In this document: positions 1-64,000 of the stretch, piece by piece
Numbering within the stretch: position 1 is the stretch's first letter
Layout of the letters: the number at the start of each line of letters is the position of its first letter
NCBI GenBank assembly: GCA_963924565.1
Contig: OZ004613.1
Coordinates: 24,490,001 to 24,554,000 of the forward strand
Direction: 5' to 3'
DNA: 64,000 nt
Source of the DNA: Ascidiella aspersa
Lineage: Eukaryota
Program-made: the position numbers and the translations under genes
The notes under the pieces: generated by a model
The model's database searches: none
What the model was told of the DNA's origin: nothing
What the model saw: only the letters and a program-made list of their open reading frames with translations

Positions 1-60
1 AAATTTTGAGATTTTTGAGATGCGGAAAGACTTTTGTGGCTCTATTAATTATTCAAGGCT

Positions 61-142
61 TTTTAAATATAATACAAATACGCGAATTTTAAATATAATA
101 CAAATACGCGAATTTTAAATGTAATACAAATACGCGAATTTT
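61..142. repeat. Tandem repeat, 26-bp unit x3
   Basis: TTTTAAATATAATACAAATACGCGAA repeated three times with one substitution. Confidence 0.95.
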
Positions 143-326
143 CTTCAAATGTTTTAGTTTTTTGTAAAGACGTATTTTTTTTTCAGACGAACTTAACCTA
201 AACAGTATTAGTTTCAAAATATATTCCAAAATAAATCTCTCTAATTTAACTAACTTTTCAACAACCGAAAGTCTGTTTATAACTTATTTGCACTGCGAAA
301 AGTGTTTTTCTATTGAAACATTACCT

Positions 327-704
327 CAGTGGTCGGCAAACTGTGGACCTTTTAATCATTTTTAATCGTCCGTATTTTTAATAGTTTAGTTTTATCATGT
401 GGTATTTGGACCGCGTGACTGACAGCCGTACAACTATTGTACTAAATTTGAAAAGTAAGTGTGTGTGGCTTAACTTTGTGACGTCATTCTAAAAAATTGC
501 ATGCCTCCACTTTAATATTATTTCCAACAACAAACCACGATCTACCCTCTCTACCCCAAGATTAGGCACAAATGTTAACATTATCACCAGTTTAGCAAAT
601 CCGTGATTCTTTCCTGTTATCGTAGTGCTTTTACGTATAGTGGGCCTTTAATAGTTCTGAAAAGAGTATTTTGGGTCGCAACGAAATAAGTTTGCCAACC
701 ACTG
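327..704. mobile_element. Non-autonomous hAT-type MITE
   Basis: TIRs CAGTGGTCGGCAAAC / GTTTGCCAACCACTG; perfect 8-bp TSD CATTACCT (319-326 and 705-712). Confidence 0.88.
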
Positions 705-756
705 CATTACCTGCTGGTAGTTTAAATGCAACAAAAATTGTGCCAGGATGCGGTGC

Positions 757-808
757 AACTATTGTTTACTTGCTAACTGTTGTTTACTTGCTAACTATTG
801 TTTACTTG
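757..808. repeat. Tandem repeat, 18-bp unit x3
   Basis: AACTATTGTTTACTTGCT units just upstream of the acceptor at 816. Confidence 0.9.
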
Positions 809-816
809 TCACACAG

Positions 817-3800
817 CCTTCTCCGTTGAATGAAAGCCTGCAACTTGACCTGGACATTTCGCAACCTGAACCACTGACAACTATAAGCGACGAACTGACA
901 CAAGATACTTCTCTCGTAAGTACACTGCTGGAGGTTTCTGGCAAACTGTCCCTTTCAGCAGCTAATTTTTTTTTCTACCCTTACTTTGGACTATTGCGCA
1001 GTTTATAAGCTCGAACTGTAACTAACAACGCTTTTTTCTTGAAATTATTTCTTAAACAGATTTAAATAAACGTTACGGCTTAGGGTTACCGATAGGGTTC
1101 TTACCGAATGTTAAGGACATTTATACAGTCTCAAGGCGACGCGTTTATTTTTTGGGGGGAGTGGAGGGGGTCTATTAAAAATTGGTGCAGAACAAACATG
1201 TCTATAGTTTAGTAATCCTGTTTCATTTTGTTTTGTAAAGATGAATGAAACGGCTAAGGGAAAGCTTATCCAAATAAGTTCACAAGCGACTTTAGGAAGA
1301 AAACTATAAGTTGATTTGTGTGTGTTGGGTGACGGCTAGCATTGTTCTTATAGCTTCGCTTTAGAATGCAAAGGTCAATCGAAAGTTAAACGTCGTATTC
1401 TCAACACTTTGCTCAACCATGCAATAACACACGATACTGGGGCGGGGGCCACGGTTGAGAAGCGCTGATCTAGCTTACTGAATTGGGAGTCGCGCGATGA
1501 GTTATATGGCACTGGTTGGGCTACATTCAATATTTTTTCTAAATCTAAGTATAACGTCCGCATAAATTGTACCTTTTCTGATTTCAATTTGTAATTGTCC
1601 AAACAAATGCTCAACAAAATTCCAAACTAAGATGCAAATTGCTTACAACGCGAGAGGCAGAAAAATAAACCAAACATGGCGAAAAGTTTGATGAAATTCA
1701 ATAGGTTCGCTGACTGAAAAGTTTAAAAGTCCTGTCTTTACTATTTTAACAGTACTACAATTAAATTCGTAATATTAATTCAAAACAGCACTCTTAAACA
1801 TCCATGTGTCAATCCAACGATAAAACGTCTTGTGCCGGTCTCTTGTAGTAGACAGTACAATCCCAATTTGTTGAAATATTGCGTTTTTTTCGTGAAGACC
1901 GACCCTGGCCCGCTTAAGAAGCTGAATCTTGCAAAGGAGCGGAACACCAAGACTCCAGATGAACCACTGCTCAAGTCAGGCTTCGTCACCAACCCCAAGC
2001 GAAAGTACAACTCTACCAAACAGAAAATATCCTTTGTTATCCAATAAATATGCTGGGATTCAATATATAAACTGCTGCTACCAGGCATAGTAATAAAAAT
2101 CAGAAACAACTTCTCTGGTAATTGTAATTGTTAACCAAAGTTTCGGCAACCTATTGAATTCTTCAGGGTGAAGGACACCGAACAGTTTACCAGAGAAGTT
2201 TTTTTTAATTATTATAAATATGCTATAAATAAGTTTAGTCTACATTGTGCGTGTTTAATTAACGTTTTTATTAAATGGAGTAGATTTTTATGGAGGATTT
2301 ATCAACACTTACAAATTTGCACTTTAACAAAACGAATTAAAAAAAGTAAAAAGGCTTTAGCTTTGTTTTTTGACTGAAGACTTATTATTGATTTCTGAGG
2401 GAATTACAACTTAAAAACATTTGTCTGCAATTTACCAAACTTTGTTCAGTCTGAATTGTGCCTGTGTTCAATTTACTTTTTTCAAATGGAATAGTTTTGT
2501 ATGAAGAATTTACAAACACTTACAAATTTTTACTTTTACAAAAAATATTTAAAAAAAATAAAAGGCTGTAGCTTTGTTGACTTATTAGTGATTTCTAAAG
2601 GAATTATAATTCAAAAACATTTGTCTAAAAACAATTTGACAAACGAAAATATTGTCACTGCAGAACTAATAATTATTTTTCAACGATTATTTAATGTTAA
2701 ACAATTTCACTAAAATTCAGTCCCGGTTGTTGCATTATCGAACTCGCGCGGATTTCTCCTTAACCTTGTTGCCATGGTGACGTGCACACCTCGAGCTCTG
2801 ACGTCATCTCGTCGGATGAGAGCGCGGAAGAAGAGCAGCGCAGTGCGACCTCTCGTGGCCGAAAGGCAAGCAAGAAGCTCAGCTTTTCAAGGAATACCTC
2901 GGTTGCGTGAGTCGAAATCGTTGTTTGTTTGTATTTTGATTTGTTTAAACCAATAACGAATTCTTTCTTTTAAAAAAAGTAAGAAAACATTTTGCATAAA
3001 AATAAATGTACGCTTGAACCAGCTAACTAAATGACTTAAAACGAAAAATATCCGCCATTTTCGGCTGCACAATACAGAACGTCAACAATGCTGCCACAAG
3101 CGTTCTTTTTTACATGTGTCCTAACTGTAAGGCGACCTTGTCTACTATCCGTAATGAACTTAATCAAAAACTATACTTTTTGCTTATTGGCTGAGCAGTT
3201 AAACTGTGGCCAGATTACTACATAGAAAGCACGAGTTACAATGAACTTAAATTAATTTGCCTACTAAGTGAATCAAAACTAGATCTCGATTACTTGGAAA
3301 ATCAAAAACCTCGCTCCAATACCACTTTCCATATGAAAATACCCTCGTGGTGGAACCACGCCATACTGACGAGATGTTGCTGGGACAAGGCCTGAATTTG
3401 TGAAAGCATCACTAACAGATCAAAAAATAATGACATTGCCACTTCGCTTTCTTGCATTAATATTACTTTACCTCCCTTAATTGGTTTTCTAATGATCTGT
3501 TCCCGGGTCCGTTGTGTTGTATCGCAGTAGTTTTCAGCCTTCAGTCCTCGATATATTTTTTGCCGGCAGGTCCAAGGTTTTTTGATTTGTGCATTCGGCA
3601 CACTATGTATTTTTGCTGAATTTGGCTTTGCGAGAACTCCGTCTCCTATTTCTGTATGTTAGGACTGATTGAAAGAGTCTGTTCAACACAAACGCTCCGG
3701 AAATAGTACATAACACTCTACTAAATCTAAAATAATTTTGGTCTAATGACAGACATTTAGAATCAGCTGAGCTTAGGCCAGGGATTCTTAATTTTTTTTA

Positions 3801-6800
3801 AAGCGGACCCGTACAGTTAGTTTTGCATCGCGTAGCCGTAGACCATGTTACGCAAGAAATTTTTAAAAATGACTGCATAAACTGACGTCACAATACAAAT
3901 AGACTTAAGAAATATGCTGATTTCGGGTCAAAAAATTTGAAAGTGAAATAGAGTCGAAATACGTTCAGTGCTAAAACGTTTTATTAAACTTTATTTAAAA
4001 ATATAATTACTTCTACACTAATTTTTACACTAATTTTTTAATTAGCCTTCATGGACCCCTAAAACTAGTTCATGGACCCCCAAGTGGTTCATTGGCTCCA
4101 GTTTAAAAACCCCTGGTTTGGCCGAAAACACAATAAAAAACTAAGGGATTTTGCTGGCCACCAGAAAAGATTAACTTAATCGTGGTGCCTTGTGCTAGAA
4201 TTTTGCTAAAAAAATTATTTTCCGTAAAATTTCCAATGTTCTACTAACCTTTCCAGATTACCTATAGAAACCCGTATACTACTTTGTAAGCGTTGTTTAT
4301 ACCCAGCCCTATTTGTTTCATTAAAGAATGGTACTTTCGAAATTCTGGTTACCTGTCCATAAAAGGATTTTTGCATTGTGCTGTGATATTTATCGTTAAA
4401 GGCTGATTGTGACGTTAAGCCTTGTCATATTATTATAGACTAAAGCATTCCCCTATTTGCAATTTATAGAATTGTAAAAAAGACAAATGTCTCTTAATAC
4501 TAGTTTTCTTGCATAGTTATAAGTTTAAAGATATTTAATTACGCCGAAACGTGTTTATTTGATCTTTAATCGAAAGTTTGCAGAGATAAAGTATATTTTA
4601 AAAGCAACACACAGTTATTTGAATAATAAAATGTAGGGTCCATGTTTGTATAGGATTGTTTAACATGATCTATTTTAAACCACTATAATTGAACAATTAG
4701 AGCAGTGTTTCTTAACCTTTTTTACTTAGGGGCGCACCTAGAAACGTATGAAAACGTGGCGGCGCGCCTTGCGAGCGAAGGGAACGCGAAATTTTTAAGG
4801 TGTACCTATATTTCTCTTAAATTGTTTGCATTTTTGTATTATATGGGTTTTATACTTGCATATCTTTAAATGGACTTCCAGCCTTTGAGAATAAAAACGT
4901 ATTTTTGCCCGTTAAGTCTTATTCCGATTATTTTTGGAATGATTTTGACATTTTTTCCATTCGCTCGCGGCGCACCAAACAGCCTTCCATGGCGCACCAG
5001 TGCGCCGCGGCGCACCGGTTGGGAAACGCTGAATTAGAGCAACCAACTACATAAACAAGATTCCTGTATTTAAAGACACCAATATTATTCCAATTTATTA
5101 AAATTACTTTCTCAAACCTAATTTTTAATATCGGTTTGTTTCAAAGGTAACACATTTGTGACAGTGTCTTGAACTAGGTAAATACTTTTAAGTTAACATC
5201 CACTTGTAATTTGGTATTTGTACATAATATGCTTTCAAGCAACAATGCAGTTGCTGACAAGCAGATATTGTTTCATTGCACAATAGAAAACATTGCGTAT
5301 TACCGCGGTATTGTCACATAAGTGCCCTGACTGATAATACCGTTAGCTCATTTTAAGCTTGCATGCTTTGAAATTGGATTACCAATGAAAAAAGGTTGCA
5401 AAAATAGGCATTTCTAGCATGTTAAGCTGTTAGGTTTTGCGAGTTGGAATATCAATACTAAACAACAGTAAGCAGCCTTCTTAAATATTTGTGTTACAAC
5501 GAACGTCCAACAAAGAACGAGACAGTTTGCCTCACGCTATCGTCTGACGCGACACGCCGTACGTCTGACGGCGTCTTGCGTCGAACAATGAAGGGAAACG
5601 TCTGGCCAACGTTTTGTCGTTTTACGCACGCGGCGCCCACAAACGAAAAATTTACCTCCCGGTTAATGACAAAAAAATTTTCCGTCAATCTTTAGCTTTG
5701 CGCAGAGGCGATATCATAGCCAATGAGGTTTATCCGAGGCGTGATTATTGCTAGTTGAAAACTATACCCAATACCCCGCCCTGACGACGTGAAAAACCGT
5801 CGGCTGTGGCAATTTCTGAAGGATTCTACGGAATTCTATCTTTGCTTAATCATTTTTGTTAACCAGCATTAGGAAACCAAGAAAGAAAGCGTTTACTTTC
5901 TGCTATACTAGGGAAGGGTGGGCAATTATTTTTTACAGTGAGCTGGGTCAAATTTAGGATCTTTAACATACACAGTATGGCGTCATACTGTGACCCTAAA
6001 AAACAATGAAACTTAAGAAACCTGTTATTACATCGCGAATGTACAACTAAAGTTTAATTTTTGTTCAGAAAATGCTAAGGCGTCGCACCAAGCGTCAAAA
6101 AATTGCCGCTATTTGGTTTAAAGTTCTTTAATTTACATTTTGTGACGCATTAGGCACAGATAAAATATAAGCGAACTACTCGATATATTGGCATTATTCA
6201 AGTTATATGGGCGGGCGTGTTGACCCACCAGCTGCAAGGTTGCATAAAAAAACTTAAAAATATAGTTTGAAGCATCAAAATGCTTTCAATGCGTTCAACA
6301 TTTTGAGATTTTCAGTTGCAGATGTGTCACTTACGATAGAATGGTCATGATACAAACACGGTATGGATTGGACGAAACACGAAATAGTTGTATAAACTAC
6401 TAAACTAGGTTATTAAAATAAGGGGAATCAGGGAGTTTTATCGAATTGAATTTTCGTTCATATTTTAAAGACAGAGTTCATTCGTTCTACGCGCAAAAAA
6501 TGCATTAAAAAATACCAGCGGGTCGTACTTTGCCCAATGTCTGTACTAAGATGATGGAAATTTTTAAAGATTCCTGCGAGTTCTATTTCAACTGTAATAA
6601 AAAAAATTTCAACTGTAATAAAAAAAAAAAATGTTTTAGATAACTTACAACGATGCTTTTAAGGTCAACAGTAGTTTCATCTTTTTAAAATAGTATATTT
6701 CATAGCCTCACTTACCATGTTGTTATACTAACTAACTGAAAACGTCATTAGCATTTTATTGTAGATTGGGTCTGGCACGAATGAAGTGCACTCCAATACA

Positions 6801-9800
6801 AAAACAAATATAAGTTTGGTGTGTAAAATTTTGACATTTTTGTCAGTTTGGCATGTGTTTGCAAATGACTGAAAATATCGGGGTTTGATTTTATTAACTT
6901 GTTGCAGTTACGAACGAGCCAAGCCAAGCAAGAAACGACACAAGAAGAAGGCAAAAGTACTATTAAAGGTACACTTCACTTGTATTTTTAATGTATTTCT
7001 GTGAAAAAAGAAAAAAGCTTTGATATATATATCTCTCTAAAGTTAAACCAATTAGCCTTTACTATATAGTGATACCCTAACTTTAGAGTTAGACGAACTT
7101 AAATGCTAATTAACTAATTTGAAGTTAAATTGTAAAGCTCCATTAACAGAAAATGAAAAAAAATAAGTCTTTGTATGAGCGTTTTGTTTGTTTGTTTGTT
7201 TATGTGATTCCGTTATTTTTACGTTCATAACTTTTTACCTCTTTTTAGGTATCTTACGTTGTTTTATTTTATTTGTATTGTTTTTAGGAAAGCAGCGACG
7301 AAGAAAATGATTGCGACGTTGACAGCTCGCCTGACGTTGAGTAAGAAAAAAATCATGTATTGCACTTTCAGTAGCTTGTATCAAATATCGGCCCTGTTGT
7401 GGCTTCTGGTATTTTCATAACGTTGTTGTCTTAAAGAAAAAATACTTTTGGTATTTTCTACTCGCCTATATTTTTAGATAAAAAATTGTCCAGCAGAATG
7501 TAAATAATTTAGGTATAAACAGGAGTGTCGCGTTTACGTTGGCCATCACGACGTTATGGACTAAAGCGCAGTAATAAATATGTGTATAATCGTTAAGTAG
7601 ACTATGAACGGATCTATAATATAGCTTGAATACTAACTGGTGATGATACTTGTACGTATCAAAACGTCTCTTCCTCCAGATAACATCGATTAACTTGACC
7701 TCATTAGCTTAGTTATTCAATGTGTATTACCTTGTTATTATAATATGTATTATATTTCGTTCAATACAAATGGTATGTGCTTCAAGAAAAATAATGATAA
7801 GTTAAAAATGCTTAAAATTGACCTCGCTTTTGTCTGTTCTGCTCAGCGACGACATCTCGCGGTTATTGCGAGACGTGGTGAAGTTGTACAGACGAAAGCG
7901 AATCAAGAAGAACCGCCCGGTCAAGCGAATCCACAAGGTCATCGCCAAACACAACTGTGACATCAAGGTCGTTTGGCAGCAGTTCACTAACTCAAGGTTG
8001 CTCAACTTTTATTTTTTTTTTAAAGCCCTAACGATTTGCAACTAATACTTTGTTGGTTATTAAAAAGGCGGAAAAGTATCTGTTTAAATAAGAAAATAAA
8101 AGCTAGGATATCGGTTTATGTTATAGTTAATTGACATGTTTAAATACAGTTTTTTATTATTTTCTGGATAATTTAATTGTCATATCCAAAATCCGAAAAA
8201 AATTGTCAAATTATATAAGTCTGTACGCTAAAATTATGCCACAATAACTGGTTTGGATGAGTTCAGGTTTAGACAGCCGCATTTTTATCAAAAAGACTGT
8301 GTCAATATCGGACAAAAATAAGTATAGGTAAATCCCACAATATTTTAACAGTCTTTAGTAAATTAAATTGTATATTCTCAATCGCCTCATGCAACATTTG
8401 CTGTCGCAGGGACGAAAACATGGCCAAGTTTTCGGAGAATTTCGAGAAAATGACGAAACGCCACAACGTCTTGACCAAGAAGCTCACCACAGTTGAGGGA
8501 GCGGCCAAGGTTTGCTTGGGGAAGATCAACCGACTTTTGAACGGCCTCTACACGGAGTCCATTGCAACGTAAGTTTACCATACGTATAGTGGTTACCGAA
8601 GCGACTGACCCCACATATGTGTGCACCAGGGCTTCTAAAGTTGTGGTCCATGGATCCTTCAGGGTCTATGCTGAATTATAAGATGTGTCCGCTTGACTTT
8701 TAAATATAAACAACATCAACGTCGGAATAAAACACAGTTCGGAATATAGGACTCAAATAGGACTGATACCTATTGTAATATAATATTAACCGGTATAAGT
8801 CCAAAACCCGTTTAAATGGCCAGATCCGGCCTATACAACATTTTACCTATCCTCCAAACCCCACCCCTAAGTACATCACTAACTCCCCTAATAATTCCAA
8901 CCCTAACCCCTAACATTACCCACTAATAACCCAAATTGGACCAAAAAATCCGGTGCCAAAACAGCGGCGCCCAAACGTCGACATCAAAACGACCGATAGA
9001 CCCATGGACGCCGTTCGTCACATACCCTCTCCCTGCAGTTTCAGGGATTATTCTGGTCATTTAGGACTTGTTGGACAGGTTAGATCTTATTCTGTCGTGG
9101 ATATTACTGTCTATTTGGCTTTATTTTGTGGTTGGTCTTAATACTATGATAATATAGGTTTTTCTCGTTGGGTTTTGTTACTTTTTAGGTCTATTGTGTG
9201 TTCCCCCTCAAACACATAGTTCATGGTCCATAAAGCAAGAAGTTTGGGACAGTCTTCTTTTGAATTTTCTAATATAGATCTGGGAATATTTTATATACCC
9301 TGCTCCGTATTTGAATATGAATGGTGTTCCACGGGCGAAAACAAAGTTGAGAAGCCCTGGAATAAACGCTTTACATTGATTGATGCGGAACTGGGCATCG
9401 CGTAAAATGGGTTAAACTTCTTAATGGTTAATATATGTGAGCTCACAGAAAATGTTACAGGTTTAACCTAATTTTGTTTCAATAATTGTAGTATTCGAAT
9501 GAATGGGGTTCGTTTATTTTGGGACACCCCGTACTTAAAACTCGACCCCGACTCGGCCAAAACGATCGGATTAATGACTGACGTCCCAATTGGTACGCTT
9601 GTCAATCTGTCAGCGCACGTAAGCCTGGCCCTGGGGCTAGCTTCACCGTAGCATCGCTCATCCTGTGTATGGGTAACGCCCCTATTATTACCTGTCCAGT
9701 CTCGTCCGCAGGTCACGAATATGTCGGGCTGTTTTTTGATGTTGTTTGTAATCAATGCGTTAATCTGTTTTAGAGAAAAATGCTTACAAACCTTTTTTGT

Positions 9801-11702
9801 CCCCATATAAATAATTGTGCCACAACCGAATGCAAAATACCACACACGACCAAAATGGACTGCCATGTTTGTTTGTTGTTTTTAGTGTTGGTGCAGTCAT
9901 TCTGATAATTGGATTAAAATAAAATCGTAAACAAATATTTTATCCCCCCCGACAGAAGATTGCAGCGAAGAGTCGGTCAGTTGTAGAACTTAATTTGCCC
10001 CAGCGCGTTCTTCCAAAGCAAGTTTTGCGATCAGTGGGTTTAATTAGTCGGCCAGACAAATACCTATAGTTCATGGGTTCTTAAGCTATGGTGGTCGCTC
10101 ACATTAGTGGTGTGAAAGGTTGGCAACGGGTGCGCGATGACTTACAAAGAAAATAATATTTTATTTATTTAACATAAATTTTTGTCAACACGAATTACGT
10201 TTCTAAAATTACTGTTTTTACCGTGACTGAGTCGCATTGTTTCATGCCAGTCACTCAATCTATTCTTCTCAGTGACGTGAATCTTGTTTTCCGGTTTCTT
10301 ATATTCCAGGGAGGGGCACCAGGCCATGTTCCCGAACTTTCTGTTCGATGTTCCTTTGATGAAAAAAAAACATTGACTTTAGTAACAGTAAAACTACGTG
10401 GACTTCGTGGAAATAGACATGTTACTCGGAGGGGTGACTCGAGTTGCGAAATATTGTGTGAAGGGGGAGGCCATGACCAAAAAACTTTAAGTACCCTTGC
10501 TGTAGTTTCTCAACAGCAACATTGCCTCTTCCACATGGTAAACACTCGCCATCCTTCCATATGTTTAGTTGTTAATAATAATTCGCACATTGTTATCGGA
10601 TGGAAAGCTAGCCTTAATTTGGAACAAACTATTAGTGATATTTAAATAAAACGAACTATGGAACGCTCTGAAAAATTAATTTCAACTGGGTCGATCGGTA
10701 AGGTACAGCGTACATCGCTGTTCCTAGCACCCGTTAGACCCAAAAGTGATTTGTCGTTTATTTTTGTTCGGTCGCTGACTTAAGTGGTTAACATGGTTTA
10801 ATTAATTATATCGAAATCGTTTGACTTTTAACCTTTATGTCATTTGTCTTAGCTAATTTTACGCCACACAGTAATTAACAATTAATGTTTCGGTCGCCGC
10901 AAACAGGGCTAAGTACGACTGCTTTGCAAAAACGGCGAGCGTTTGAACAGATATCAACTTTTGTAGCATGTTAACATGTATTAATACTTGACTTATGTAA
11001 TGAACGAATTTGTACCGGATTGGCCGGCTTAGTAAAATACGAGCTAGCGGACATTCCTGTTGCTTTATGCGACCCTCCCACAAGTAATTTTCAAATGACT
11101 TAATTCCCGGTCAAGTCTTCTGCAAAAATAACAAGTCAAGTCCAAGTCATTGGTTGCCCTAGTCATGTCCCATCACAGTCATTATGAAAACAAGTCAATT
11201 TCAAGTCATGGCATTGACATTAAAGTAAACTGTTAAACTAATAAAATTGCTAAACTCGTCCGATTATGAGCTTAAATTTAACTAAAAATAACACAAACGC
11301 AATATACAGCACTAAAAGTGTTTAATGTGCAAAACTCGAGATAAATTTTAATGAATTACACCTAATTTAATTCAAAGGTATTTCACTAAATGACTTAAGT
11401 CCAAGTCAAGTCATTTGTCCAATAAATTGAGTCTAATCCAGTCATTTTGGTCAGGAGACTCAAGTCAAGTCGTTTAAATACAGTGACAAGTGCACTTAAG
11501 TCAAGTCAGTGAATTAAGTCTTTACAGCAGTGTTTTTACCTTTGAGTTGCAACTTTCCAGCATGCGTGAGATGCGAGTGGCGCATAAGAACCTGGAGCAG
11601 GCCAACCACAGTTCGACCAGCACCTTCAAGAAAATGCTCATGGAGCAAGATGCAAGGGCGCGGGCAGATCTAGACGAGCTAGTTCGTGAGATGACATTTT
11701 AA
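817..11702 (+). CDS. 3' part of a spliced gene encoding a disordered S/D/E/K-rich region plus C-terminal coiled coil; SYCP2/SYCP3 (synaptonemal complex axial element)-like. The 5' end lies upstream of the window.
   Basis: Frame-consistent exons: 817-915, 1898-2026, 2782-2906, 6908-6968 (an alternative in-phase donor exists at 6956), 7288-7340, 7847-7996, 8410-8568, 11561-11702 (TAA). All junctions are GT-AG except one AT-AC. The C-terminus DDISRLLRDVVKLYRRKR...IKVVWQQFTNSR/DENMAKFSENFEK...KLTTVEGAAKVCLGKI...ESIAT/MREMR...ELVREMTF* resembles my recollection of the SYCP2/SYCP3 C-terminal helices. The exon chain is solid; the family call is moderate. Confidence 0.6.
2104..2200 (-). mobile_element. 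Dispersed repeat with degenerate hammerhead core (Penelope-like pLTR remnant)
   Basis: The minus strand reads CTGAAGA...CGAAAC. A homologous copy lies at ~32453-32540. 14-bp inverted repeat AACTTCTCTGGTAA / TTACCAGAGAAGTT. Confidence 0.45.
2275..2630. repeat. Degenerate tandem duplication (~210-bp period)
   Basis: AATGG...AACACTTACAAATTT...AAAAGGCT..AGCTTTGTT...GACTTATT..TGATTTCT...AAAAACATTTGTCT occurs at ~2275 and again at ~2486. Confidence 0.8.
3779..4115. mobile_element. hAT-type MITE, older copy
   Basis: Ends CAGGGATTCTTAA / TTTAAAAACCCCTG, similar to the element at 36376; TSD not preserved. Confidence 0.6.
4703..5031. mobile_element. Non-autonomous hAT-type MITE
   Basis: TIRs CAGTGTTTCTTAACC / GGTTGGGAAACGCTG; perfect TSD AATTAGAG on both sides; subterminal GGCGCACC repeats. 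Confidence 0.88.
8627..9359. mobile_element. Probable hAT-type element, possibly with a nested repeat
   Basis: Ends CAGGGCTTCT / GAGAAGCCCTG with no clear TSD; internal CCCTAA-rich segment at ~8850-8930. Confidence 0.45.
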
Positions 11703-14700
11703 CAAACAACAAACTGGACTTTGAAGTGAATTAAAGCTGCCCGTTTTCTCCGAATTTTATTTTTCCAGTGTTTTTTTTTTTTAAATGTTACTGCCGATTT
11801 TTTTGTTGCAATGTTTTTTATTGGTTTTGTTTTCGCTTGGCTGTTTTGGGGCGTCCTGGAAAGTGCTGTTCGCTCGTTTGTTTTTGCTCGGTTTGTTTTT
11901 TTCTTTCTTTTTTTGGTGCACAGTTTATTTTGTTAGGCAATTGTGTTCGTTTTCAGGTGCGGAGAGATTTATTAAAGAGTTACGTTTATACACTTTTTTG
12001 GTTAATTTTAGCCTAGGATAGAAAACTGCAGTAAAAAAATCAACTTTTGAAACTGCTGAAAACACTTAAAAGAATTGATTTAGCGTAAAACTGGTAGACT
12101 GAACGCCATCCGACAGTTAAAAAAGGTTTTCCTCACAGATTCGCACTGTTTGAAAATACTTAAAATAAATGATTTAGCGTAAGAATTTGTGAACTGAACG
12201 GGTTTAACAACAAAATATATTTGACTGTGTCAGGTAGGTTTTGTGCAATTTATCTATAAGCTTCCATCGTTTTTTAATCTCGGCACGTAAACCATTGTTG
12301 AGAGTGCCATTTATCAGCGTTTCTTAATTCAGCTTACTTGTAGTTTATGTTTGCCGTAAATATTTGCAAACAGTCAAGGGGTTAAGGGTCAGAACTCAGC
12401 GGACAAAGGCACGATTTAAGTCGACCGTTTGTCACCCGAATTATCACTTAACGAGTAGGATCATTTCGTTTCTGTGTTTGGATTAGTGCACTATGTTGGG
12501 AAGTGGAATAATTTTAGGTTGTAGCAACATCTACTCTACCCTACACTTAGTGAATTTCGACAACCAAGGTATTTAAAAAAAAATTTTGCTCTTAAATAGT
12601 TGTTGAGTAGAAATTTGAGCAATTTAACTGTCACAGGGTCTAACTACAGTTAAAATAAAATATTTTAAGTCATGTATTCGACATCGAGGAGCCGTATGGT
12701 ATGCAATCCTGATTAGGTCAATAAAATTTCGAAGGCAGCTGTTTCGAAAGCACCCGGTATACAACTGCGTTTTATATCAAATCGTCGGCTTTTTCAGTCC
12801 ACACAATACTTAAATGCTTAATGTTAGAGCGTTGGTATTTTACGATACACAGTTAACTAGTAACATAACTTAATTGTTTATTTACGATTTTGTTGGTCTA
12901 TGCCACTAACTAAAAGACTGAAATTGTAAATGCTGCAAAAAAAGTTATGCTAAAAGCTTGCCCCTAATATGCCTAAATCAAACAATGGTTTAGCTTCATA
13001 GCTTAATCTAAATTTTCAGTATATGTTTTAAAGTAGAGAAAAATTATCTGAAGCGCAGAAATAAATGCTAGCCAAATCGGAAATAGCAACCCGTGATTTC
13101 TTTATGCGAAAAATACCCTATTTTGCCGGATGTTGTAGTTACCTATTTTTCATTTTATTATGTTCTGTGTAACTCGCTGCCGTAAATGGGTTTGCTTTTT
13201 TTTCACTAAAAACAATTGGTCTCAAATGCAAATTGTATTTTGCCAGCATGGCTGGATTTCCAGCAAATTAGGGCCGAAACTGTGTCGCTTAAAACTACCC
13301 GACGTGCTGCCGAAGACACGCCGAAGTCATTTTTAGCGAATTATGACGTAAGCTATTCAGTTACGCACCTAATTATCGTCATACATTATGCTTAGGCTAA
13401 ACAACTTTTTCGCAAGCAGGCGAGAAAAATGAGATCTTATCTTTTTCGTTGGGCGAAATAATTGCGCGGCGACCCTTGGGCTAAATATAGCGAAGTTGTC
13501 AGGTAACATCTCCAACTCAATGTAAAAAAATTGGATTGCAAAGAAAATCTAACTGAATGTACCTAAAACTAAAAGGTCCGTGAATTAACGAAATTGGAAT
13601 CATTCCTATTTTTTTTATTGAAAAACGTAGAATTGTGTTACCGTTACCACTAAAATAAATAACTGGTTCTATGATCGAAGGATTTGAAACACGTTAGATA
13701 CATCTTAGGAGTTAATATATATCCGTGTAAAGCTAATTTAACGTAATCAGTCGCATAAGCTAGCGTACCGATCATTAGACTACATTTCAACGAAAAAGTA
13801 GCGCTGATGTGAACTTTAGAATGTTTGTGATTGGGTGATAGCTGCTGTGCAAGATAAGCCCGGTGTTTTTTCAGCCGAACAATTTCTTCGATTGGACGCT
13901 CTTGTCTGAGCGGAAATCTTTGTAATCACAACTGAGCGAATGGATTCTGCAGCAATTGGCGGCTGTCAAAATATATTAGGAGCGGCGAGGGTTGTTGTCT
14001 TTTTGAAGGCGAAGGTTTTAACCTACAATTACTCGTGTTCAATAACAGAGAAGTAAATGCGTGAGTTAAATTTAGCAGGACATCGTTAGGCTTGATTGCA
14101 ATCCGAAACATCTTCTTCCAAGTGCGCCACATGACAATTAAAATGCATTTGTACTGAGTCATACAAAGTATTATTCCTACGTATTCATTGGGGATTATTC
14201 AGCATGTTAGATACCTTGTTTCGGCATCTCATCGATCATGACGAGTATATGTGTCTCTTGACTTGCAATTATATCAGTAACGATGGTTAGTGATTGAAAG
14301 TTGATTCATTGCCGCATTTTAAGGTCACGACATTATAAAGCTGATTTGTTGAATCATTAGCTCAGTCTATAAGGTGCACGGAAAAATGAATAAAAGTTAC
14401 AGTGCGACTGCGTTAAAGCTACGGATTTTACTGGTGTTTTCGGTCTTTAGTGCGCAATACATTTTAAAATGATCAGCTTTGAGAGAGTTAAATGATGACA
14501 GCCAGTTGTGAAAGTATTGTAAAAATGTTAGGAGCCAAGGTGCGATAAAGTTTTGTGTTTCTACTCGTATCCTTCTCTATACGTGGTGAAAAAAGGATAC
14601 TATGGCGTTTCACTATTTGTTAGAGTGTATTGAGGAAAGCAATGTAATTTGTGTACTTCACTCAGCAGAATTGGTTGTGCCAAAATATTTTGCCTTTTGT

Positions 14701-17239
14701 CTTAACTCGTTTTAAATACGGAAGTGTCAGGACCCGAGTTGTTTGCAGTCATTATTATCAATCGTAAAAGTATATCTGAAAAAATATCAGCTTTAAAATA
14801 CCGCCATTGGTATCTCGCCTCAAATCTAATCCGCAAGCCTCATGAAGTCTTATAGGGGCTTCACGTTGTTTACCGGGAGAGGCGTGCCTAAAAGAGTCGA
14901 AAATCCGGTTTGAGGCTAACACAAGATTTACAGCGTACATAGTTTTCATATATATGACAATGCTGGGCCATGTTAGGATGTAGGTGGGTTTTATGCAGCT
15001 AAGTAATCAAGGTTCCTTTTGCTAAATACGATATTTTTTCATTCACAAATTATCATGTTTTGTTAAAACACGAACAGATTTGTACAGTTTATAGTTTATT
15101 TTGGTTGTTATCTATTTCAGGTTTTAATTTACCCCAGTAATTTACCCCATTATTGGCCTTTTTTAATTTCTAAAGTTCTTTTGATTCTTTTTGCTAATAG
15201 TGAGGGATAGGACCAGTAGGTTTTGTCTATAAATTAAAATCATGGGCCTTCGGCAAACATATTACAGTATTATGTTGTTATTCGCAGTCCGGGCGTTAAC
15301 AATTCGATTTGGCAATTTAATTTGACATAAATTAACACAATTTGGTGACCAGGCCAATACCAGGCTAATCGAAAAGCCAGTATTTTGAACCCGTAGAGAT
15401 AACAGTTCTGCCGTATTAAAAAACGATACTGCGATATCGAAATACGATGGTTATACCCTTGATCCAAATTATCCGTGACTCACTTGCGACGAGATGACGG
15501 ATGTTGTGTTATCTTGCATTCGATATTCGGAGAATCATCTCCACACTTATGACACATTAACACCTGCGGTATGACGTAATGCATTCGCGAGCGTCGACCA
15601 AGAAACCAGCCTTGTAATTAGAGTCGGATTTGGGCGGCCGGAACTTGGAAAGTGTCATCTTTGCTGGCAACGCGACCGCGCGACAAGCGACAAAAGGCGA
15701 CATTTATCTTGAATTGAGGTCGCGCCAAGACAAAGCATTTGCGGTTTTGGCGAGTGGTCAAAACACGACGGAAAATCGGTACATTTCGGCCAAACATTGT
15801 GGGAACGTTTCTCGCAGTAGCCGCTTGGCCATCTGCTGGCAAACACATCATAAGTGCGCCGTTGTAATTTGGCCAAATAGCGAGGTTGCGTATCCGTTTC
15901 GGATCGCAATCGAAATCCAGTGCCTTGTACTTGACTTATGATGGCCAACGTTTAAGTTACATTGTTAAGCTTGGAGTTGCTCTCGGAAATTTGCGGCTCT
16001 GCTAATAAAGGGCTCTTAACGGAATTTAGATTCGACAACTTTATGACACGTTCTTTTCAACTTACATGCAATATTACAACTTCGGGTAAGCAACTATACA
16101 AGATCTAGAAATACACACCTTAAAATTTGTACGTTTTTATCAACCCAATATAGGACGAACGTTGATTCTAGGTATTTGCCGCTTCTTGTGCGGTCGACTT
16201 AAACATCCACCCTTCAGATTTTTCCCGAAACTTTGCTTACAAATCCGTCAAATAAATGGACTCGGCAGGCGACATCGGCAGGCGACATCGTCCCTTGGAA
16301 ATCTCACTTTAAAATCTTTTTAAACACGTCCAGACGTGTCTGTCGCATTGTTAGGGCGAGCGTATACGCAGAACTTCGCCCGGTTGCCAAATCTGTTTTT
16401 CATTCGTCAGGACAGGGTCAAAGTGAATGTTTTCGTTACGGCGTATGTTTCTCACCGGCACTGAAGCCTGCAATTTAATCTGACCCAGGACGAAGCGGTC
16501 AAAATTGATTTGACACCTATAGGAAAATAAGTGCGCCGTTCGTCGGCCGCCGCTACTACAAAGGCCGATCTAATGCGATATTCGTGTACGTCTAACCGAG
16601 TTCGTTTAGTTTCTACGTATGCTCGATAATATCGGATCGCAGCCGATACCCGTTTTCAAGTGATAATATCGATAATCGTCCGATACTATAGGCTGGTAAC
16701 GGTGTCGATCCAAGCCAAATTAGTTTATTTTGTGATTAAACGTATATAGTCGTCTACATTAAAAGCTAAATTTATTCGAAAATCTTACTTTAAAATGGAA
16801 GAGAAATATGCTTCCGAAATCTCAAACTTTAATTTGATCATTTTTTTTCGTTATTTGACCATATAGCAAATACATAATCTGTTATCCAATCGGACAGCCG
16901 TTGGGTTAGCCCAAAATATCACATATCGTTATCGCAATAGAATACAAAGTGTTCGCAATCCCTCTTATAAGCAACCGCCGTTTTTTGTGGTCGGCGTTTA
17001 TGTCACCGGCCAACTCCAGCGTCGTACAATACACGAGCCGACGAAATCCGGCCAAATTGCCGGGTGCGGAAGACCCGCTCGCGTCTGCAGCTGCGCTGTC
17101 GAGGCCCGGTACACGTTCGAGACGCGCTGCAGCCGAGTCGGAAAAGGCGGCATCATAAACGGCACCTGCTGGTCTGACTTGATTTGACTACGCGCAAGAA
17201 AATGTCAAGTCGGTATAACGCGGAATACGCATCGGCATT

Positions 17240-17635
17240 CAGTGGCGTAGCCAGCAGAAAATTTTTGAGGGGGGTAAAAAGTCTTTTGTTTATCTTTTGC
17301 CATTGTATTAACTGCCGTAACGAACACAAACAAATATGCTAGCAAACCGTTTCAAGCAGCAACTGACTGAGTGGTAATGCAAGACTCAAAAACCATTCAA
17401 ATAGCAAAAATTTACTGCAAGTAGTAAAGCTACATTAATGCACAGCAAACGTAATATTAACTACATTGTTTATGACGTAACAGTGCATGACAACTAAAGG
17501 TGTGGCATGCCTGTGATCGACTGTTGAGGTACTGCTCAATAATGCTACAAATCAAATATTTAAGAGTATAGTATTTATATATTTTTTTTTTTTTTGGGGG
17601 GGGGGTCGCCCCTTTACCCCCTGGCTACCCTTATG
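17240..17635. mobile_element. hAT-type MITE (CAGTGGCGTAGCCAG family)
   Basis: Ends CAGTGGCGTAGCCAG / CTGGCTACCCTTATG; TSD TCGGCATT vs TCGGCGAT (6/8); G-runs near both termini. Confidence 0.7.
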
Positions 17636-20600
17636 TCGGCGATTCTCCGACAGCGAGCTTGTCCATTTGATAGTTAAAATCCAGCCAGGACTTTTTGGGA
17701 TTTTGACTTACGGATGTCGCTGCCATTTACACCATCACACTTGTCGTTAGGTATATGGAAATAGCTACCGTTGGAACTATTGGATTTATGCTATTTACCG
17801 TTTGCAAAACACATTGATTTCCAGGTAAAAGCGGTGTAAGTACAACATTGTGAAAATGCGAAAACCAGTACGGAAACGTCGTTTCTATTGATTTAATGGC
17901 GAAAACAAAGTCGAACAAAGGCAACTTTTACTTCGAAACATTGTGGCACACTTCACCAGGCTCCAATTGTTTTACGTGTTTTACCTTGGTCGCCGACCAG
18001 CTTTAATATTTTGTCCTTGGCGTGCGCTAAAGTGTTACAAACGACCTAAAGAGCGTCGCATTCCGCGCAATCAGTTTCGGATTGTTTCGGTAACCATTTC
18101 ATCATCAAAACACTTAGAGCGGACCATGTTATCGCGACCCGGTAAGCTTGTGAACTCTTTTTTTGCTTGACAGTCAATCAGTTTGGCCGGCAGCGGCTTG
18201 TCGTTGTTGCGCTATGAACGAGGCGGGTAGCCTCAAGCCAGTCTCGTGGCCACACTCTTTTTAGCCGGCGAGCTTTTCACTGTCGCATTTTGACGTAGGC
18301 GTAGGCGAGACTGTTGCAGATGTGCGAATTTTGATAAACAAACATGTGTTCCACTGTTGAAGTCAGGAACAGGATTAATCAGCTAGAGTACATAGTTAAG
18401 ATCGTACACTCTCTTTGTAGTTGCTTACTGACCAAAGGAATTTTTACCGAACAGTATACTTTTTAGATTTGTTGTAACCGTACACCGCTAGCGACAGGCT
18501 TTGGTTTTGATAAGCTGGTAAGATATGTAAGGACGCTGAGTTAAAATTTTAAAGTACTGCGTCGTTTTGAGAGAAACCTATAATTTGAAAAAGTCGACAA
18601 CATTTCAGTTTGCAAGGTAAAACGGGTGACGAAATATTCTTTCAAACAAAATGGGTATAAAAGTGCTAAAACGACTGGTCATGATTGAATTTTAGGATTA
18701 AATGTTGGGCATGAGCCTGTGGAAAACCGCTCTACTTCAGTTTACAATTTTATTCAAGCGAAAAAGCAAGTAATTGGATCAATGAGGAAACGTCCAATTT
18801 GCCGCTTCGATATAATAGGCACTTCTGAAAATGTTACCAATGTACGCTATCGATTAGTTCGGTTTTTCGCAATTACTGGCAAACGTGTGGCAATGTTCCA
18901 TCAGAACTGCCAGTGGGGATTTCCAGCAAATATAAGAGTGCAAAAAGAGTAATTTACGACCATTAACATTCGAAATTATGCTTGCTAATTGCTCCCAATG
19001 TTAAGGCACCCAATCACGTAGCCTTCACTATTCTAAACAATCTACAACTGAAAGACTGTTGCAGATTACAAAATCATCAAGGTCATCGATGGGCTTCATT
19101 ACATGGTATTCGTGATTTAACCACTCAAAGATACTTGTTGCTATTCTCTCGTTATCAAGATTATTCTCAGGGCTGTGAAAGTTTGAAGCACAGCCAATTG
19201 AATTTGTCAATTTTGTTTGTGTCGTTCTGATTCACGTAAGCCGCTTACATTGCAGTGATGAAAAACTTTGTTGTTTTGTTGACAATAACGTGTTGCGTTG
19301 TTTATGTCATATGAATGAGTTTTTTCGTTTGTTTTCGCCTTATTTAAACCAGAAAATGTTGAGATTTTTTTATCCGTTTGATAAATTAGTAAATGTATAT
19401 TTAGTGTAATAGTGTTCGTCAGGTCAAATTATTTCTAATAATGCGTTGTTAAAATGACGGGTAATATTTCAGCTTTTAAAATTTGAAGTGCAACACGAAA
19501 AGGTTTTGGTTAAATTGGTATTTTTGTCAGCTTGTGTTGACATAATTTGATGTGGGAAGATCAAAACTCGACTCCTGGCAATGACACGCTGACAACCATC
19601 AATACATGTTTCGGGATTAATTACCCAAACAACCAAAATGGGTCCAAAGAACTCCAATTTCAGGCCAACAACAAATTACTGGTGGCTTAATGATAACAAC
19701 TGTCGCGCCAAATCCGTAGGCGGAGTGTTAGCCATATCAAACAGCAGCCTCGCTTGCTTTTTCCAGTAAAGATTATATTAGCTACAGTTTTGCCTTGCAT
19801 CCAATCTAACATACCCGCATGCGCCCACGTCTGTTGTCAGTCGAAATATTTTGAAGTTATCAGCGAAATGCACTTGTCTGGCAGTTTTCCGAGCGTAGAC
19901 AGAGCACAAAAGAGTGCGGTTTTTACGAAGTGCTTTAAGTGATTGTGCAAATTACTTACGATCTTTGCATTGTTAGAAACGTTTGAGATAATTTTGTAAT
20001 TGCAGGATTAAGTTTGAATTTACAGATTTAAGGAAAGCATATGAGTTTGTGGGCAACAAAGAATCCTGTATTGGAGTAATTTGGGCGATCAGTGCTTAAT
20101 AGTAACATTTGTTCCGCATAATGATAAATTTCATAGTATATACGCATAAACGACTGGGAGAAATAAACATTCCCAACCTTAAAAAACAATGAAGTGAAAA
20201 ACATTTTGTATCATAATTTTTGTTACGAAGCACATCAGCGCTCATTGGCAACTTGAAAATGCAAATCTTTTTTGACTTTAGTTTTACTTGTGGGACTGCA
20301 AGTCTTAAAATTTCCGCGTTCGGTATTGAGGCAGTTGGTGTACCTGTATCGTAGGTTATTTTTTGCGGTGATCTAACCCGGAGATAACGCTTATTTATCC
20401 TTGCCTCTAGAGAAAAAAAGAAGCGGACAAGCCGCCTAAGCCGCATTCCTCCGGATGCAGCAGCGATAACTGGCAGCCGTTTCAGTGGCGATTTTAGCGG
20501 TTTTAAGTTGGCTCTGTGAACCGAAGAAACAAGGCCATGTCGACCTGAGCCCGCGGAACAATGCCGCCAAGAGGATTTCTGAAGAAGTGACGCACGTTTT

Positions 20601-20691
20601 CGTCTGTGACCTGGCCAAGTTTTGGAATTACCTCTGCTTTCTCAGCGCTTGGTTAACAAACGAAGATTGGAGTCTTAACAAGCTGTGAACG

Positions 20692-23600
20692 ATGCACGGA
20701 CAGAAGTGGACATTGCTTTCTTTAGTGCTGCTGGCCGCCGCCACATTTCAAGCGGTGTTTTGTGCGGATAAGCTGGTTTGTCAGTTCAAGCCGGTGTTTG
20801 CCACTGCTGAAGGTATGTGGAATGTAGGCTAAGCGCGCGGGTGTTTTTTTACATACCGACTTATGGCGACATCTTTTAAGGTTGGCCAACCGATTAAAAC
20901 CGAGTTTAGGATGTTCTAATGTTTAACAAAACTCCCTATTTATATTTCACGAAATAAAAACGCTTATATTTCATAGGCCCGACGGATATAGCCTAGTTCT
21001 CTTCTATATAATAAAATGTTATTCGTACGAAGTTTGCGACACTACAATAATAAACTAACCTCGTACCGTGCTAAATGCTAATCTTTTTCCAAGGCATTGA
21101 GTTACTATATAATTAGTTGCTGTCAATGTCACCTGATACTGCAAAACTCGGTGCTTATTTATTAAGTTAGTAGTTCCCACTATTCTATACTCTCACATAT
21201 CTTTTAACCCCTTTGGCTGCACAAAAAACTTAATTTGAATACAACGTTGCAAACCTTAAAATAACAATCGCCTTTACAGGTACATTACTGAACACAATCT
21301 TAGTAATATATAAAGACAAATTGTACTAAATTCTTGACAAGCTTTCGCCCAACCATGCTTCATCAGGATAAAAATTGTGTCTTCATTTATCTTATGCACT
21401 GTCACCTTATTCCTCTATTTAAATCTTAACACATCGTCCCTGTTTTAGGGGATGCACCCCCTCCCCCGCCCCCAACTACGTCACTGCTGGGGAGGAAGGC
21501 GGGGGTGAAACCGACCCACTGTTGCGGGGGAAGACCCTTTAACTCCGACCTGAGCCTTTGTTGTCTGGGCAAGGTTCTCAGTCAGACGCACAGAAAATGC
21601 TGTTTGGATGGTTCTAACGTTCCTAAAGCAAGCCGATGGTGAGTTTAAAGCAGAATTTGTCGTTCTCAACTTTAAACCAAAGGTCGGTCGACAACCTTTT
21701 CACAGTCGCGGGTCAAAAACAAATTAATGAAGAAAGATCTCTGCTGGCTGACTAAATTTTAACTAAGAATTATGTTATTATTAGTAGAAATATCTAAGCC
21801 CATACAGAAGTAGTTATCATAAAACGTCTAACGAAAACCTCCAACCATTATGCTCCACAGTTAAGTTATTGAAAAGTGTAGTTTTTAGGTTTTATTAGAA
21901 CAGTTGTAAATCTGGCCGAACTAGGATTATTCGCAATGAAAAACAATATAATGATGTTCGAGTATAGGCATAAAAGCGTTCGCGCGAACCACAACATAAC
22001 ATGTTGTTTGAATAATAATTAATACTCCTTGCGTGTCCCTATTTGAATTTACGTGACAATTTTTGTTGAATATAGCTGATTGAAACAAAGTGCTTCGCAA
22101 ATTTTAAAAATATTTAACCGCCAAGTTGTAGGAAAACAGGTTTAAAAAAAAACGAACACTGTTATGATTCACTTTCGAACTAGTAAAGTAGTGTGGGGGA
22201 CATTCCCTGTAATAAACACATTTATATTGTATGCGTGCAAGTCGCTTGTTGTCGCCACACATCGCGTGATTTACGACTTTCAATCAGTGAAGAAAACTCT
22301 AAATGTACAGAGCAATACACCCGACGAATTACAACTCGTTCACACCAGGATAAAACGAACAACAAACGGCGTAAATCCTTGTCAACACGAATTAAAGGTC
22401 GTCTTTGACGGCATCGTAACCAACTGCCCGTTAGGCTTTGTATCATTTGTGTTTCATATCAACGAACAACGCGCGTGGGTGCATTGTTGGAAGCCCTATA
22501 GCCTACACAAATGACTCAAGCTTACGGTTTGACGCCAGCATGCTTTTTACTCCGGGCGACCGCGAATAGGCGGCCGATTTTCGAATCCCGCCGCCGGCTA
22601 TGCCGAGTTAACGCTATTGCTCCGCGATCGAGCATCATTGCTGGAGATCAATGGGGTCGGGTTTACGCTTAACTAGAAGTTAATCGCCTAATGTTAGGCG
22701 CGCCGCACTTGCTTGCGCCAGATTGTGTCACGCTGCTGTACAGTAGGGCCTGGGGAGAAATCTCACACGCCTATCTCCAGTGTTAAACGATGCCCATATG
22801 ACTATATGTTTTGCTTCACCATTGGCGTGAGAAATTTTGCATTTTCTTTCGTCCACGAGTGCAGGGTTTCTTTCTTGACTTACTTGTATTCCAAGTTTAG
22901 TTCCCAGCATATACTCGTTCCAATAATTGCCCGGTAATCACGGTACGACATTTGCTTGTTTTGATCGGCTCTTGGTCATACTTGTTTATTTTTCGCAATT
23001 TACTGGAACAAATCTAAAGTATTCAAACAGTTGTGTCAATATACTTTGTTTATCTTAATGAGAAATTACCCTGTTATGCTCATGCGAATTTTTGTAACGG
23101 AGAAGCGGACAAAGTCAACTGTTAATATTTTACGTGTCGAAAGTCACTTGCCACTATATTATTTTTCCTAAATTATTGTACTAAACCACTAAGGCCAGAT
23201 ATTTTACATTGAAATTACTTACAAGTTCGTATTTTGAGAATCATGGACAACTTGGTTTGCTATATCCGCGGGTGTATTGGCTTAATGGCCTTCCAAACGC
23301 TATAGCATAAGGTGCATATATTATACACTTCTGCGTTGCCCTGACATTTCTATCAAAATATACCAGATCAGTCGAAATTTTTCCTGATTAGGTTAGGCAC
23401 CGCATAGGATCACGTAAGCAATATAAATCCGCGGACACTTTTTCGGACACTAAATAATCCCGGGAGGAGAAACAAAACACTGAAACTCTTCTGTTCCCAT
23501 GCAGTCGTTGCTACCCTACTTCGACGTGGCTCGTCCAGCAACTGGAAAAGCTCTCCGACCTGGAGTTTGAACTGACAGCACTGCTGGAAAACCTTGACCG

Positions 23601-26600
23601 CCAAGTTTCCACCATGAAACAGTTAAGTGAAGAACAGTTGTGCAGATTGCGTCGTGTAGGGATGACTGTTGATATCGGATCGCTGCCGATACCCGAGGCC
23701 AAATGGTAGCATGAGTACTCGTCCGATAGTGGAGCAGTATCGGTGTCGATCCGATACTAATTTATTATCGGAATTTTTGACATGATTTGCGATCTAAGGC
23801 AGCAATTTTTATCTTGAAAATTAATTTTATTTACTATAGAAGGGTAACTATAGGTTTCCTAACATTCAGCTAATGTTGGCGTAATATCTTTGAAACATTT
23901 TGACGTAATTACCTGTAAATGTTATAATTTAATCTATTTGAATTTTTTTGCCCAAAATATCTGGTGTCGGTTTCGGATTACAATGTAAAGTATCGGACAT
24001 CTCTAGTCATGTGTCCTGATATTTTTTTTCATTATGGTCAAAACATCAAGACACTTATTTTCATAGATATGGTAAAATTACTTTTTGTGTCAACCTAAGA
24101 ACATTAAAGTGACTAGAAAAGGACACCAACGGTCAAACGTGTGTATCTATCATGGCGGAAACCTATAATATGATTTTTTCGCCTAAAATAAATAATGGGG
24201 GGGGGGGGCGGTCGTTACACAGCAATAATACCTTGTACTTACTTTTAGGCAGGCGACTATAGCTGCAAAACGTTTTTTATACTTCGTTTGTTGATTTGGA
24301 GTAGACTGGAGAGTTAGAGTACACTATAAAGAAAACCTTTTTCGAGTTTTTTATTTGCGTGTTGTTTTATCGGCCTTCAGACAAGTTGCTAAAGTAATAT
24401 TTGTAATTATATCGAAACGCTGTTACCACAAACCAAGGACACAAGTCAGACTTTATTTAAAGCACCAGTACTGTTCTATGATTGATTGTTACAACAGTCA
24501 CAAAAACATTTTTAAATCATACATTACTCTGGTGGGAGGAGTACCGTCTATCGTGCTACATCGCATTGCCAACATTTAATGAAAGACACACGAACATGCA
24601 TTTAACATATGTAATGTATCCCTTCTGAAGCTTCTTTTTTACCAACGATTACGGCTTACGCATCAATAGTCCACCGAAAGCCATCGCAGACTAACCGAAT
24701 GGAGCCTGTGTAGCTCAGTTGTTAGATGGCCGGAGACATGGCCGGTATGGCCGGAGGTCGTGAGTTCGAACGTTGTTTTTCGAGCCTTCTTTTCTTGCAT
24801 CATTCATCAACAGATTCGGCTTTCGGTGTGCTCAATTTTTAGCTATAGTTAAACCCTGTCGCTTTTTTGCATCGAGTAGACTACAAATCATTTAGTTCCG
24901 CACACTGACTCCTGTCTTCCTTTCCAGGAAGGTGTTATCCAAGGAGGAGGTCCTGGGTGTCCTGGATGCAAGAGCGAACCGGATGTTTCAAGCGCTCATC
25001 CAACTTCTCGGCATCGACAGGAACCAGGCTCCGGGAGAAGTGGACGACATCATCGCCATGGTAACGCTCTTCTTTGTTTGTTGTTATTTCAATGACAAGA
25101 GATGTATCTGAACAACATTCGTTGTGTTAACCGTGTGCAAATACAGTTAACACAAGACATGAGAGAGTTGCGTTTTTTCATGTATATTTAAACGTGGCGA
25201 TACCTTCTGTGTTATTTCCAAAATAAGTACTATTTACTAAATGTTGATAATTTACATGGCACGATTTTAAGACAAACATCAATGTAATATGGCTGCTTCG
25301 GTTTAAATGTTCATTCTGCGGATCAAAACACAGATAAAATAAATTATAGAAATGAATTACTCTTAGGTGCATTAGTTAGTTTAAAACTTTTACATGTTAT
25401 TTAAAAAAAGTACTACTATAGTATTACTATTCCTGACCAATCTATACTAAAAACCTTTGTAATGGCTGCAAAGTATTTGCACAATGGCAAGTCAGGTGGT
25501 GGAAACCATTCCTGCAATGTGGCATGGGAGTTAACTACCCTTTATGTTTTCTGCTCTGGTTAAATCAATTGAGAGTTCATTCAACGCAGTCGTTCCCAAC
25601 CTTCGCTATTTTAAATTTTTCTACCTACCACACACATTTATAATGAAACCTAATTCTAAATCAGCTGCCATTGTGAAGTTGTGTATACTAACAGAATGCA
25701 GTGTTTATTGGCGTCATGCTTGATTTTCGATACGCTCCCGTTGAGCCTGTGTGGCCCAGCTTGTAAAGCGACGGTACCAAAAAGGCCGGAGGCCGTGAGT
25801 TCGACCCTTGTTACAGGCTAGTCGTTTTTCTAGCCTGCCTTGCTTGCATCATTGATCAACAGATGCATTTAGTCTGTTGAAAATTTACGGTGTGTATGAA
25901 AGCCGTTATCGTTCTTCGTTAACGTTTTTCAAAACGACTTTCGAAGGGCTACACGACTTCAAAAGGCTACACACAGTTGTCGAACATGTATGTGTGTCAT
26001 TCTAATTAAGCTGTTCACAAAATTTGTGCTTCGAAAGATTGATTTTAATTTCTGATGAGCTGTTTTGCAAGTGAGAGTTGATTTAACGCACCTTCTTAAA
26101 ACCTATAGATCCGCTTCCTTAACACGAACGAAGACTACACGGCGCAAGCGCGGAAAAACGCAAACCTCTTCGAGGAGAGCTTCGTCGGCCTTGTCGACAT
26201 CACAAATGACGGCACCGCGTCCTCCGACGATCCCGGAGGAACAAACGCTGAGGTGGAGGAAGAGGATGTCCGTGAGAACCTCCGGAGAATCAAGAGGGAG
26301 ATCGAACAGCTGGAAAGAAGCGCGAGAGCTGCTGAGGGTGTGTCGCAACAGGTTGGCCGAGCGTTGAAGTGTGCGTTTGGTTGTATATGTTTACGCAAGG
26401 GATGAGGAGTCGGTTTAAAATAACCCGAGTCGACTTTGGCCAAAAATGTTAATCGCGAGTCCGATTTCCGAGTCCGACTCCGGCCAAATGTAAGATTTTG
26501 TCGAGTCCTGCGTTCGGCTTAGACTCTATAGCTTGTATTTCACCCATTTACTTGACTGAAGTAAGTTGGATATTCAGCAATCCACTCATAGAAGTGTCAT

Positions 26601-28194
26601 ATAATTCATCCACCCACAACACATGATTGGAAAATAATCCACCATATGTTATTTCATCTTTACACTTTGAAGTTTGCGGTCTTATCAGCTTCAAAATTTG
26701 GTACTGAGCATGCGAACGTCGGACTCTGGACTAGGGTGAAATTACGTATAGCCTTACTCGAGTCCCGTATGTCTTGTGTTACTCTGCAGTCCTGGTTTAC
26801 ACAATTAGCAAGTTCCAAACCGGTTTGTCTTTTGGCATAACCTGAAAATACCACTGAAAATTGTTTGAATAAGACCTCTACAGGTATTAGTCAATACATG
26901 CCTACCCTTTCATCAGTTGTCATGTACAGTAGGCTAAAACTTGAGTATATCTATGCGGTAGACGTTAAAATTTGTTGTTGAAGCTTATTTTTAGGTAGCA
27001 CATCCTGTATGTAATGTGTCATTTTCTAAATTAAAATATAAATAATAAACTTAGACTGATAACAATGTACCCCAATATTAAACACCTTCTACGAAACCAA
27101 CCCTTATTTTCCCTAAACGGTGTATCTTTATGGAATACAATCCTAATTTCAACGTATTACGCGCATCTCTACTCCAGGTAAACCGGCAACTCGATGAAGA
27201 AGTGTCCACCTCCAAGAGCGAGCAAACGCGGAAGATCGTCCTGGAGCGCGATCGGATCCTCGCCGAGATCCTCTCAGAAAACCGGGTCCTCCGGAAGCTC
27301 AAGGATCGTCTCCTCGCCATGGAGCGCATTAAGAAGATCCTGGAGGCGGATCGGGCTCTTCTCGTCAACTTGAGAGGGATGCTGGACACGATCTTGGCCG
27401 AAGTCATCCGAATGGAGGCCGCTGAAATGGAGGAAGGCGAGTTGGATAGAAGATTCGGGAGCAGGAGCCGCAGGAGCATTGAAGAGGAAGAGAAATTGAA
27501 GATTATTAGCCGCAACAAAGCGCGGAGAAGTCCGAGTTTCCAAGCGGAGTCAATCGACCCTTTGCGCTTGCGACCCAGTGTAAGTTCCCAGGAGGAAGGC
27601 GAAGAGCAAACGACGGCCAACCCCCCAAACAGCGACGGGGCCGGGGGAAGTCCCGCTGTCAATTCTTCTCTTGAGTCGTCTTCATTAACAACCGCCTCCG
27701 CTTTGACACTAAACTCAACCATGTCGATTCTAAAACCAGCTGCAATAACAACAACCACACCGATGAAGACCAAGGCCTCAAAAACGCCGCGACCTTGCGA
27801 CTTTTCCGCCTGGGAACGCTATGTCGCGACATTTGTGCGGCGAAGGGACCTCACCAAAATCGACCTTGGCGACCTCATGTCGCCTGTCGCGGGCGACACG
27901 CGCGACAATTTGACCCCGACGCGGTCAAGGGTTGAGCGTAGCTTTTTTGCGAACCGTTTTGGTGGCTGGTCGCTTTTAAACGATCGCGTGACGCCGCCGG
28001 TTCGCCACCGACGCAACGTTTCGGCGCGACAGGAGAACGCAACGCGACACGTTTTCGTGTCGCAGCGACTGGAAATGTCGCGCCAGTTTCGGGCAAGAGC
28101 TTTCAAGTGGCTCGATTCGGTGGGCCGCAATTTTGACCGAAATGCGTTAAGGGAAAGAGTTCTGCCGCTGCTGCGAAAAAGTCAAATCAAATGA
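20692..28194 (+). CDS. Uncharacterised secreted protein (~606 aa): signal peptide, Pro-rich linker, galaxin-like di-cysteine repeats, coiled coils, S/T-rich linker, multiple furin-type sites
   Basis: Exons 20692-20812, 21449-21638, 23505-23621, 24928-25060, 26109-26351, 27178-28194; all GT-AG with intron phases 1,2,2,0,0; total 1821 nt. N-terminus MHGQKWTLLSLVLLAAATFQAVFC is hydrophobic. Cys region: HCCGGRPFNSDLSLCCLGKVLSQTHRKCCLDG...RCRCYP. The last exon corresponds to ORF 27130..28194. Confidence 0.8.
23657..24005. mobile_element. MITE, same CCGATA-rich family as 51805-52175
   Basis: Starts TAGGGATG...GATATCGGATCGCTGCCGATACCCG and ends TATCGGACATCTCTA. Confidence 0.65.
24702..24830 (+). 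mobile_element. tRNA-derived SINE copy
   Basis: Pol III A-box TAGCTCAGTTGTTAG and B-box GAGTTCGAAC, followed by a non-tRNA tail (CTTGCATCATTCATCAACAGAT) shared with the copy at 25743. Confidence 0.7.
25743..25895 (+). mobile_element. tRNA-derived SINE copy
   Basis: GAGCCTGTGTGGCCCAGCTTGTAAAG...GAGTTCGACCC followed by CTTGCATCATTGATCAACAGAT; homologous to the copy at 24702. Confidence 0.7.
26397..26794. mobile_element. hAT-type MITE (GAGTCGG-repeat family), inverted relative to the copy at 47463
   Basis: GAGTCG/CGACTC subterminal repeats; TSD GTTTACGC vs GTTTACAC (7/8); interior resembles the reverse complement of 47463-47875. Confidence 0.75.
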
Positions 28195-30324
28195 TCTTGA
28201 TATTCACATTTCCGGGTCACAATTGCCCAAGCTTAGACGCCGATAGAGGGTTAAAGGTGTTATGATTTGGTCGTTTCACCAAGTTACACTTTTTGTGGCG
28301 ATATTAGGCAAGGAACAATGAAACGTGCAAAACGCTTAGGGTGAAATACTCTAATTGCGCCCAGAAGAGCAAAACGTAGTGTTGTTATTTGAAGCTTACC
28401 ATAAAGCAGACCGATATGTCGGACAATTTGAATCCAAACTATAAAAACCACCTTTTTTATTGGGCCAGAGTTTGAGTTTTGCGAAATAAGCTGAGAAATT
28501 GCCTTCAAACTATAAATAGCGGAATGAACGGATCTAAAGAGAACCGTAATAGGGCACAATAGATACAGAAAAAGCTCGACCTAGTTTTCATATTTGTTCT
28601 GAGCGGATTAAGCAGTAAACTGAGCCGGCGCTGGGCCTTTCTAACCTCAACTGGTCGTGCCTGGTGCAGTTTGATCGGCTCGTATATATGGGCAGGTATT
28701 TAGCGCAACTGCCGTCTGCGAATGCCGGTTGTTGATGCTAACTTGCGATGGTTAAGCAGCGCAACACAGGCTAAACAAACCGGTTCATCCGGTTATCGAG
28801 ATCCTTGTATACCGCTCGCTCTCGCAGATTCTCACGTCTGGCATTGTTTCGAAAATCGGTGAAAACCATATTAACGTAAGCCGTCGTTAATAAAAAAAAA
28901 ACGATTTTCGCCGGTTTCTGGAAGTTCGCGAAAATCGGATTTCGTTTCAGTAAAACTCATTCCGTTTTTCAACGTATTGTAACGCGTCTCGGGCGTTAAT
29001 CTTCACTTGAGTTACTGAGTACTAAAACGCCGTCGCCAAACTCTATACCTCAAGCCAAACCGACATGCTCCCGCTCTACAGCTATTAGCAATCCTGCGCT
29101 TAAAGCACCGAGAGGTATTATGCAAAACCTCTAACGCTTTGTGTTGGTTGCCGCTATGCAAAAGTATTTCGTTGTGCGAATTGCCAATATGCCACTAAAC
29201 ACTAATACACTTTGCATTTTCTGCGCGTTGGCAATCTTTCGTTCGTGAATCTATGCGTTTCTCGTCCACCACTCACTAGTTCTGGCCAATATGTCGATCG
29301 TAGTTTACAGCTTTTCAAAGGTATAGTTTAAAGGGAATTGTTGAATCAGTAGTTTGCTTTACAAGTGACAGTTCAGTACTATGTATTGTTACGGTTGTGC
29401 GAAATCTTGTTTCTACAAATTACAATTTCATTTGAAACCTTGGCACTTATTTGCATTCAAAGAGTTTGGATTTTACCCCAGATTTGTGCCGTTTTTGTGA
29501 AAGTGTGCCCTATTCCTTAAAAAAACACAAATATGATCGAGGTATAATTGTTGGATCCTTGTGAAAAAGAATTTTTAATTGTCGACTTCAAATGCACTGT
29601 CAAAATGTCTGACAAGTTGTTCAAGTTTTCGAAGGCTGAAAATGGTCTTAATTTAAGTTCTATCCATGAGCATTTTTTGCATGGCTCCTTCATTCTAATG
29701 TTTCGTGCTGTGCTTCAGCTATAATACTAATACTTCTGATCCATACTCCAATTGTCTTGTCGTAATTCAAACGGCGCATCGTCGAAGACATCTTGTCAAT
29801 TATTTAACGAGGTTTAATTCTCCTTTAATACTAAAATAAATTTATCTTGTACTCTTGTTTTCCACTACTTCAGACGGCGACCCAATTTTTAGGTGAGAAC
29901 CATAGGCTGAAAAACACTGGCCTACAATAACAAACGGACTTAATTAACACACCATTGAATTATGCATAAAATGTTTCGTTTATTAAATAATAGTTTCAGT
30001 TATTTTACTTGGTACTAAACGCGTATCACTTTTTTTAAGATTAGGTATGCGATATACTTTAAGTAAATAAATAGAAGTTGCGCCGTTCTCGTATGTTTTG
30101 CAACAGATTTTTTGCTTTTAGATGCCAATAGTCGAAATCCAACAAAAACTGTAGCCGATGTTTTGCGAATTTTTGACACTTCAAATCGTAAATCTACATT
30201 TCCATTTGAAGTTGCGAGATAACTCCAACACAATTGCTACAGCAAGTGTTTCAAGTGCCTTGTAGTTCAGTGTCGCGATCTGTATTGCACGCGCGGGCAT
30301 GAGATAGCAACAAACAATAGGAGT

Positions 30325-30776
30325 CAGTGTTGTAATGACATTAATGACCTGTTTTCAATTGTTTGGGGAAAAATGACTTGACTTCAATAAAAATATAAAA
30401 GCCATAATAATTGATCTTTATATTTTTACTTGAATGGCTTTTATATTTTTATTGAAGTTACTAAAAAACCCGTGACTTGACTTGATTTAAGTGTTTTATA
30501 CAAATGGCTAAGCATAAAATAAAATGTTTTCATTGGGCAGTTTTTTATCAAATTGAGTTGCTTATCTTAATTTTGCACGTAAAACAATTTGCTTGCTACA
30601 GCCTATGTTACGTTTACGTTATTTTTGAGGTTTGCTCATAATAATCGGAAAGCTTTTCCTAGTTTACGGTTAGATTTTTATAAAAATGGCTGGTCTTAGA
30701 TTGACTCTAACTTGGGTTGTTAAAAAATGATGACTTGAATTTAAGTTTTTTACAAATTACTTCGTTTACAACAGTG
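30325..30776. mobile_element. MITE-like element with TGACT/AAGTC subterminal repeats
   Basis: Ends CAGTGTTGTAA / TTACAACAGTG with many TGACTTG units. Related AAGTCAAGTC arrays at ~11090-11532, ~31185-31312 and ~61465-61535. Confidence 0.55.
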
Positions 30777-31704
30777 GGTAGACTATAAGGAATGTGTATA
30801 GGAACAATACGTTGTATTGGTGAAACATATTTGACCTTAGCCGTTCTGCTGGAAGAAAAAACATTCTCACATTACGAGGTTTTCCATTAATTCCATGTTG
30901 GTTCGATTTTTCTTAATAAATATTTCATAAAGATTGTGTTGTTGCCCTTAGCTTTGAATATACATCACATTTACTTAAGATTTATCAAGTTAGTGACGTG
31001 CCTAATAATTTCAGATAAAACGAGTTTATCCAATACATGATGTTGAAAATGAATAAAGAGATGAAACATTCAAAATGAAACCTACCTCTGTATGGGCTTT
31101 GATATTCTTATTATACATCATACTACAACCTCTAGCCTTTATGTTTCAAAGCAGGATTTGCTTTTTTATGCTGAAGTCTTGCCTTCGACTTGACATGTCA
31201 CTGATTAAGTCAGGCAACTCGTTACTCGAAATTTACTTGATTTATTATAATAAACTGGAGTAGATTATAATACACTTGATTCGTGATCGGACTTGATTTG
31301 TTCACAACACTGTTTCTAACAGAACCATTTTATTCGCCTCTATATCAAGCGAGAAAAAAGCACACGTCCAAAATTTGGGATGAAAAACAATTAACGCCGG
31401 GTGACCTATGACCGCCAGCATAATAAGCTCCGCTCAAAAATCGGACGATTCTAAAACTCTCCGGAACTGCATTACGGCAAAATCAATAAATCACTTAATG
31501 TTTACAACGAAATGTAAAATGATTGTTTGCAAAATTAAATAAAGGCGAAATAGATCAATACTAGCCCCTAAATTTATTTACATTCAAATAGCTTTGTACA
31601 TGCTCCAAATAGCGTACAATACAAGTTCAGCAAAACCAAAAAATTATCTCTTTTCGACTGATGTCCTCTGTAGCACAAGCAGACGCGGTAATAAGGGTCT
31701 TTAT

Positions 31705-34700
31705 TTAGATTTTCCCTTTCGCCCAAACGATCGTGGTTGGTCCTTTGACGTCATCAATGTGACATCTCACCCTTCCGCTTCCGAGGTCGATGATGTCGAC
31801 TCCGTTGAGTCCTGAGACCGCTAGGTGGCGATCGTACCTAAACATATTTTTGTTAAAGGGGACATTTAAGTTTATAATACAAAAAACTACAGTCAATTAT
31901 GTATAGTCTTGTTACTTCAAGTACAACCAACTAGACGCGAAAGCAAGCACGTGAATGTCTGCATTTCAGAATTATCGTTTACGTGATATTGTGGCAAACC
32001 TGGACAGTACAATCCTTGTTTTTTCTGAAAAAAATCATCTCTGCCATTCCTAGTCTTAAAAAAATACCTATTTATAGGGGACATATTGCGTAGTGAAAAA
32101 AGCTATAAAAACCCACTAGAGTTCATTATACAAATAACAAACGCACGTTGAAACAAATTTTAGAATTAATCATTGGCACGTCTTCAACTTTCTATTTAAA
32201 TATTAGATAGAAGGGTTGCCTTTTGGTATGTCAAAAAGTAACGCTTGAATATTTATGTCAAAAAGTAACGTTTGAATTTACGTAATTGACCGACTTTAAG
32301 GCAAAACGGTCGAAACGGTTGTTGTCGGTACCATATTACTGGTTTGAAGAAAAAAAGGAAACGACTCTTCAGTTTAAAAAAGTGAATGACATCGCAGTTT
32401 CTTAAAATAGTTCAAAGGAACATGTAGTGAAGTACCATTTCAACAATAATCAAAAACAGCTCTTCTGGTAATTGTAATTGTTAACAAATGTTTCGGCAGC
32501 CTATTCTAATCGACTTCTTCAGGTTGAATAACACCGAACGCTCGTAGTAGAATATATATTTTTCCATATATTGGTTAAAAACAATTACCATATATGAGCT
32601 GTTTTAAATATTATTATTATACTTGGTAGCAACAGTTTGTAAACATTTCAACACTTCAATAGCGTTCGACTTACCAGCCACTGGAAACCAGTGCTCTGTT
32701 CTTTGGCCCCCAGGGATAGTCAGGCGCAGGTACAGGTGAAGATAGGTTGTTGATGATGCCCATGAACCCACTTGCACCCATGCGCATGATGTCGCCTGTT
32801 AAATAAAAACTCGTTGTAACCATTTTTGCGCTTCAATGCATCAAATATACTTTTATGGTAGGCCTACACGTTTTCTCCATAGAAACCGAATAGACGTAAT
32901 ATATTTGCACAGCGCGCGATTTACTTGGCTTCAGTATTAATTGCACACCAGTTCCTTCGAAAATAGTACGTTTCTTAAGATTACTTAAATAGTGACATAA
33001 CTTGGGAATTTAAATTTAGGATTTCTCGGTGTCCCTTCCCCCAAAACAATATTCTCAATCCAGCCTTGCAAAATTGCTCCGCTTTAAAAAACGACGCGCC
33101 AACATACAGTTGGACCACGCTGGTTGAGACAAAACAAAACGCAGGTTGACCTTTCCTATTTTATTCTTCAAAAGCAAATGAAATATTATTTTGTCTCACT
33201 TAAATAATTTCAGCTATTTTTTATTCCCTTCGAATAATAATTAGTAAACGTGAGTAACTTGTACATTTAGAGTATAACTGTTTGTACAACATTTCAACTA
33301 ATTTAAAAATAATCACAATAATAAAAAGCGACCAAAGCAAATTTTCGAAAAGGATATTAGCACGCACAACTTTGCAATATGTAGGCAGGTATTTAAGCAC
33401 GAGCACGTATCTTAATACTTAGTAATAGCTTATGACAATTGCTTAATTGGGAATGTTACGTCAAACATGAGGAAAACCATTACCATAACTGTTTATAGTT
33501 TCCATCTATTGTATCAGATTACAGTTACAAATCAATCGGATTCGAGCCGAATCCAAGTCTCACCTTCCGCCTGTGAGGAAATGTACACTAAGGCCGCTTG
33601 GCCATTTTTGTCGCCTGGCTCGAACGCGACATCCGACACAGGAAAGTTGGTGTACAGAACCTAAAAAAATAATTGTTTGTTACAAAACGCCGTAAAAGCG
33701 AGTAAATTTTGCATTTTCCTTCAAGTTTTTTTGACGAGATTTCCAACTGAGTCATTAAACAAATAAAACAAAATTTAAAATCAATATTTTTTCTGATTCT
33801 TATGACCCTAGCCTATTATATACGTACATCGCACAGGCAAAGTAAACAGCGAAAACTGACAACTTGTGGAAAATCAATAACAACAAGTAATAAACACCAG
33901 ATTTTCGCCTCATAACCAGTGCATTTATTAAAACAAAAAAATACAGCGCTGGCAAACGTCAAATTGGAAAGATATAAATCCAAGAAGCAAAGCAACAACT
34001 TCCTTACCACATCTTCGCGCAAATCTCCCGAAGCTGTGACGTTGAAGATTACGAGCTGCTGCTCCATGGGGAATGCCCTAACCACGTGTCGGTTGTCGGG
34101 AGAGATGAACTGACGAGCGAAGTCGCTTCCTGGAGTAGAAAACAGACTTTCGTTTACATTCTGATGCAACACCATTTTAAGCTTGTAGGCGAATTTTGTG
34201 CGGAAACCAGGACTCGGAATTCGTAATGGTCGAACTCGAGTTTATTTTTTCCGTCTGAGTGGGACTCTTGTTTTTAGCCTACTACGCAGCCCTGTCAGTA
34301 AATAATATACTTTCGTTATGTTTCTTTTAAAAGAGAACTTCCTGTTTTGGCTGTTGTTGTTGTTTTGGCTGTTGTTGTTAATGTTGTTGTTGTTTTGGCT
34401 GTTGTTGTTAATGTTGTTGTTGTTTGGGCTGTTTTTGCTAATGTTGTTGTTGTTTTGGCTGTTGTTGTCAATGTTATTGTTTTGACTGTTTTGGCTGTTA
34501 GTTATTTTCCTCTAAGCACTTGAGTTAACAGACTTTCTTTGCTTTCGAGAGTCTATTTTAACTACAGATGTCCCCTGTGACACCATAAAAGGACCACTTA
34601 TGGATGCTATTTTGATTGGACAGTATTTACTAGGACCACTGTAAGGTTAAATAGTGCTTAAAACAATAATAGAGTTTTCTCGAGATTAAAGCTTACATTT

Positions 34701-37700
34701 TTTACTCCAATTAAACAATTATTGCCCCTTTTTGACAACTTAAAAATAAAAATAAAAAAGTTTTCCTCTTACTCTGATTAGGAGGAACCACTCTGCCGCT
34801 TTCATACTCCACTGAAAGTGTTCGCGGGAAGTCCTCCTCCAAGATCACGCACGTGACGTGCAGGAGGCCTCCGATTGGCTGATATGAGAACGCCTCGGGC
34901 GTGCATCCGAACGGCGACAGATCGATTACGGCATCGTCGTAGACCAGGGTTGAAAGGTCAAGCTTTTGGATGGTCTGTTGCGATTGGATTTATGGTTAAC
35001 TTCTATATAGTTACGTTAAAACAGTTCAGTTAAGCCTTGAGGTGTCCGATCCTTTTTTATTACAATTGAATTTTATTACAATTGTCTATATTTTAGAAAC
35101 ATTAGTCAAAGACTGTTTGATTAGGTCAAAAGCAAAATAGGTAATTTTGAGACAAAAGGCCAATGTACCTAAGTTGCTAGGCGTCATTTGCTGATAAAAG
35201 TGCTGAGAAAATGAGTTTTCCTTTCATTTTCAGCTTGAATTAACGGCCACCTGAATTTGAAATTGAATCAGCATCGATAGTAACCGAGTATCGTTTGAGT
35301 ACTGACATTCGCTGTTTTATTTTTGCGGTAAAACTCGGAGTCCTTTTAAGACTTTATGCAACCAATGCCCCACTTTGAATATTTGTTGTGGGCCTAACAT
35401 AGGTTGCACCATATATTGGCGGCTTATTTTACCCTATTATATTTCAATGTAAAAGTTGTCAGCAAAAACTAGAAAATATTTTGTGTCGATTTCATGGATC
35501 AGTAATTGTGACATTGATTTAATATCACGGTTCAGGGTTTTCTGATATGCGCACTACATTGGTTTATTAAAAACAGGGAGGGGGACATCCATTGTCAAGT
35601 TTGTTTCTGGATCCATTACGTTCAAAAAGGCGGCATCAAATATTTATACCCTAGACCTGATTGATATCGACCTGGTTTGGCTTGCTCAAATGTTTCACAT
35701 AAACACATCACTTGAAGCTTGGTTCGCGGAATTTCGTATTAACGCTGATCCGGGTAATGGATATAATGGCTTGTATTGACGTTTCGAAACATTATATTGA
35801 CTTTTGGAAACAATATTGTGAATTGTTAAATTTGAATTACTTATTGAACTTATTGTTACGTATGTTGTTAAGAGCTGTCTGTCATCAAATCTTGGTGATT
35901 TAAAGTATATTTGAAACGAATATTAGTCTTTTTAAAACGAATTTTTAATTTAAATTGTCCGCAGTAAATCTTGCCAAGTCATATATAAAAACAGTGCATA
36001 TAAATGTGTTGGATTTTTCAATTATACAAGTCATTACAGAACTGAAAATTAACATATTGCGAAAACTTCTAAAATAACATATTTGGTAGCTTTTAAAATA
36101 TACATTAAGGGCATGCTTAAATATTCCGTGGAATCGCATTTTTTAACTTTCCCTCTTTTTAAAACTGAAAAATCCTTGTCCCCATGCAACTTTGTTGTTT
36201 TTATTGTTACTCGTTTCCAAAATAAAAGGAATATACTTCTTAACCCATAACAACTTGATAAGAGCGTTAATATATATATACAAATGTGTCTTTTTGGTTA
36301 AGTCGGCCCCTAAATAAATTTGCATTTAAAGGTTAAACCTCTAATTGTGCTGAATCGTTTTTATTCGGCCTATGGCAGGGATTCTTAAACTATGGTCTGT
36401 GAATCCATTGGTGGTCCGGGAACTAATGTTAGGGGGTCCATCAATGGCAAACTAGTGTATAAAAAGTAGTCAATGTTTTATAGAACAGTTGAATTAAAAA
36501 AAACGTTTTAGGGCCGAATGTAGTTAGGCTTCCCAATTTACCTAAATCATCAGCATATTTTTGTCTGTTCAATGCAACATGCACACATATGTGTGTTAAC
36601 AACTGAGATCTAGCCCTTCTAAAGTTAGGCTTCATTACATAGTTTTTGTACATATTTTTGTCTATTTGAATTGGAGGTGGTCATTTTTGAAAATTTGTTG
36701 CCTATCGTGGTCCACGAGTCAAACAAAAAAAATAAAGGGGTCCGTGATAAGAGAAGTTTAAAAAACCCTGCCTATGGGAAGAATTTTTAACTATAACTAT
36801 TTTAAAAGCAAAATCTTTGAGACCTTCCACTTTACTAACCTGTTGATTTTTGTGGGCCACAAACCCGTGATGCGATCTCGCGTTGGCAACGCCCTCTGGT
36901 GGCACGTAAAACTTCAACACCGAGTGGTCGGCCCTCTTACCGCCATCGAGCGGCTGAATTTGCACCGCCGAGTGGCTTCCGGGGACGCTGGCCGCGAAAA
37001 TCACTTGCAGGGTGGAATGGTCCCGGGACGCGTCCACCCAACAGAGAACGAACAGCTGAGAAAAAAATACATTGGTTGGAATGAACAGTTACATTTCATT
37101 TGTAGGGTTGAACGTTTAAGGCTGATAAACTCTGTGGCCAGCGGCACCCTTCAGAAATATTAAATAGATTGCGGCAGCCCTACAAGATTTTTCCGTAGGT
37201 AATTCACTAGAAGTCACAATAAACGGAACTGGAACAACACACATCAACTCTTAACAACGTAGTAAGTTATAATTGGATTTATTCCACTCTAATCTTACAC
37301 AAAAAGTTTAGGAGTTGAACAAAATCAGATTTTTTTATTTCAATTATCTCTCGGCACGCTTGAGCATTAGAAATGGCACTCCAGGGTGCCGCGGCACATC
37401 GGTTGAGAACCACTGGGTTAAGGCGTTGACTATATATAGCACAGGTTTGTTGCGGGTCTGAATCTGTATGCGCTTCTGAGAAGCAGTGGTTGTTTGGTCA
37501 TGCGTTTTGTCTTGTAATTGGGTTAACAAAAATCGAGACTAGAATGTGATTCAATTTCAGAAATTTGTAAAGTTTAGAGCTTTTTCCTAGGATGCCTTTA
37601 TTGAGGCCTTTCTTGGCAGTTGTAGCAAATTTCGTTATGGGTGATGCTTCACATTTCAGACTTATTGTTGGTATGATTGCTCTCCATCTGATGAGTTTAT

Positions 37701-40700
37701 TAGTATTCCTATTATATATTATTTGTTTCTTATGTACATAGGCGAAATCCACTGTTTTAACAGTACACTGATAAATTATATCCACCTACACTGCAGCCCT
37801 AGAATATCCTAATAAAAATGTAGACACAAAAAAAAACATATCAAATCTAAAAAGAAAGATTATTTTAAATATATATATATATATATATTAATATCAATTT
37901 AGCGGAAAATGTTGTATTTTGTGATATGCTACCGAACGTTTCACCGCTATAGCTTATCGTTAAAATGCTTTTGTTTTAAAAATACGGCTAAGTACAGTTT
38001 AAACCCAATGAGCACAAACCTGGTCGGATGAGGCCACGTAAACGAAGCTTGCCGGGATCGGGTCGGTGGCTATTACTTCCACCACCCTTTGGAGGATCGC
38101 GTCCACGACAATAATGCGATTCTCTTTAGGCTGTGTGACGTAAACAAAACGAGCGCCAACCGAAACGGCCGACGACCACGAGCACTCGCGCACGCCGTCT
38201 AGCGGATTTTCGCTACACAGGTTGTTCTGCGTAAAAGATTGAGTGTGAGTTTGGTGTTGATAGTTTAACGAAAGGCGTTGACTGAATTGTGGCATTGCAG
38301 AGTCAGTCGCTCACAAATAATTATTTAAAATTATTTGAAGAATGTCATGAAGAATAGGATATTTATATTACATCAGCTCATTGGTTTTCAGTCAATAGAA
38401 GACAATTTACCACGTTCAGAGTTGACGACTGCCTCTCTCTTTTTTCAAACTTAGCGCATTAACTTTGTTTTTATTAGACAAATAAATAGACAAGTGAAGA
38501 ATGTCAATAATAACTTATTGGTATAAGGCATTTGCCAAATTTAAGCGTAACCGCTGTATATTTTGCCAATTCAAGAGTAACCGCTAAATAGTTTATCGCT
38601 TGGTAATTTTATTGTTAAAACAGCGATAGTGTCAATTGAAATAAAAGCCTTATTTGCTACATTATAACACATTACTGAGCTTCTTAATGTTAATATGCGT
38701 TGTACATTCCGCCAAACAAAAACGCTTTAAAAAAACGTTTCTCATAAAGCAATAGTCGGAGGAGAGTAAATAGGTCTAGTAAAAAAATCAATCCTGTTGA
38801 AATGGCTGCTTTTAGGCCAACATTGGTCATGGAACAAGTATTGTAACTAAAAACGCCATTGGACAAAGAAGCTTATTTGACTAGATCAGATTACAGCTTA
38901 ATCACAAATAATATTAGAATTATTTTCTAATTTTTTGAACCAGATAACTCGAATTATTCAGTTGTCAAAGTCTGGCGTATGCACGCAGTACAATACGACG
39001 ATTAAAGCAAACCGACCTGACGCAGTAATCCCGGCACGACCTCAGATGCTATCACGTGACGAACGACCTCGCACGACCTCGGCGTGACGATTAGGATCCC
39101 GGCATCGTGAAAAACGAAGTACGCCCCAGCGGTGGCGGCTCGCTGCTGATCGATCGCTGAAATTCGCCAAAGAATAGAAATCGAATCGGGTGAAAAACTG
39201 CGAGTAATGGCCTCTCGCGCGACTGCGAGGCTCCGTCCACGTACAAATTAAAATCGATCTTGTTTTCTTATAAATTGTTTGTTGCGTCGCGTTCGCTTTG
39301 AATTAGACCCAAGTCGGAATGACGGAGTGCTGCCCTGATGGACAAACGAGAGCACTTAGAGTGTTATTCTGCTGCGAGTCCAATTGCTAATGATCGAAAT
39401 TCACCCTTGGCATTTAGCCTAACTGTGTCTTAAGTACGGTCAATGTTTTTTTGCTGCGTTTGGGGACTTAAACATTGATTAGTGCCGAATGGAGACCAGT
39501 TGCTGGTGTCCAAACCTTGAACAAGAGCCGTGCAAGGCAAGATAGCTCATTGGGCGTATACGTCTAAACATGTTGTCAAGGGAAAACCTTTTTTTTCCTA
39601 ATCATATTTAGGAGGGCCTAATGCAAATTGATTTTTACTGTCTATTCTTGGCGTTTAAATTTTTCTCATTGTTCCAAGCTCGTAAGCAAATAATTTAAAG
39701 GGCTTTTATTTAGTTGCATAGAAATTAGTTTTATTGGCAACTAACATTCTCGTAAACTAAATAGCCTTCCTTTAAAAGTTATATACAACACTAGTTATTA
39801 TCAACTTATTTCGGTGGGGGGGGGTTCATCTTTGTAAAGCCTAAGAAAATACACAAGATTGCTTTTTAATTTTGGTCATTTTAATGGCCGCTTGCAGCTG
39901 TCTTGGTTGCACAAATGATTTTTTTTGCAGCAGGCAATCGAAACAATTCCGCTGACTCCTAAATTTAAAACTGACTGGCTCCAGTGACTATACGTCAGTG
40001 TCTCATTGGAACAATACACAAATATAATTGGCTGTCCTTACCGCGGTCTTACAATGGTCATGTCAAACGGTATAATATAAATAATTATTGCGTTATTACA
40101 AGACGTGTTCGCAGTTGGTTTGCTACATTTGTTCACCTAGAGATGTGGTTCTTAACCTTGATTGAGTTGTGACCCTCTTTAAAAGGCTCTCAACGCTCTG
40201 TGCCCCGCACTTAGATGAGGGATGAAATTTTCGTATATCGGTATTAGTTTGCAAACGAATCCAATAAGATTATTTCTGTATTTCTCCCACACCGACTATC
40301 ATCCATTTCCGTCAAGACACGCGTTTAATGTGTTGAGTAACTTTTAGCAAGTTACAACGTAATCGGAGTACACACCTGGTGTGTCTGCTTGATCGTCTGC
40401 TTCCTCCACGAAAACGGCTCCAATCACTTCGGCGTTGCCGCCATCGTTGGTGGCAAAGCAGCTGTAGGCCGCACTGTCGGTCACTTCCACGCTGTTAATC
40501 TGTATTTCCGTGTTGTTTGCTGAAAAAGAGAATATAACGAGGTTTCTTAAAGCTGTAAAAAACGCTATATATGCTTTACTATTTTCACAACTGCGTATAG
40601 GTGTTGATTATTTTGCATTGCTAGTTTTTGTTCAGCTCTCTGCAAACTGGTGACACGCTTGTGATGACACCTCATAAAATTTACATGACACAGTGAAAAA

Positions 40701-43700
40701 CGAGAGGTAATCGTTTGTTTTGTAATTACAATATGCCGCAAATAAGTTAAAACAACAAACAAGTGTGCAGCAAAGAAGCTATTTTGTAACACCCATGGAG
40801 AAACATTAACATTTTGTCAATCAAAAATTGATTATTTATTACTTGAACCAAGAAGTTTACTTTGACACTTCTAAATTAAATATTTTTTTTGTAATAGCCT
40901 CAGATTCTTAGGCATTGGATCGACAATTTCTGAAGTACATTACAAGGTATACAAAGCTTCTCGTTTTTGCTGTTCAATGAACATTATCACGAACGTTATT
41001 TTTCTGTAACCCGGGTTACTAATTTATCGCAAGCTTTTTTTAAACCGATATCTAAAATAGTTTTATATTTTACACATATTTTCGCACTCTCACCCAGCAC
41101 TATACATCTTTCATTTTCATTGCTGATATCGTCTCCGTTGATTAACCACGTGATCTCTGGTGGCGGCACTCCAGTCACGTGACAGGCTAAACTGACACTG
41201 TTACCAGCAACAAGGTGCTGGGTATGAGGATAAATCTACGACGAAGGCAATGTGTTAAGACAGTGTTTCTTAATCAGGTGAATGGTTCACCCCAGGCTGA
41301 ATGAAACTTGAAGCAAACAAATATTATATAAGTATTACAAAAAATGGAAGCCTATTATTCATCAGTATGCATGCATTTTATTACTAACAACTATGTCTAA
41401 TATTCAAGAACTACGAAGAAAACGTTTTGCTTCTTTCCCAATAGAATATGTACTTAATGCAAAAAGGGTTCTGTGATCGAATGAATTGCCAAATAATATA
41501 TTTTACTTAATCTAATATACAGCTGAATACGTTTTACGTATAATAGCGGGTGATTGATGTCCACAGGTTAATGTAAATTTAGTATTTTCATCGCTAATTT
41601 AATTCTCCGTCTGCATTTTATTGCAAAAGGAACGCGCTAATAGCAATCGATTTTTTCCTCTGTTCATTCGACGAAAAACACCCCACATGTACCTCGACTC
41701 TGGGAGCTGTTAGCACGGAGAGGACGATGGTCTGCGAAACATCCGGCCTGCTAGTCGCCTCGCAGCTGTAGTTGCCTGAATGAGCTGGCGATGCCCCGTC
41801 GATGTACACCAGGTTGCCGTCGACCTGCCGAGTAACACGCACACAACAATTACGTAAATTCGGTCTTTTCAATGTTTTTTTGAAGACAGCGCTGTAGGTT
41901 TTCCCTAAGTTATATAAAAAGTAAGACTGACAATGGTAAAAAAGCCTTATCAAGAAGAGCGCGCAGGGTGCCTTCAGAATTAGATAGACATTAGGAACTG
42001 TTTGGTATTTAGTATAGTATTACTAACATTATAACAATTGTATTACGTTAAAATAAATTACGTACATCTCAGGCATAAAAGTTAACTTTATTAGAAGTCA
42101 AGTCATTGACTTTACAAAACTTAAATTTAGGCAAACTAGGTAGAATAATGCGTTATAACTAACAGTGACAACCAAAACTTAACGAACCAAAACGGTAATT
42201 CAGCGTGAATATTCAATACAAATCCAGTTATTTGACATTATAAAAAGTTGCAGATGTTTTGGATTAACTGGTTGACAAAATTTTAATTTTGAGGATCGAA
42301 TCGTCATGGCGCAAATTTTACCGTAAAATGAAAATCGCATATATCCCGTTCGTACCTGAATCTGCTCGGATCCGTAAATGGCGAGGTCGTAGTTGTGCCG
42401 CTTCCAAGTGGGCTCGGGTTCACCTTGAATGCCGCACTGCAAGGTCACCCGGTCGCCAACGCGGGCCGAGGTCTCCACTACACGCTGATCATCGTCCAGG
42501 TGCAAGATTGTAACATCTGCAAATAATAATGTTAACATAGGTAAGTACGGCCATCATTCAATATTTAAATGCACCAATATTTAATATTTAAAATCATCCA
42601 AGGGGATACGGAAAAGATACACTGAAGTAGAGTTAAAGTTTTTTTTATCGTCACACTGTGCTTGGTCTTTCGTATTTTTAGAGAATATATTTCCGATGCA
42701 GTAGGCGGACACTCCTTTTTGAAATCAACTTTGAGAGTTTATTTTCGTGCTAACGTTTACTTTGTGTTATGTGGACCAAAAAAATGTATAGTAGTGTGCC
42801 TAATATATGTGGCGTAAAAAAACAAATTTGACCAAAACTAGATTGTTTGTTCAGGTGAATGGTTCTCAAACTTTTTCAGCCAACTTACGAAAAGTTTCGG
42901 CCCCAATTAATAATAATCTCTGCTGTGTCGCGGCACATAGAAATAAATAGTGATTTAGATTGCACCTGTGCAGTCTATAGGTATCAAGCATAACTCCACT
43001 ACTTAACCCAGCATAACGTCACTGACGTGTGACCAACACCCAAGTTTCAGTGCTTCGCAGGGATTCTACTTTATGCGATTCGATTGGATACAGCTTGAAA
43101 TAATGGTTTGAATCTCTGTGTTACGTTATCTTGTATACTGAGATTTGTGAATATATACTCAACGAGCAATATCAACGAAGTGAAGTGACTCTATCTAGAG
43201 TTCAAGAAGTTAAGGACAGGTATTTTTAGCGGCCTGCTTCTTTCAGTCGTGTGTATACAAGAAACGCGTAAAAGACTATTATCAGGATCGAAAACCCAAA
43301 GTAACCGTAAACCCAAGACTGTTAGGGTAAAATGATCAACTATCAACTCCGAAAAAGCACCAGACTTGTCTGCCTCAAGCACAATGCGCCCATTGAGGGG
43401 TTCCGGCCCAGTGTTTATGCAAGTTGGACAACAGACTTTTTATTTATTCTTGGGGCATTCGCATCACACCCACTTCGCCGCTCGCAGACGATTCAACTCA
43501 ATTAGGTCATGAAATATTCATGACGCCAACGCGCCAACGCCGTGACGTCATGCATTGAAAACGCCCTGTGGCGACACCGCGCGGTTTGACGTAATTGGGA
43601 CATGGCGGGTTTATGGTTCTGATTAAAAATTAGAAAAATGTGCAAATAGCCTTGAAGGAAAAGTGTCTCCGTGTCAATTTTCTTGCCTGCGGTAAACTAA

Positions 43701-46700
43701 CGTGGAAGATTACACTGTAAGAGAAAAGTGATTTGTAATTAGCTGGTTTGTTTACACTATATGGCAGTGATTTATAAGGTTGATTTTTTGCAAGTAAACT
43801 TAGGCCAAGTCAAGTATTTTTTTAACCAAGACATTAACTTAACAAATGGTGAAAACACCTAGTAAATCAACTAAGGAAAATCAACAACCAGTTGAGGCTC
43901 ATTACATAGCAAACCACAGAACTAACTCTATTATAAGCAAACCTAATTTTACGTATACAAAACAATGTAATTATTCTATCCGTATCAAATTTATCCTTAA
44001 TAAAAAAGGTCAATGGCAAGTGAATCGTTTGATGTATTCAGAAAAATCATTGCCACTAACGATGGGGTTGACTTTAAATCCAGCCTGAAACTAAAAAAAT
44101 AAACCATAACCAAACTTTATGGTAGCCAATGTTGCACTGAATGTGTGATATTTAAAATAACCAAATGTCGACTCCTGATAGGTCGCAATCACAACAGAAT
44201 CGTCTTGTAATGCTACTATTAATGTCAGACACTTTATGTTATAAATGATCACATTTGGCCGACAAAGAAATCGTCAGTATATCTTATTCAAATAGATTCT
44301 ACAAAATGCTATGGTTGCCAATTTCATTTATGTTGCTTTTTCGTGCTTGTGCGTCACCCATTGATTTCCCAATGCGTACAAAGTCCCTGATCGAAGCGAT
44401 TTGGCATGACGAGCGCGTACTTAATCACAATTGCAATATCGCAAGAATCCCACAGTGCCGCTTATTGACACTTTAATTCGCCACGAGCAATTGGGTCGCC
44501 AGGCGGAAGGCAATCGTGCGTGAGATATCATTGCGATGTGATTGGTCCGTTGGGCTGACAGCCATTTCAAATATCGACCCCATCGATTGGCATGTCCCTG
44601 ACTTTTGCTGTTATGAATAATTGAGTTTTTTTCTTTTATAGAGTGACGCGACTTTTGTTTATAATCGTCGGAGATTTGATTGAAACTCGGAAATATTGGT
44701 AGATTTCCATTGGCAACAGTTAAGCTACAACTGGCCGTAAATAGAATTAATTCAATAACTTAACATCACAAAAATTGTCTATTTTCGACGTGCTTGTGTG
44801 TGTTGTACTTCGTTCAAGGTTTCAGTAGGAACAAACAAAACGTGTTGGATTCTAGCAAAGTGCGTAAAATGCCGTTATTTATAGCATGTTAATTTTAAAA
44901 CAGCCTTATTAAAATTCTGATGCCTAACAAGATACCGGTTTATTGTTTTAGACATCCTTGAATGTTTTTACCAAGGAAACTCTTGATTGCATTTTCTTTC
45001 AATTTCAATTAAAAATAAATATGATTAACTTGACTGATAAGGTTTTTATGTCAAGCATTGTCCAACATACGACCAAACTTTCACCATAGTGTTGGACACC
45101 ATAGGAAATATTTTGTCTAATTTCGGTGTTACGTTTATTCTGTAGGACTTATAAATTACGCGCCACGTATCACGTAAAATTCTCATTCCCAAAGCTCAGA
45201 TTCCGACTCCCAAATAAAGGTCATTGCGATAAGCATTTAACCCAAACAAGGGCGCTATCTTTCGAGCGAAAATTCCCCCGAGACCCCTTTGTGACACAAC
45301 GGACCAATGAACCGACTCGTTTCTGCCTTGCGCGAACGCTTTAAGCCTTACCAAAGAAAGTCCGATATTTTTCGTGTTCAGTTCGGACACTGATACCATA
45401 TATATATAAACATACTGCCGACCTACCTAAACCACTTAACGTCAATAGCATATTAAACTGAAAAAAAAAGGTTAAATGAAAAAAAAATGGTGAAGTATTC
45501 CAGGTTTTCATGGTGCATAACTTTTCGTTACGAAGCCATAAAAAAATTTTTAGTTACGAATATTTAACTCAATGTATAGAAATACATCCATCAAGGTACA
45601 ACACCGTAAGTTTGGTCCTAAAACAAGGCTTAACTGATCAAGTTCATTTGGTACCGATACTATCCGAGTATCGAACGAGTACCGATACTCCGGTTTAGGT
45701 CCGAAATTATCGGATACCCGTAGCCCCAACTCGTACGGTAAAACCTAAATAGTACTATATCTAAGTTCGTAATCAATCTACCAATTAGTAAAATCGTTAA
45801 AAGTTTTTAACCACTTTAATTGCGTGTATAATTTCGAGCGCCTGTCGACGAAAAAATTAAACCTACTGAATATTTTGAGAAGCTCCCTGATATCGACTTG
45901 CTTGTCGTCGTTTCCATCGGCGTAATGCAAAAGGTGGAAAAGGGAACATGAACCCTCGATTCGTGAATCCACATCGTCCATAAGGTTGACCTAAAATCGA
46001 ATAAGTTAAACTTTGCGTAATCTTGAGCCGAAAAACCGGATAGTCTTTTACTAAAGTGAAACATTTCGAAAAAGATAACTTTCTCAAGTTGGCTGATACA
46101 TAAAATAGTAAGGTTTAGCACCCAGCATTTTCTTGTAAAAATATGATAACTTTAACTTGCATGATGTATTTCGCTATTTTGTTTAGATATTTTTTCATGT
46201 TTATGTTAATTAGGCCAATTGAAACGCAAAAACAAACCTAATAAACGCTCTTTGCCAGTTGTAAAATATTGCAAAATAAACTTAAAACGTTTTTACGGTG
46301 GAATTAATATAATAAGAAATGCTAAAAAAAAAATCACGTACCTCGTGTACTTCCTCGCTTCCAATTAAGCCGTCCAAGTCGAGATCGAAATAGCGGTGAA
46401 GGCTCTTCAAGTCGTCACCTCTCACGTCACTGGTGATGACGTCATCGTTTACGTAGGTGTCCCCGATCTGCTCTTGGTCCGAAATAGTCACCTCGGTAGT
46501 TTCAAGAACCATCTCACTGTGAACTTTGACCTCACTGTCGACTTCTTTTCTTTCCAAGTCGGTCTTTACAGTTGTCGGGCTCAAGAGTTCAAAAGACAAG
46601 TCCTCCATCGGATCCGCAACGTTTATGAGCTCTGTAGATTCATCCTCCGTCCTCAAGGAGTCCTCCTCTTCGATCATCAACGCCTTGATAGGAGGACGGA

Positions 46701-49700
46701 TGACTACGTCGACTTGGTGGGCGGAGTGAGACGGCTCCGGGTTGGTGATCTCCGCCGCATCCGGCTTCAGCTCCTTAAGAGCATGATCTCTCCTCTTCTT
46801 GTGATGGTGAGCTCTTCCCTGGGATCCGTGGGTGTTCCTCCTGCGACGACTGCTGCTGGATGTGGAGCTCCCTTGTTCCTGGCTTTCTTCCCGGATGTTG
46901 TCACCGCGTCCGACGTGCAGGTCGAGAAGCGCCTCCTGGAATGCGAGGAAGTCCGCGGTGCCGCATTCCGACCCTGAAAAGTCGCGAGATGTCGTTTAAT
47001 CATTTAATTTGTGAATACCGTCTTGTATTTTTTATTAAGTTAACAAAGAAAAATGGAATTTAGATTCCAGATCCATCAACTTTAGATTAGAGATCCATTC
47101 ACTGCTGTATTCATGCCCAAAACAATCAGTTTGTTATTGGGAAATTAAATTCACTCAAAGTATTACGTGTTACTAATCACCTTATGTCGATATACCAATG
47201 TTCCGGATTCTGACAACTTTAATAAACATTCGCGATTAATTGTCCGAACATTTGCATTTTGACAAATGATCGATACAACGTGTTTAGTTGCACATAACAC
47301 AAAGGAAGTGCAACGCAAACCATAGTAACACCATTTAACTCAACACGTTCGTAAATTAAACTCGTACCAGTTTAATGTTACTTCCTTTGAGTATTAGATA
47401 GATATGTACAATAAAAGTGGTTTGTTTGTAGTTTCGACATGGCAGGTCATATTGTTTGTTAACAGGGCAGCGGAGTCGGAGTTGGACTCGGGACTCGAGT
47501 AAGACCACGTAAAACTATCCGAGTTCAGAGTCCGACGTGCGCATGCGCAGTACCCAATTTTAAAACTGACATTGCCGCTAAATGGAAATTGTAAAAGTGG
47601 AATAGCAAATGGTGGATCTTTTCATATCACGTATTGTAAGTGGAATAATTGTATGACACTCTTATGAGGGTGTTGTTTCTGAAATCCATTTTATTTTAGT
47701 TACGTAAATTGGTGAAATACATGTAGAGTCGGTGCCGGACTCGGGACTCGGATTTCGTACTTTTAATTATTTTGTGTTTTTTTTTTGTTTATCTTTTTTA
47801 TTTTGTTAATTATTTTGGCCGGAGTCGGACTCGGGAGTTTGACTCGGGTGTTTTTTAACCGACTCCGCAGCCCTGTTTGTGATAATATGCTTTACAACAC
47901 TACGTATTTTGGAGAACATTTTCATATAGAAAACTGTTGGTAAAGAAGGATATTTAATTATTTAGGCTAATCGTCCGATACTCACGTTTGTAGAAACAGT
48001 CTTTGTTGCGGGCGTCGTAGATGTCACGTGAGGTCTCACAGGCTGTTTTGTGCATCTCACAACGGTTCGCGTAAAACTGGCCATCAATTCCGCAAAGGGG
48101 CTAAAAGAGACAAACGTACAAAGCTTATAAATCACTAAATACTTTCTTTGTTACATAAATCTTAAACTAAATAGCAAAGTAAAAGCTATAGTTTTTGCCC
48201 ATTTTTAGGATTTGGAAAATTTGACTACATTTAAGTCAATTAATACGAATAGAAAAAGTGTGATGATGTAGTAGGCCTACTGATTTTTATCCTGTTAATC
48301 CATTTTGCTTTGTTTATTTTAGTCTATAGCAGTCATCCAATGTAATATATTTAAACCACGAATTTAAATCGCGGTGAAATATGGTAATTGTTTTTGATTG
48401 ACGATATTCGATAAACTGTGGGCCTCGGCCCAAATGTGAGCTTTTGAGCAATTTGTAGTGGGCCGCGGGCTAATCTTTATTATTCCAGTTTTGTCATGTA
48501 GTTGTGGGCCGCGTGAGAGCAGTGACTTATAAACGCTACAAAGGGAAATTTTTATTAAATGAGGCTATAGCCTACACTTTTCGCACTCCACGCAAGTTTT
48601 TTTTCAGATCAAGTGTTTTTTTGCGTAGCTTTTGGTGTCATTCGTTTCACGTAGTGGGCCTCTGATAGCTCTTGAAGACCGCGCAAAAAGTTTGCCGATC
48701 ACTGTCTTAACATATCACAATGCAACAAGCCTAGCCCATTGCTGGTTTTAATATTCGAAGCTAAGTGCTATTTAGACTAGTTCACCTTGCTCTCTGTCTT
48801 GCAGTGTTGTCGACAAACGCATTTTGCCAATCCCTTCTGCACCACACACTTCTGACCAGGGTAGCACCTCTTGAAGCGACACAAGTTGTGGATACCTCTC
48901 ACGCGTGACCTGGCACTGACGTAGTTGCTGTGATGAACTATCGCCTTACGGTGGTTGTCCAGACTGGGCGTCTCAACCTGTAAATATACAATACGAATTA
49001 CTTTATAGGGAAGTCTATAAAACGTGAATTTTTTAAAGAAAGCTGAGTAATACAACGTTGTAAAAAATTGTTAAGGGATCCATGGAAACGTGGTTTGTTT
49101 ATAAACGTCGACAGCCCTAGAATTTCTACTGTTTATCGCGCAACAATGTCTAATCATTTAGACTTGCGTTAATGTCGGCATTTACAGCCAAAAATGAACA
49201 GCTCGTAAAATATTTTATCGATCGGTGTAGTAAAGACTCGGGCTGCACGATATTCGGATGTACTTAGGAAAATGGCCGATGACACAAAACACGAAATATC
49301 TTCCAATAAGAGAAAATCGAAAATATCGCATTGGATCCAATACCAAAAATATGGTACGATTCCGAAACTGGAGTGGTATATCTCTGCTGATCTGATACAA
49401 AATTAATGTAAACATTTCTGATATTACCGACTTGATGTATTGTTTTCTTTTTAGGTAGCCTATAGGTCTAAAAATAATAAGTTCACAACTATGAACAAGG
49501 TAATTTTCTGGCGCAAATGCAAATTCGATCTTAACAAATGAATAACAGTTCATTGAAGGTCACAATTTTTCATGTTATGTTAATTGAACTCCGTAAAATA
49601 CCCGGTTTAGAAATAATAGTAATTTTCCCAACAATATCCTGTGTGGTGGTCAGAATAAAACAAAGCGTTAGGCATCCCTAATTTTATGGAATTCAATTAA

Positions 49701-52700
49701 TAACATGAGGGAGTCTGGCCATGTCAACGCATTAATCAACCATCTGTTATAACTGTGACACACAAGCGTTGCAATTTATATTTACGATACACAAGTCCCT
49801 GAAGGAGCGATACTAATTTACTGACCTACAGGGACCTTAATATACAGTACTCACGCTAATTGACACATTAGAATATTTCGTGTCGATCTTGTCTTAAACA
49901 GGATAAAAACAGAGCTACTTTCTTTTCGCGCCAAGTTGCTTTACAAGATGTCACAGTCAATGTAAAAAGAAAACAAATAATCAATAACCCAAGACAGCAA
50001 TCCCAGGAGTGATTCCTTACCGGGCGACAATTCTAATTCTCCTGAGTTCCAAGAGACATTTGGGATTCTTTAAGAAACTAATTTTTCCTATTGGTAGGCT
50101 TCTTAATACAATCGTTAGTGTACGGTAAAGAGTAATAAATCTGGAAATAGTATTTGCATTGTGCACAGTTGATGTATGTTGCTTTCGTATCGTTTATACA
50201 CAGAAAACGATACGACAGAAATGTTAGTGAGGAAACCTCAAATCTTTATAACCAAAAAATGTTTGTAATCATTGGCTCACAGGATTAACATTCCAACACT
50301 TACAGTAGTTATACAATAGTTGCTGGCAAAAATATCGCAAAAAATCGACCTGGTTCGTATTGCTTTGCAAAGATAGTCCCAGTGGGACGGTACACTTGGA
50401 GCTTTGTGACTGCCCTCGCCTGTTTTTTGATTTACACGCGCGCCAGGTGCGCCGTAAATTTGACTCAGCCTCATCAAATATTCAAGCAGCAACGCTCCAT
50501 TATGTATGAGTCCCATACGACGCACAGCGCAGCATGACACTTGCGGGACAAAACTGCAGGGGGTACATCGTAAACTCGTCCCCAAGAGTCGTTACCCCAA
50601 TTCCTAAAAACGTCCTTATAAATCGGCCCTAATGGAGAAGGGCAGTCTCGGACAAGCAATTTTGTCTAGACTGTTCTTCTTTTATTTAACGTACTGCGTG
50701 TTAACCTAACGGCTGGTCATAGAGATGTGCAAAATCAACGTTATACCCAATATCTTTGCCTCTCGAACAGTAAATGTTACTTATAATTATGTAATTTACT
50801 ACTTAAAAGGCTTATAATATTGTATGCGCAAATGACATGATGTTATTTAACGAATAAGTGAATTTTATATATTTTATATATTTTGACTTATTCAAAACTA
50901 GGTATTTAAGCAAGTTGGTGACTTATTCATCCCGATTTTAAACAGGATAATGCTCGCGAGTCGCTGTTGGCCCATCTTTCTTTTGGCGAACAACCCTTTC
51001 ATCACTATCGGCGTTCGTAAAAGACCCCAAGAAACGAATTGAGCCGACGCAAATGTTGTCTGCTGCTGTTGTGTTTATATTGCCTTTCTAGCCATTGCGA
51101 TTTAAAACCATTTTGGCTGAAACATCAATCAACATTGACACAGAAATTCCACCGGGGTAGGCTTGGAAATCACCACACTGCAGCATTCTTGCAGTTTAAA
51201 AATTTATTCCCCAGCGCGGTCCTGCTGATCTTGTTCTTGTTAAGAGGCATGACAAAACAAATTACAAGCTGAATGTTGTACTAAAATCGATTTAACGCCT
51301 GGTACAAACGATAAGCAAATATAAATCTCTTTGTCTGTTAGAACAAATCAGAAACCGGCTTATGCAGAACAGTGGCCGCCGTCGGGCTTCATTAGTAGGA
51401 AAAACAGTAATGACATTTTTAAGAAGCCTTCAAAATCGTTAAGCTTGCTTCAATGCCACGGTTAATGTATTGCTAGCGCATCGACCGGAGCATACTTTAA
51501 AAATCTAGTTTACTGTGAGGTAGGCATTTATCGCAATAAAGACACACTTTCGATTTTTCGTGGAAAAAAGAATTCTGTTATTGTTGAACTCTTAACTAAA
51601 AACCTATTAATTTACACTGCAAGGCTCCATGTTTTACAAAACGCAAATAATTATCAAATCATGGCTGGTACATGGTATACGGAAAGCTTTTGGGCAAATG
51701 TTGTATTAAGCTATTCGTTTCGTAAATGTGAACACTTTGCCAACCGAGTGACTTTGGTGAACACTTTGCCAAACCGGGTGATTCAAAAAACTATGAATGT
51801 TTACTAGGAATGTCCGATAATATCAGATCGAAACCGACACCCGATGCAAACTGTTAGTATCGGATGTGTTACGATACTAGGGTGGTATCGATTTCGATCC
51901 TATGCCAAATTTGTATAAGAATTTCATCCATGATTTACGGTCAAACCAAGCGATTTCTTTTTTAAGATGTAAATGCATTAAATATAGTGAGTTAACACAT
52001 TGACCTAATTAAACTTCTTGACGTTAAAGCAAATTTATGCCGAAAAACGTTAACCTGCCTTTAAACTTTTCCATCTCTTCTATAGGACATTTTTCGGCAT
52101 AGTTATGACGTGTTTGCAATCGTCAAAAATCGGGTATCGGTGTGGGAATAAAATGTCAGACATCGGACATCCCTACTGTGTACCATTCAACCTCCGCTTT
52201 TGAGTTTTACTTCATATAGCGACGAAAGGTAGTTTTTAAGGGAAATAAACTCTGATTTTACGCAAACACGACGTGACACGAACAAAGTATCTTGCACCGG
52301 GCACGATTGTTTTCCGAACCCTCGATGTCCGTTAATTTGCGTTCGTAAGTCAGGAACGCCCGGCGGCTGAATTATTGATGCCCGCCTGGCCGCCTAATTA
52401 CCGAAAACACGCGCGGGTTCTCGACCCTTGCTACCGTCTGCAGCCATTGGACCAATGTTTTTTCATCCCATCAAGCCCTAATGCTATTGTTGACGTGACT
52501 TTGTTTTATTTCGCTTTTCAATGGCGGGTCTTTTGTTTTTTAAATTTTCGTTTTATTTATTTCGATGACGGTTTTTTTTGTTTGGTTTCATTTATTTTTT
52601 GTTTTTTTTTCTTTCAATTTTTGACGTGTTATATTCGCGGACTAAAACCGACCTGAATGGTAAGACGCAATTAGTGGATGGGGAGTTAATTGTGATGATT

Positions 52701-53793
52701 GCCCCCCCTTATTGATTTATCTTTAAAGTGACCTTTATTAAACTGTAGATCTGTTTGCGGAGCTCAAAATGCCATCTTGTCCCGAATATATATATTTGCA
52801 TTTTAATCTTTCGCATAGCAACAATCCAAATATGTCGATTAACGTACTAATATATTTTTAACCTTATTCTTATAGCTACTACCTTAATCGACCCTCATTC
52901 GTGTACCAAACTCAATAATACAGTGCTGACTATAAATAGGCGGTTTATAACCAGGATCAGATCCAGTGGGGGACGCTCGTTTAAAAAAAACGTTTTTTTT
53001 ACCTCACCTGAACTACACAAATAGATTGTTTTTCGCACTTTGCGCAAATTTAGAGTATATTTTGCGCATTTCAACAAAATCTTTCAGCCTAATGTGTAAT
53101 ACTTTTACGTTTGATTTGTGTCCACGGTCTTGCTCTGTGTGGACTCAACCTCTCTATAAAATTAAACTTATGCCAAATTGTTTGATTATTGTATCTATTG
53201 TTTCGCTATAGTGACACCTATTCTACTGTGAAAACAAGATAAAGGCAATGTACACTTTTTGCCCTAAAAATCGTTGAAGAACAACTCGCTTCTAAAATTA
53301 TTTGAATTATGATGTCACCCTATGACGTAACTTGCGACGTAATACCTGAAAACATTTTTATGCTCCTCTCAAAACAAAAAGCCAGAATCCGCTGTTTTTT
53401 AGAAGGAATAAGGTTGGATTAATACTCAAAAAGTTCCTTAGACGATAAAGGAAGTTTTTTATACAAACGACATTAAAATATATACTCTACTTCAAAACAT
53501 GTTTTCTGGTCACATTGAGCTGCATTATTATAGTAGTTTATTACTGTTTTTACATTGTTTGCATGAAACCAATGTGTAGAGATCAAAAAATTAGCACTAA
53601 ATTCGACTTATTTTATTGGTTAGAGATATAGTTCACATACGTTATCCTTCAAAATATCGTTGGCTTCTTGGCGACTCTGTTTCTTCAAACTTCTTTCTGC
53701 TTTTGCACGAGGAGAGTAGGATGCGACGAGTGCAATTGCCAGGAACAACGCAACAGCAAAAAGACAGAACCTCGGCGATTTACTAACCGACAT
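31705..53793 (-). CDS. FSTL4/5: Follistatin-related protein 4/5-like (SPIG-1 family): signal peptide, FOLN/Kazal, two EF-hands, two Ig domains, C-terminal beta-propeller; ~1010 aa
   Basis: 17 frame-consistent GT-AG exons: 53793-53641, 48977-48786, 48100-47986, 46973-46342, 45990-45867, 42516-42356, 41824-41693, 41235-41094, 40519-40376, 39156-39017, 38226-38020, 37055-36840, 34974-34773, 34129-34008, 33660-33564, 32795-32675, 31837-31705; total 3033 nt. Motifs: PLCGIDGQFYANRCEMHKTAC (Kazal), DLDLDGLIGSEE and DGNDDKQVDIRE (EF loops), VTLQC...W...GNYSC and LACHVTGVPPPEITW...AAYSC (Ig), CSWSSAVSVGARFVYVTQP and C-terminal PTTIVW typical of FSTL4/5. Confidence 0.92.
34343..34500. repeat. (GTT)n-based compound microsatellite in an FSTL4/5 intron
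   Basis: Repeating TGTTGTTGTTTTGGCTGTTGTTGTTAA units. Confidence 0.92.
36376..36770. mobile_element. hAT-type MITE
   Basis: TIRs CAGGGATTCTTAAAC / GTTTAAAAAACCCTG; direct repeat CCTATGG on both flanks. Confidence 0.78.
47463..47875. mobile_element. hAT-type MITE (GAGTCGG-repeat family)
   Basis: TIRs CAGGGCAGCGGAGTCGG / CCGACTCCGCAGCCCTG; TSD TTTGTTAA vs TTTGTGAT (6/8). A short related fragment lies at ~34207-34294. Confidence 0.8.
51805..52175. mobile_element. MITE with TAGGGATGTCCGAT-type termini (CCGATA-rich family)
   Basis: Ends TAGGAATGTCCGAT / ATCGGACATCCCTA; flanks ATGTTTAC vs CTGTGTAC (6/8). Related copies at ~16615-16930, 23657-24005 and ~45650-45725. Confidence 0.72.
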
Positions 53794-53919
53794 ATTCCCA
53801 CTTCTTATAAAAACCTAAATTTCGGGTTGGGTTTAATTTTAAGCAATGTAAAAAAAATTGAAGAGAGTGCGTTTCAAAATTGACTAAATTTGAAATTTTA
53901 CGAATTACTTTTATGTGAG

Positions 53920-54070
53920 ACGTAATAAGAATATCAAAGCCCATACAGAAGTAAGCATCATTTTTCATGTTTCAAAAAACCCTTTAAAAATGTTCAAAAT
54001 GATACCTACTTCTGTATGAGCTTTAATCTCTTGTTAGGTCTTACCACAACCTCCAACCATAATGCTCCAA
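53920..54070. repeat. Dispersed palindromic repeat family
   Basis: AAAGCCCATACAGAAGTA pairs with TACTTCTGTATGAGCTTT. Related segments at ~21785-21860 and ~31075-31150 share the ACCTCCAACCAT.ATGCTCC-like tail. Confidence 0.65.
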
Positions 54071-55667
54071 ATTTTTAGGTTACTTTGATAACCAAGTGAT
54101 ATTGCGTCTTTGTTTCCCCAAAAATTTTAAATACCCTGCGAAACAAAACCTGCCTCTTCGTTTCAACGAACCCTCTTTTATGTTGCCACCTGCAAGCAAG
54201 TGGCCGCTTTTTTCTCGCTGCAACGAGCGTTACGTCACACATAAGGCACCAGATGTTTTCCGACTGCTTTCTTCTGCTAGCGAGAAGCTACGGCGGCGGC
54301 AGCAGGGGAAATTTCATCGATCGCCTTGCAATTACATTTGTGCAGTGCCGCGCGCCGCTGCCCTCTGTCCAAGAGCGGATATTGACAGCCAGCTTATGTT
54401 CGTTTCATACGCAAAAGAAATGAGGCGGCCGATTTTATTTTGATGACAAATTCACCCTGCGTTTGATTTGTATTCCTGCGGTTTTGCACAACCTAATTTA
54501 AAACGATATTTCAAGGTTAATGTACCACTTTTAAAAACAGAAAAAAATGTTGTTACTTGCGAGAACTTTTGTTGGAAAAAAAGTTTGGAATCCCATAACC
54601 TTTTTGGGGAAATATTTCAGGTAATAAACCGTTTGGTTTTTTTTCAAAAATATTTAAAAAAGTGTTAAGCTAAAATAGTTATGCTAGCCTTAAAATACCC
54701 CGCACAAGATAATAGAAAGTGCAGTATTGATCTTCGAAAATGAGCAGAACTTACAACAATTTTTGTGACATTTACTTTATATTGCAAAGAAGAGTCGCTT
54801 ATAAATATGTGTTGAAGTGGGCTAATGATCAGAGTATTTTTTGGTTGTAATTTCAAATTTAGGTGTCATCATCAGGGGTCAAACCAGAATTTATGTTTAA
54901 TGGTCATACATTTGAGAGAACCAATTCGACTATTTTTTTAGCTGCCTTCCAAAATGTTTAACATTTATTTATTTTTTTTTTCTTGTTGCTGTTGTATTTG
55001 TAGAAGGTTTATTGCTCATGGGCGTAGGAGTAAAGTAGTATAAAAGAACTAAAAAACACACACGGTTATATAGGGCGCAGAATGCAATTACCATTCCAAT
55101 GTAAACCAATAACTACTGCGCCTTACGAACGAAACACAGGTACGAAATTGATACGATGGTCGAATTCCATGACAGTTGCAAATATTAGGAAAGTAGAACG
55201 TTCAGTATTTTACACACTAGCTTAGATCGTTGTTAAAGCTATACTATGTTGTCAGTCATCTAAGTTAATAGTCAAGATATCAACAAATGGTGAAAATTTT
55301 GTCCAAATCGTGACGTAAAAGTATACGTTGGTCGAGGATGGAGGAACTAGTAGTCGGTTTCTTTTAAGTAGTGCTTTTCAAAGGTTTTAACCTGCGAACC
55401 ACCTTCGCTAGGAACAAATACAAGCTTTTTAATTTTTAAACAAGAAAATTGAAAAATAGACTGTACAACTCTAAAGTTTAAATCAAAGAGACGGATGTGC
55501 TTCAGATACAATAAGACTCAGAAACGAAAAAAACTGCAGAAATCAAAACCAATATTTTTATTTATCTTAAACCACAGAAATGTTGCACTTTTCTTATTAC
55601 TTCACTTAAATTTCTGGTTTTTGGGAAAATGTGTTTATTCCGAATGATAAAAAGTTATTTTAAATTG

Positions 55668-58600
55668 TTACTGTCCCGAGGCTTGGTGACCAGAAACCGT
55701 TAATCGGCAGAAATTGTACACTTTACCGATCACCCCACTTACAATGTCGGAATAAATCAGTGGATTGAGAGCGCTGTTAATGGGCAATAGGACCCCAGCA
55801 CTAACAGCATACACAACCACTGGTAAACTAACCCCAGTCAGTTGAATAAAGGCCAATGTACAAAGTGGAACCCAGCAAGCAAAGTCGGTAAATACGAGGC
55901 GCGATATACGGCTTTGCATCTTTTTAGAACGCTTGCCAGACTTGCCAACGTTGTTAGTGCTTTTCCGGTAGATGACTAGGTAGCAAATGACCATGTAAAG
56001 AAAGAGGGCGAAATTAAGAAACATTATGAAAGCAGAATAACCCCACCCAGCATCGCCAACGTTTACAAAAATTCGTGGCATGCATACACTTGTTTCGCCG
56101 TAGTAACCTATGTCGCCCAATATAGGCAAGTAAGGGATTTTAGATTTAACAAATCTCTTTGTTTCGAACCAGGTCGATGAATTATGTTGTCCCATTCTGC
56201 TGGCTAGGGTACGCAATTCAGTTTTGGTAATCTGGTCAGTTTTGTAAAAGTAGTTTGGAAACCAAACACCAGAGGCAAAATAATCCTCCGAAATAAAAAG
56301 TGGAAGGGTGGAAATTAAGATGGCTAAAAGCCAGCAAGAGACAATTGCTATTCTTCCCCAAATAATTGTTAGTGTTCGAGTAATAAATGGTCGCATAATT
56401 GTAATAACCCGAAATGTGGTCATGGCTGTCATTATAAATACAGAGGTTTCTGTTGAGAGAACCACCAACGCCCCCAAACATGAACAAAATGCGCTTGTAC
56501 GCCACGGTTTATCATGGAAGCAATAGGACCCGGAGAACTGGGCGGCCTTAACACATACAAACAAAAGGTAAAGGCCCATGCAAAAATCGGAAAGTGACAA
56601 GTTAAGCACAAACAACGAGTTGTATTGCATCGCTACAGAAGGTTTATTCCAAGTGAGCATTTCCTTTGCTGTAGTTGCGAAAACCGCCGCGTTTCCAGCA
56701 ATAGACACCAGCGCCATGATCCAAAAAATAGCCTGAATAAACTTGTTTCCAATTAGCTCGTATTGCGACGAAAATATGGTGGCTTCACCATTATCCGGAG
56801 GACATTCGTCACTTCCGTCCGCGCAATCTCGCTTGCCATCCTCAACTTGGCTTTTGTCCACCGAAATTGGAGTTTTATTAAGACAATAGAATCGCGTGCT
56901 TGAACAAAGAGATTCCGCTTCATCCTCTGCGTTCTGGCAATCAATTAAGCCGTCGCACGTTCTGTCCACGTCTATGCTGACACTAGACCCAGACGTGCAG
57001 TAAAATCGCATCGTACAGTTTTTCTCGTCGAAACCGGGCGGACATTCATCATCGGAAAACGCCAGGACTTCTTTTTCACCGTTGCAATATCTCTCCCCAG
57101 TGTCCATGTACAACCTACAGCATATAACCTATTGGATCAATTGTAATTTTTCAATGTAATGGATTTAATTAATTACAGTTTTAAATGTAGTTGTAATGTA
57201 AATGAGGTAATTCATTCTGTGTAATTCCAATTGTAATTGTAATTTTGTCAAATATTTGCTCAATACATTGATATTGAGAAACTTGAAGTTTCAATGCCGA
57301 AATTTGTTATTGATGTAATTAATTACAATTTTTAATGTAATTTAAACATTTAAGGGAGAATTTGTAATTGTAATAAAATTAATGTAATTCATCCAACTCT
57401 CACCTACAGTGATCGTCGCAAAACACAGGCCTGTCTGGGCAAGTTTCGCATTCGTCTGAAAGGTCCTTACATTCTGGGCGACCATCGCACAACGTTGCTT
57501 GAATTTTGCCAAAAATGTTGTGGCAAGTGATAGTGGTCCTCCTGTAAAATTCGTATCCCCCGCACCGAGCAGTGTTGGCATTGTTTGTGCAATTCACAAA
57601 TTCGTTGCACATTCCAGCGGTTTCGTCCACGCATCCCAGATCCTCGTTGCAATAGAACTGACCAGGGGTACAGCGTGTTCTTGACGTTCCAAGTACTTCG
57701 TCGCAAACGGTTTGATCTGCGCAAAAGCACTCGTCGGAGACATCGTAGCAGTCTACAATACCATCGCAAACTTGCTTCGGCGAGATTATGAGCTTCTTGT
57801 CGAAACACTCGAAACAGCTCATCTTCCCGTCTACGAAGCACAGATCAGACGCGTCCGAGCAGTGCGAGATTTCGTCGTAGAGGTTTATCTGCGGCAGGAT
57901 GCAGACCGATCCCGAAAATCCCGTCGGGCATCTAAAGCCAAGATTGTTTTCACTTAGATCGCTCATGATTGAACAGGTATTATAGCCGAGGCAGAACTTG
58001 CGAGCGACTGTTACCTTCCTGTTATCGCACACAAAAGGCGTATGACACAAGTCGGTATCGCATATGCTCGATACGCATGCCCACTCAGGTTCTTTTACGC
58101 CTGGAGTGCCGTTAAAATACGTCTTAAAGGCTACAGGGTGGCAAATGGTCGTGGACCCGTTCATAGTGGTGGCAGTGTACTGCAGCATTTGATCTCTGGT
58201 CTTCACGTCAGGGCAATACATTGTCTGACAAAAGCAAGAAACTGAAAAACTGATGAACGAGGTACTACACTTTTCATCATCGCCGCTTTCACAGTCTAGC
58301 ACGCCGTCATTTATGTATATCAAGTCGATGCACTTCTGCTGCGAGTCGCAGTCGGATTCGTTGAATATACAGCCGCACCTTGCTTGGTTGCTTGTGCAGT
58401 TGCATGCATATTCATCGCTCCAATCACCGCAGTTATTAAAGCCATCGCAAAACTGATCCTTCCAAATGCAAGCAGCGTCGGGCGGGCAAGCGTCTGTTGT
58501 ATTTTGTTGGCAACATTGCGCCTTACCATTAGGGCACACGCAATCGATTTCATCGCTCCCGTCACCGCAATCATTAACGCCATCGCAAACGTTAGTACTC

Positions 58601-60597
58601 TTAACGCAGGAAGGTTGGAGTCCGCAATCGTCACAGGGACAACGGAAGTCGTTTTCCGGACAAATACAATCTCTTTCATCGCTCCAATCTCCACAATCAT
58701 TTTCCAGATTACAGCGCTTTTCCTCTTTCACACTTCCAGCATAGCAAAGCGTTGGAGTTTTAAACGAACTACAGTCGCAATGGAAGTATAAACAGTTACG
58801 TTCATCGCTCCAATCTCCACAGTCATTGACGCGGTCGCACACCTTGCTTTGTTCCACGCAACCCGCATAGTTAGTACAGTTCGCACCTAACCACGAATAG
58901 CAATCGCATTGAAATAAGTCCCACGGACAAGAGTAGCACCATTGCTCATCACTCCAATCGCCACAGTCATTTTCGCCGTCACATTCTATGGCGTACAAGG
59001 ATGCGAGGTAGTTCCCTGTACAAGTACTGTCGTTCGCACATGAGCAAACGAACCAATAATCTGGCCAGTAACAATCCACTTCGTCGCTTCCATCAACGCA
59101 ATCTTTGTAACCGTCACAGGCTTGCCATGCGTCTATGCACCAAGCATCACCAGCACAAGAATCGGATCCAAAACGTGCGCACTTACATTCAAACTTGTGT
59201 ACACACGTGCACATACGCTCGTCCGAGTGATCGGAACAATCATAAAACCCGTCGCATACTTTGCGCGTCTGCACGTTCGCAACTTTGCCAGAGCAAGTCT
59301 GGCCTTTGGCGAAACAGTCGCATATAAACACTTCAGAAGCGAATGTGCAGTTTATTTCATCACTAAAATCACCGCAATCGTCAATTGCGTCGCACACTTT
59401 CAAATTGGTATCTAAACAGCCAGGTGAAGTGGCGCACCCGTCTTGGTTGCAATGGCACTTGAATTGGCCAACGCCGCATTGACAGTTAACCTCATCGCTC
59501 CAATCGCCACAGTCGTTATCACGGTTGCACACCAACTCCCAAGGCACGTAAACAGGAAGTCTAGACTCACATGATCCGTTTCGTGCGCACGCGCAATAGA
59601 ATTGAATGCCAGCGAATTCGCATTCAAGTTCGTCGCTTCCGTCAACACAGTCGTTGATCCCATCGCATTTAGATGCCAACGGTATGCAACTAGTTGGATC
59701 GTGACATTTGTCGTTCACGTAGCGACAACCGCAAGAAAATTCTCCGGCACATTGACAGTCGGCTTCGTCGCTCCCATCGGAACAATCGCTTTTCCCGTCA
59801 CAGGTCTGATGCTCCAAGATGCACACTTCCGGGTAGGCGCACGTGTTGTTATTTTGGCACGCACAGCGAAACGTTCCACTTGCACAAGTGCAGTTGAGCT
59901 CGTCTGTGCCGTCCATGCAATCGAAACGACCGTTGCAAATTTCACTCTCTTTATAGCACCCCTGTCCATAATGGCAGTTCTGGGTTCTTAGTGGGCATCC
60001 GCATTTATATTCAGACTCTTCACAAAGACAGTATTTTTCGTCCGATCCGTTTGGACAATCTTCAATGTAGTTGCAAAGCGACGATTGCGGAATTACAGTT
60101 TGATCTGCATCGCTGAATCCATTAGCACTGAGGTAAGGCGATAGGTCTTCGGTTCTTGGTAGACATGAACATGGAATGGTTTGTTGCTCTGGGTGTGTTC
60201 TAATTGTGTTGCACAATTCTGTTGAAATAAACATTTACAGCGATTTTAAAATCTACCGTTAGCATGAGAATTGATATTTTGCAGGGCAGGAATTACAATA
60301 GCAGTAAATTTAAAAGCGTCATTGCGCAAAAAGTTATGTTTGATTTTAGAACTAAATAAAGGTATAGCTTGATCATGAAAAAGAGCGATTTCTATCTATT
60401 AATTAAATGATGTTAACTTTGCAATTCATTGTCAAGCTACATTACAGATCCGTGCAAAGTGTACCCAAATAAAGGTAAATTTACAAAAAAGATTTTGACT
60501 CACCAAAGTATTGATACCAAAGTGCGTCATGGTACCCTTCACTTTTGAAAACCTGACCTCCAAATATCAGCAGAAACATAAAAACTACGGATTGCAT
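55668..60597 (-). CDS. LDL-receptor class A repeat-rich rhodopsin-family GPCR (GRL101/RXFP-related 7TM, no leucine-rich repeats); ~1451 aa
   Basis: Exon 60597-60504 encodes signal peptide MQSVVFMFLLIFGGQVFKSEG; exon 60218-57404 is 2815 nt of LDLa repeats; exon 57114-55668 encodes the last LDLa modules and the 7TM. About 20 CDGxxDCxDxSDE-type motifs. LGR-type TM motifs: GN (TM1), NLSLSDFCMGLYL (TM2), WRTSAFC, VFTDFACWVP (TM6), LPINSALNPLIY (TM7). Confidence 0.92.
57121..57401. mobile_element. hAT-like MITE (TGTAAT/AATTAC-rich) forming almost all of GPCR intron 2
   Basis: Perfect 8-bp direct repeat ACCTACAG at 57113-57120 and 57402-57409. Degenerate terminal inverted repeats: ttggatcaatt near the left end and aattcatccaa near the right end. 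The interior is made of TGTAAT(T) units. Confidence 0.7.
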
Positions 60598-60833
60598 TTA
60601 TTCTGTCGATTGGCGCTACGCAAAAGTATACCGCTCAAAAATCGAATACAATTCTTGATATGGTGGTAAGCTTTTAATCGTTAATACTGACGACGGAATA
60701 CAACTAAAACTATTCTGTTTCAAACTGAGCAACGTTCGTTATAAAAAGCTCTACCTATAATAGATTAATGAATCGCAGGTGATAAATTTTTGTCGAATGA
60801 TTCGCAACGATTTATCTGCGAAAAAACGATCAG

Positions 60834-61125
60834 TCATGAGTATATAATTAACAAATATATAATTTGCTATTTATTGCTTGCGACTTGCTTATTTTAACGG
60901 CCTGTCTATATAAAGAGTTGAAAATTTTAAATTAGCTGAAGGCGATGATAAAAAAAACCCTTAACCCAATATGTGTGTGAGGTAAAACCATCATGAGTAT
61001 ATAATTGACTAATATTTATTTTACTATTTGTTGCGTTTGATTTTCTTATTCTAACGGGCTGTCAATATGAAGAATGGCATATTCTAAATTAGTCGACGTC
61101 TATGATAAATAAAGCCCTTAACCCA
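60834..61125. repeat. Degenerate tandem duplication (~158-bp unit x2) upstream of the GPCR start codon
   Basis: TCATGAGTATATAATT...TAACGG.CTGTC.ATAT.AAGA...AAATTAG...ATGATAAA...CCCTTAACCCA at ~60834 and ~60992. Confidence 0.8.
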
Positions 61126-62435
61126 TTATTACTGTCAGCTAGTGCCAATTATTTGCAAATATAGCGCTGATTAATGAGACTGTGACGTTGTATTTTTCTG
61201 AAGTCCCCGAGACACAACAAAACGCATTACGAAAATATTCAATTTATATGGTTAGAAAAGTCCCGTTTTGTTATTTGTTTTGTTCCTGAAGCAAGTTTGG
61301 GCGAAAGTGCGTATGTACTACTTCTATCTTTGTCATTTTGTAATGTGGCATTATGTTTTGTTGGACATCCAAAGTTCTCATTCACTTTCTCTTAAATGCA
61401 ATTATTTTTAATAACGCTATTCATGACTTTTTGCGGACTTTCTCTCGATTTTGAAAGTGTTATAATGACTTAAGTGAATGGCATAACTGCACTTAAGTGA
61501 CTTTTTTATATATGGTGTCTTGATTCGACTTAACAAATTTAGAAACATAACAAGGATTTCGACAAAATGTATTATTTAAACAAATTCCCCGGTTTATGGT
61601 TTGATTTTTGGATTTACCTTGCTAAGTGTAATAAGTTAGAATACTGTATAGAAAGCAGGTATTCAAGCCGCTTTTAGTTCGTTTTAACTAAATTTATTTC
61701 GTCTGTTCAACTAAATTTCTATTATTAGCAACGAGAATTGGTAATTCAAATTAAACACGTTATTTTTGTTTGGGGAGCTTTTTGTAAAACAATTTTCAAA
61801 GTACGACCTATGGTATGTCTTCCTGTATTACTTATGAAATCACTCATTGTACAGGTGTTGAAACTTATTGACTGTTGTAATCTTTTGTTGGACAAATTGT
61901 AGGTAATAATGCTATATGTCAAGCATGAAGATTACAATTTTTCTTCATATGAATCATGTTTGTCAAGTTTGTCAATACATTTTAAAGGCTAGACAAACAA
62001 CCCAAACATTTATTAGGCGATCCAAACGTTGGGAAACACTGGTATGGGAAAAAGTTTTCTCAATAGAAGAGTTGCGCGAGCAACAAAAGAATCGGGACAC
62101 TAATTGAACAAAAGACATCATGTTGGACGTTTCTGTTGCGTTTAGATAAAAGCCATGATTAAATTAATGATTTTATTGAAAGCGAAATAATTGTTTTAGG
62201 ATTTTCGAAATTGAATTAAAAGGGCAACGTAAGCTTCTAGGCGAATATTGCAAATGAAATAATATTGTTTATATGCTAACAAGATAAAAATATAGAACGA
62301 AGCACTTTTTTTTTTCAGCCCGAGGCTGCACCCTCGCCAAGGCTTCGTTGCTTCATTCACGAAAATATGTAGCCGACAACCTAAGCGGCTGGTGTAATGT
62401 TTTGCAAGCTAAAGAACATTTAAAGTGATCAAAAG

Positions 62436-62869
62436 CAGTGTTTCTTAACCAGGGTGAATAAAATTTTTGCAGGGGTGAACCAACCAAAAGGGGTAAATAA
62501 GGGGGAACCGTCAGAAATGGATGTCAGCTAGATAATTTTCTGCCGTAAATCAACTACTGAACTGTTTTTTGTTGGTGTTTTGTTTGCTTATTGTACTAGT
62601 GAATTGGTTTGTACTGAGTGTATAAGTACAAAAATTTGGTAACTGTGTTTTGTGCTTTTGTAGCTTTATATCTCTGGACTCGAAAAACTGTAGATTTGTA
62701 ATGGTAAAACTTAGCTTGAGTTGATCTTAACAAAAATCGAAACAACCTAAATCATTTTGTGCTGTTATATATGGACGAGATAGTTTTATCGTATCATGAG
62801 ACCAGGGTGAATGAAATTTGAAGATAGATGCTAGGGGTGAACAAAACTGAACAAGTTTAAGAAGCACTG
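62436..62869. mobile_element. Non-autonomous hAT-type MITE
   Basis: TIRs CAGTGTTTCTTAACC / GTTTAAGAAGCACTG; perfect TSD ATCAAAAG; GGGTGAA subterminal repeats. A related left end occurs at 41261. Confidence 0.88.
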
Positions 62870-64000
62870 ATCAAAAGGCACATTCTATTTTTAGTTTCTA
62901 GTTAGGGTGGAACGTTATACGGTAGACGACAGCCTATCATATCAAGACACCTGAACGAAAGTCTTTGGAAGTTTGTGCGAGTTTTTTTCATTTAATATTC
63001 ACTTTAGTGTAGTCAACTACTGCCTAAATTATCGTACCCGATGGTCTTCTGATACGATGCAAACTGTTATAGTTCTGGCATCACTTTTAAGTTATTGGTT
63101 AAGCTAGACGTGGAGCTCCAGTTTTACCATTGAATTATGTGTGCGAAATTTTGAAAAATGTTTCGACAACAAGCTATTAAAATATTATTGCACTAATCGA
63201 AACCATGTTGTTATTTGCATAAAAAGCGGAACCTCGTGTTGTTATATGCTTACCAGGAGCACTTTAAAAATTGAGTAAGCAACGTCAACACTCGAAGTTA
63301 AACAGGCTTCGTGAACAAGCTTGTGTTGTCACAGTTTTTGCTTAGTTAAACCGGCTAGGATAGGCAGTCGAACGTTATTAAACATTTTTGCTCTAGCATT
63401 ATATCAGTCGCGTCTTACTTTTCTGTAAAAGAGAGGTTATTTTAACGCTGTAAAGTGGTCGTTCACAGCTCTAGCATTCCAAACCCCCAAATGGCCTGTA
63501 TAATCAGTACGATTTTGCACCTACATCAGGCTATATTTTTTTCCTCTGGACGCAATTACTAAACCTTTACACTTTCCTTGCGTTTTACGCAAACTTCGTG
63601 TAATGACAAGGCCGATATTTCTATTAGTATTTGGGTTTACTATGGAACAATTGTAGTAAAGTTTACGACCACATAATTGCTTTTAATGGTGTTTTTTCGT
63701 TTAATGTATATTTTTTCAACAGTGCTCGGGCGATTTTAAACTTTTTGTCTAACAACTTGGTTGTTACAATTATTTACGATAAGCAAAAAATATTGTAATG
63801 CCTATGTCCTGATTTCTCGAAGCAAATGGAGATAACTAATCAAAGTGGCGGATGTGCGATGCAAGCTGGCGGTGGGTTTTTATATGGATTGATTTAAGTG
63901 AGCTTCGTATTGGGGCAATAGAAATGTTACTACTGTTTAGTTCAGCAAACAAGGTAAAAAAGTAAAACTAATTGTAAGAGAAAGAAAATACTATATGGAA

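Follow-up and report, generated by a model that had tools for sequence, protein, structure and literature searches.

A conserved six-exon gene of Ascidiella aspersa for a probably secreted protein, predicted to carry a galaxin-like cysteine head on a coiled-coil rod

Three described systems come closest to the protein analysed here. Coral galaxins (PF24748) have in common with it, in the part of PMC2726143 used here, a signal peptide, a dibasic processing site and di-Cys repeats with a spacing of about 13 residues; they consist mostly of tandem repeats with about 12-13% Cys and are cut ahead of those repeats, and the galaxins of Acropora digitifera hold 13-19 CC (PMC4890752). Clusterin (apolipoprotein J) is, in the sections of PMC12527946 drawn upon, a furin-cut precursor whose two disulfide-tied chains form an antiparallel three-helix coiled coil, with five inter-chain bonds, a helical disulfide domain and hydrophobic tails at the cut. 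The IGFL family (PF14653) comprises secreted proteins with a short CC-containing module and has a profile of 83 positions without long helices; IGFL1 is reported to bind IGFLR1 (PMC3099712). The tests run on the present protein do not support membership of any of these families at the sequence level.

The gene lies in the window, the 64,000-nucleotide stretch of Ascidiella aspersa DNA analysed here, and its six exons are real. Specifically, the spliced model of 1821 nt encodes 606 aa, contains no internal stop and has GT..AG borders at 5/5 introns, and contig 9 of RNA run X2 links exons 1, 2, 4, 5 and 6. The original prediction of a clean six-exon reading frame belonging to one gene was thus borne out, down to the coordinates of its RIKR, RSRR and RHRR motifs. 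The features, in positions of the window, are listed below.

20480..20691, + strand: 5' untranslated portion of exon 1; the alignment of X2 contig 9 starts at 20480 (contig position 28)
20692..20812, + strand: coding exon 1, with the likely signal peptide (approximately aa 1-24) and, within an L-x-C motif, the lone conserved Cys30 (20779-20781); splicing seen in the X2 contig
21449..21638, + strand: exon 2, poly-Pro linker and CC pairs C65/66, C78/79 and C91/92 of the galaxin-like head; PF24748 below cut-off, Ciona model
23505..23621, + strand: exon 3, the CxC (C106, with C104 spanning the junction), an invariant Trp and the initial half of helix 1; X2 contig, Ciona alignment
24928..25060, + strand: exon 4, where helix 1 ends and, after a turn that reads D-P-x-E in most relatives, helix 2 begins; X2 contig, alignment, model
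26109..26351, + strand: exon 5, helix 2, acidic linker and helix 3 bearing the RIKR site; X2 contig, Ciona model
26286-26297, + strand: RIKR (P1 R250), within a predicted helix, with an equivalent in Ciona only
27178..28194, + strand: exon 6, coding portion up to the stop codon; X2 contig, reading frame
27220..27429, + strand: helix 4, predicted antiparallel mate of helix 1; Ciona model, structural alignment, hydropathy
27463-27474, + strand: RSRR, furin-type site (P1 R367), with equivalents in Ciona, Clavelina and relative P0011
27517-27528, + strand: KARR, not an R-X-K/R-R site
27571..27789, + strand: Ser/Thr-rich low-complexity arm, aa 400-472, 36% S+T, disordered in the Ciona model
27796..27873, + strand: the lone Cys475, part of C-x4-W, and helix 5; the complex model predicts docking against the head and helices 1 and 4
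27928-27939, + strand: RVER, not an R-X-K/R-R site
28003-28014, + strand: RHRR, furin-type site (P1 R547), with equivalents in 3/3 relatives possessing the tail
28015..28191, + strand: cationic amphipathic tail, Cys-free, 59 aa, net +9, pI 11.9 (computed composition)
28195..29000, + strand: 3' untranslated region; X2 record 12, 1788 nt from 27590, in a contig extending beyond 29000, the end of the compared stretch

A 118-nt gap in contig 9 matches the 117-nt exon 3, and the first 27 nt of the contig, which have no match on the genomic stretch compared, may be an upstream exon or a spliced leader. Exon 3 offers four in-phase donors, yielding 606, 611, 612 or 634 aa. X2 reads cover 23547 and 23583, not 23680 or 23684, and the Ciona protein alignment is gap-free over the junction; together, these exon joins, this coverage and this alignment support the 606-aa form, and the longer forms were rejected. 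An index of RNA runs named none that carries the gene; its spliced form emerged when the runs themselves were aligned. Among 7.8 million records of RNA run X4, about 6% of its total, no read fell on coding exons 2-6 and about two fell on the 5' end, and the gene is therefore not abundant in the X4 sample. The genome searches returned one match each, no paralog was found in the same genome with exon 6 or relative P0021 as query, nor in the rest of the window, and the gene is apparently single-copy. Separately, Rfam gave just one sub-threshold, tRNA-like match.

The elements described in the original prediction, namely three CC pairs plus a CxC, a poly-Pro run, heptad-like helices, a Ser/Thr-rich stretch and a basic tail, are all present. 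Its signal peptide is supported by the relatives and by the sole 19-residue hydropathy window above 1.2 (value 2.04, beginning at aa 7), which makes the protein likely secreted. The highest 19-residue value past the signal is 1.13 and falls inside helix 4, a heptad helix; the hydrophobic period of the helices is 3.4-3.55 residues. The chain holds 11 cysteines in 606 aa (1.8%), ten of them in the mature chain and three CC pairs within 42 residues; two lone conserved cysteines, C30 and C475, had been overlooked.

This architecture recurs in a family of relatives, as the following comparisons indicate. Ciona intestinalis LOC100176425 (XP_018669903.1, XP_002130134.1) is a full-length collinear match, with 30% identity over 615 columns (E 4e-88). 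The order of parts and all ten cysteines recur in it as well as in Clavelina lepadiformis LOC143471170 and Styela clava LOC120347181, and the three genes are likely orthologs of the present one. These ascidian genera are the only ones among relatives with organism names, and all three genes are labelled uncharacterized, in line with the earlier statement that no named family was recognised. Further marine relatives include a larvacean-like branch, and larvaceans apparently carry a family member. The ten cysteines are kept in 9/9 full-length relatives with a spacing of 12-1-12-1-12-2 (one 11 in a divergent branch), so that the cysteine pattern is conserved; a tenth relative, the truncated P0007, carries the first nine, and the C475 Cys and Trp are present in 12/12 relatives that cover the site. 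Relatives were drawn from a full HMMER scan, some having been missed by word-index protein searches (1, 1 and 6 proteins). A first metagenome scan gave none and a second gave four loci, of which L022, weak and unconfirmed, was excluded. Among 1.84 billion representatives there was no named non-tunicate match at E<=0.001, in a search that used no profile and that distant relatives could escape. No paper was found on LOC100176425 or the relatives' accessions, and the literature on galaxin with ascidian, Ciona or oikosin yielded coral and other work, with nothing on the present family among the papers listed. The Ciona accessions had no match in the supplements of PMC3390340 and were absent from those of the tunic (PMC7401272), metamorphosis (PMC13225635) and immune (PMC10433773) proteomes, where other identifiers are possible; since Ciona data were searched by accession, tables using KH/KY identifiers or bioRxiv supplements may hold expression data. 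The sequences thus appear to represent an unnamed family known only from tunicate-type sequences.

The head is the part with a recognisable likeness. Exon 2 matches PF24748 with E 1.3e-5, so that the galaxin-like CC module of the original prediction stands as a resemblance; at 25.6 bits it falls below the curated cut-off of 28, as do the Ciona proteins (19.5-21.9), and one sequence, the 64-aa fragment P0015, passes at 29.4. Because 16/25 alignment members match PF24748 at E<=0.05, the module is related to that of galaxins. Unlike galaxins, the protein has only three CC pairs, closes them with a CxC, continues into about 250 residues of helix and carries its cut sites after the helices; a tandem di-Cys architecture and a dibasic propeptide site ahead of the repeats are both absent, and the signal peptide, judged by hydropathy, is present. 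Among other galaxin-like exons of the same genome, a single Cys forms the end of two and the start of one, which fits a C-x11-C loop unit.

IGFL cysteines resemble the cysteine pattern of the head, and the original prediction had noted CC repeats of this kind in IGFL-type segments. PF14653 matched 0/25 alignment members at E<=0.05 and nothing in the genome at E<=1. The result weighs against the reading of the protein as a secreted signalling ligand or antagonist, in which the cysteine head would bind a receptor, the helical body would set range or latency and the furin cut would act as a switch. The reported IGFL1-IGFLR1 pair (PMC3099712) speaks for such a role, as do the one match per genome search, the cysteines and Trp fixed across distant tunicates and the low read depth in the RNA runs compared. 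Against it, furin sites are absent or shifted in most relatives and the conserved sequence is mostly long helix rather than head. We consider this ligand reading unlikely.

The structure models are of relatives, the Ciona protein and P0021, rather than of the window's own spliced protein. AlphaFold2 gave a mean pLDDT of 74.1 and a pTM of 0.61 for the Ciona protein, with 284 residues at >=90, and 73.6 and 0.59 for P0021, with an identical order of elements. In both models, a small beta-strand cysteine head (pLDDT 89-93 for the head block in Ciona) sits atop a long antiparallel coiled coil. When Ciona residues 26-380 and 448-522 were modelled as a complex, the score was 0.69, against 0.18 for the best of 3 controls; this mark is reached by 51/78 solved complexes and 2/108 mismatches in microbes and by 39/65 and 2/126 in eukaryotes, and the present pieces, predicted chains that are halves of one gene, lie outside that calibration. 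The runs agree in >=48% of contacts, and the partner pLDDT is >=53. The confident contacts place C459 of one Ciona chain against residues 113-116 of the other, which hold C114; C30 is not among them. In addition, the interface positions are hydrophobic throughout the family, and two Trp are invariant. The late helix starting at Cys475 is therefore predicted to fold back onto the head, and the rod would remain whole after furin cutting.

Known folds add little beyond topology. For P0021, VIA-align superposed 96 residues, spread over 106-414 of the model, on 9rgv, a designed three-helix bundle of antiparallel type (Z 11.2, rmsd 2.1), and aligned 131 residues with the dynein stalk 8i3j (Z 8.8, rmsd 1.5); both arrangements are common and describe no more than the topology of the model. 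The best Z values, 11.2 and 10.4, lie within the range for common helical arrangements, and the head, not folded alone, was barely probed; clusterin, usherin and IGFL are not among the VIA-align matches listed. Fold searches were dominated by generic helical matches: Foldseek returned 0 matches at E<=0.001 in PDB and BFVD, the best PDB matches by sequence (E 0.054 and 0.026) were generic coiled coils, and in the ESM Atlas P0001 had no usable match and P0021 a best of 0.76. SMC arms, chemoreceptors, haemagglutinin HA2 and ClyA-type or Tc toxin helices appeared as weak matches and were set aside as shape-only likenesses. Class I viral fusion proteins and pore formers of the ClyA type were likewise rejected as relatives, the present protein having no hydrophobic fusion peptide, membrane hairpin or anchor.

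The many convertase sites first proposed are weak by count: R-X-K/R-R occurs 3 times against 0.98 expected in 5000 shuffles (P=0.07, or P=0.035 with a P1' filter), and KARR and RVER, also named then, do not fit this pattern. The residues following each basic site are polar. Two sites do recur, those of R367 and R547 type being found in three relatives each, with Ciona and Clavelina retaining both. On the other hand, Styela lacks both sites together with the Ser/Thr arm and tail, and P0021, P0009 and P0010 have zero R-X-K/R-R anywhere. The R367-type site is present in just 3/12 relatives covering the region, so the family does not depend on a cut at that place; the furin-site loop may have shifted its position between lineages. 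No basic site separates the head from helix 1, no R-X-K/R-R lies upstream of C65 in the window protein or 13 relatives scanned, and a lone RK at aa 56-57 is not conserved. Conserved cleavage sites flanking each module, as in a polyprotein, are thus not seen. With the late helix predicted to return to the head, the proposed release of modules is only partly right: the Cys-rich and coiled-coil pieces would stay together, R250 lying in a predicted helix and the piece after R367 being predicted to dock, and only the 59-aa Cys-free tail could leave.

That tail could itself be the product, a basic amphipathic defence peptide freed at R547 from a carrier. Its charge and pI, its lack of Cys, its hydrophobic moment of 0.70 and the Ciona tail (net +12, 0.65) agree with this, as does the preceding site kept in every tail-bearing relative. 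We nevertheless regard the idea as distinctly unlikely, since the tail is missing in 9/12 relatives that reach the late cysteine and keep the whole core, the Clavelina tail is only +3, and a conserved 550-residue fold would be a costly carrier.

We propose the following course for the protein. The six exons give the 606-aa chain, from which the signal peptide would be cut off right before L-x-C30. On the models of relatives, the small head of beta strands would be made by C65-C106, the antiparallel stalk, roughly 9 nm long, by helices 1 and 4, and a second hairpin by helices 2 and 3, with helix 5 returning to complete a three-helix bundle beneath the head. Spacing and contacts point to disulfides C66-C78, C79-C91, C92-C104, C30-C65 and C106-C475. 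A furin-type enzyme would then cut at R367 and R547, removing a 7-kDa basic tail and leaving chains of 38.5 and 19.8 kDa tied via C106-C475; the smaller chain would have a free Ser/Thr-rich arm, likely glycosylated and missing from compact relatives. Fold and two-chain organisation, taken together, are probable.

If the model holds, this is the plan of clusterin, and the protein might act outside the cell as a chaperone or lipid carrier, binding clients with its freed ends. The design logic is the same, with a signal peptide, a furin cut, disulfide-held chains and an antiparallel three-helix bundle of about 85 Å (PMC12527946, in the sections used). Yet one inter-chain bond is predicted here versus five, the head is of beta-strand type, the arm is polar and Ser/Thr-rich rather than hydrophobic, and the cysteines stand nine before and one after R367 where clusterin has two five-cysteine clusters flanking its site. 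No clusterin profile or sequence match was obtained, and the shared coiled coil is seen only in predicted models; we hold such a carrier to be highly improbable. Egg-coat proteins are likewise secreted and furin-matured. A gamete-coat or fertilisation role would fit secretion, the furin sites and the fast divergence (about 30% identity between ascidians), but no ZP, EGF or TSP1 domain was found, and we think it very unlikely.

The role we favour, with somewhat less than even confidence, is that of an extracellular matrix component. In the weakest step of the scheme, the head would bind a partner in the matrix or on a cell surface, and the stalk would serve for spacing or assembly within an extracellular layer of tunicates, e.g. 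tunic, larval cuticle or house. The suggestion comes from di-Cys repeat proteins, which the part of PMC2726143 considered here ties to extracellular frameworks, with a different Ciona galaxin-like gene being epidermal. Counting against it, only 2/80 larvacean house proteins are closer to ascidian proteins, with little shared, in the portion of PMC3390340 available to us. We also note that a single-copy gene with fixed cysteines would equally fit a ligand.

Tunicate coverings are cellulose-based, and the published larvacean house proteins have little in common with those of ascidians (PMC3390340, same portion). The family, apparently conserved yet lineage-specific and unnamed, would supply a candidate shared matrix or signalling part, and its closed, minimal galaxin-type module of three loops comes with a testable disulfide map. 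The two-chain plan may be an independent origin of that of clusterin. More boldly, and rather doubtfully, the protein may be a tunicate invention spanning larvaceans to ascidians, in which a galaxin-type head was set on a new coiled-coil rod, held by two long-range disulfides and with a furin loop moved between lineages, as one of few protein parts common to the cellulose-based tunic, larval cuticle and house. Conserved across three lineages of ascidians, apparently present in larvaceans as well and lacking any named non-tunicate match, the likely secreted rod makes its gene a direct candidate for knockout in Ciona.

The locus, on contig C7 of the 308.6-Mb assembly, comprises six coding exons joined by GT..AG introns (5/5), and the spliced product has 606 aa; every motif coordinate in the original prediction proved exact on recheck.

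20692-20812, plus strand, coding exon 1
21449-21638, plus strand, coding exon 2
23505-23621, plus strand, coding exon 3
24928-25060, plus strand, coding exon 4
26109-26351, plus strand, coding exon 5
27178-28194, plus strand, coding part of exon 6

Exon 3 has four possible in-phase donors, among which we chose by aligning four sequencing runs to the gene. A contig of run X2 (contig 9; 1474 nt at depth 10) has pieces on exons 1, 2, 4, 5 and 6 and a 118-nt gap at the place of the 117-nt exon 3, with no exon-3 piece among the matches listed, and X2 covers 23547 and 23583 and does not cover 23680 and 23684, which settles the 117-nt form. Because it lacks introns, contig 9 is what a transcript gives, in a run whose record bears no RNA label. 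A second X2 contig extends from 27590 to beyond 29000, and the 3' UTR is therefore long. In the raw RNA run X4 (about 6% of the run read, tissue unspecified), no reads fall on coding exons 2-6, which points to little or no expression there.

The transcript contig begins at 20480-20490, where TTTCAG resembles a splice acceptor, and its 27 unmatched leading bases may come from an upstream exon or a trans-spliced leader. In intron 2, a GC-rich stretch (22480-22800) has one match only in the assembly. A 151-nt X2 contig lies within it (22647-22797), and roughly two X4 reads map to 22347-22527 in the sense orientation of the gene. Since Clavelina isoform X2 (P0020) has an alternative first exon ahead of exon 3 and lacks the signal and head, the stretch could act as an enhancer or as an internal first exon. 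High-copy intronic repeats (contig depth in thousands) occupy about 24700-24780, 25745-25860, 26400-26510 and 21790-21860, and 25745-25819 is tRNA-like, under the Rfam cut-off, suggesting a tRNA-derived SINE. Elsewhere in the window lie two further features, the first likely one nearly intronless LDLa-repeat GPCR and the second resembling, we presume, follistatin-like 4/5.

55668-60234, minus strand, a pair of long ORFs, of 944 and 486 aa, that carry 12 and 2 LDL-receptor class A matches plus a rhodopsin-family 7TM domain
about 31700-47000, minus strand, gene of several exons, among them Ig I-set exons and an acidic one

The gene is a member of a real, unnamed, apparently tunicate-restricted family, for whose architecture no match was found. 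Exon 6 as query matched one protein, Ciona intestinalis LOC100176425, which the spliced protein matches end to end (30% identity, E 4e-88), and a full HMMER search with the Ciona protein as query, across 1.84 billion representatives, returned 15 matches at E<=0.001. Names were checked for 10 of the 14 new relatives, the four shortest (64-81 aa) being left out; two are named (Clavelina and Styela, both uncharacterized) and eight unnamed. In the assembly, exon 6 and the relative P0021 as queries match the window locus only. No literature was found under the family accessions, a search that Ciona work under KH/KY identifiers could have escaped.

In a tree of 13 rows, five divergent unnamed proteins split from the ascidian-side group with support 100/100, with long branches flagged. 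Their genomic loci carry an intron within the head exon that has an A-rich end and is GA..AG in L019 and GC..AG in L020, and GA likewise follows the same codon in L021.

L019:577-976, L020:1741-1819, L021:537-545, non-canonical donors (GA or GC) with A-rich AG acceptors, head exon

Oikopleurids have an A-rich splice acceptor. Since GV/AG introns are described in tunicate genomes, with greatest diversity in larvaceans (PMC13326754), we infer from these introns that the divergent branch is probably of larvacean origin. In place of the basic sites of the window protein, all five divergent proteins have an Arg-rich site at about 200-206 and, after it, a linker rich in Tyr and acidic residues. In P0012, P0016, P0026, P0029 and P0030, this 45-residue linker holds 6-10 Tyr along with 13-15 acidic residues and may undergo tyrosine sulfation or cross-linking.

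Ten cysteines are retained in all nine full-length relatives, along with two invariant Trp residues. The layout consists of a lone C30 near the mature N-terminus, three CC pairs plus CxC in 12-residue steps (the head), and a lone late C475 in C-x4-W. PF24748 gives 39 matches elsewhere in the assembly, some of which fall in a simple tandem repeat on C6; the galaxin-like head is thus a common module, here short and capped.

C9:about 494000-564000, C2:about 37668000-37692000, C6:about 28125000-28171000, groups of genuine galaxin-like repeat exons that exceed the Pfam cut-off (loci L010, L013-L018)
L003:1462-1635, and L004 (minus strand), short CC-x11-CC-x11-C module, two further exons, belonging to unrelated genes

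The best-scoring PF24748 matches, at C6:85900-86500, come from a simple tandem repeat in the DNA, translated in three frames. The protein falls outside the galaxins in match score, repeat content and placement of the processing site, and outside IGFL in lacking a profile match. A fusogen or pore former finds no hydrophobic segment in its support. Clusterin differs in Cys pattern; the predicted two-chain model resembles it in overall plan (PMC12527946), and a clusterin-like chaperone appears very improbable.

Structure models were made on two relatives, the Ciona protein and P0021. In the Ciona model (pLDDT 74.1, pTM 0.61), a beta-strand head occupies 72-107, helices lie at 118-177, 186-236, 244-285, 293-393 and 462-486, and the arms are of low confidence; P0021 has the same order of elements, and hydrophobicity across the family has a 3.4-3.55 period in 5/5 helices. 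Fold searches returned generic matches only, which describe a predicted antiparallel stalk of helices 1 and 4 and a hairpin of helices 2 and 3, and, across residues 106-414 of P0021, a putative three-helix bundle. To see if the part after the R367-type cut would remain bound to the rest, we modelled Ciona 26-380 with 448-522, which scored 0.69 (best control, 0.18). In a calibration without predicted chains or halves of one gene, 51 of the 78 solved complexes attained that score mark, as did 2 of the 108 mismatches. Contact agreement between runs is at least 48% and partner pLDDT at least 53, and residues 459-486 contact the head (88-89, 101-103, 113-116), helix 1 and helix 4. The model thus supports binding of this part to head and stalk. 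Because Ciona 459 and 114, in the contacting segments, are the counterparts of C475 and C106, a C106-C475 disulfide is the simplest reading of the model. The 12-residue spacing, together with other galaxin-like exons beginning or ending on single Cys, suggests loops C66-C78, C79-C91 and C92-C104, which would leave C30-C65 as the remaining pair.

The basic sites vary more than the cysteines. R-X-K/R-R occurs three times in the window protein versus about one expected (P=0.07, or 0.035 when filtered on P1') and is absent from P0021, P0009 and P0010. The R367-type site recurs in Ciona, Clavelina and P0011 (3/12 relatives covering the position), and the R547-type site in the same three, the only relatives with a tail. 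The R250 site is common only to Ciona and lies within a predicted helix, KARR is not conserved among relatives, and the RVER position, which holds the sole strict basic site of Styela, is part of a short conserved motif for which the Ciona model gives a helix. The original prediction of a processed polyprotein can therefore stand for no more than the tail; as regards the other modules, the predicted docking of the part after R367 and the relatives without sites speak against it. That the gene is a tail-peptide precursor we consider unlikely. Instead, we propose that, once the signal is removed and the chain folded, a furin-type enzyme would act at two places, the exposed loop past helix 4 and the site ahead of the tail, yielding 38.5-kDa and 19.8-kDa chains joined by the helix bundle and one disulfide, leaving a Ser/Thr-rich arm free and releasing a basic 7-kDa peptide from the C-terminal end. 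For the five divergent proteins, cleavage would come after helix 1, freeing the acidic Tyr-rich arm with the core still clasped. Because relatives without sites exist, the core would not need cutting.

As for role, we tentatively favour a part of the extracellular matrix, a reading put at a little under even, because di-Cys repeat proteins are associated with extracellular frameworks and a different Ciona galaxin-like gene is epidermal (PMC2726143), and because the known family range is that of the tunic. Against it count the low read depth of the gene in the runs, the lack of a family match in the tunic proteome supplement, and how little the house proteins share with those of ascidians (PMC3390340); the supplements of PMC3390340, PMC7401272, PMC13225635 and PMC10433773 likewise gave no family match. 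A signalling ligand is a doubtful alternative, and a gamete-coat protein a distinctly improbable one. The two-chain model is testable.

Follow-up and report, generated by a model that had tools for sequence, protein, structure and literature searches.

Introners bearing terminal inverted repeats (TIRs) recruit splice sites from the target-site duplication (TSD) in Micromonas and Aureococcus, and in the Florenciella type the insertion site provides both splice sites (Gozashti et al. 2022, PMC9860276; reviewed in PMC11282704). In the tunicate Fritillaria borealis, MITE-derived introns are non-canonical, with AG-AC/AG-AT boundaries (PMC11282704), and introners have been reported in the ascidian Styela clava (PMC12130899).

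Here we analyse a window of 64,000 nucleotides from the ascidian Ascidiella aspersa (the window is the whole stretch that was analysed, and positions given without a contig refer to it), in which a hAT-type MITE interrupts the coding sequence of a receptor gene as a predicted intron. As with the algal MITE-type introners, a non-coding, TIR-bearing, cut-and-paste element has entered a coding exon and the TSD lies at the exon-intron junctions, so placed that splicing, as predicted here, would take out the element and one duplicate and leave the mRNA unchanged. As in the Florenciella type, both splice dinucleotides are from the target and none is from the element. In contrast to the algal introners, one insertion event is seen instead of hundreds to thousands, the host is an animal, the sampled copies show no bias for genes (0/28), and the element brings no splice site of its own. 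The locus shares with the Fritillaria and Styela cases the tunicate subphylum, an insertion with TIRs and a TSD, and a lineage-specific intron position. Its canonical GT-AG boundaries set it apart from the Fritillaria introns, and it further differs in belonging to a hAT family with an 8-bp TSD and in being a single case.

The host gene and its single interruption

The interrupted gene is an LDLa-array GPCR gene of 1,425 codons on the minus strand, of which a 289-nt interval is the sole interruption. Slashes within sequences mark predicted exon-intron boundaries. The parts of the locus are:

57404-60234, minus strand: exon 1, an open frame of 943 codons that contains the LDLa array, followed by the AG (2 nt) of a split Arg codon
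57402-57409, minus strand: left copy of the 8-bp TSD CTGTAGGT, which abuts the first base of the MITE as in other family members
57115-57403, minus strand: predicted intron of 289 nt, GT...AG (GTGAGA...CTGTAG), whose excision restores the reading found in L034, a paralog with no interruption
57113-57120, minus strand: right copy of CTGTAGGT, whose AG (57116-57115) is the in-frame predicted acceptor
55668-57114, minus strand: exon 2, which completes the Arg codon with one base and continues for 481 codons to a stop, with LDLa modules and a rhodopsin-type 7TM

The two exons were submitted separately to a domain search, and exon flanks were concatenated only in the scripts used for paralog alignment. 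Exon 1 matched Ldl_recept_a (5 reported stretches, E=1e-50) and exon 2 matched 7tm_1 (E=1.9e-18) as well as Ldl_recept_a; the same search of the separate exons gave no LRR match in the host gene. When exon 1 was compared with the protein collection, the nearest proteins were those of distant ascidian relatives (Ciona, Clavelina, Styela), at 38–45% identity, and no annotated Ascidiella aspersa protein for the host gene was found there.

The gene is of the ascidian LDLRR-GPCR type described in Ciona, where LDL-A tandem repeats are joined to a relaxin-receptor-like 7TM and LRRs are lacking (Kamesh et al. 2008, PMC2396169), and where the 14 confirmed members have 1–10 LDL-A repeats each and the ESTs of the family derive mainly from blood cells (PMC2396169). 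The host gene has the same architecture, an LDLa array joined to a rhodopsin-type 7TM and likewise no match to LRRs. The expansion of its family is far larger, with at least 415 candidates in the genome versus 14 confirmed members in Ciona, and the ectodomain is much longer, reaching 943 codons in exon 1 alone. Among the 89 paralogs that were scored, 82 have open frames of more than 600 aa.

The 8-mer CTGTAGGT occurs twice on the minus strand, at 57409-57402 and 57120-57113, and the final two bases of its left copy (57403-57402) form the predicted donor GT. The target is made of the Cys-Arg codons TGT AGG and one T. Across the site the minus strand reads ...TGC GAC GAT CAC TGT AG/gtgagagttggatgaattac ... 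caattgatccaataggttatatgctgtag/G TTG TAC ATG GAC..., with canonical GT-AG boundaries (donor TAG/GTGAGA, acceptor ...TTATATGCTGTAG/G). If the interval is retained, an in-frame TGA is met at 57402-57400. Joined, the reading becomes ...GAT CAC TGT AG/G TTG TAC ATG GAC, that is D H C R L Y M D, and excision in silico yields a 985-aa stop-free span within the locus, in which C-R-L-Y-M-D is identical to L034. This agrees with the initial annotation, made from the letters of the window, which described identical 8-mers bracketing a 289-nt GT...AG interval on the minus strand and a removal that restores ...HC-R-LYMD: the coordinates, the GT and the AG are as it gave them, and the joined frame, D-H-C-R-L-Y-M-D, is that of uninterrupted L034.

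It is rare for an exact 8-mer to recur at a given spacing; for any fixed spacing this happens at about 2.5 positions per 64 kb. Chance repetition is excluded here by paralogs that each have just one 8-mer at this codon. The two copies do not agree in all alleles: a second DNA sample, X2, has ATGTAGGT as its second 8-mer. The insertion itself is present in DNA contigs of two samples, so that it is not a rare gene-breaking allele. A search for an RNA structure that would pair the splice sites was negative, as the intron folds no better than its shuffles (z=-0.51).

The MITE family and the remodelled 3' side

A genome search with the insert (308 Mb, 75 contigs) returned 320 first-look candidates. 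The 40 copies that were scored share 76–86% identity with the insert and are found on all large contigs; the family is dispersed and numbers several hundred copies. Its consensus, CAGAGTTGGATCAATT...AATTGATCCAACTCTG, has no ORF and a length of approximately 270–300 bp (about 275 bp). When 19 full copies were aligned together with flanking sequence, the consensus was CAGAGTTGGATCAATTACATTAATTCAGTT ... CAATTGATCCAACTCTG, with subterminal repeats of the AATTACA type. The TSDs are perfect 8-bp repeats in four copies, L006 (ATATGCAG), L014 (CTATACAC), L027 (GTGCGCAG) and L030 (GTTGCAAC), and carry one or two mismatched bases in most other full copies. The 8 TSDs of the family that can be read clearly have A at position 7 in every case and T at position 2 in seven.

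The pattern nTnnnnAn is the known target preference of hAT elements. Given the 8-bp nTnnnnAn TSDs and the consensus termini, the family is therefore of hAT-type MITEs, and it shares with MITEs of that superfamily the nTnnnnAn TSD, the CAGAG...CTCTG termini, a size of about 275 bp and the lack of an ORF. The window site fits this pattern by its T at position 2 and departs from it at position 7, where it has G and not A, which makes it an off-consensus target. The initial annotation had taken a central TA as the hAT signature of the TSD; the hallmark of the family is nTnnnnAn instead, and the third TSD quoted as an example, GTTTACGC (22661/26389), has no TIRs at its inner edges. The dispersed copies that it anticipated were found, in the form of the 320 candidates with CAGAG/CTCTG termini and 8-bp TSDs.

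The 19-nt left terminus has 157 matches in the genome at one mismatch or fewer, and none in a reversed control. Two TIR matches lie 260–280 nt from matches to Dimer_Tnp_hAT in the same relative orientation, as judged from coordinates only. One, at C3:30886391, is near the domain match C3:30886669-30886902, which is inside a 659-aa open frame; the other, at C1:7249518, is near C1:7249053-7249259 (both again from coordinates only). This proximity of TIR and domain, a matter of coordinates only, points to a putative autonomous hAT parent.

At 28 other copies emptied in silico, the stop-free frames across the junction, of at most 57 aa on the shorter side, are typical of non-coding DNA.

Within the window copy the following parts are recognised:

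57132-57401, minus strand: MITE body, 270 nt, in which GAGAG replaces the consensus CAGAG and the right terminus stops 5 nt short, without CTCTG
57384-57401, minus strand: left TIR GAGAGTTGGATGAATTAC, matching the consensus CAGAGTTGGATCAATTAC
57132-57142, minus strand: truncated right TIR AATTGATCCAA, where the consensus ends AATTGATCCAACTCTG
57121-57131, minus strand: 11-nt filler TAGGTTATATG, a partial duplicate of the TSD tail and the downstream flank

In contrast to hAT-superfamily MITEs, the window copy lacks the right terminus and has a changed first base; therefore, it is no longer a transposase substrate. That the terminal C had become G, giving GTGAGA, was correctly surmised in the initial annotation, since the consensus has CAGAG and the window GAGAG; the copy in paralog L035 has AAGAG. 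Its description of the insert ends holds in part: the degenerate TIR remnants GAGAGTTGGATGAATTAC and AATTGATCCAA do match the consensus, but the right TIR is without CTCTG, and 11 nt (TAGGTTATATG) precede the second 8-mer.

The right end of the element shows no clean junction between element and TSD. The filler TAGGTTATATG (57131-57121) sits between CCAA and the second CTGTAGGT in the window gene, and it resembles the flank TAGGTTGTATATG of the empty site in L034. The last five bases of the element, CTCTG, are missing both from the window copy and from that of paralog L035. In the X2 allele, rebuilt by script from the listed sample differences, the stretch reads CCAAAAGGTTATATATGATGTAGGTTGTATATGG, a repeat of 16-nt period, AGGTT[A/G]TATATG, with 11/12 bases matched. 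Therefore, the junction was remodelled by a short duplication of TSD and flank and by a loss of 8 nt (CTCTG+CTG). Repair following an abortive cut at the right end may have been the cause. The second 8-mer may be the original TSD copy, preceded by an 11-nt filler, or it may be a secondary duplicate, with the TAGGT beside CCAA as the remnant of the original. Under both histories of the 3' side the acceptor AG derives from target-site sequence. A cryptic AG is found at 57130-57129, inside TAGGTTATATG and 14 nt upstream of the in-frame acceptor. Its use would add 14 nt and shift the frame, and production of the receptor would therefore require the downstream AG.

Empty sites, a second filled site and the gene tree

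Five paralogs share 90–95% identity in exon 2. In three of them, L034 (contig C6), L033 and L032 (both on C3), the final 150 nt of exon 1 run directly into the first 150 nt of exon 2. The empty site reads ...GACCCCTGTAGGTTGTATATGG in L034, with one 8-mer copy (CCCCTGTAGGTTGTATATGG), and ...GACCCATGTAGGTCGTATTTGG in L033 and L032, again with one copy (CCCATGTAGGTCGTATTTGG); all are uninterrupted. The paralog alignment that the initial annotation had suggested thus finds three close relatives without an intron at this codon and with a single 8-mer each, and together with the family termini and the 8-bp TSDs these empty sites bear out its principal claim, a hAT MITE insertion in which both splice dinucleotides are from the target site. 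L036 is likewise uninterrupted at the intron position, as are almost all of the 89 paralogs that were scored. So are the distant paralogs L037-L043, in which the Arg is encoded by CGC or CGA; therefore, the AGG codon that makes TAG/GT arose within the subclade.

One paralog on a different chromosome from the window gene, L035 (C3:35337249-35338976, also retrieved as L002), has this element inserted at the identical position and in matching orientation. The two inserts have derived substitutions in common, as well as the aberrant right end CCAATAGG. The boundaries in L035 are TTG/GTAAGA ... CCAATAG/G, followed by ATG TTG..., one codon longer. Between the window and L035, intron divergence is K=0.17 (275 aligned positions, 26 gapped columns), or about 0.19 when calculated from the 83% BLAST identity, and exon 2 has dS=0.19. 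As intron K (about 0.17–0.19) equals exon dS, the element has been in place since the window and L035 genes separated.

L035 is closest to its intronless neighbours L032 and L033 (dS 0.11–0.14). The maximum likelihood tree (2.6 kb) is (L036,(L034,(window,(L035,(L032,L033))))), with support of 100/100 for the grouping of L035, L032 and L033, and of 89/89 for the node that excludes L034. Quartet-informative sites favour the split that pairs window with L034 and L035 with L033, by 61 versus 15 and 9, and they agree with this up to within 24–32 nt of the intron on both sides.

Two other arrangements were considered. A clade of the window gene and L035 is rejected by the AU test (p=9e-6), and the quartet sites disagree with it too. 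A transfer of the intron to L035 through gene conversion is not supported, since on either side of the intron the flanks of L035 resemble L033 to within 24 nt.

The simplest history compatible with this tree would be one gain after the split of L034, followed by one exact loss in the ancestor of L032 and L033. The loss could have proceeded by deletion between the 8-bp repeats, by gene conversion with an intronless paralog as donor, or via cDNA.

Predicted splicing, rival readings and meaning

If the interval were not spliced, the insertion would split the gene: exon 1, ending at the TGA at 57402-57400, would encode a secreted LDLa-array protein, and exon 2 would be read from its own ATG via a promoter in the MITE region, or else the gene would be decaying. 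An ATG is indeed present at codon 3 of exon 2, two codons in, and none of the reads of RNA run X3 (about 6% of the run) mapped to 56700-57900. However, the product of this ATG would have no signal peptide before approximately 130 aa of disulfide-rich LDLa modules. The insertion is also old (K about 0.17–0.19 between the paralog copies), yet both exons are open in the window gene and in L035, despite about 17–19% intron change and many indels. Each of the two genes keeps a frame-preserving GT...AG although their 3' ends differ by 11 nt. For exon 2, dN/dS is 0.19 between the window and L035, 0.14–0.17 between the window and the other close paralogs; a three-taxon calculation from these values gives about 0.12 for the branch of the window gene alone. 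Intron K is equal to exon dS but dN/dS amounts to 0.14–0.19, and selection therefore continued to act on the exon that follows the insert. Finally, the first base of the element, which is donor position +3, is C in the consensus, G in the window and A in L035. The donor expected from the consensus is GTCAGA, and those observed are GTGAGA in the window and GTAAGA in L035, so that both have moved toward GTRAGT and the position has improved in both paralogs. A split or decaying gene is accordingly held to be unlikely, and from the frame and the selection on the exons we infer that the interval is spliced out.

Two further readings accept an intron and place its origin elsewhere. An older intron might have been colonised by the MITE and then lost from all the uninterrupted paralogs; at least one precise loss, in L032/L033, is needed in any case, so that precise loss does occur in this gene family. 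Yet the intron consists of the element, one TSD copy and an 11-nt flank duplicate, with no other intron sequence, and the left TSD exactly abuts the first base of the element. The coding sequence is continuous in L034, L036 and L037-L043, as it is in almost every one of the 89 scored paralogs, and the distant ones do not have AGG at this codon, which makes an older intron extremely improbable. The other reading, that the family is an introner which routinely makes introns in many genes, was raised in the initial annotation as what a genome-wide recurrence would mean. It could draw on a pattern match at C9:19243305, where AGGT precedes a putative copy starting with GTAAGT (AGGTAAGTG...), and on the introners reported in the ascidian Styela clava (PMC12130899). 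The genome-wide pattern of AGGT followed by the terminus was found at the window event, the L035 copy and C9:19243305 only. Against routine intron making, 0/28 other copies restore a long ORF when the element and 8 bp are removed in silico (the best gives 57 aa on the shorter side), the TSDs of the other copies are without AGGT, and the family preference for A at TSD position 7 disfavours NNNNAGGT. Since the element itself contributes no splice site, an intron arises only upon landing in NNNNAGGT. We regard an introner-like system as very unlikely.

We consider it probable that a hAT-type MITE inserted into a coding exon, that its TSD supplies the predicted GT and AG, and that donor tuning, gene duplication and intron loss came later. 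A transposase would have placed a non-autonomous hAT MITE of about 275 bp at CTGTAGGT in a single long coding exon, and the 8-bp duplication would have set ...AG/GT on each side, the left GT serving as donor and the right AG as acceptor. Splicing would then take out the element with one duplicate and give the same mRNA as the uninterrupted gene. A change of the element's first base from C to a purine, giving GTGAGA in the window gene and GTAAGA in L035, may have tuned the donor. Loss of CTCTG at the right terminus would have immobilised the element, and a short duplication of TSD and flank would have arisen at the 3' side. Upon gene duplication, the window gene (C7) and L035 (C3) would have retained the intron, and the L032/L033 lineage would have lost it precisely. 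In this account the insertion, its family, the TSD, the empty sites, the gene tree and exon selection are established by the data, and splicing at the predicted sites, the sequence of the 3' changes and the way in which the intron was lost are inferred.

The route to a new intron is already known, and the window offers a clean single example of it and no genome-wide intron factory. The picture of intron origins is unchanged by this case, which reveals no new system. Well-documented intron gains in animals are few, and here filled and empty sites, the family of origin, donor tuning and a later exact loss are all found in one genome. The locus is a compact test and teaching case for a transposon landing in AG/GT, and it indicates that a duplicated target can give both splice sites without a contribution from the element.

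One may also imagine a reversible intron cycle, in which MITEs landing in NNNNAGGT of intronless, rapidly duplicating receptor genes immediately become introns, and deletion between the 8-bp repeats allows their exact loss. We find such a cycle rather unlikely; if true, it would explain why sister paralogs differ only by the presence or absence of an intron. Should such events recur, MITEs in ascidians would keep supplying an animal genome, at a low rate, with new introns and with precise losses of introns.

Copy number and relatives of the intron MITE

In DNA runs, the contig word depth over the middle of the insert (window 57190–57360) was 2,500–6,900, versus 50–160 in the flanks. An increase of this size, approximately 50- to 100-fold, fits what a repeat present in many copies should show.

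Matches to a hAT dimerisation domain were found to adjoin, by their coordinates, the terminal inverted repeat (TIR) of the intron MITE family at two places in the window's own genome, C3:30886391–30889343 and C1:7249053–7249536, and one of the two matches sits within an open frame of 659 aa. Such a locus, combining the TIR with a hAT domain, is likely to be the autonomous parent of the intron MITE.

A pattern match located the left terminus of the same family at C9:19243305–19243326 (AGGTAAGTGTTGGATCAAGTAC), where AGGT precedes the terminus and its start reads GTAAGTG. This terminus may represent a second donor-like junction.

Two other elements with TIRs are present in the window:
319–712, a 378-bp MITE of a family different from that of the intron MITE, with target-site duplication CATTACCT and TIRs CAGTGGTCGGCAAACT / CAGTGGTTGGCAAACT
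4695–5039, a 329-bp element with AATTAGAG at either flank and imperfect TIRs CAGTGTTTC / CAGCGTTTCC

Allelic variation at the 3′ junction

The right end of the candidate intron differs in X2, a second DNA sample of the species. Between window positions 57108 and 57143, the X2 allele carries four substitutions (57108 G>A, 57120 G>T, 57131 A>T and 57143 G>A), together with an insertion of AT behind 57121. The candidate intron thus shows a length polymorphism at its 3′ end, with alleles of 289 nt and 291 nt.

Arrangement of the closest paralogs

Three of the five closest paralogs of the window gene lie on C3 in a span of 32 kb, one of them (L032, intronless) with a disrupted frame:
C3:35337249–35369244, L035 (which has the same MITE insertion), L033 (intronless) and L032, L035 being inverted relative to the other two
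C3:35366317–35370744, L032, frame lost about 35 codons upstream of the homologous junction

Identity between L032 and L033 is 97–100% in aligned 150-nt windows, whereas their open frames measure 511 aa and 1401 aa, respectively. Probable explanations for L032 are an error in the assembly or a pseudogene copy of recent origin.

The C3 group coexists with dispersed copies, namely the window gene on C7 and L034, also intronless, on C6, which indicates that the subfamily has spread in tandem and also between chromosomes.
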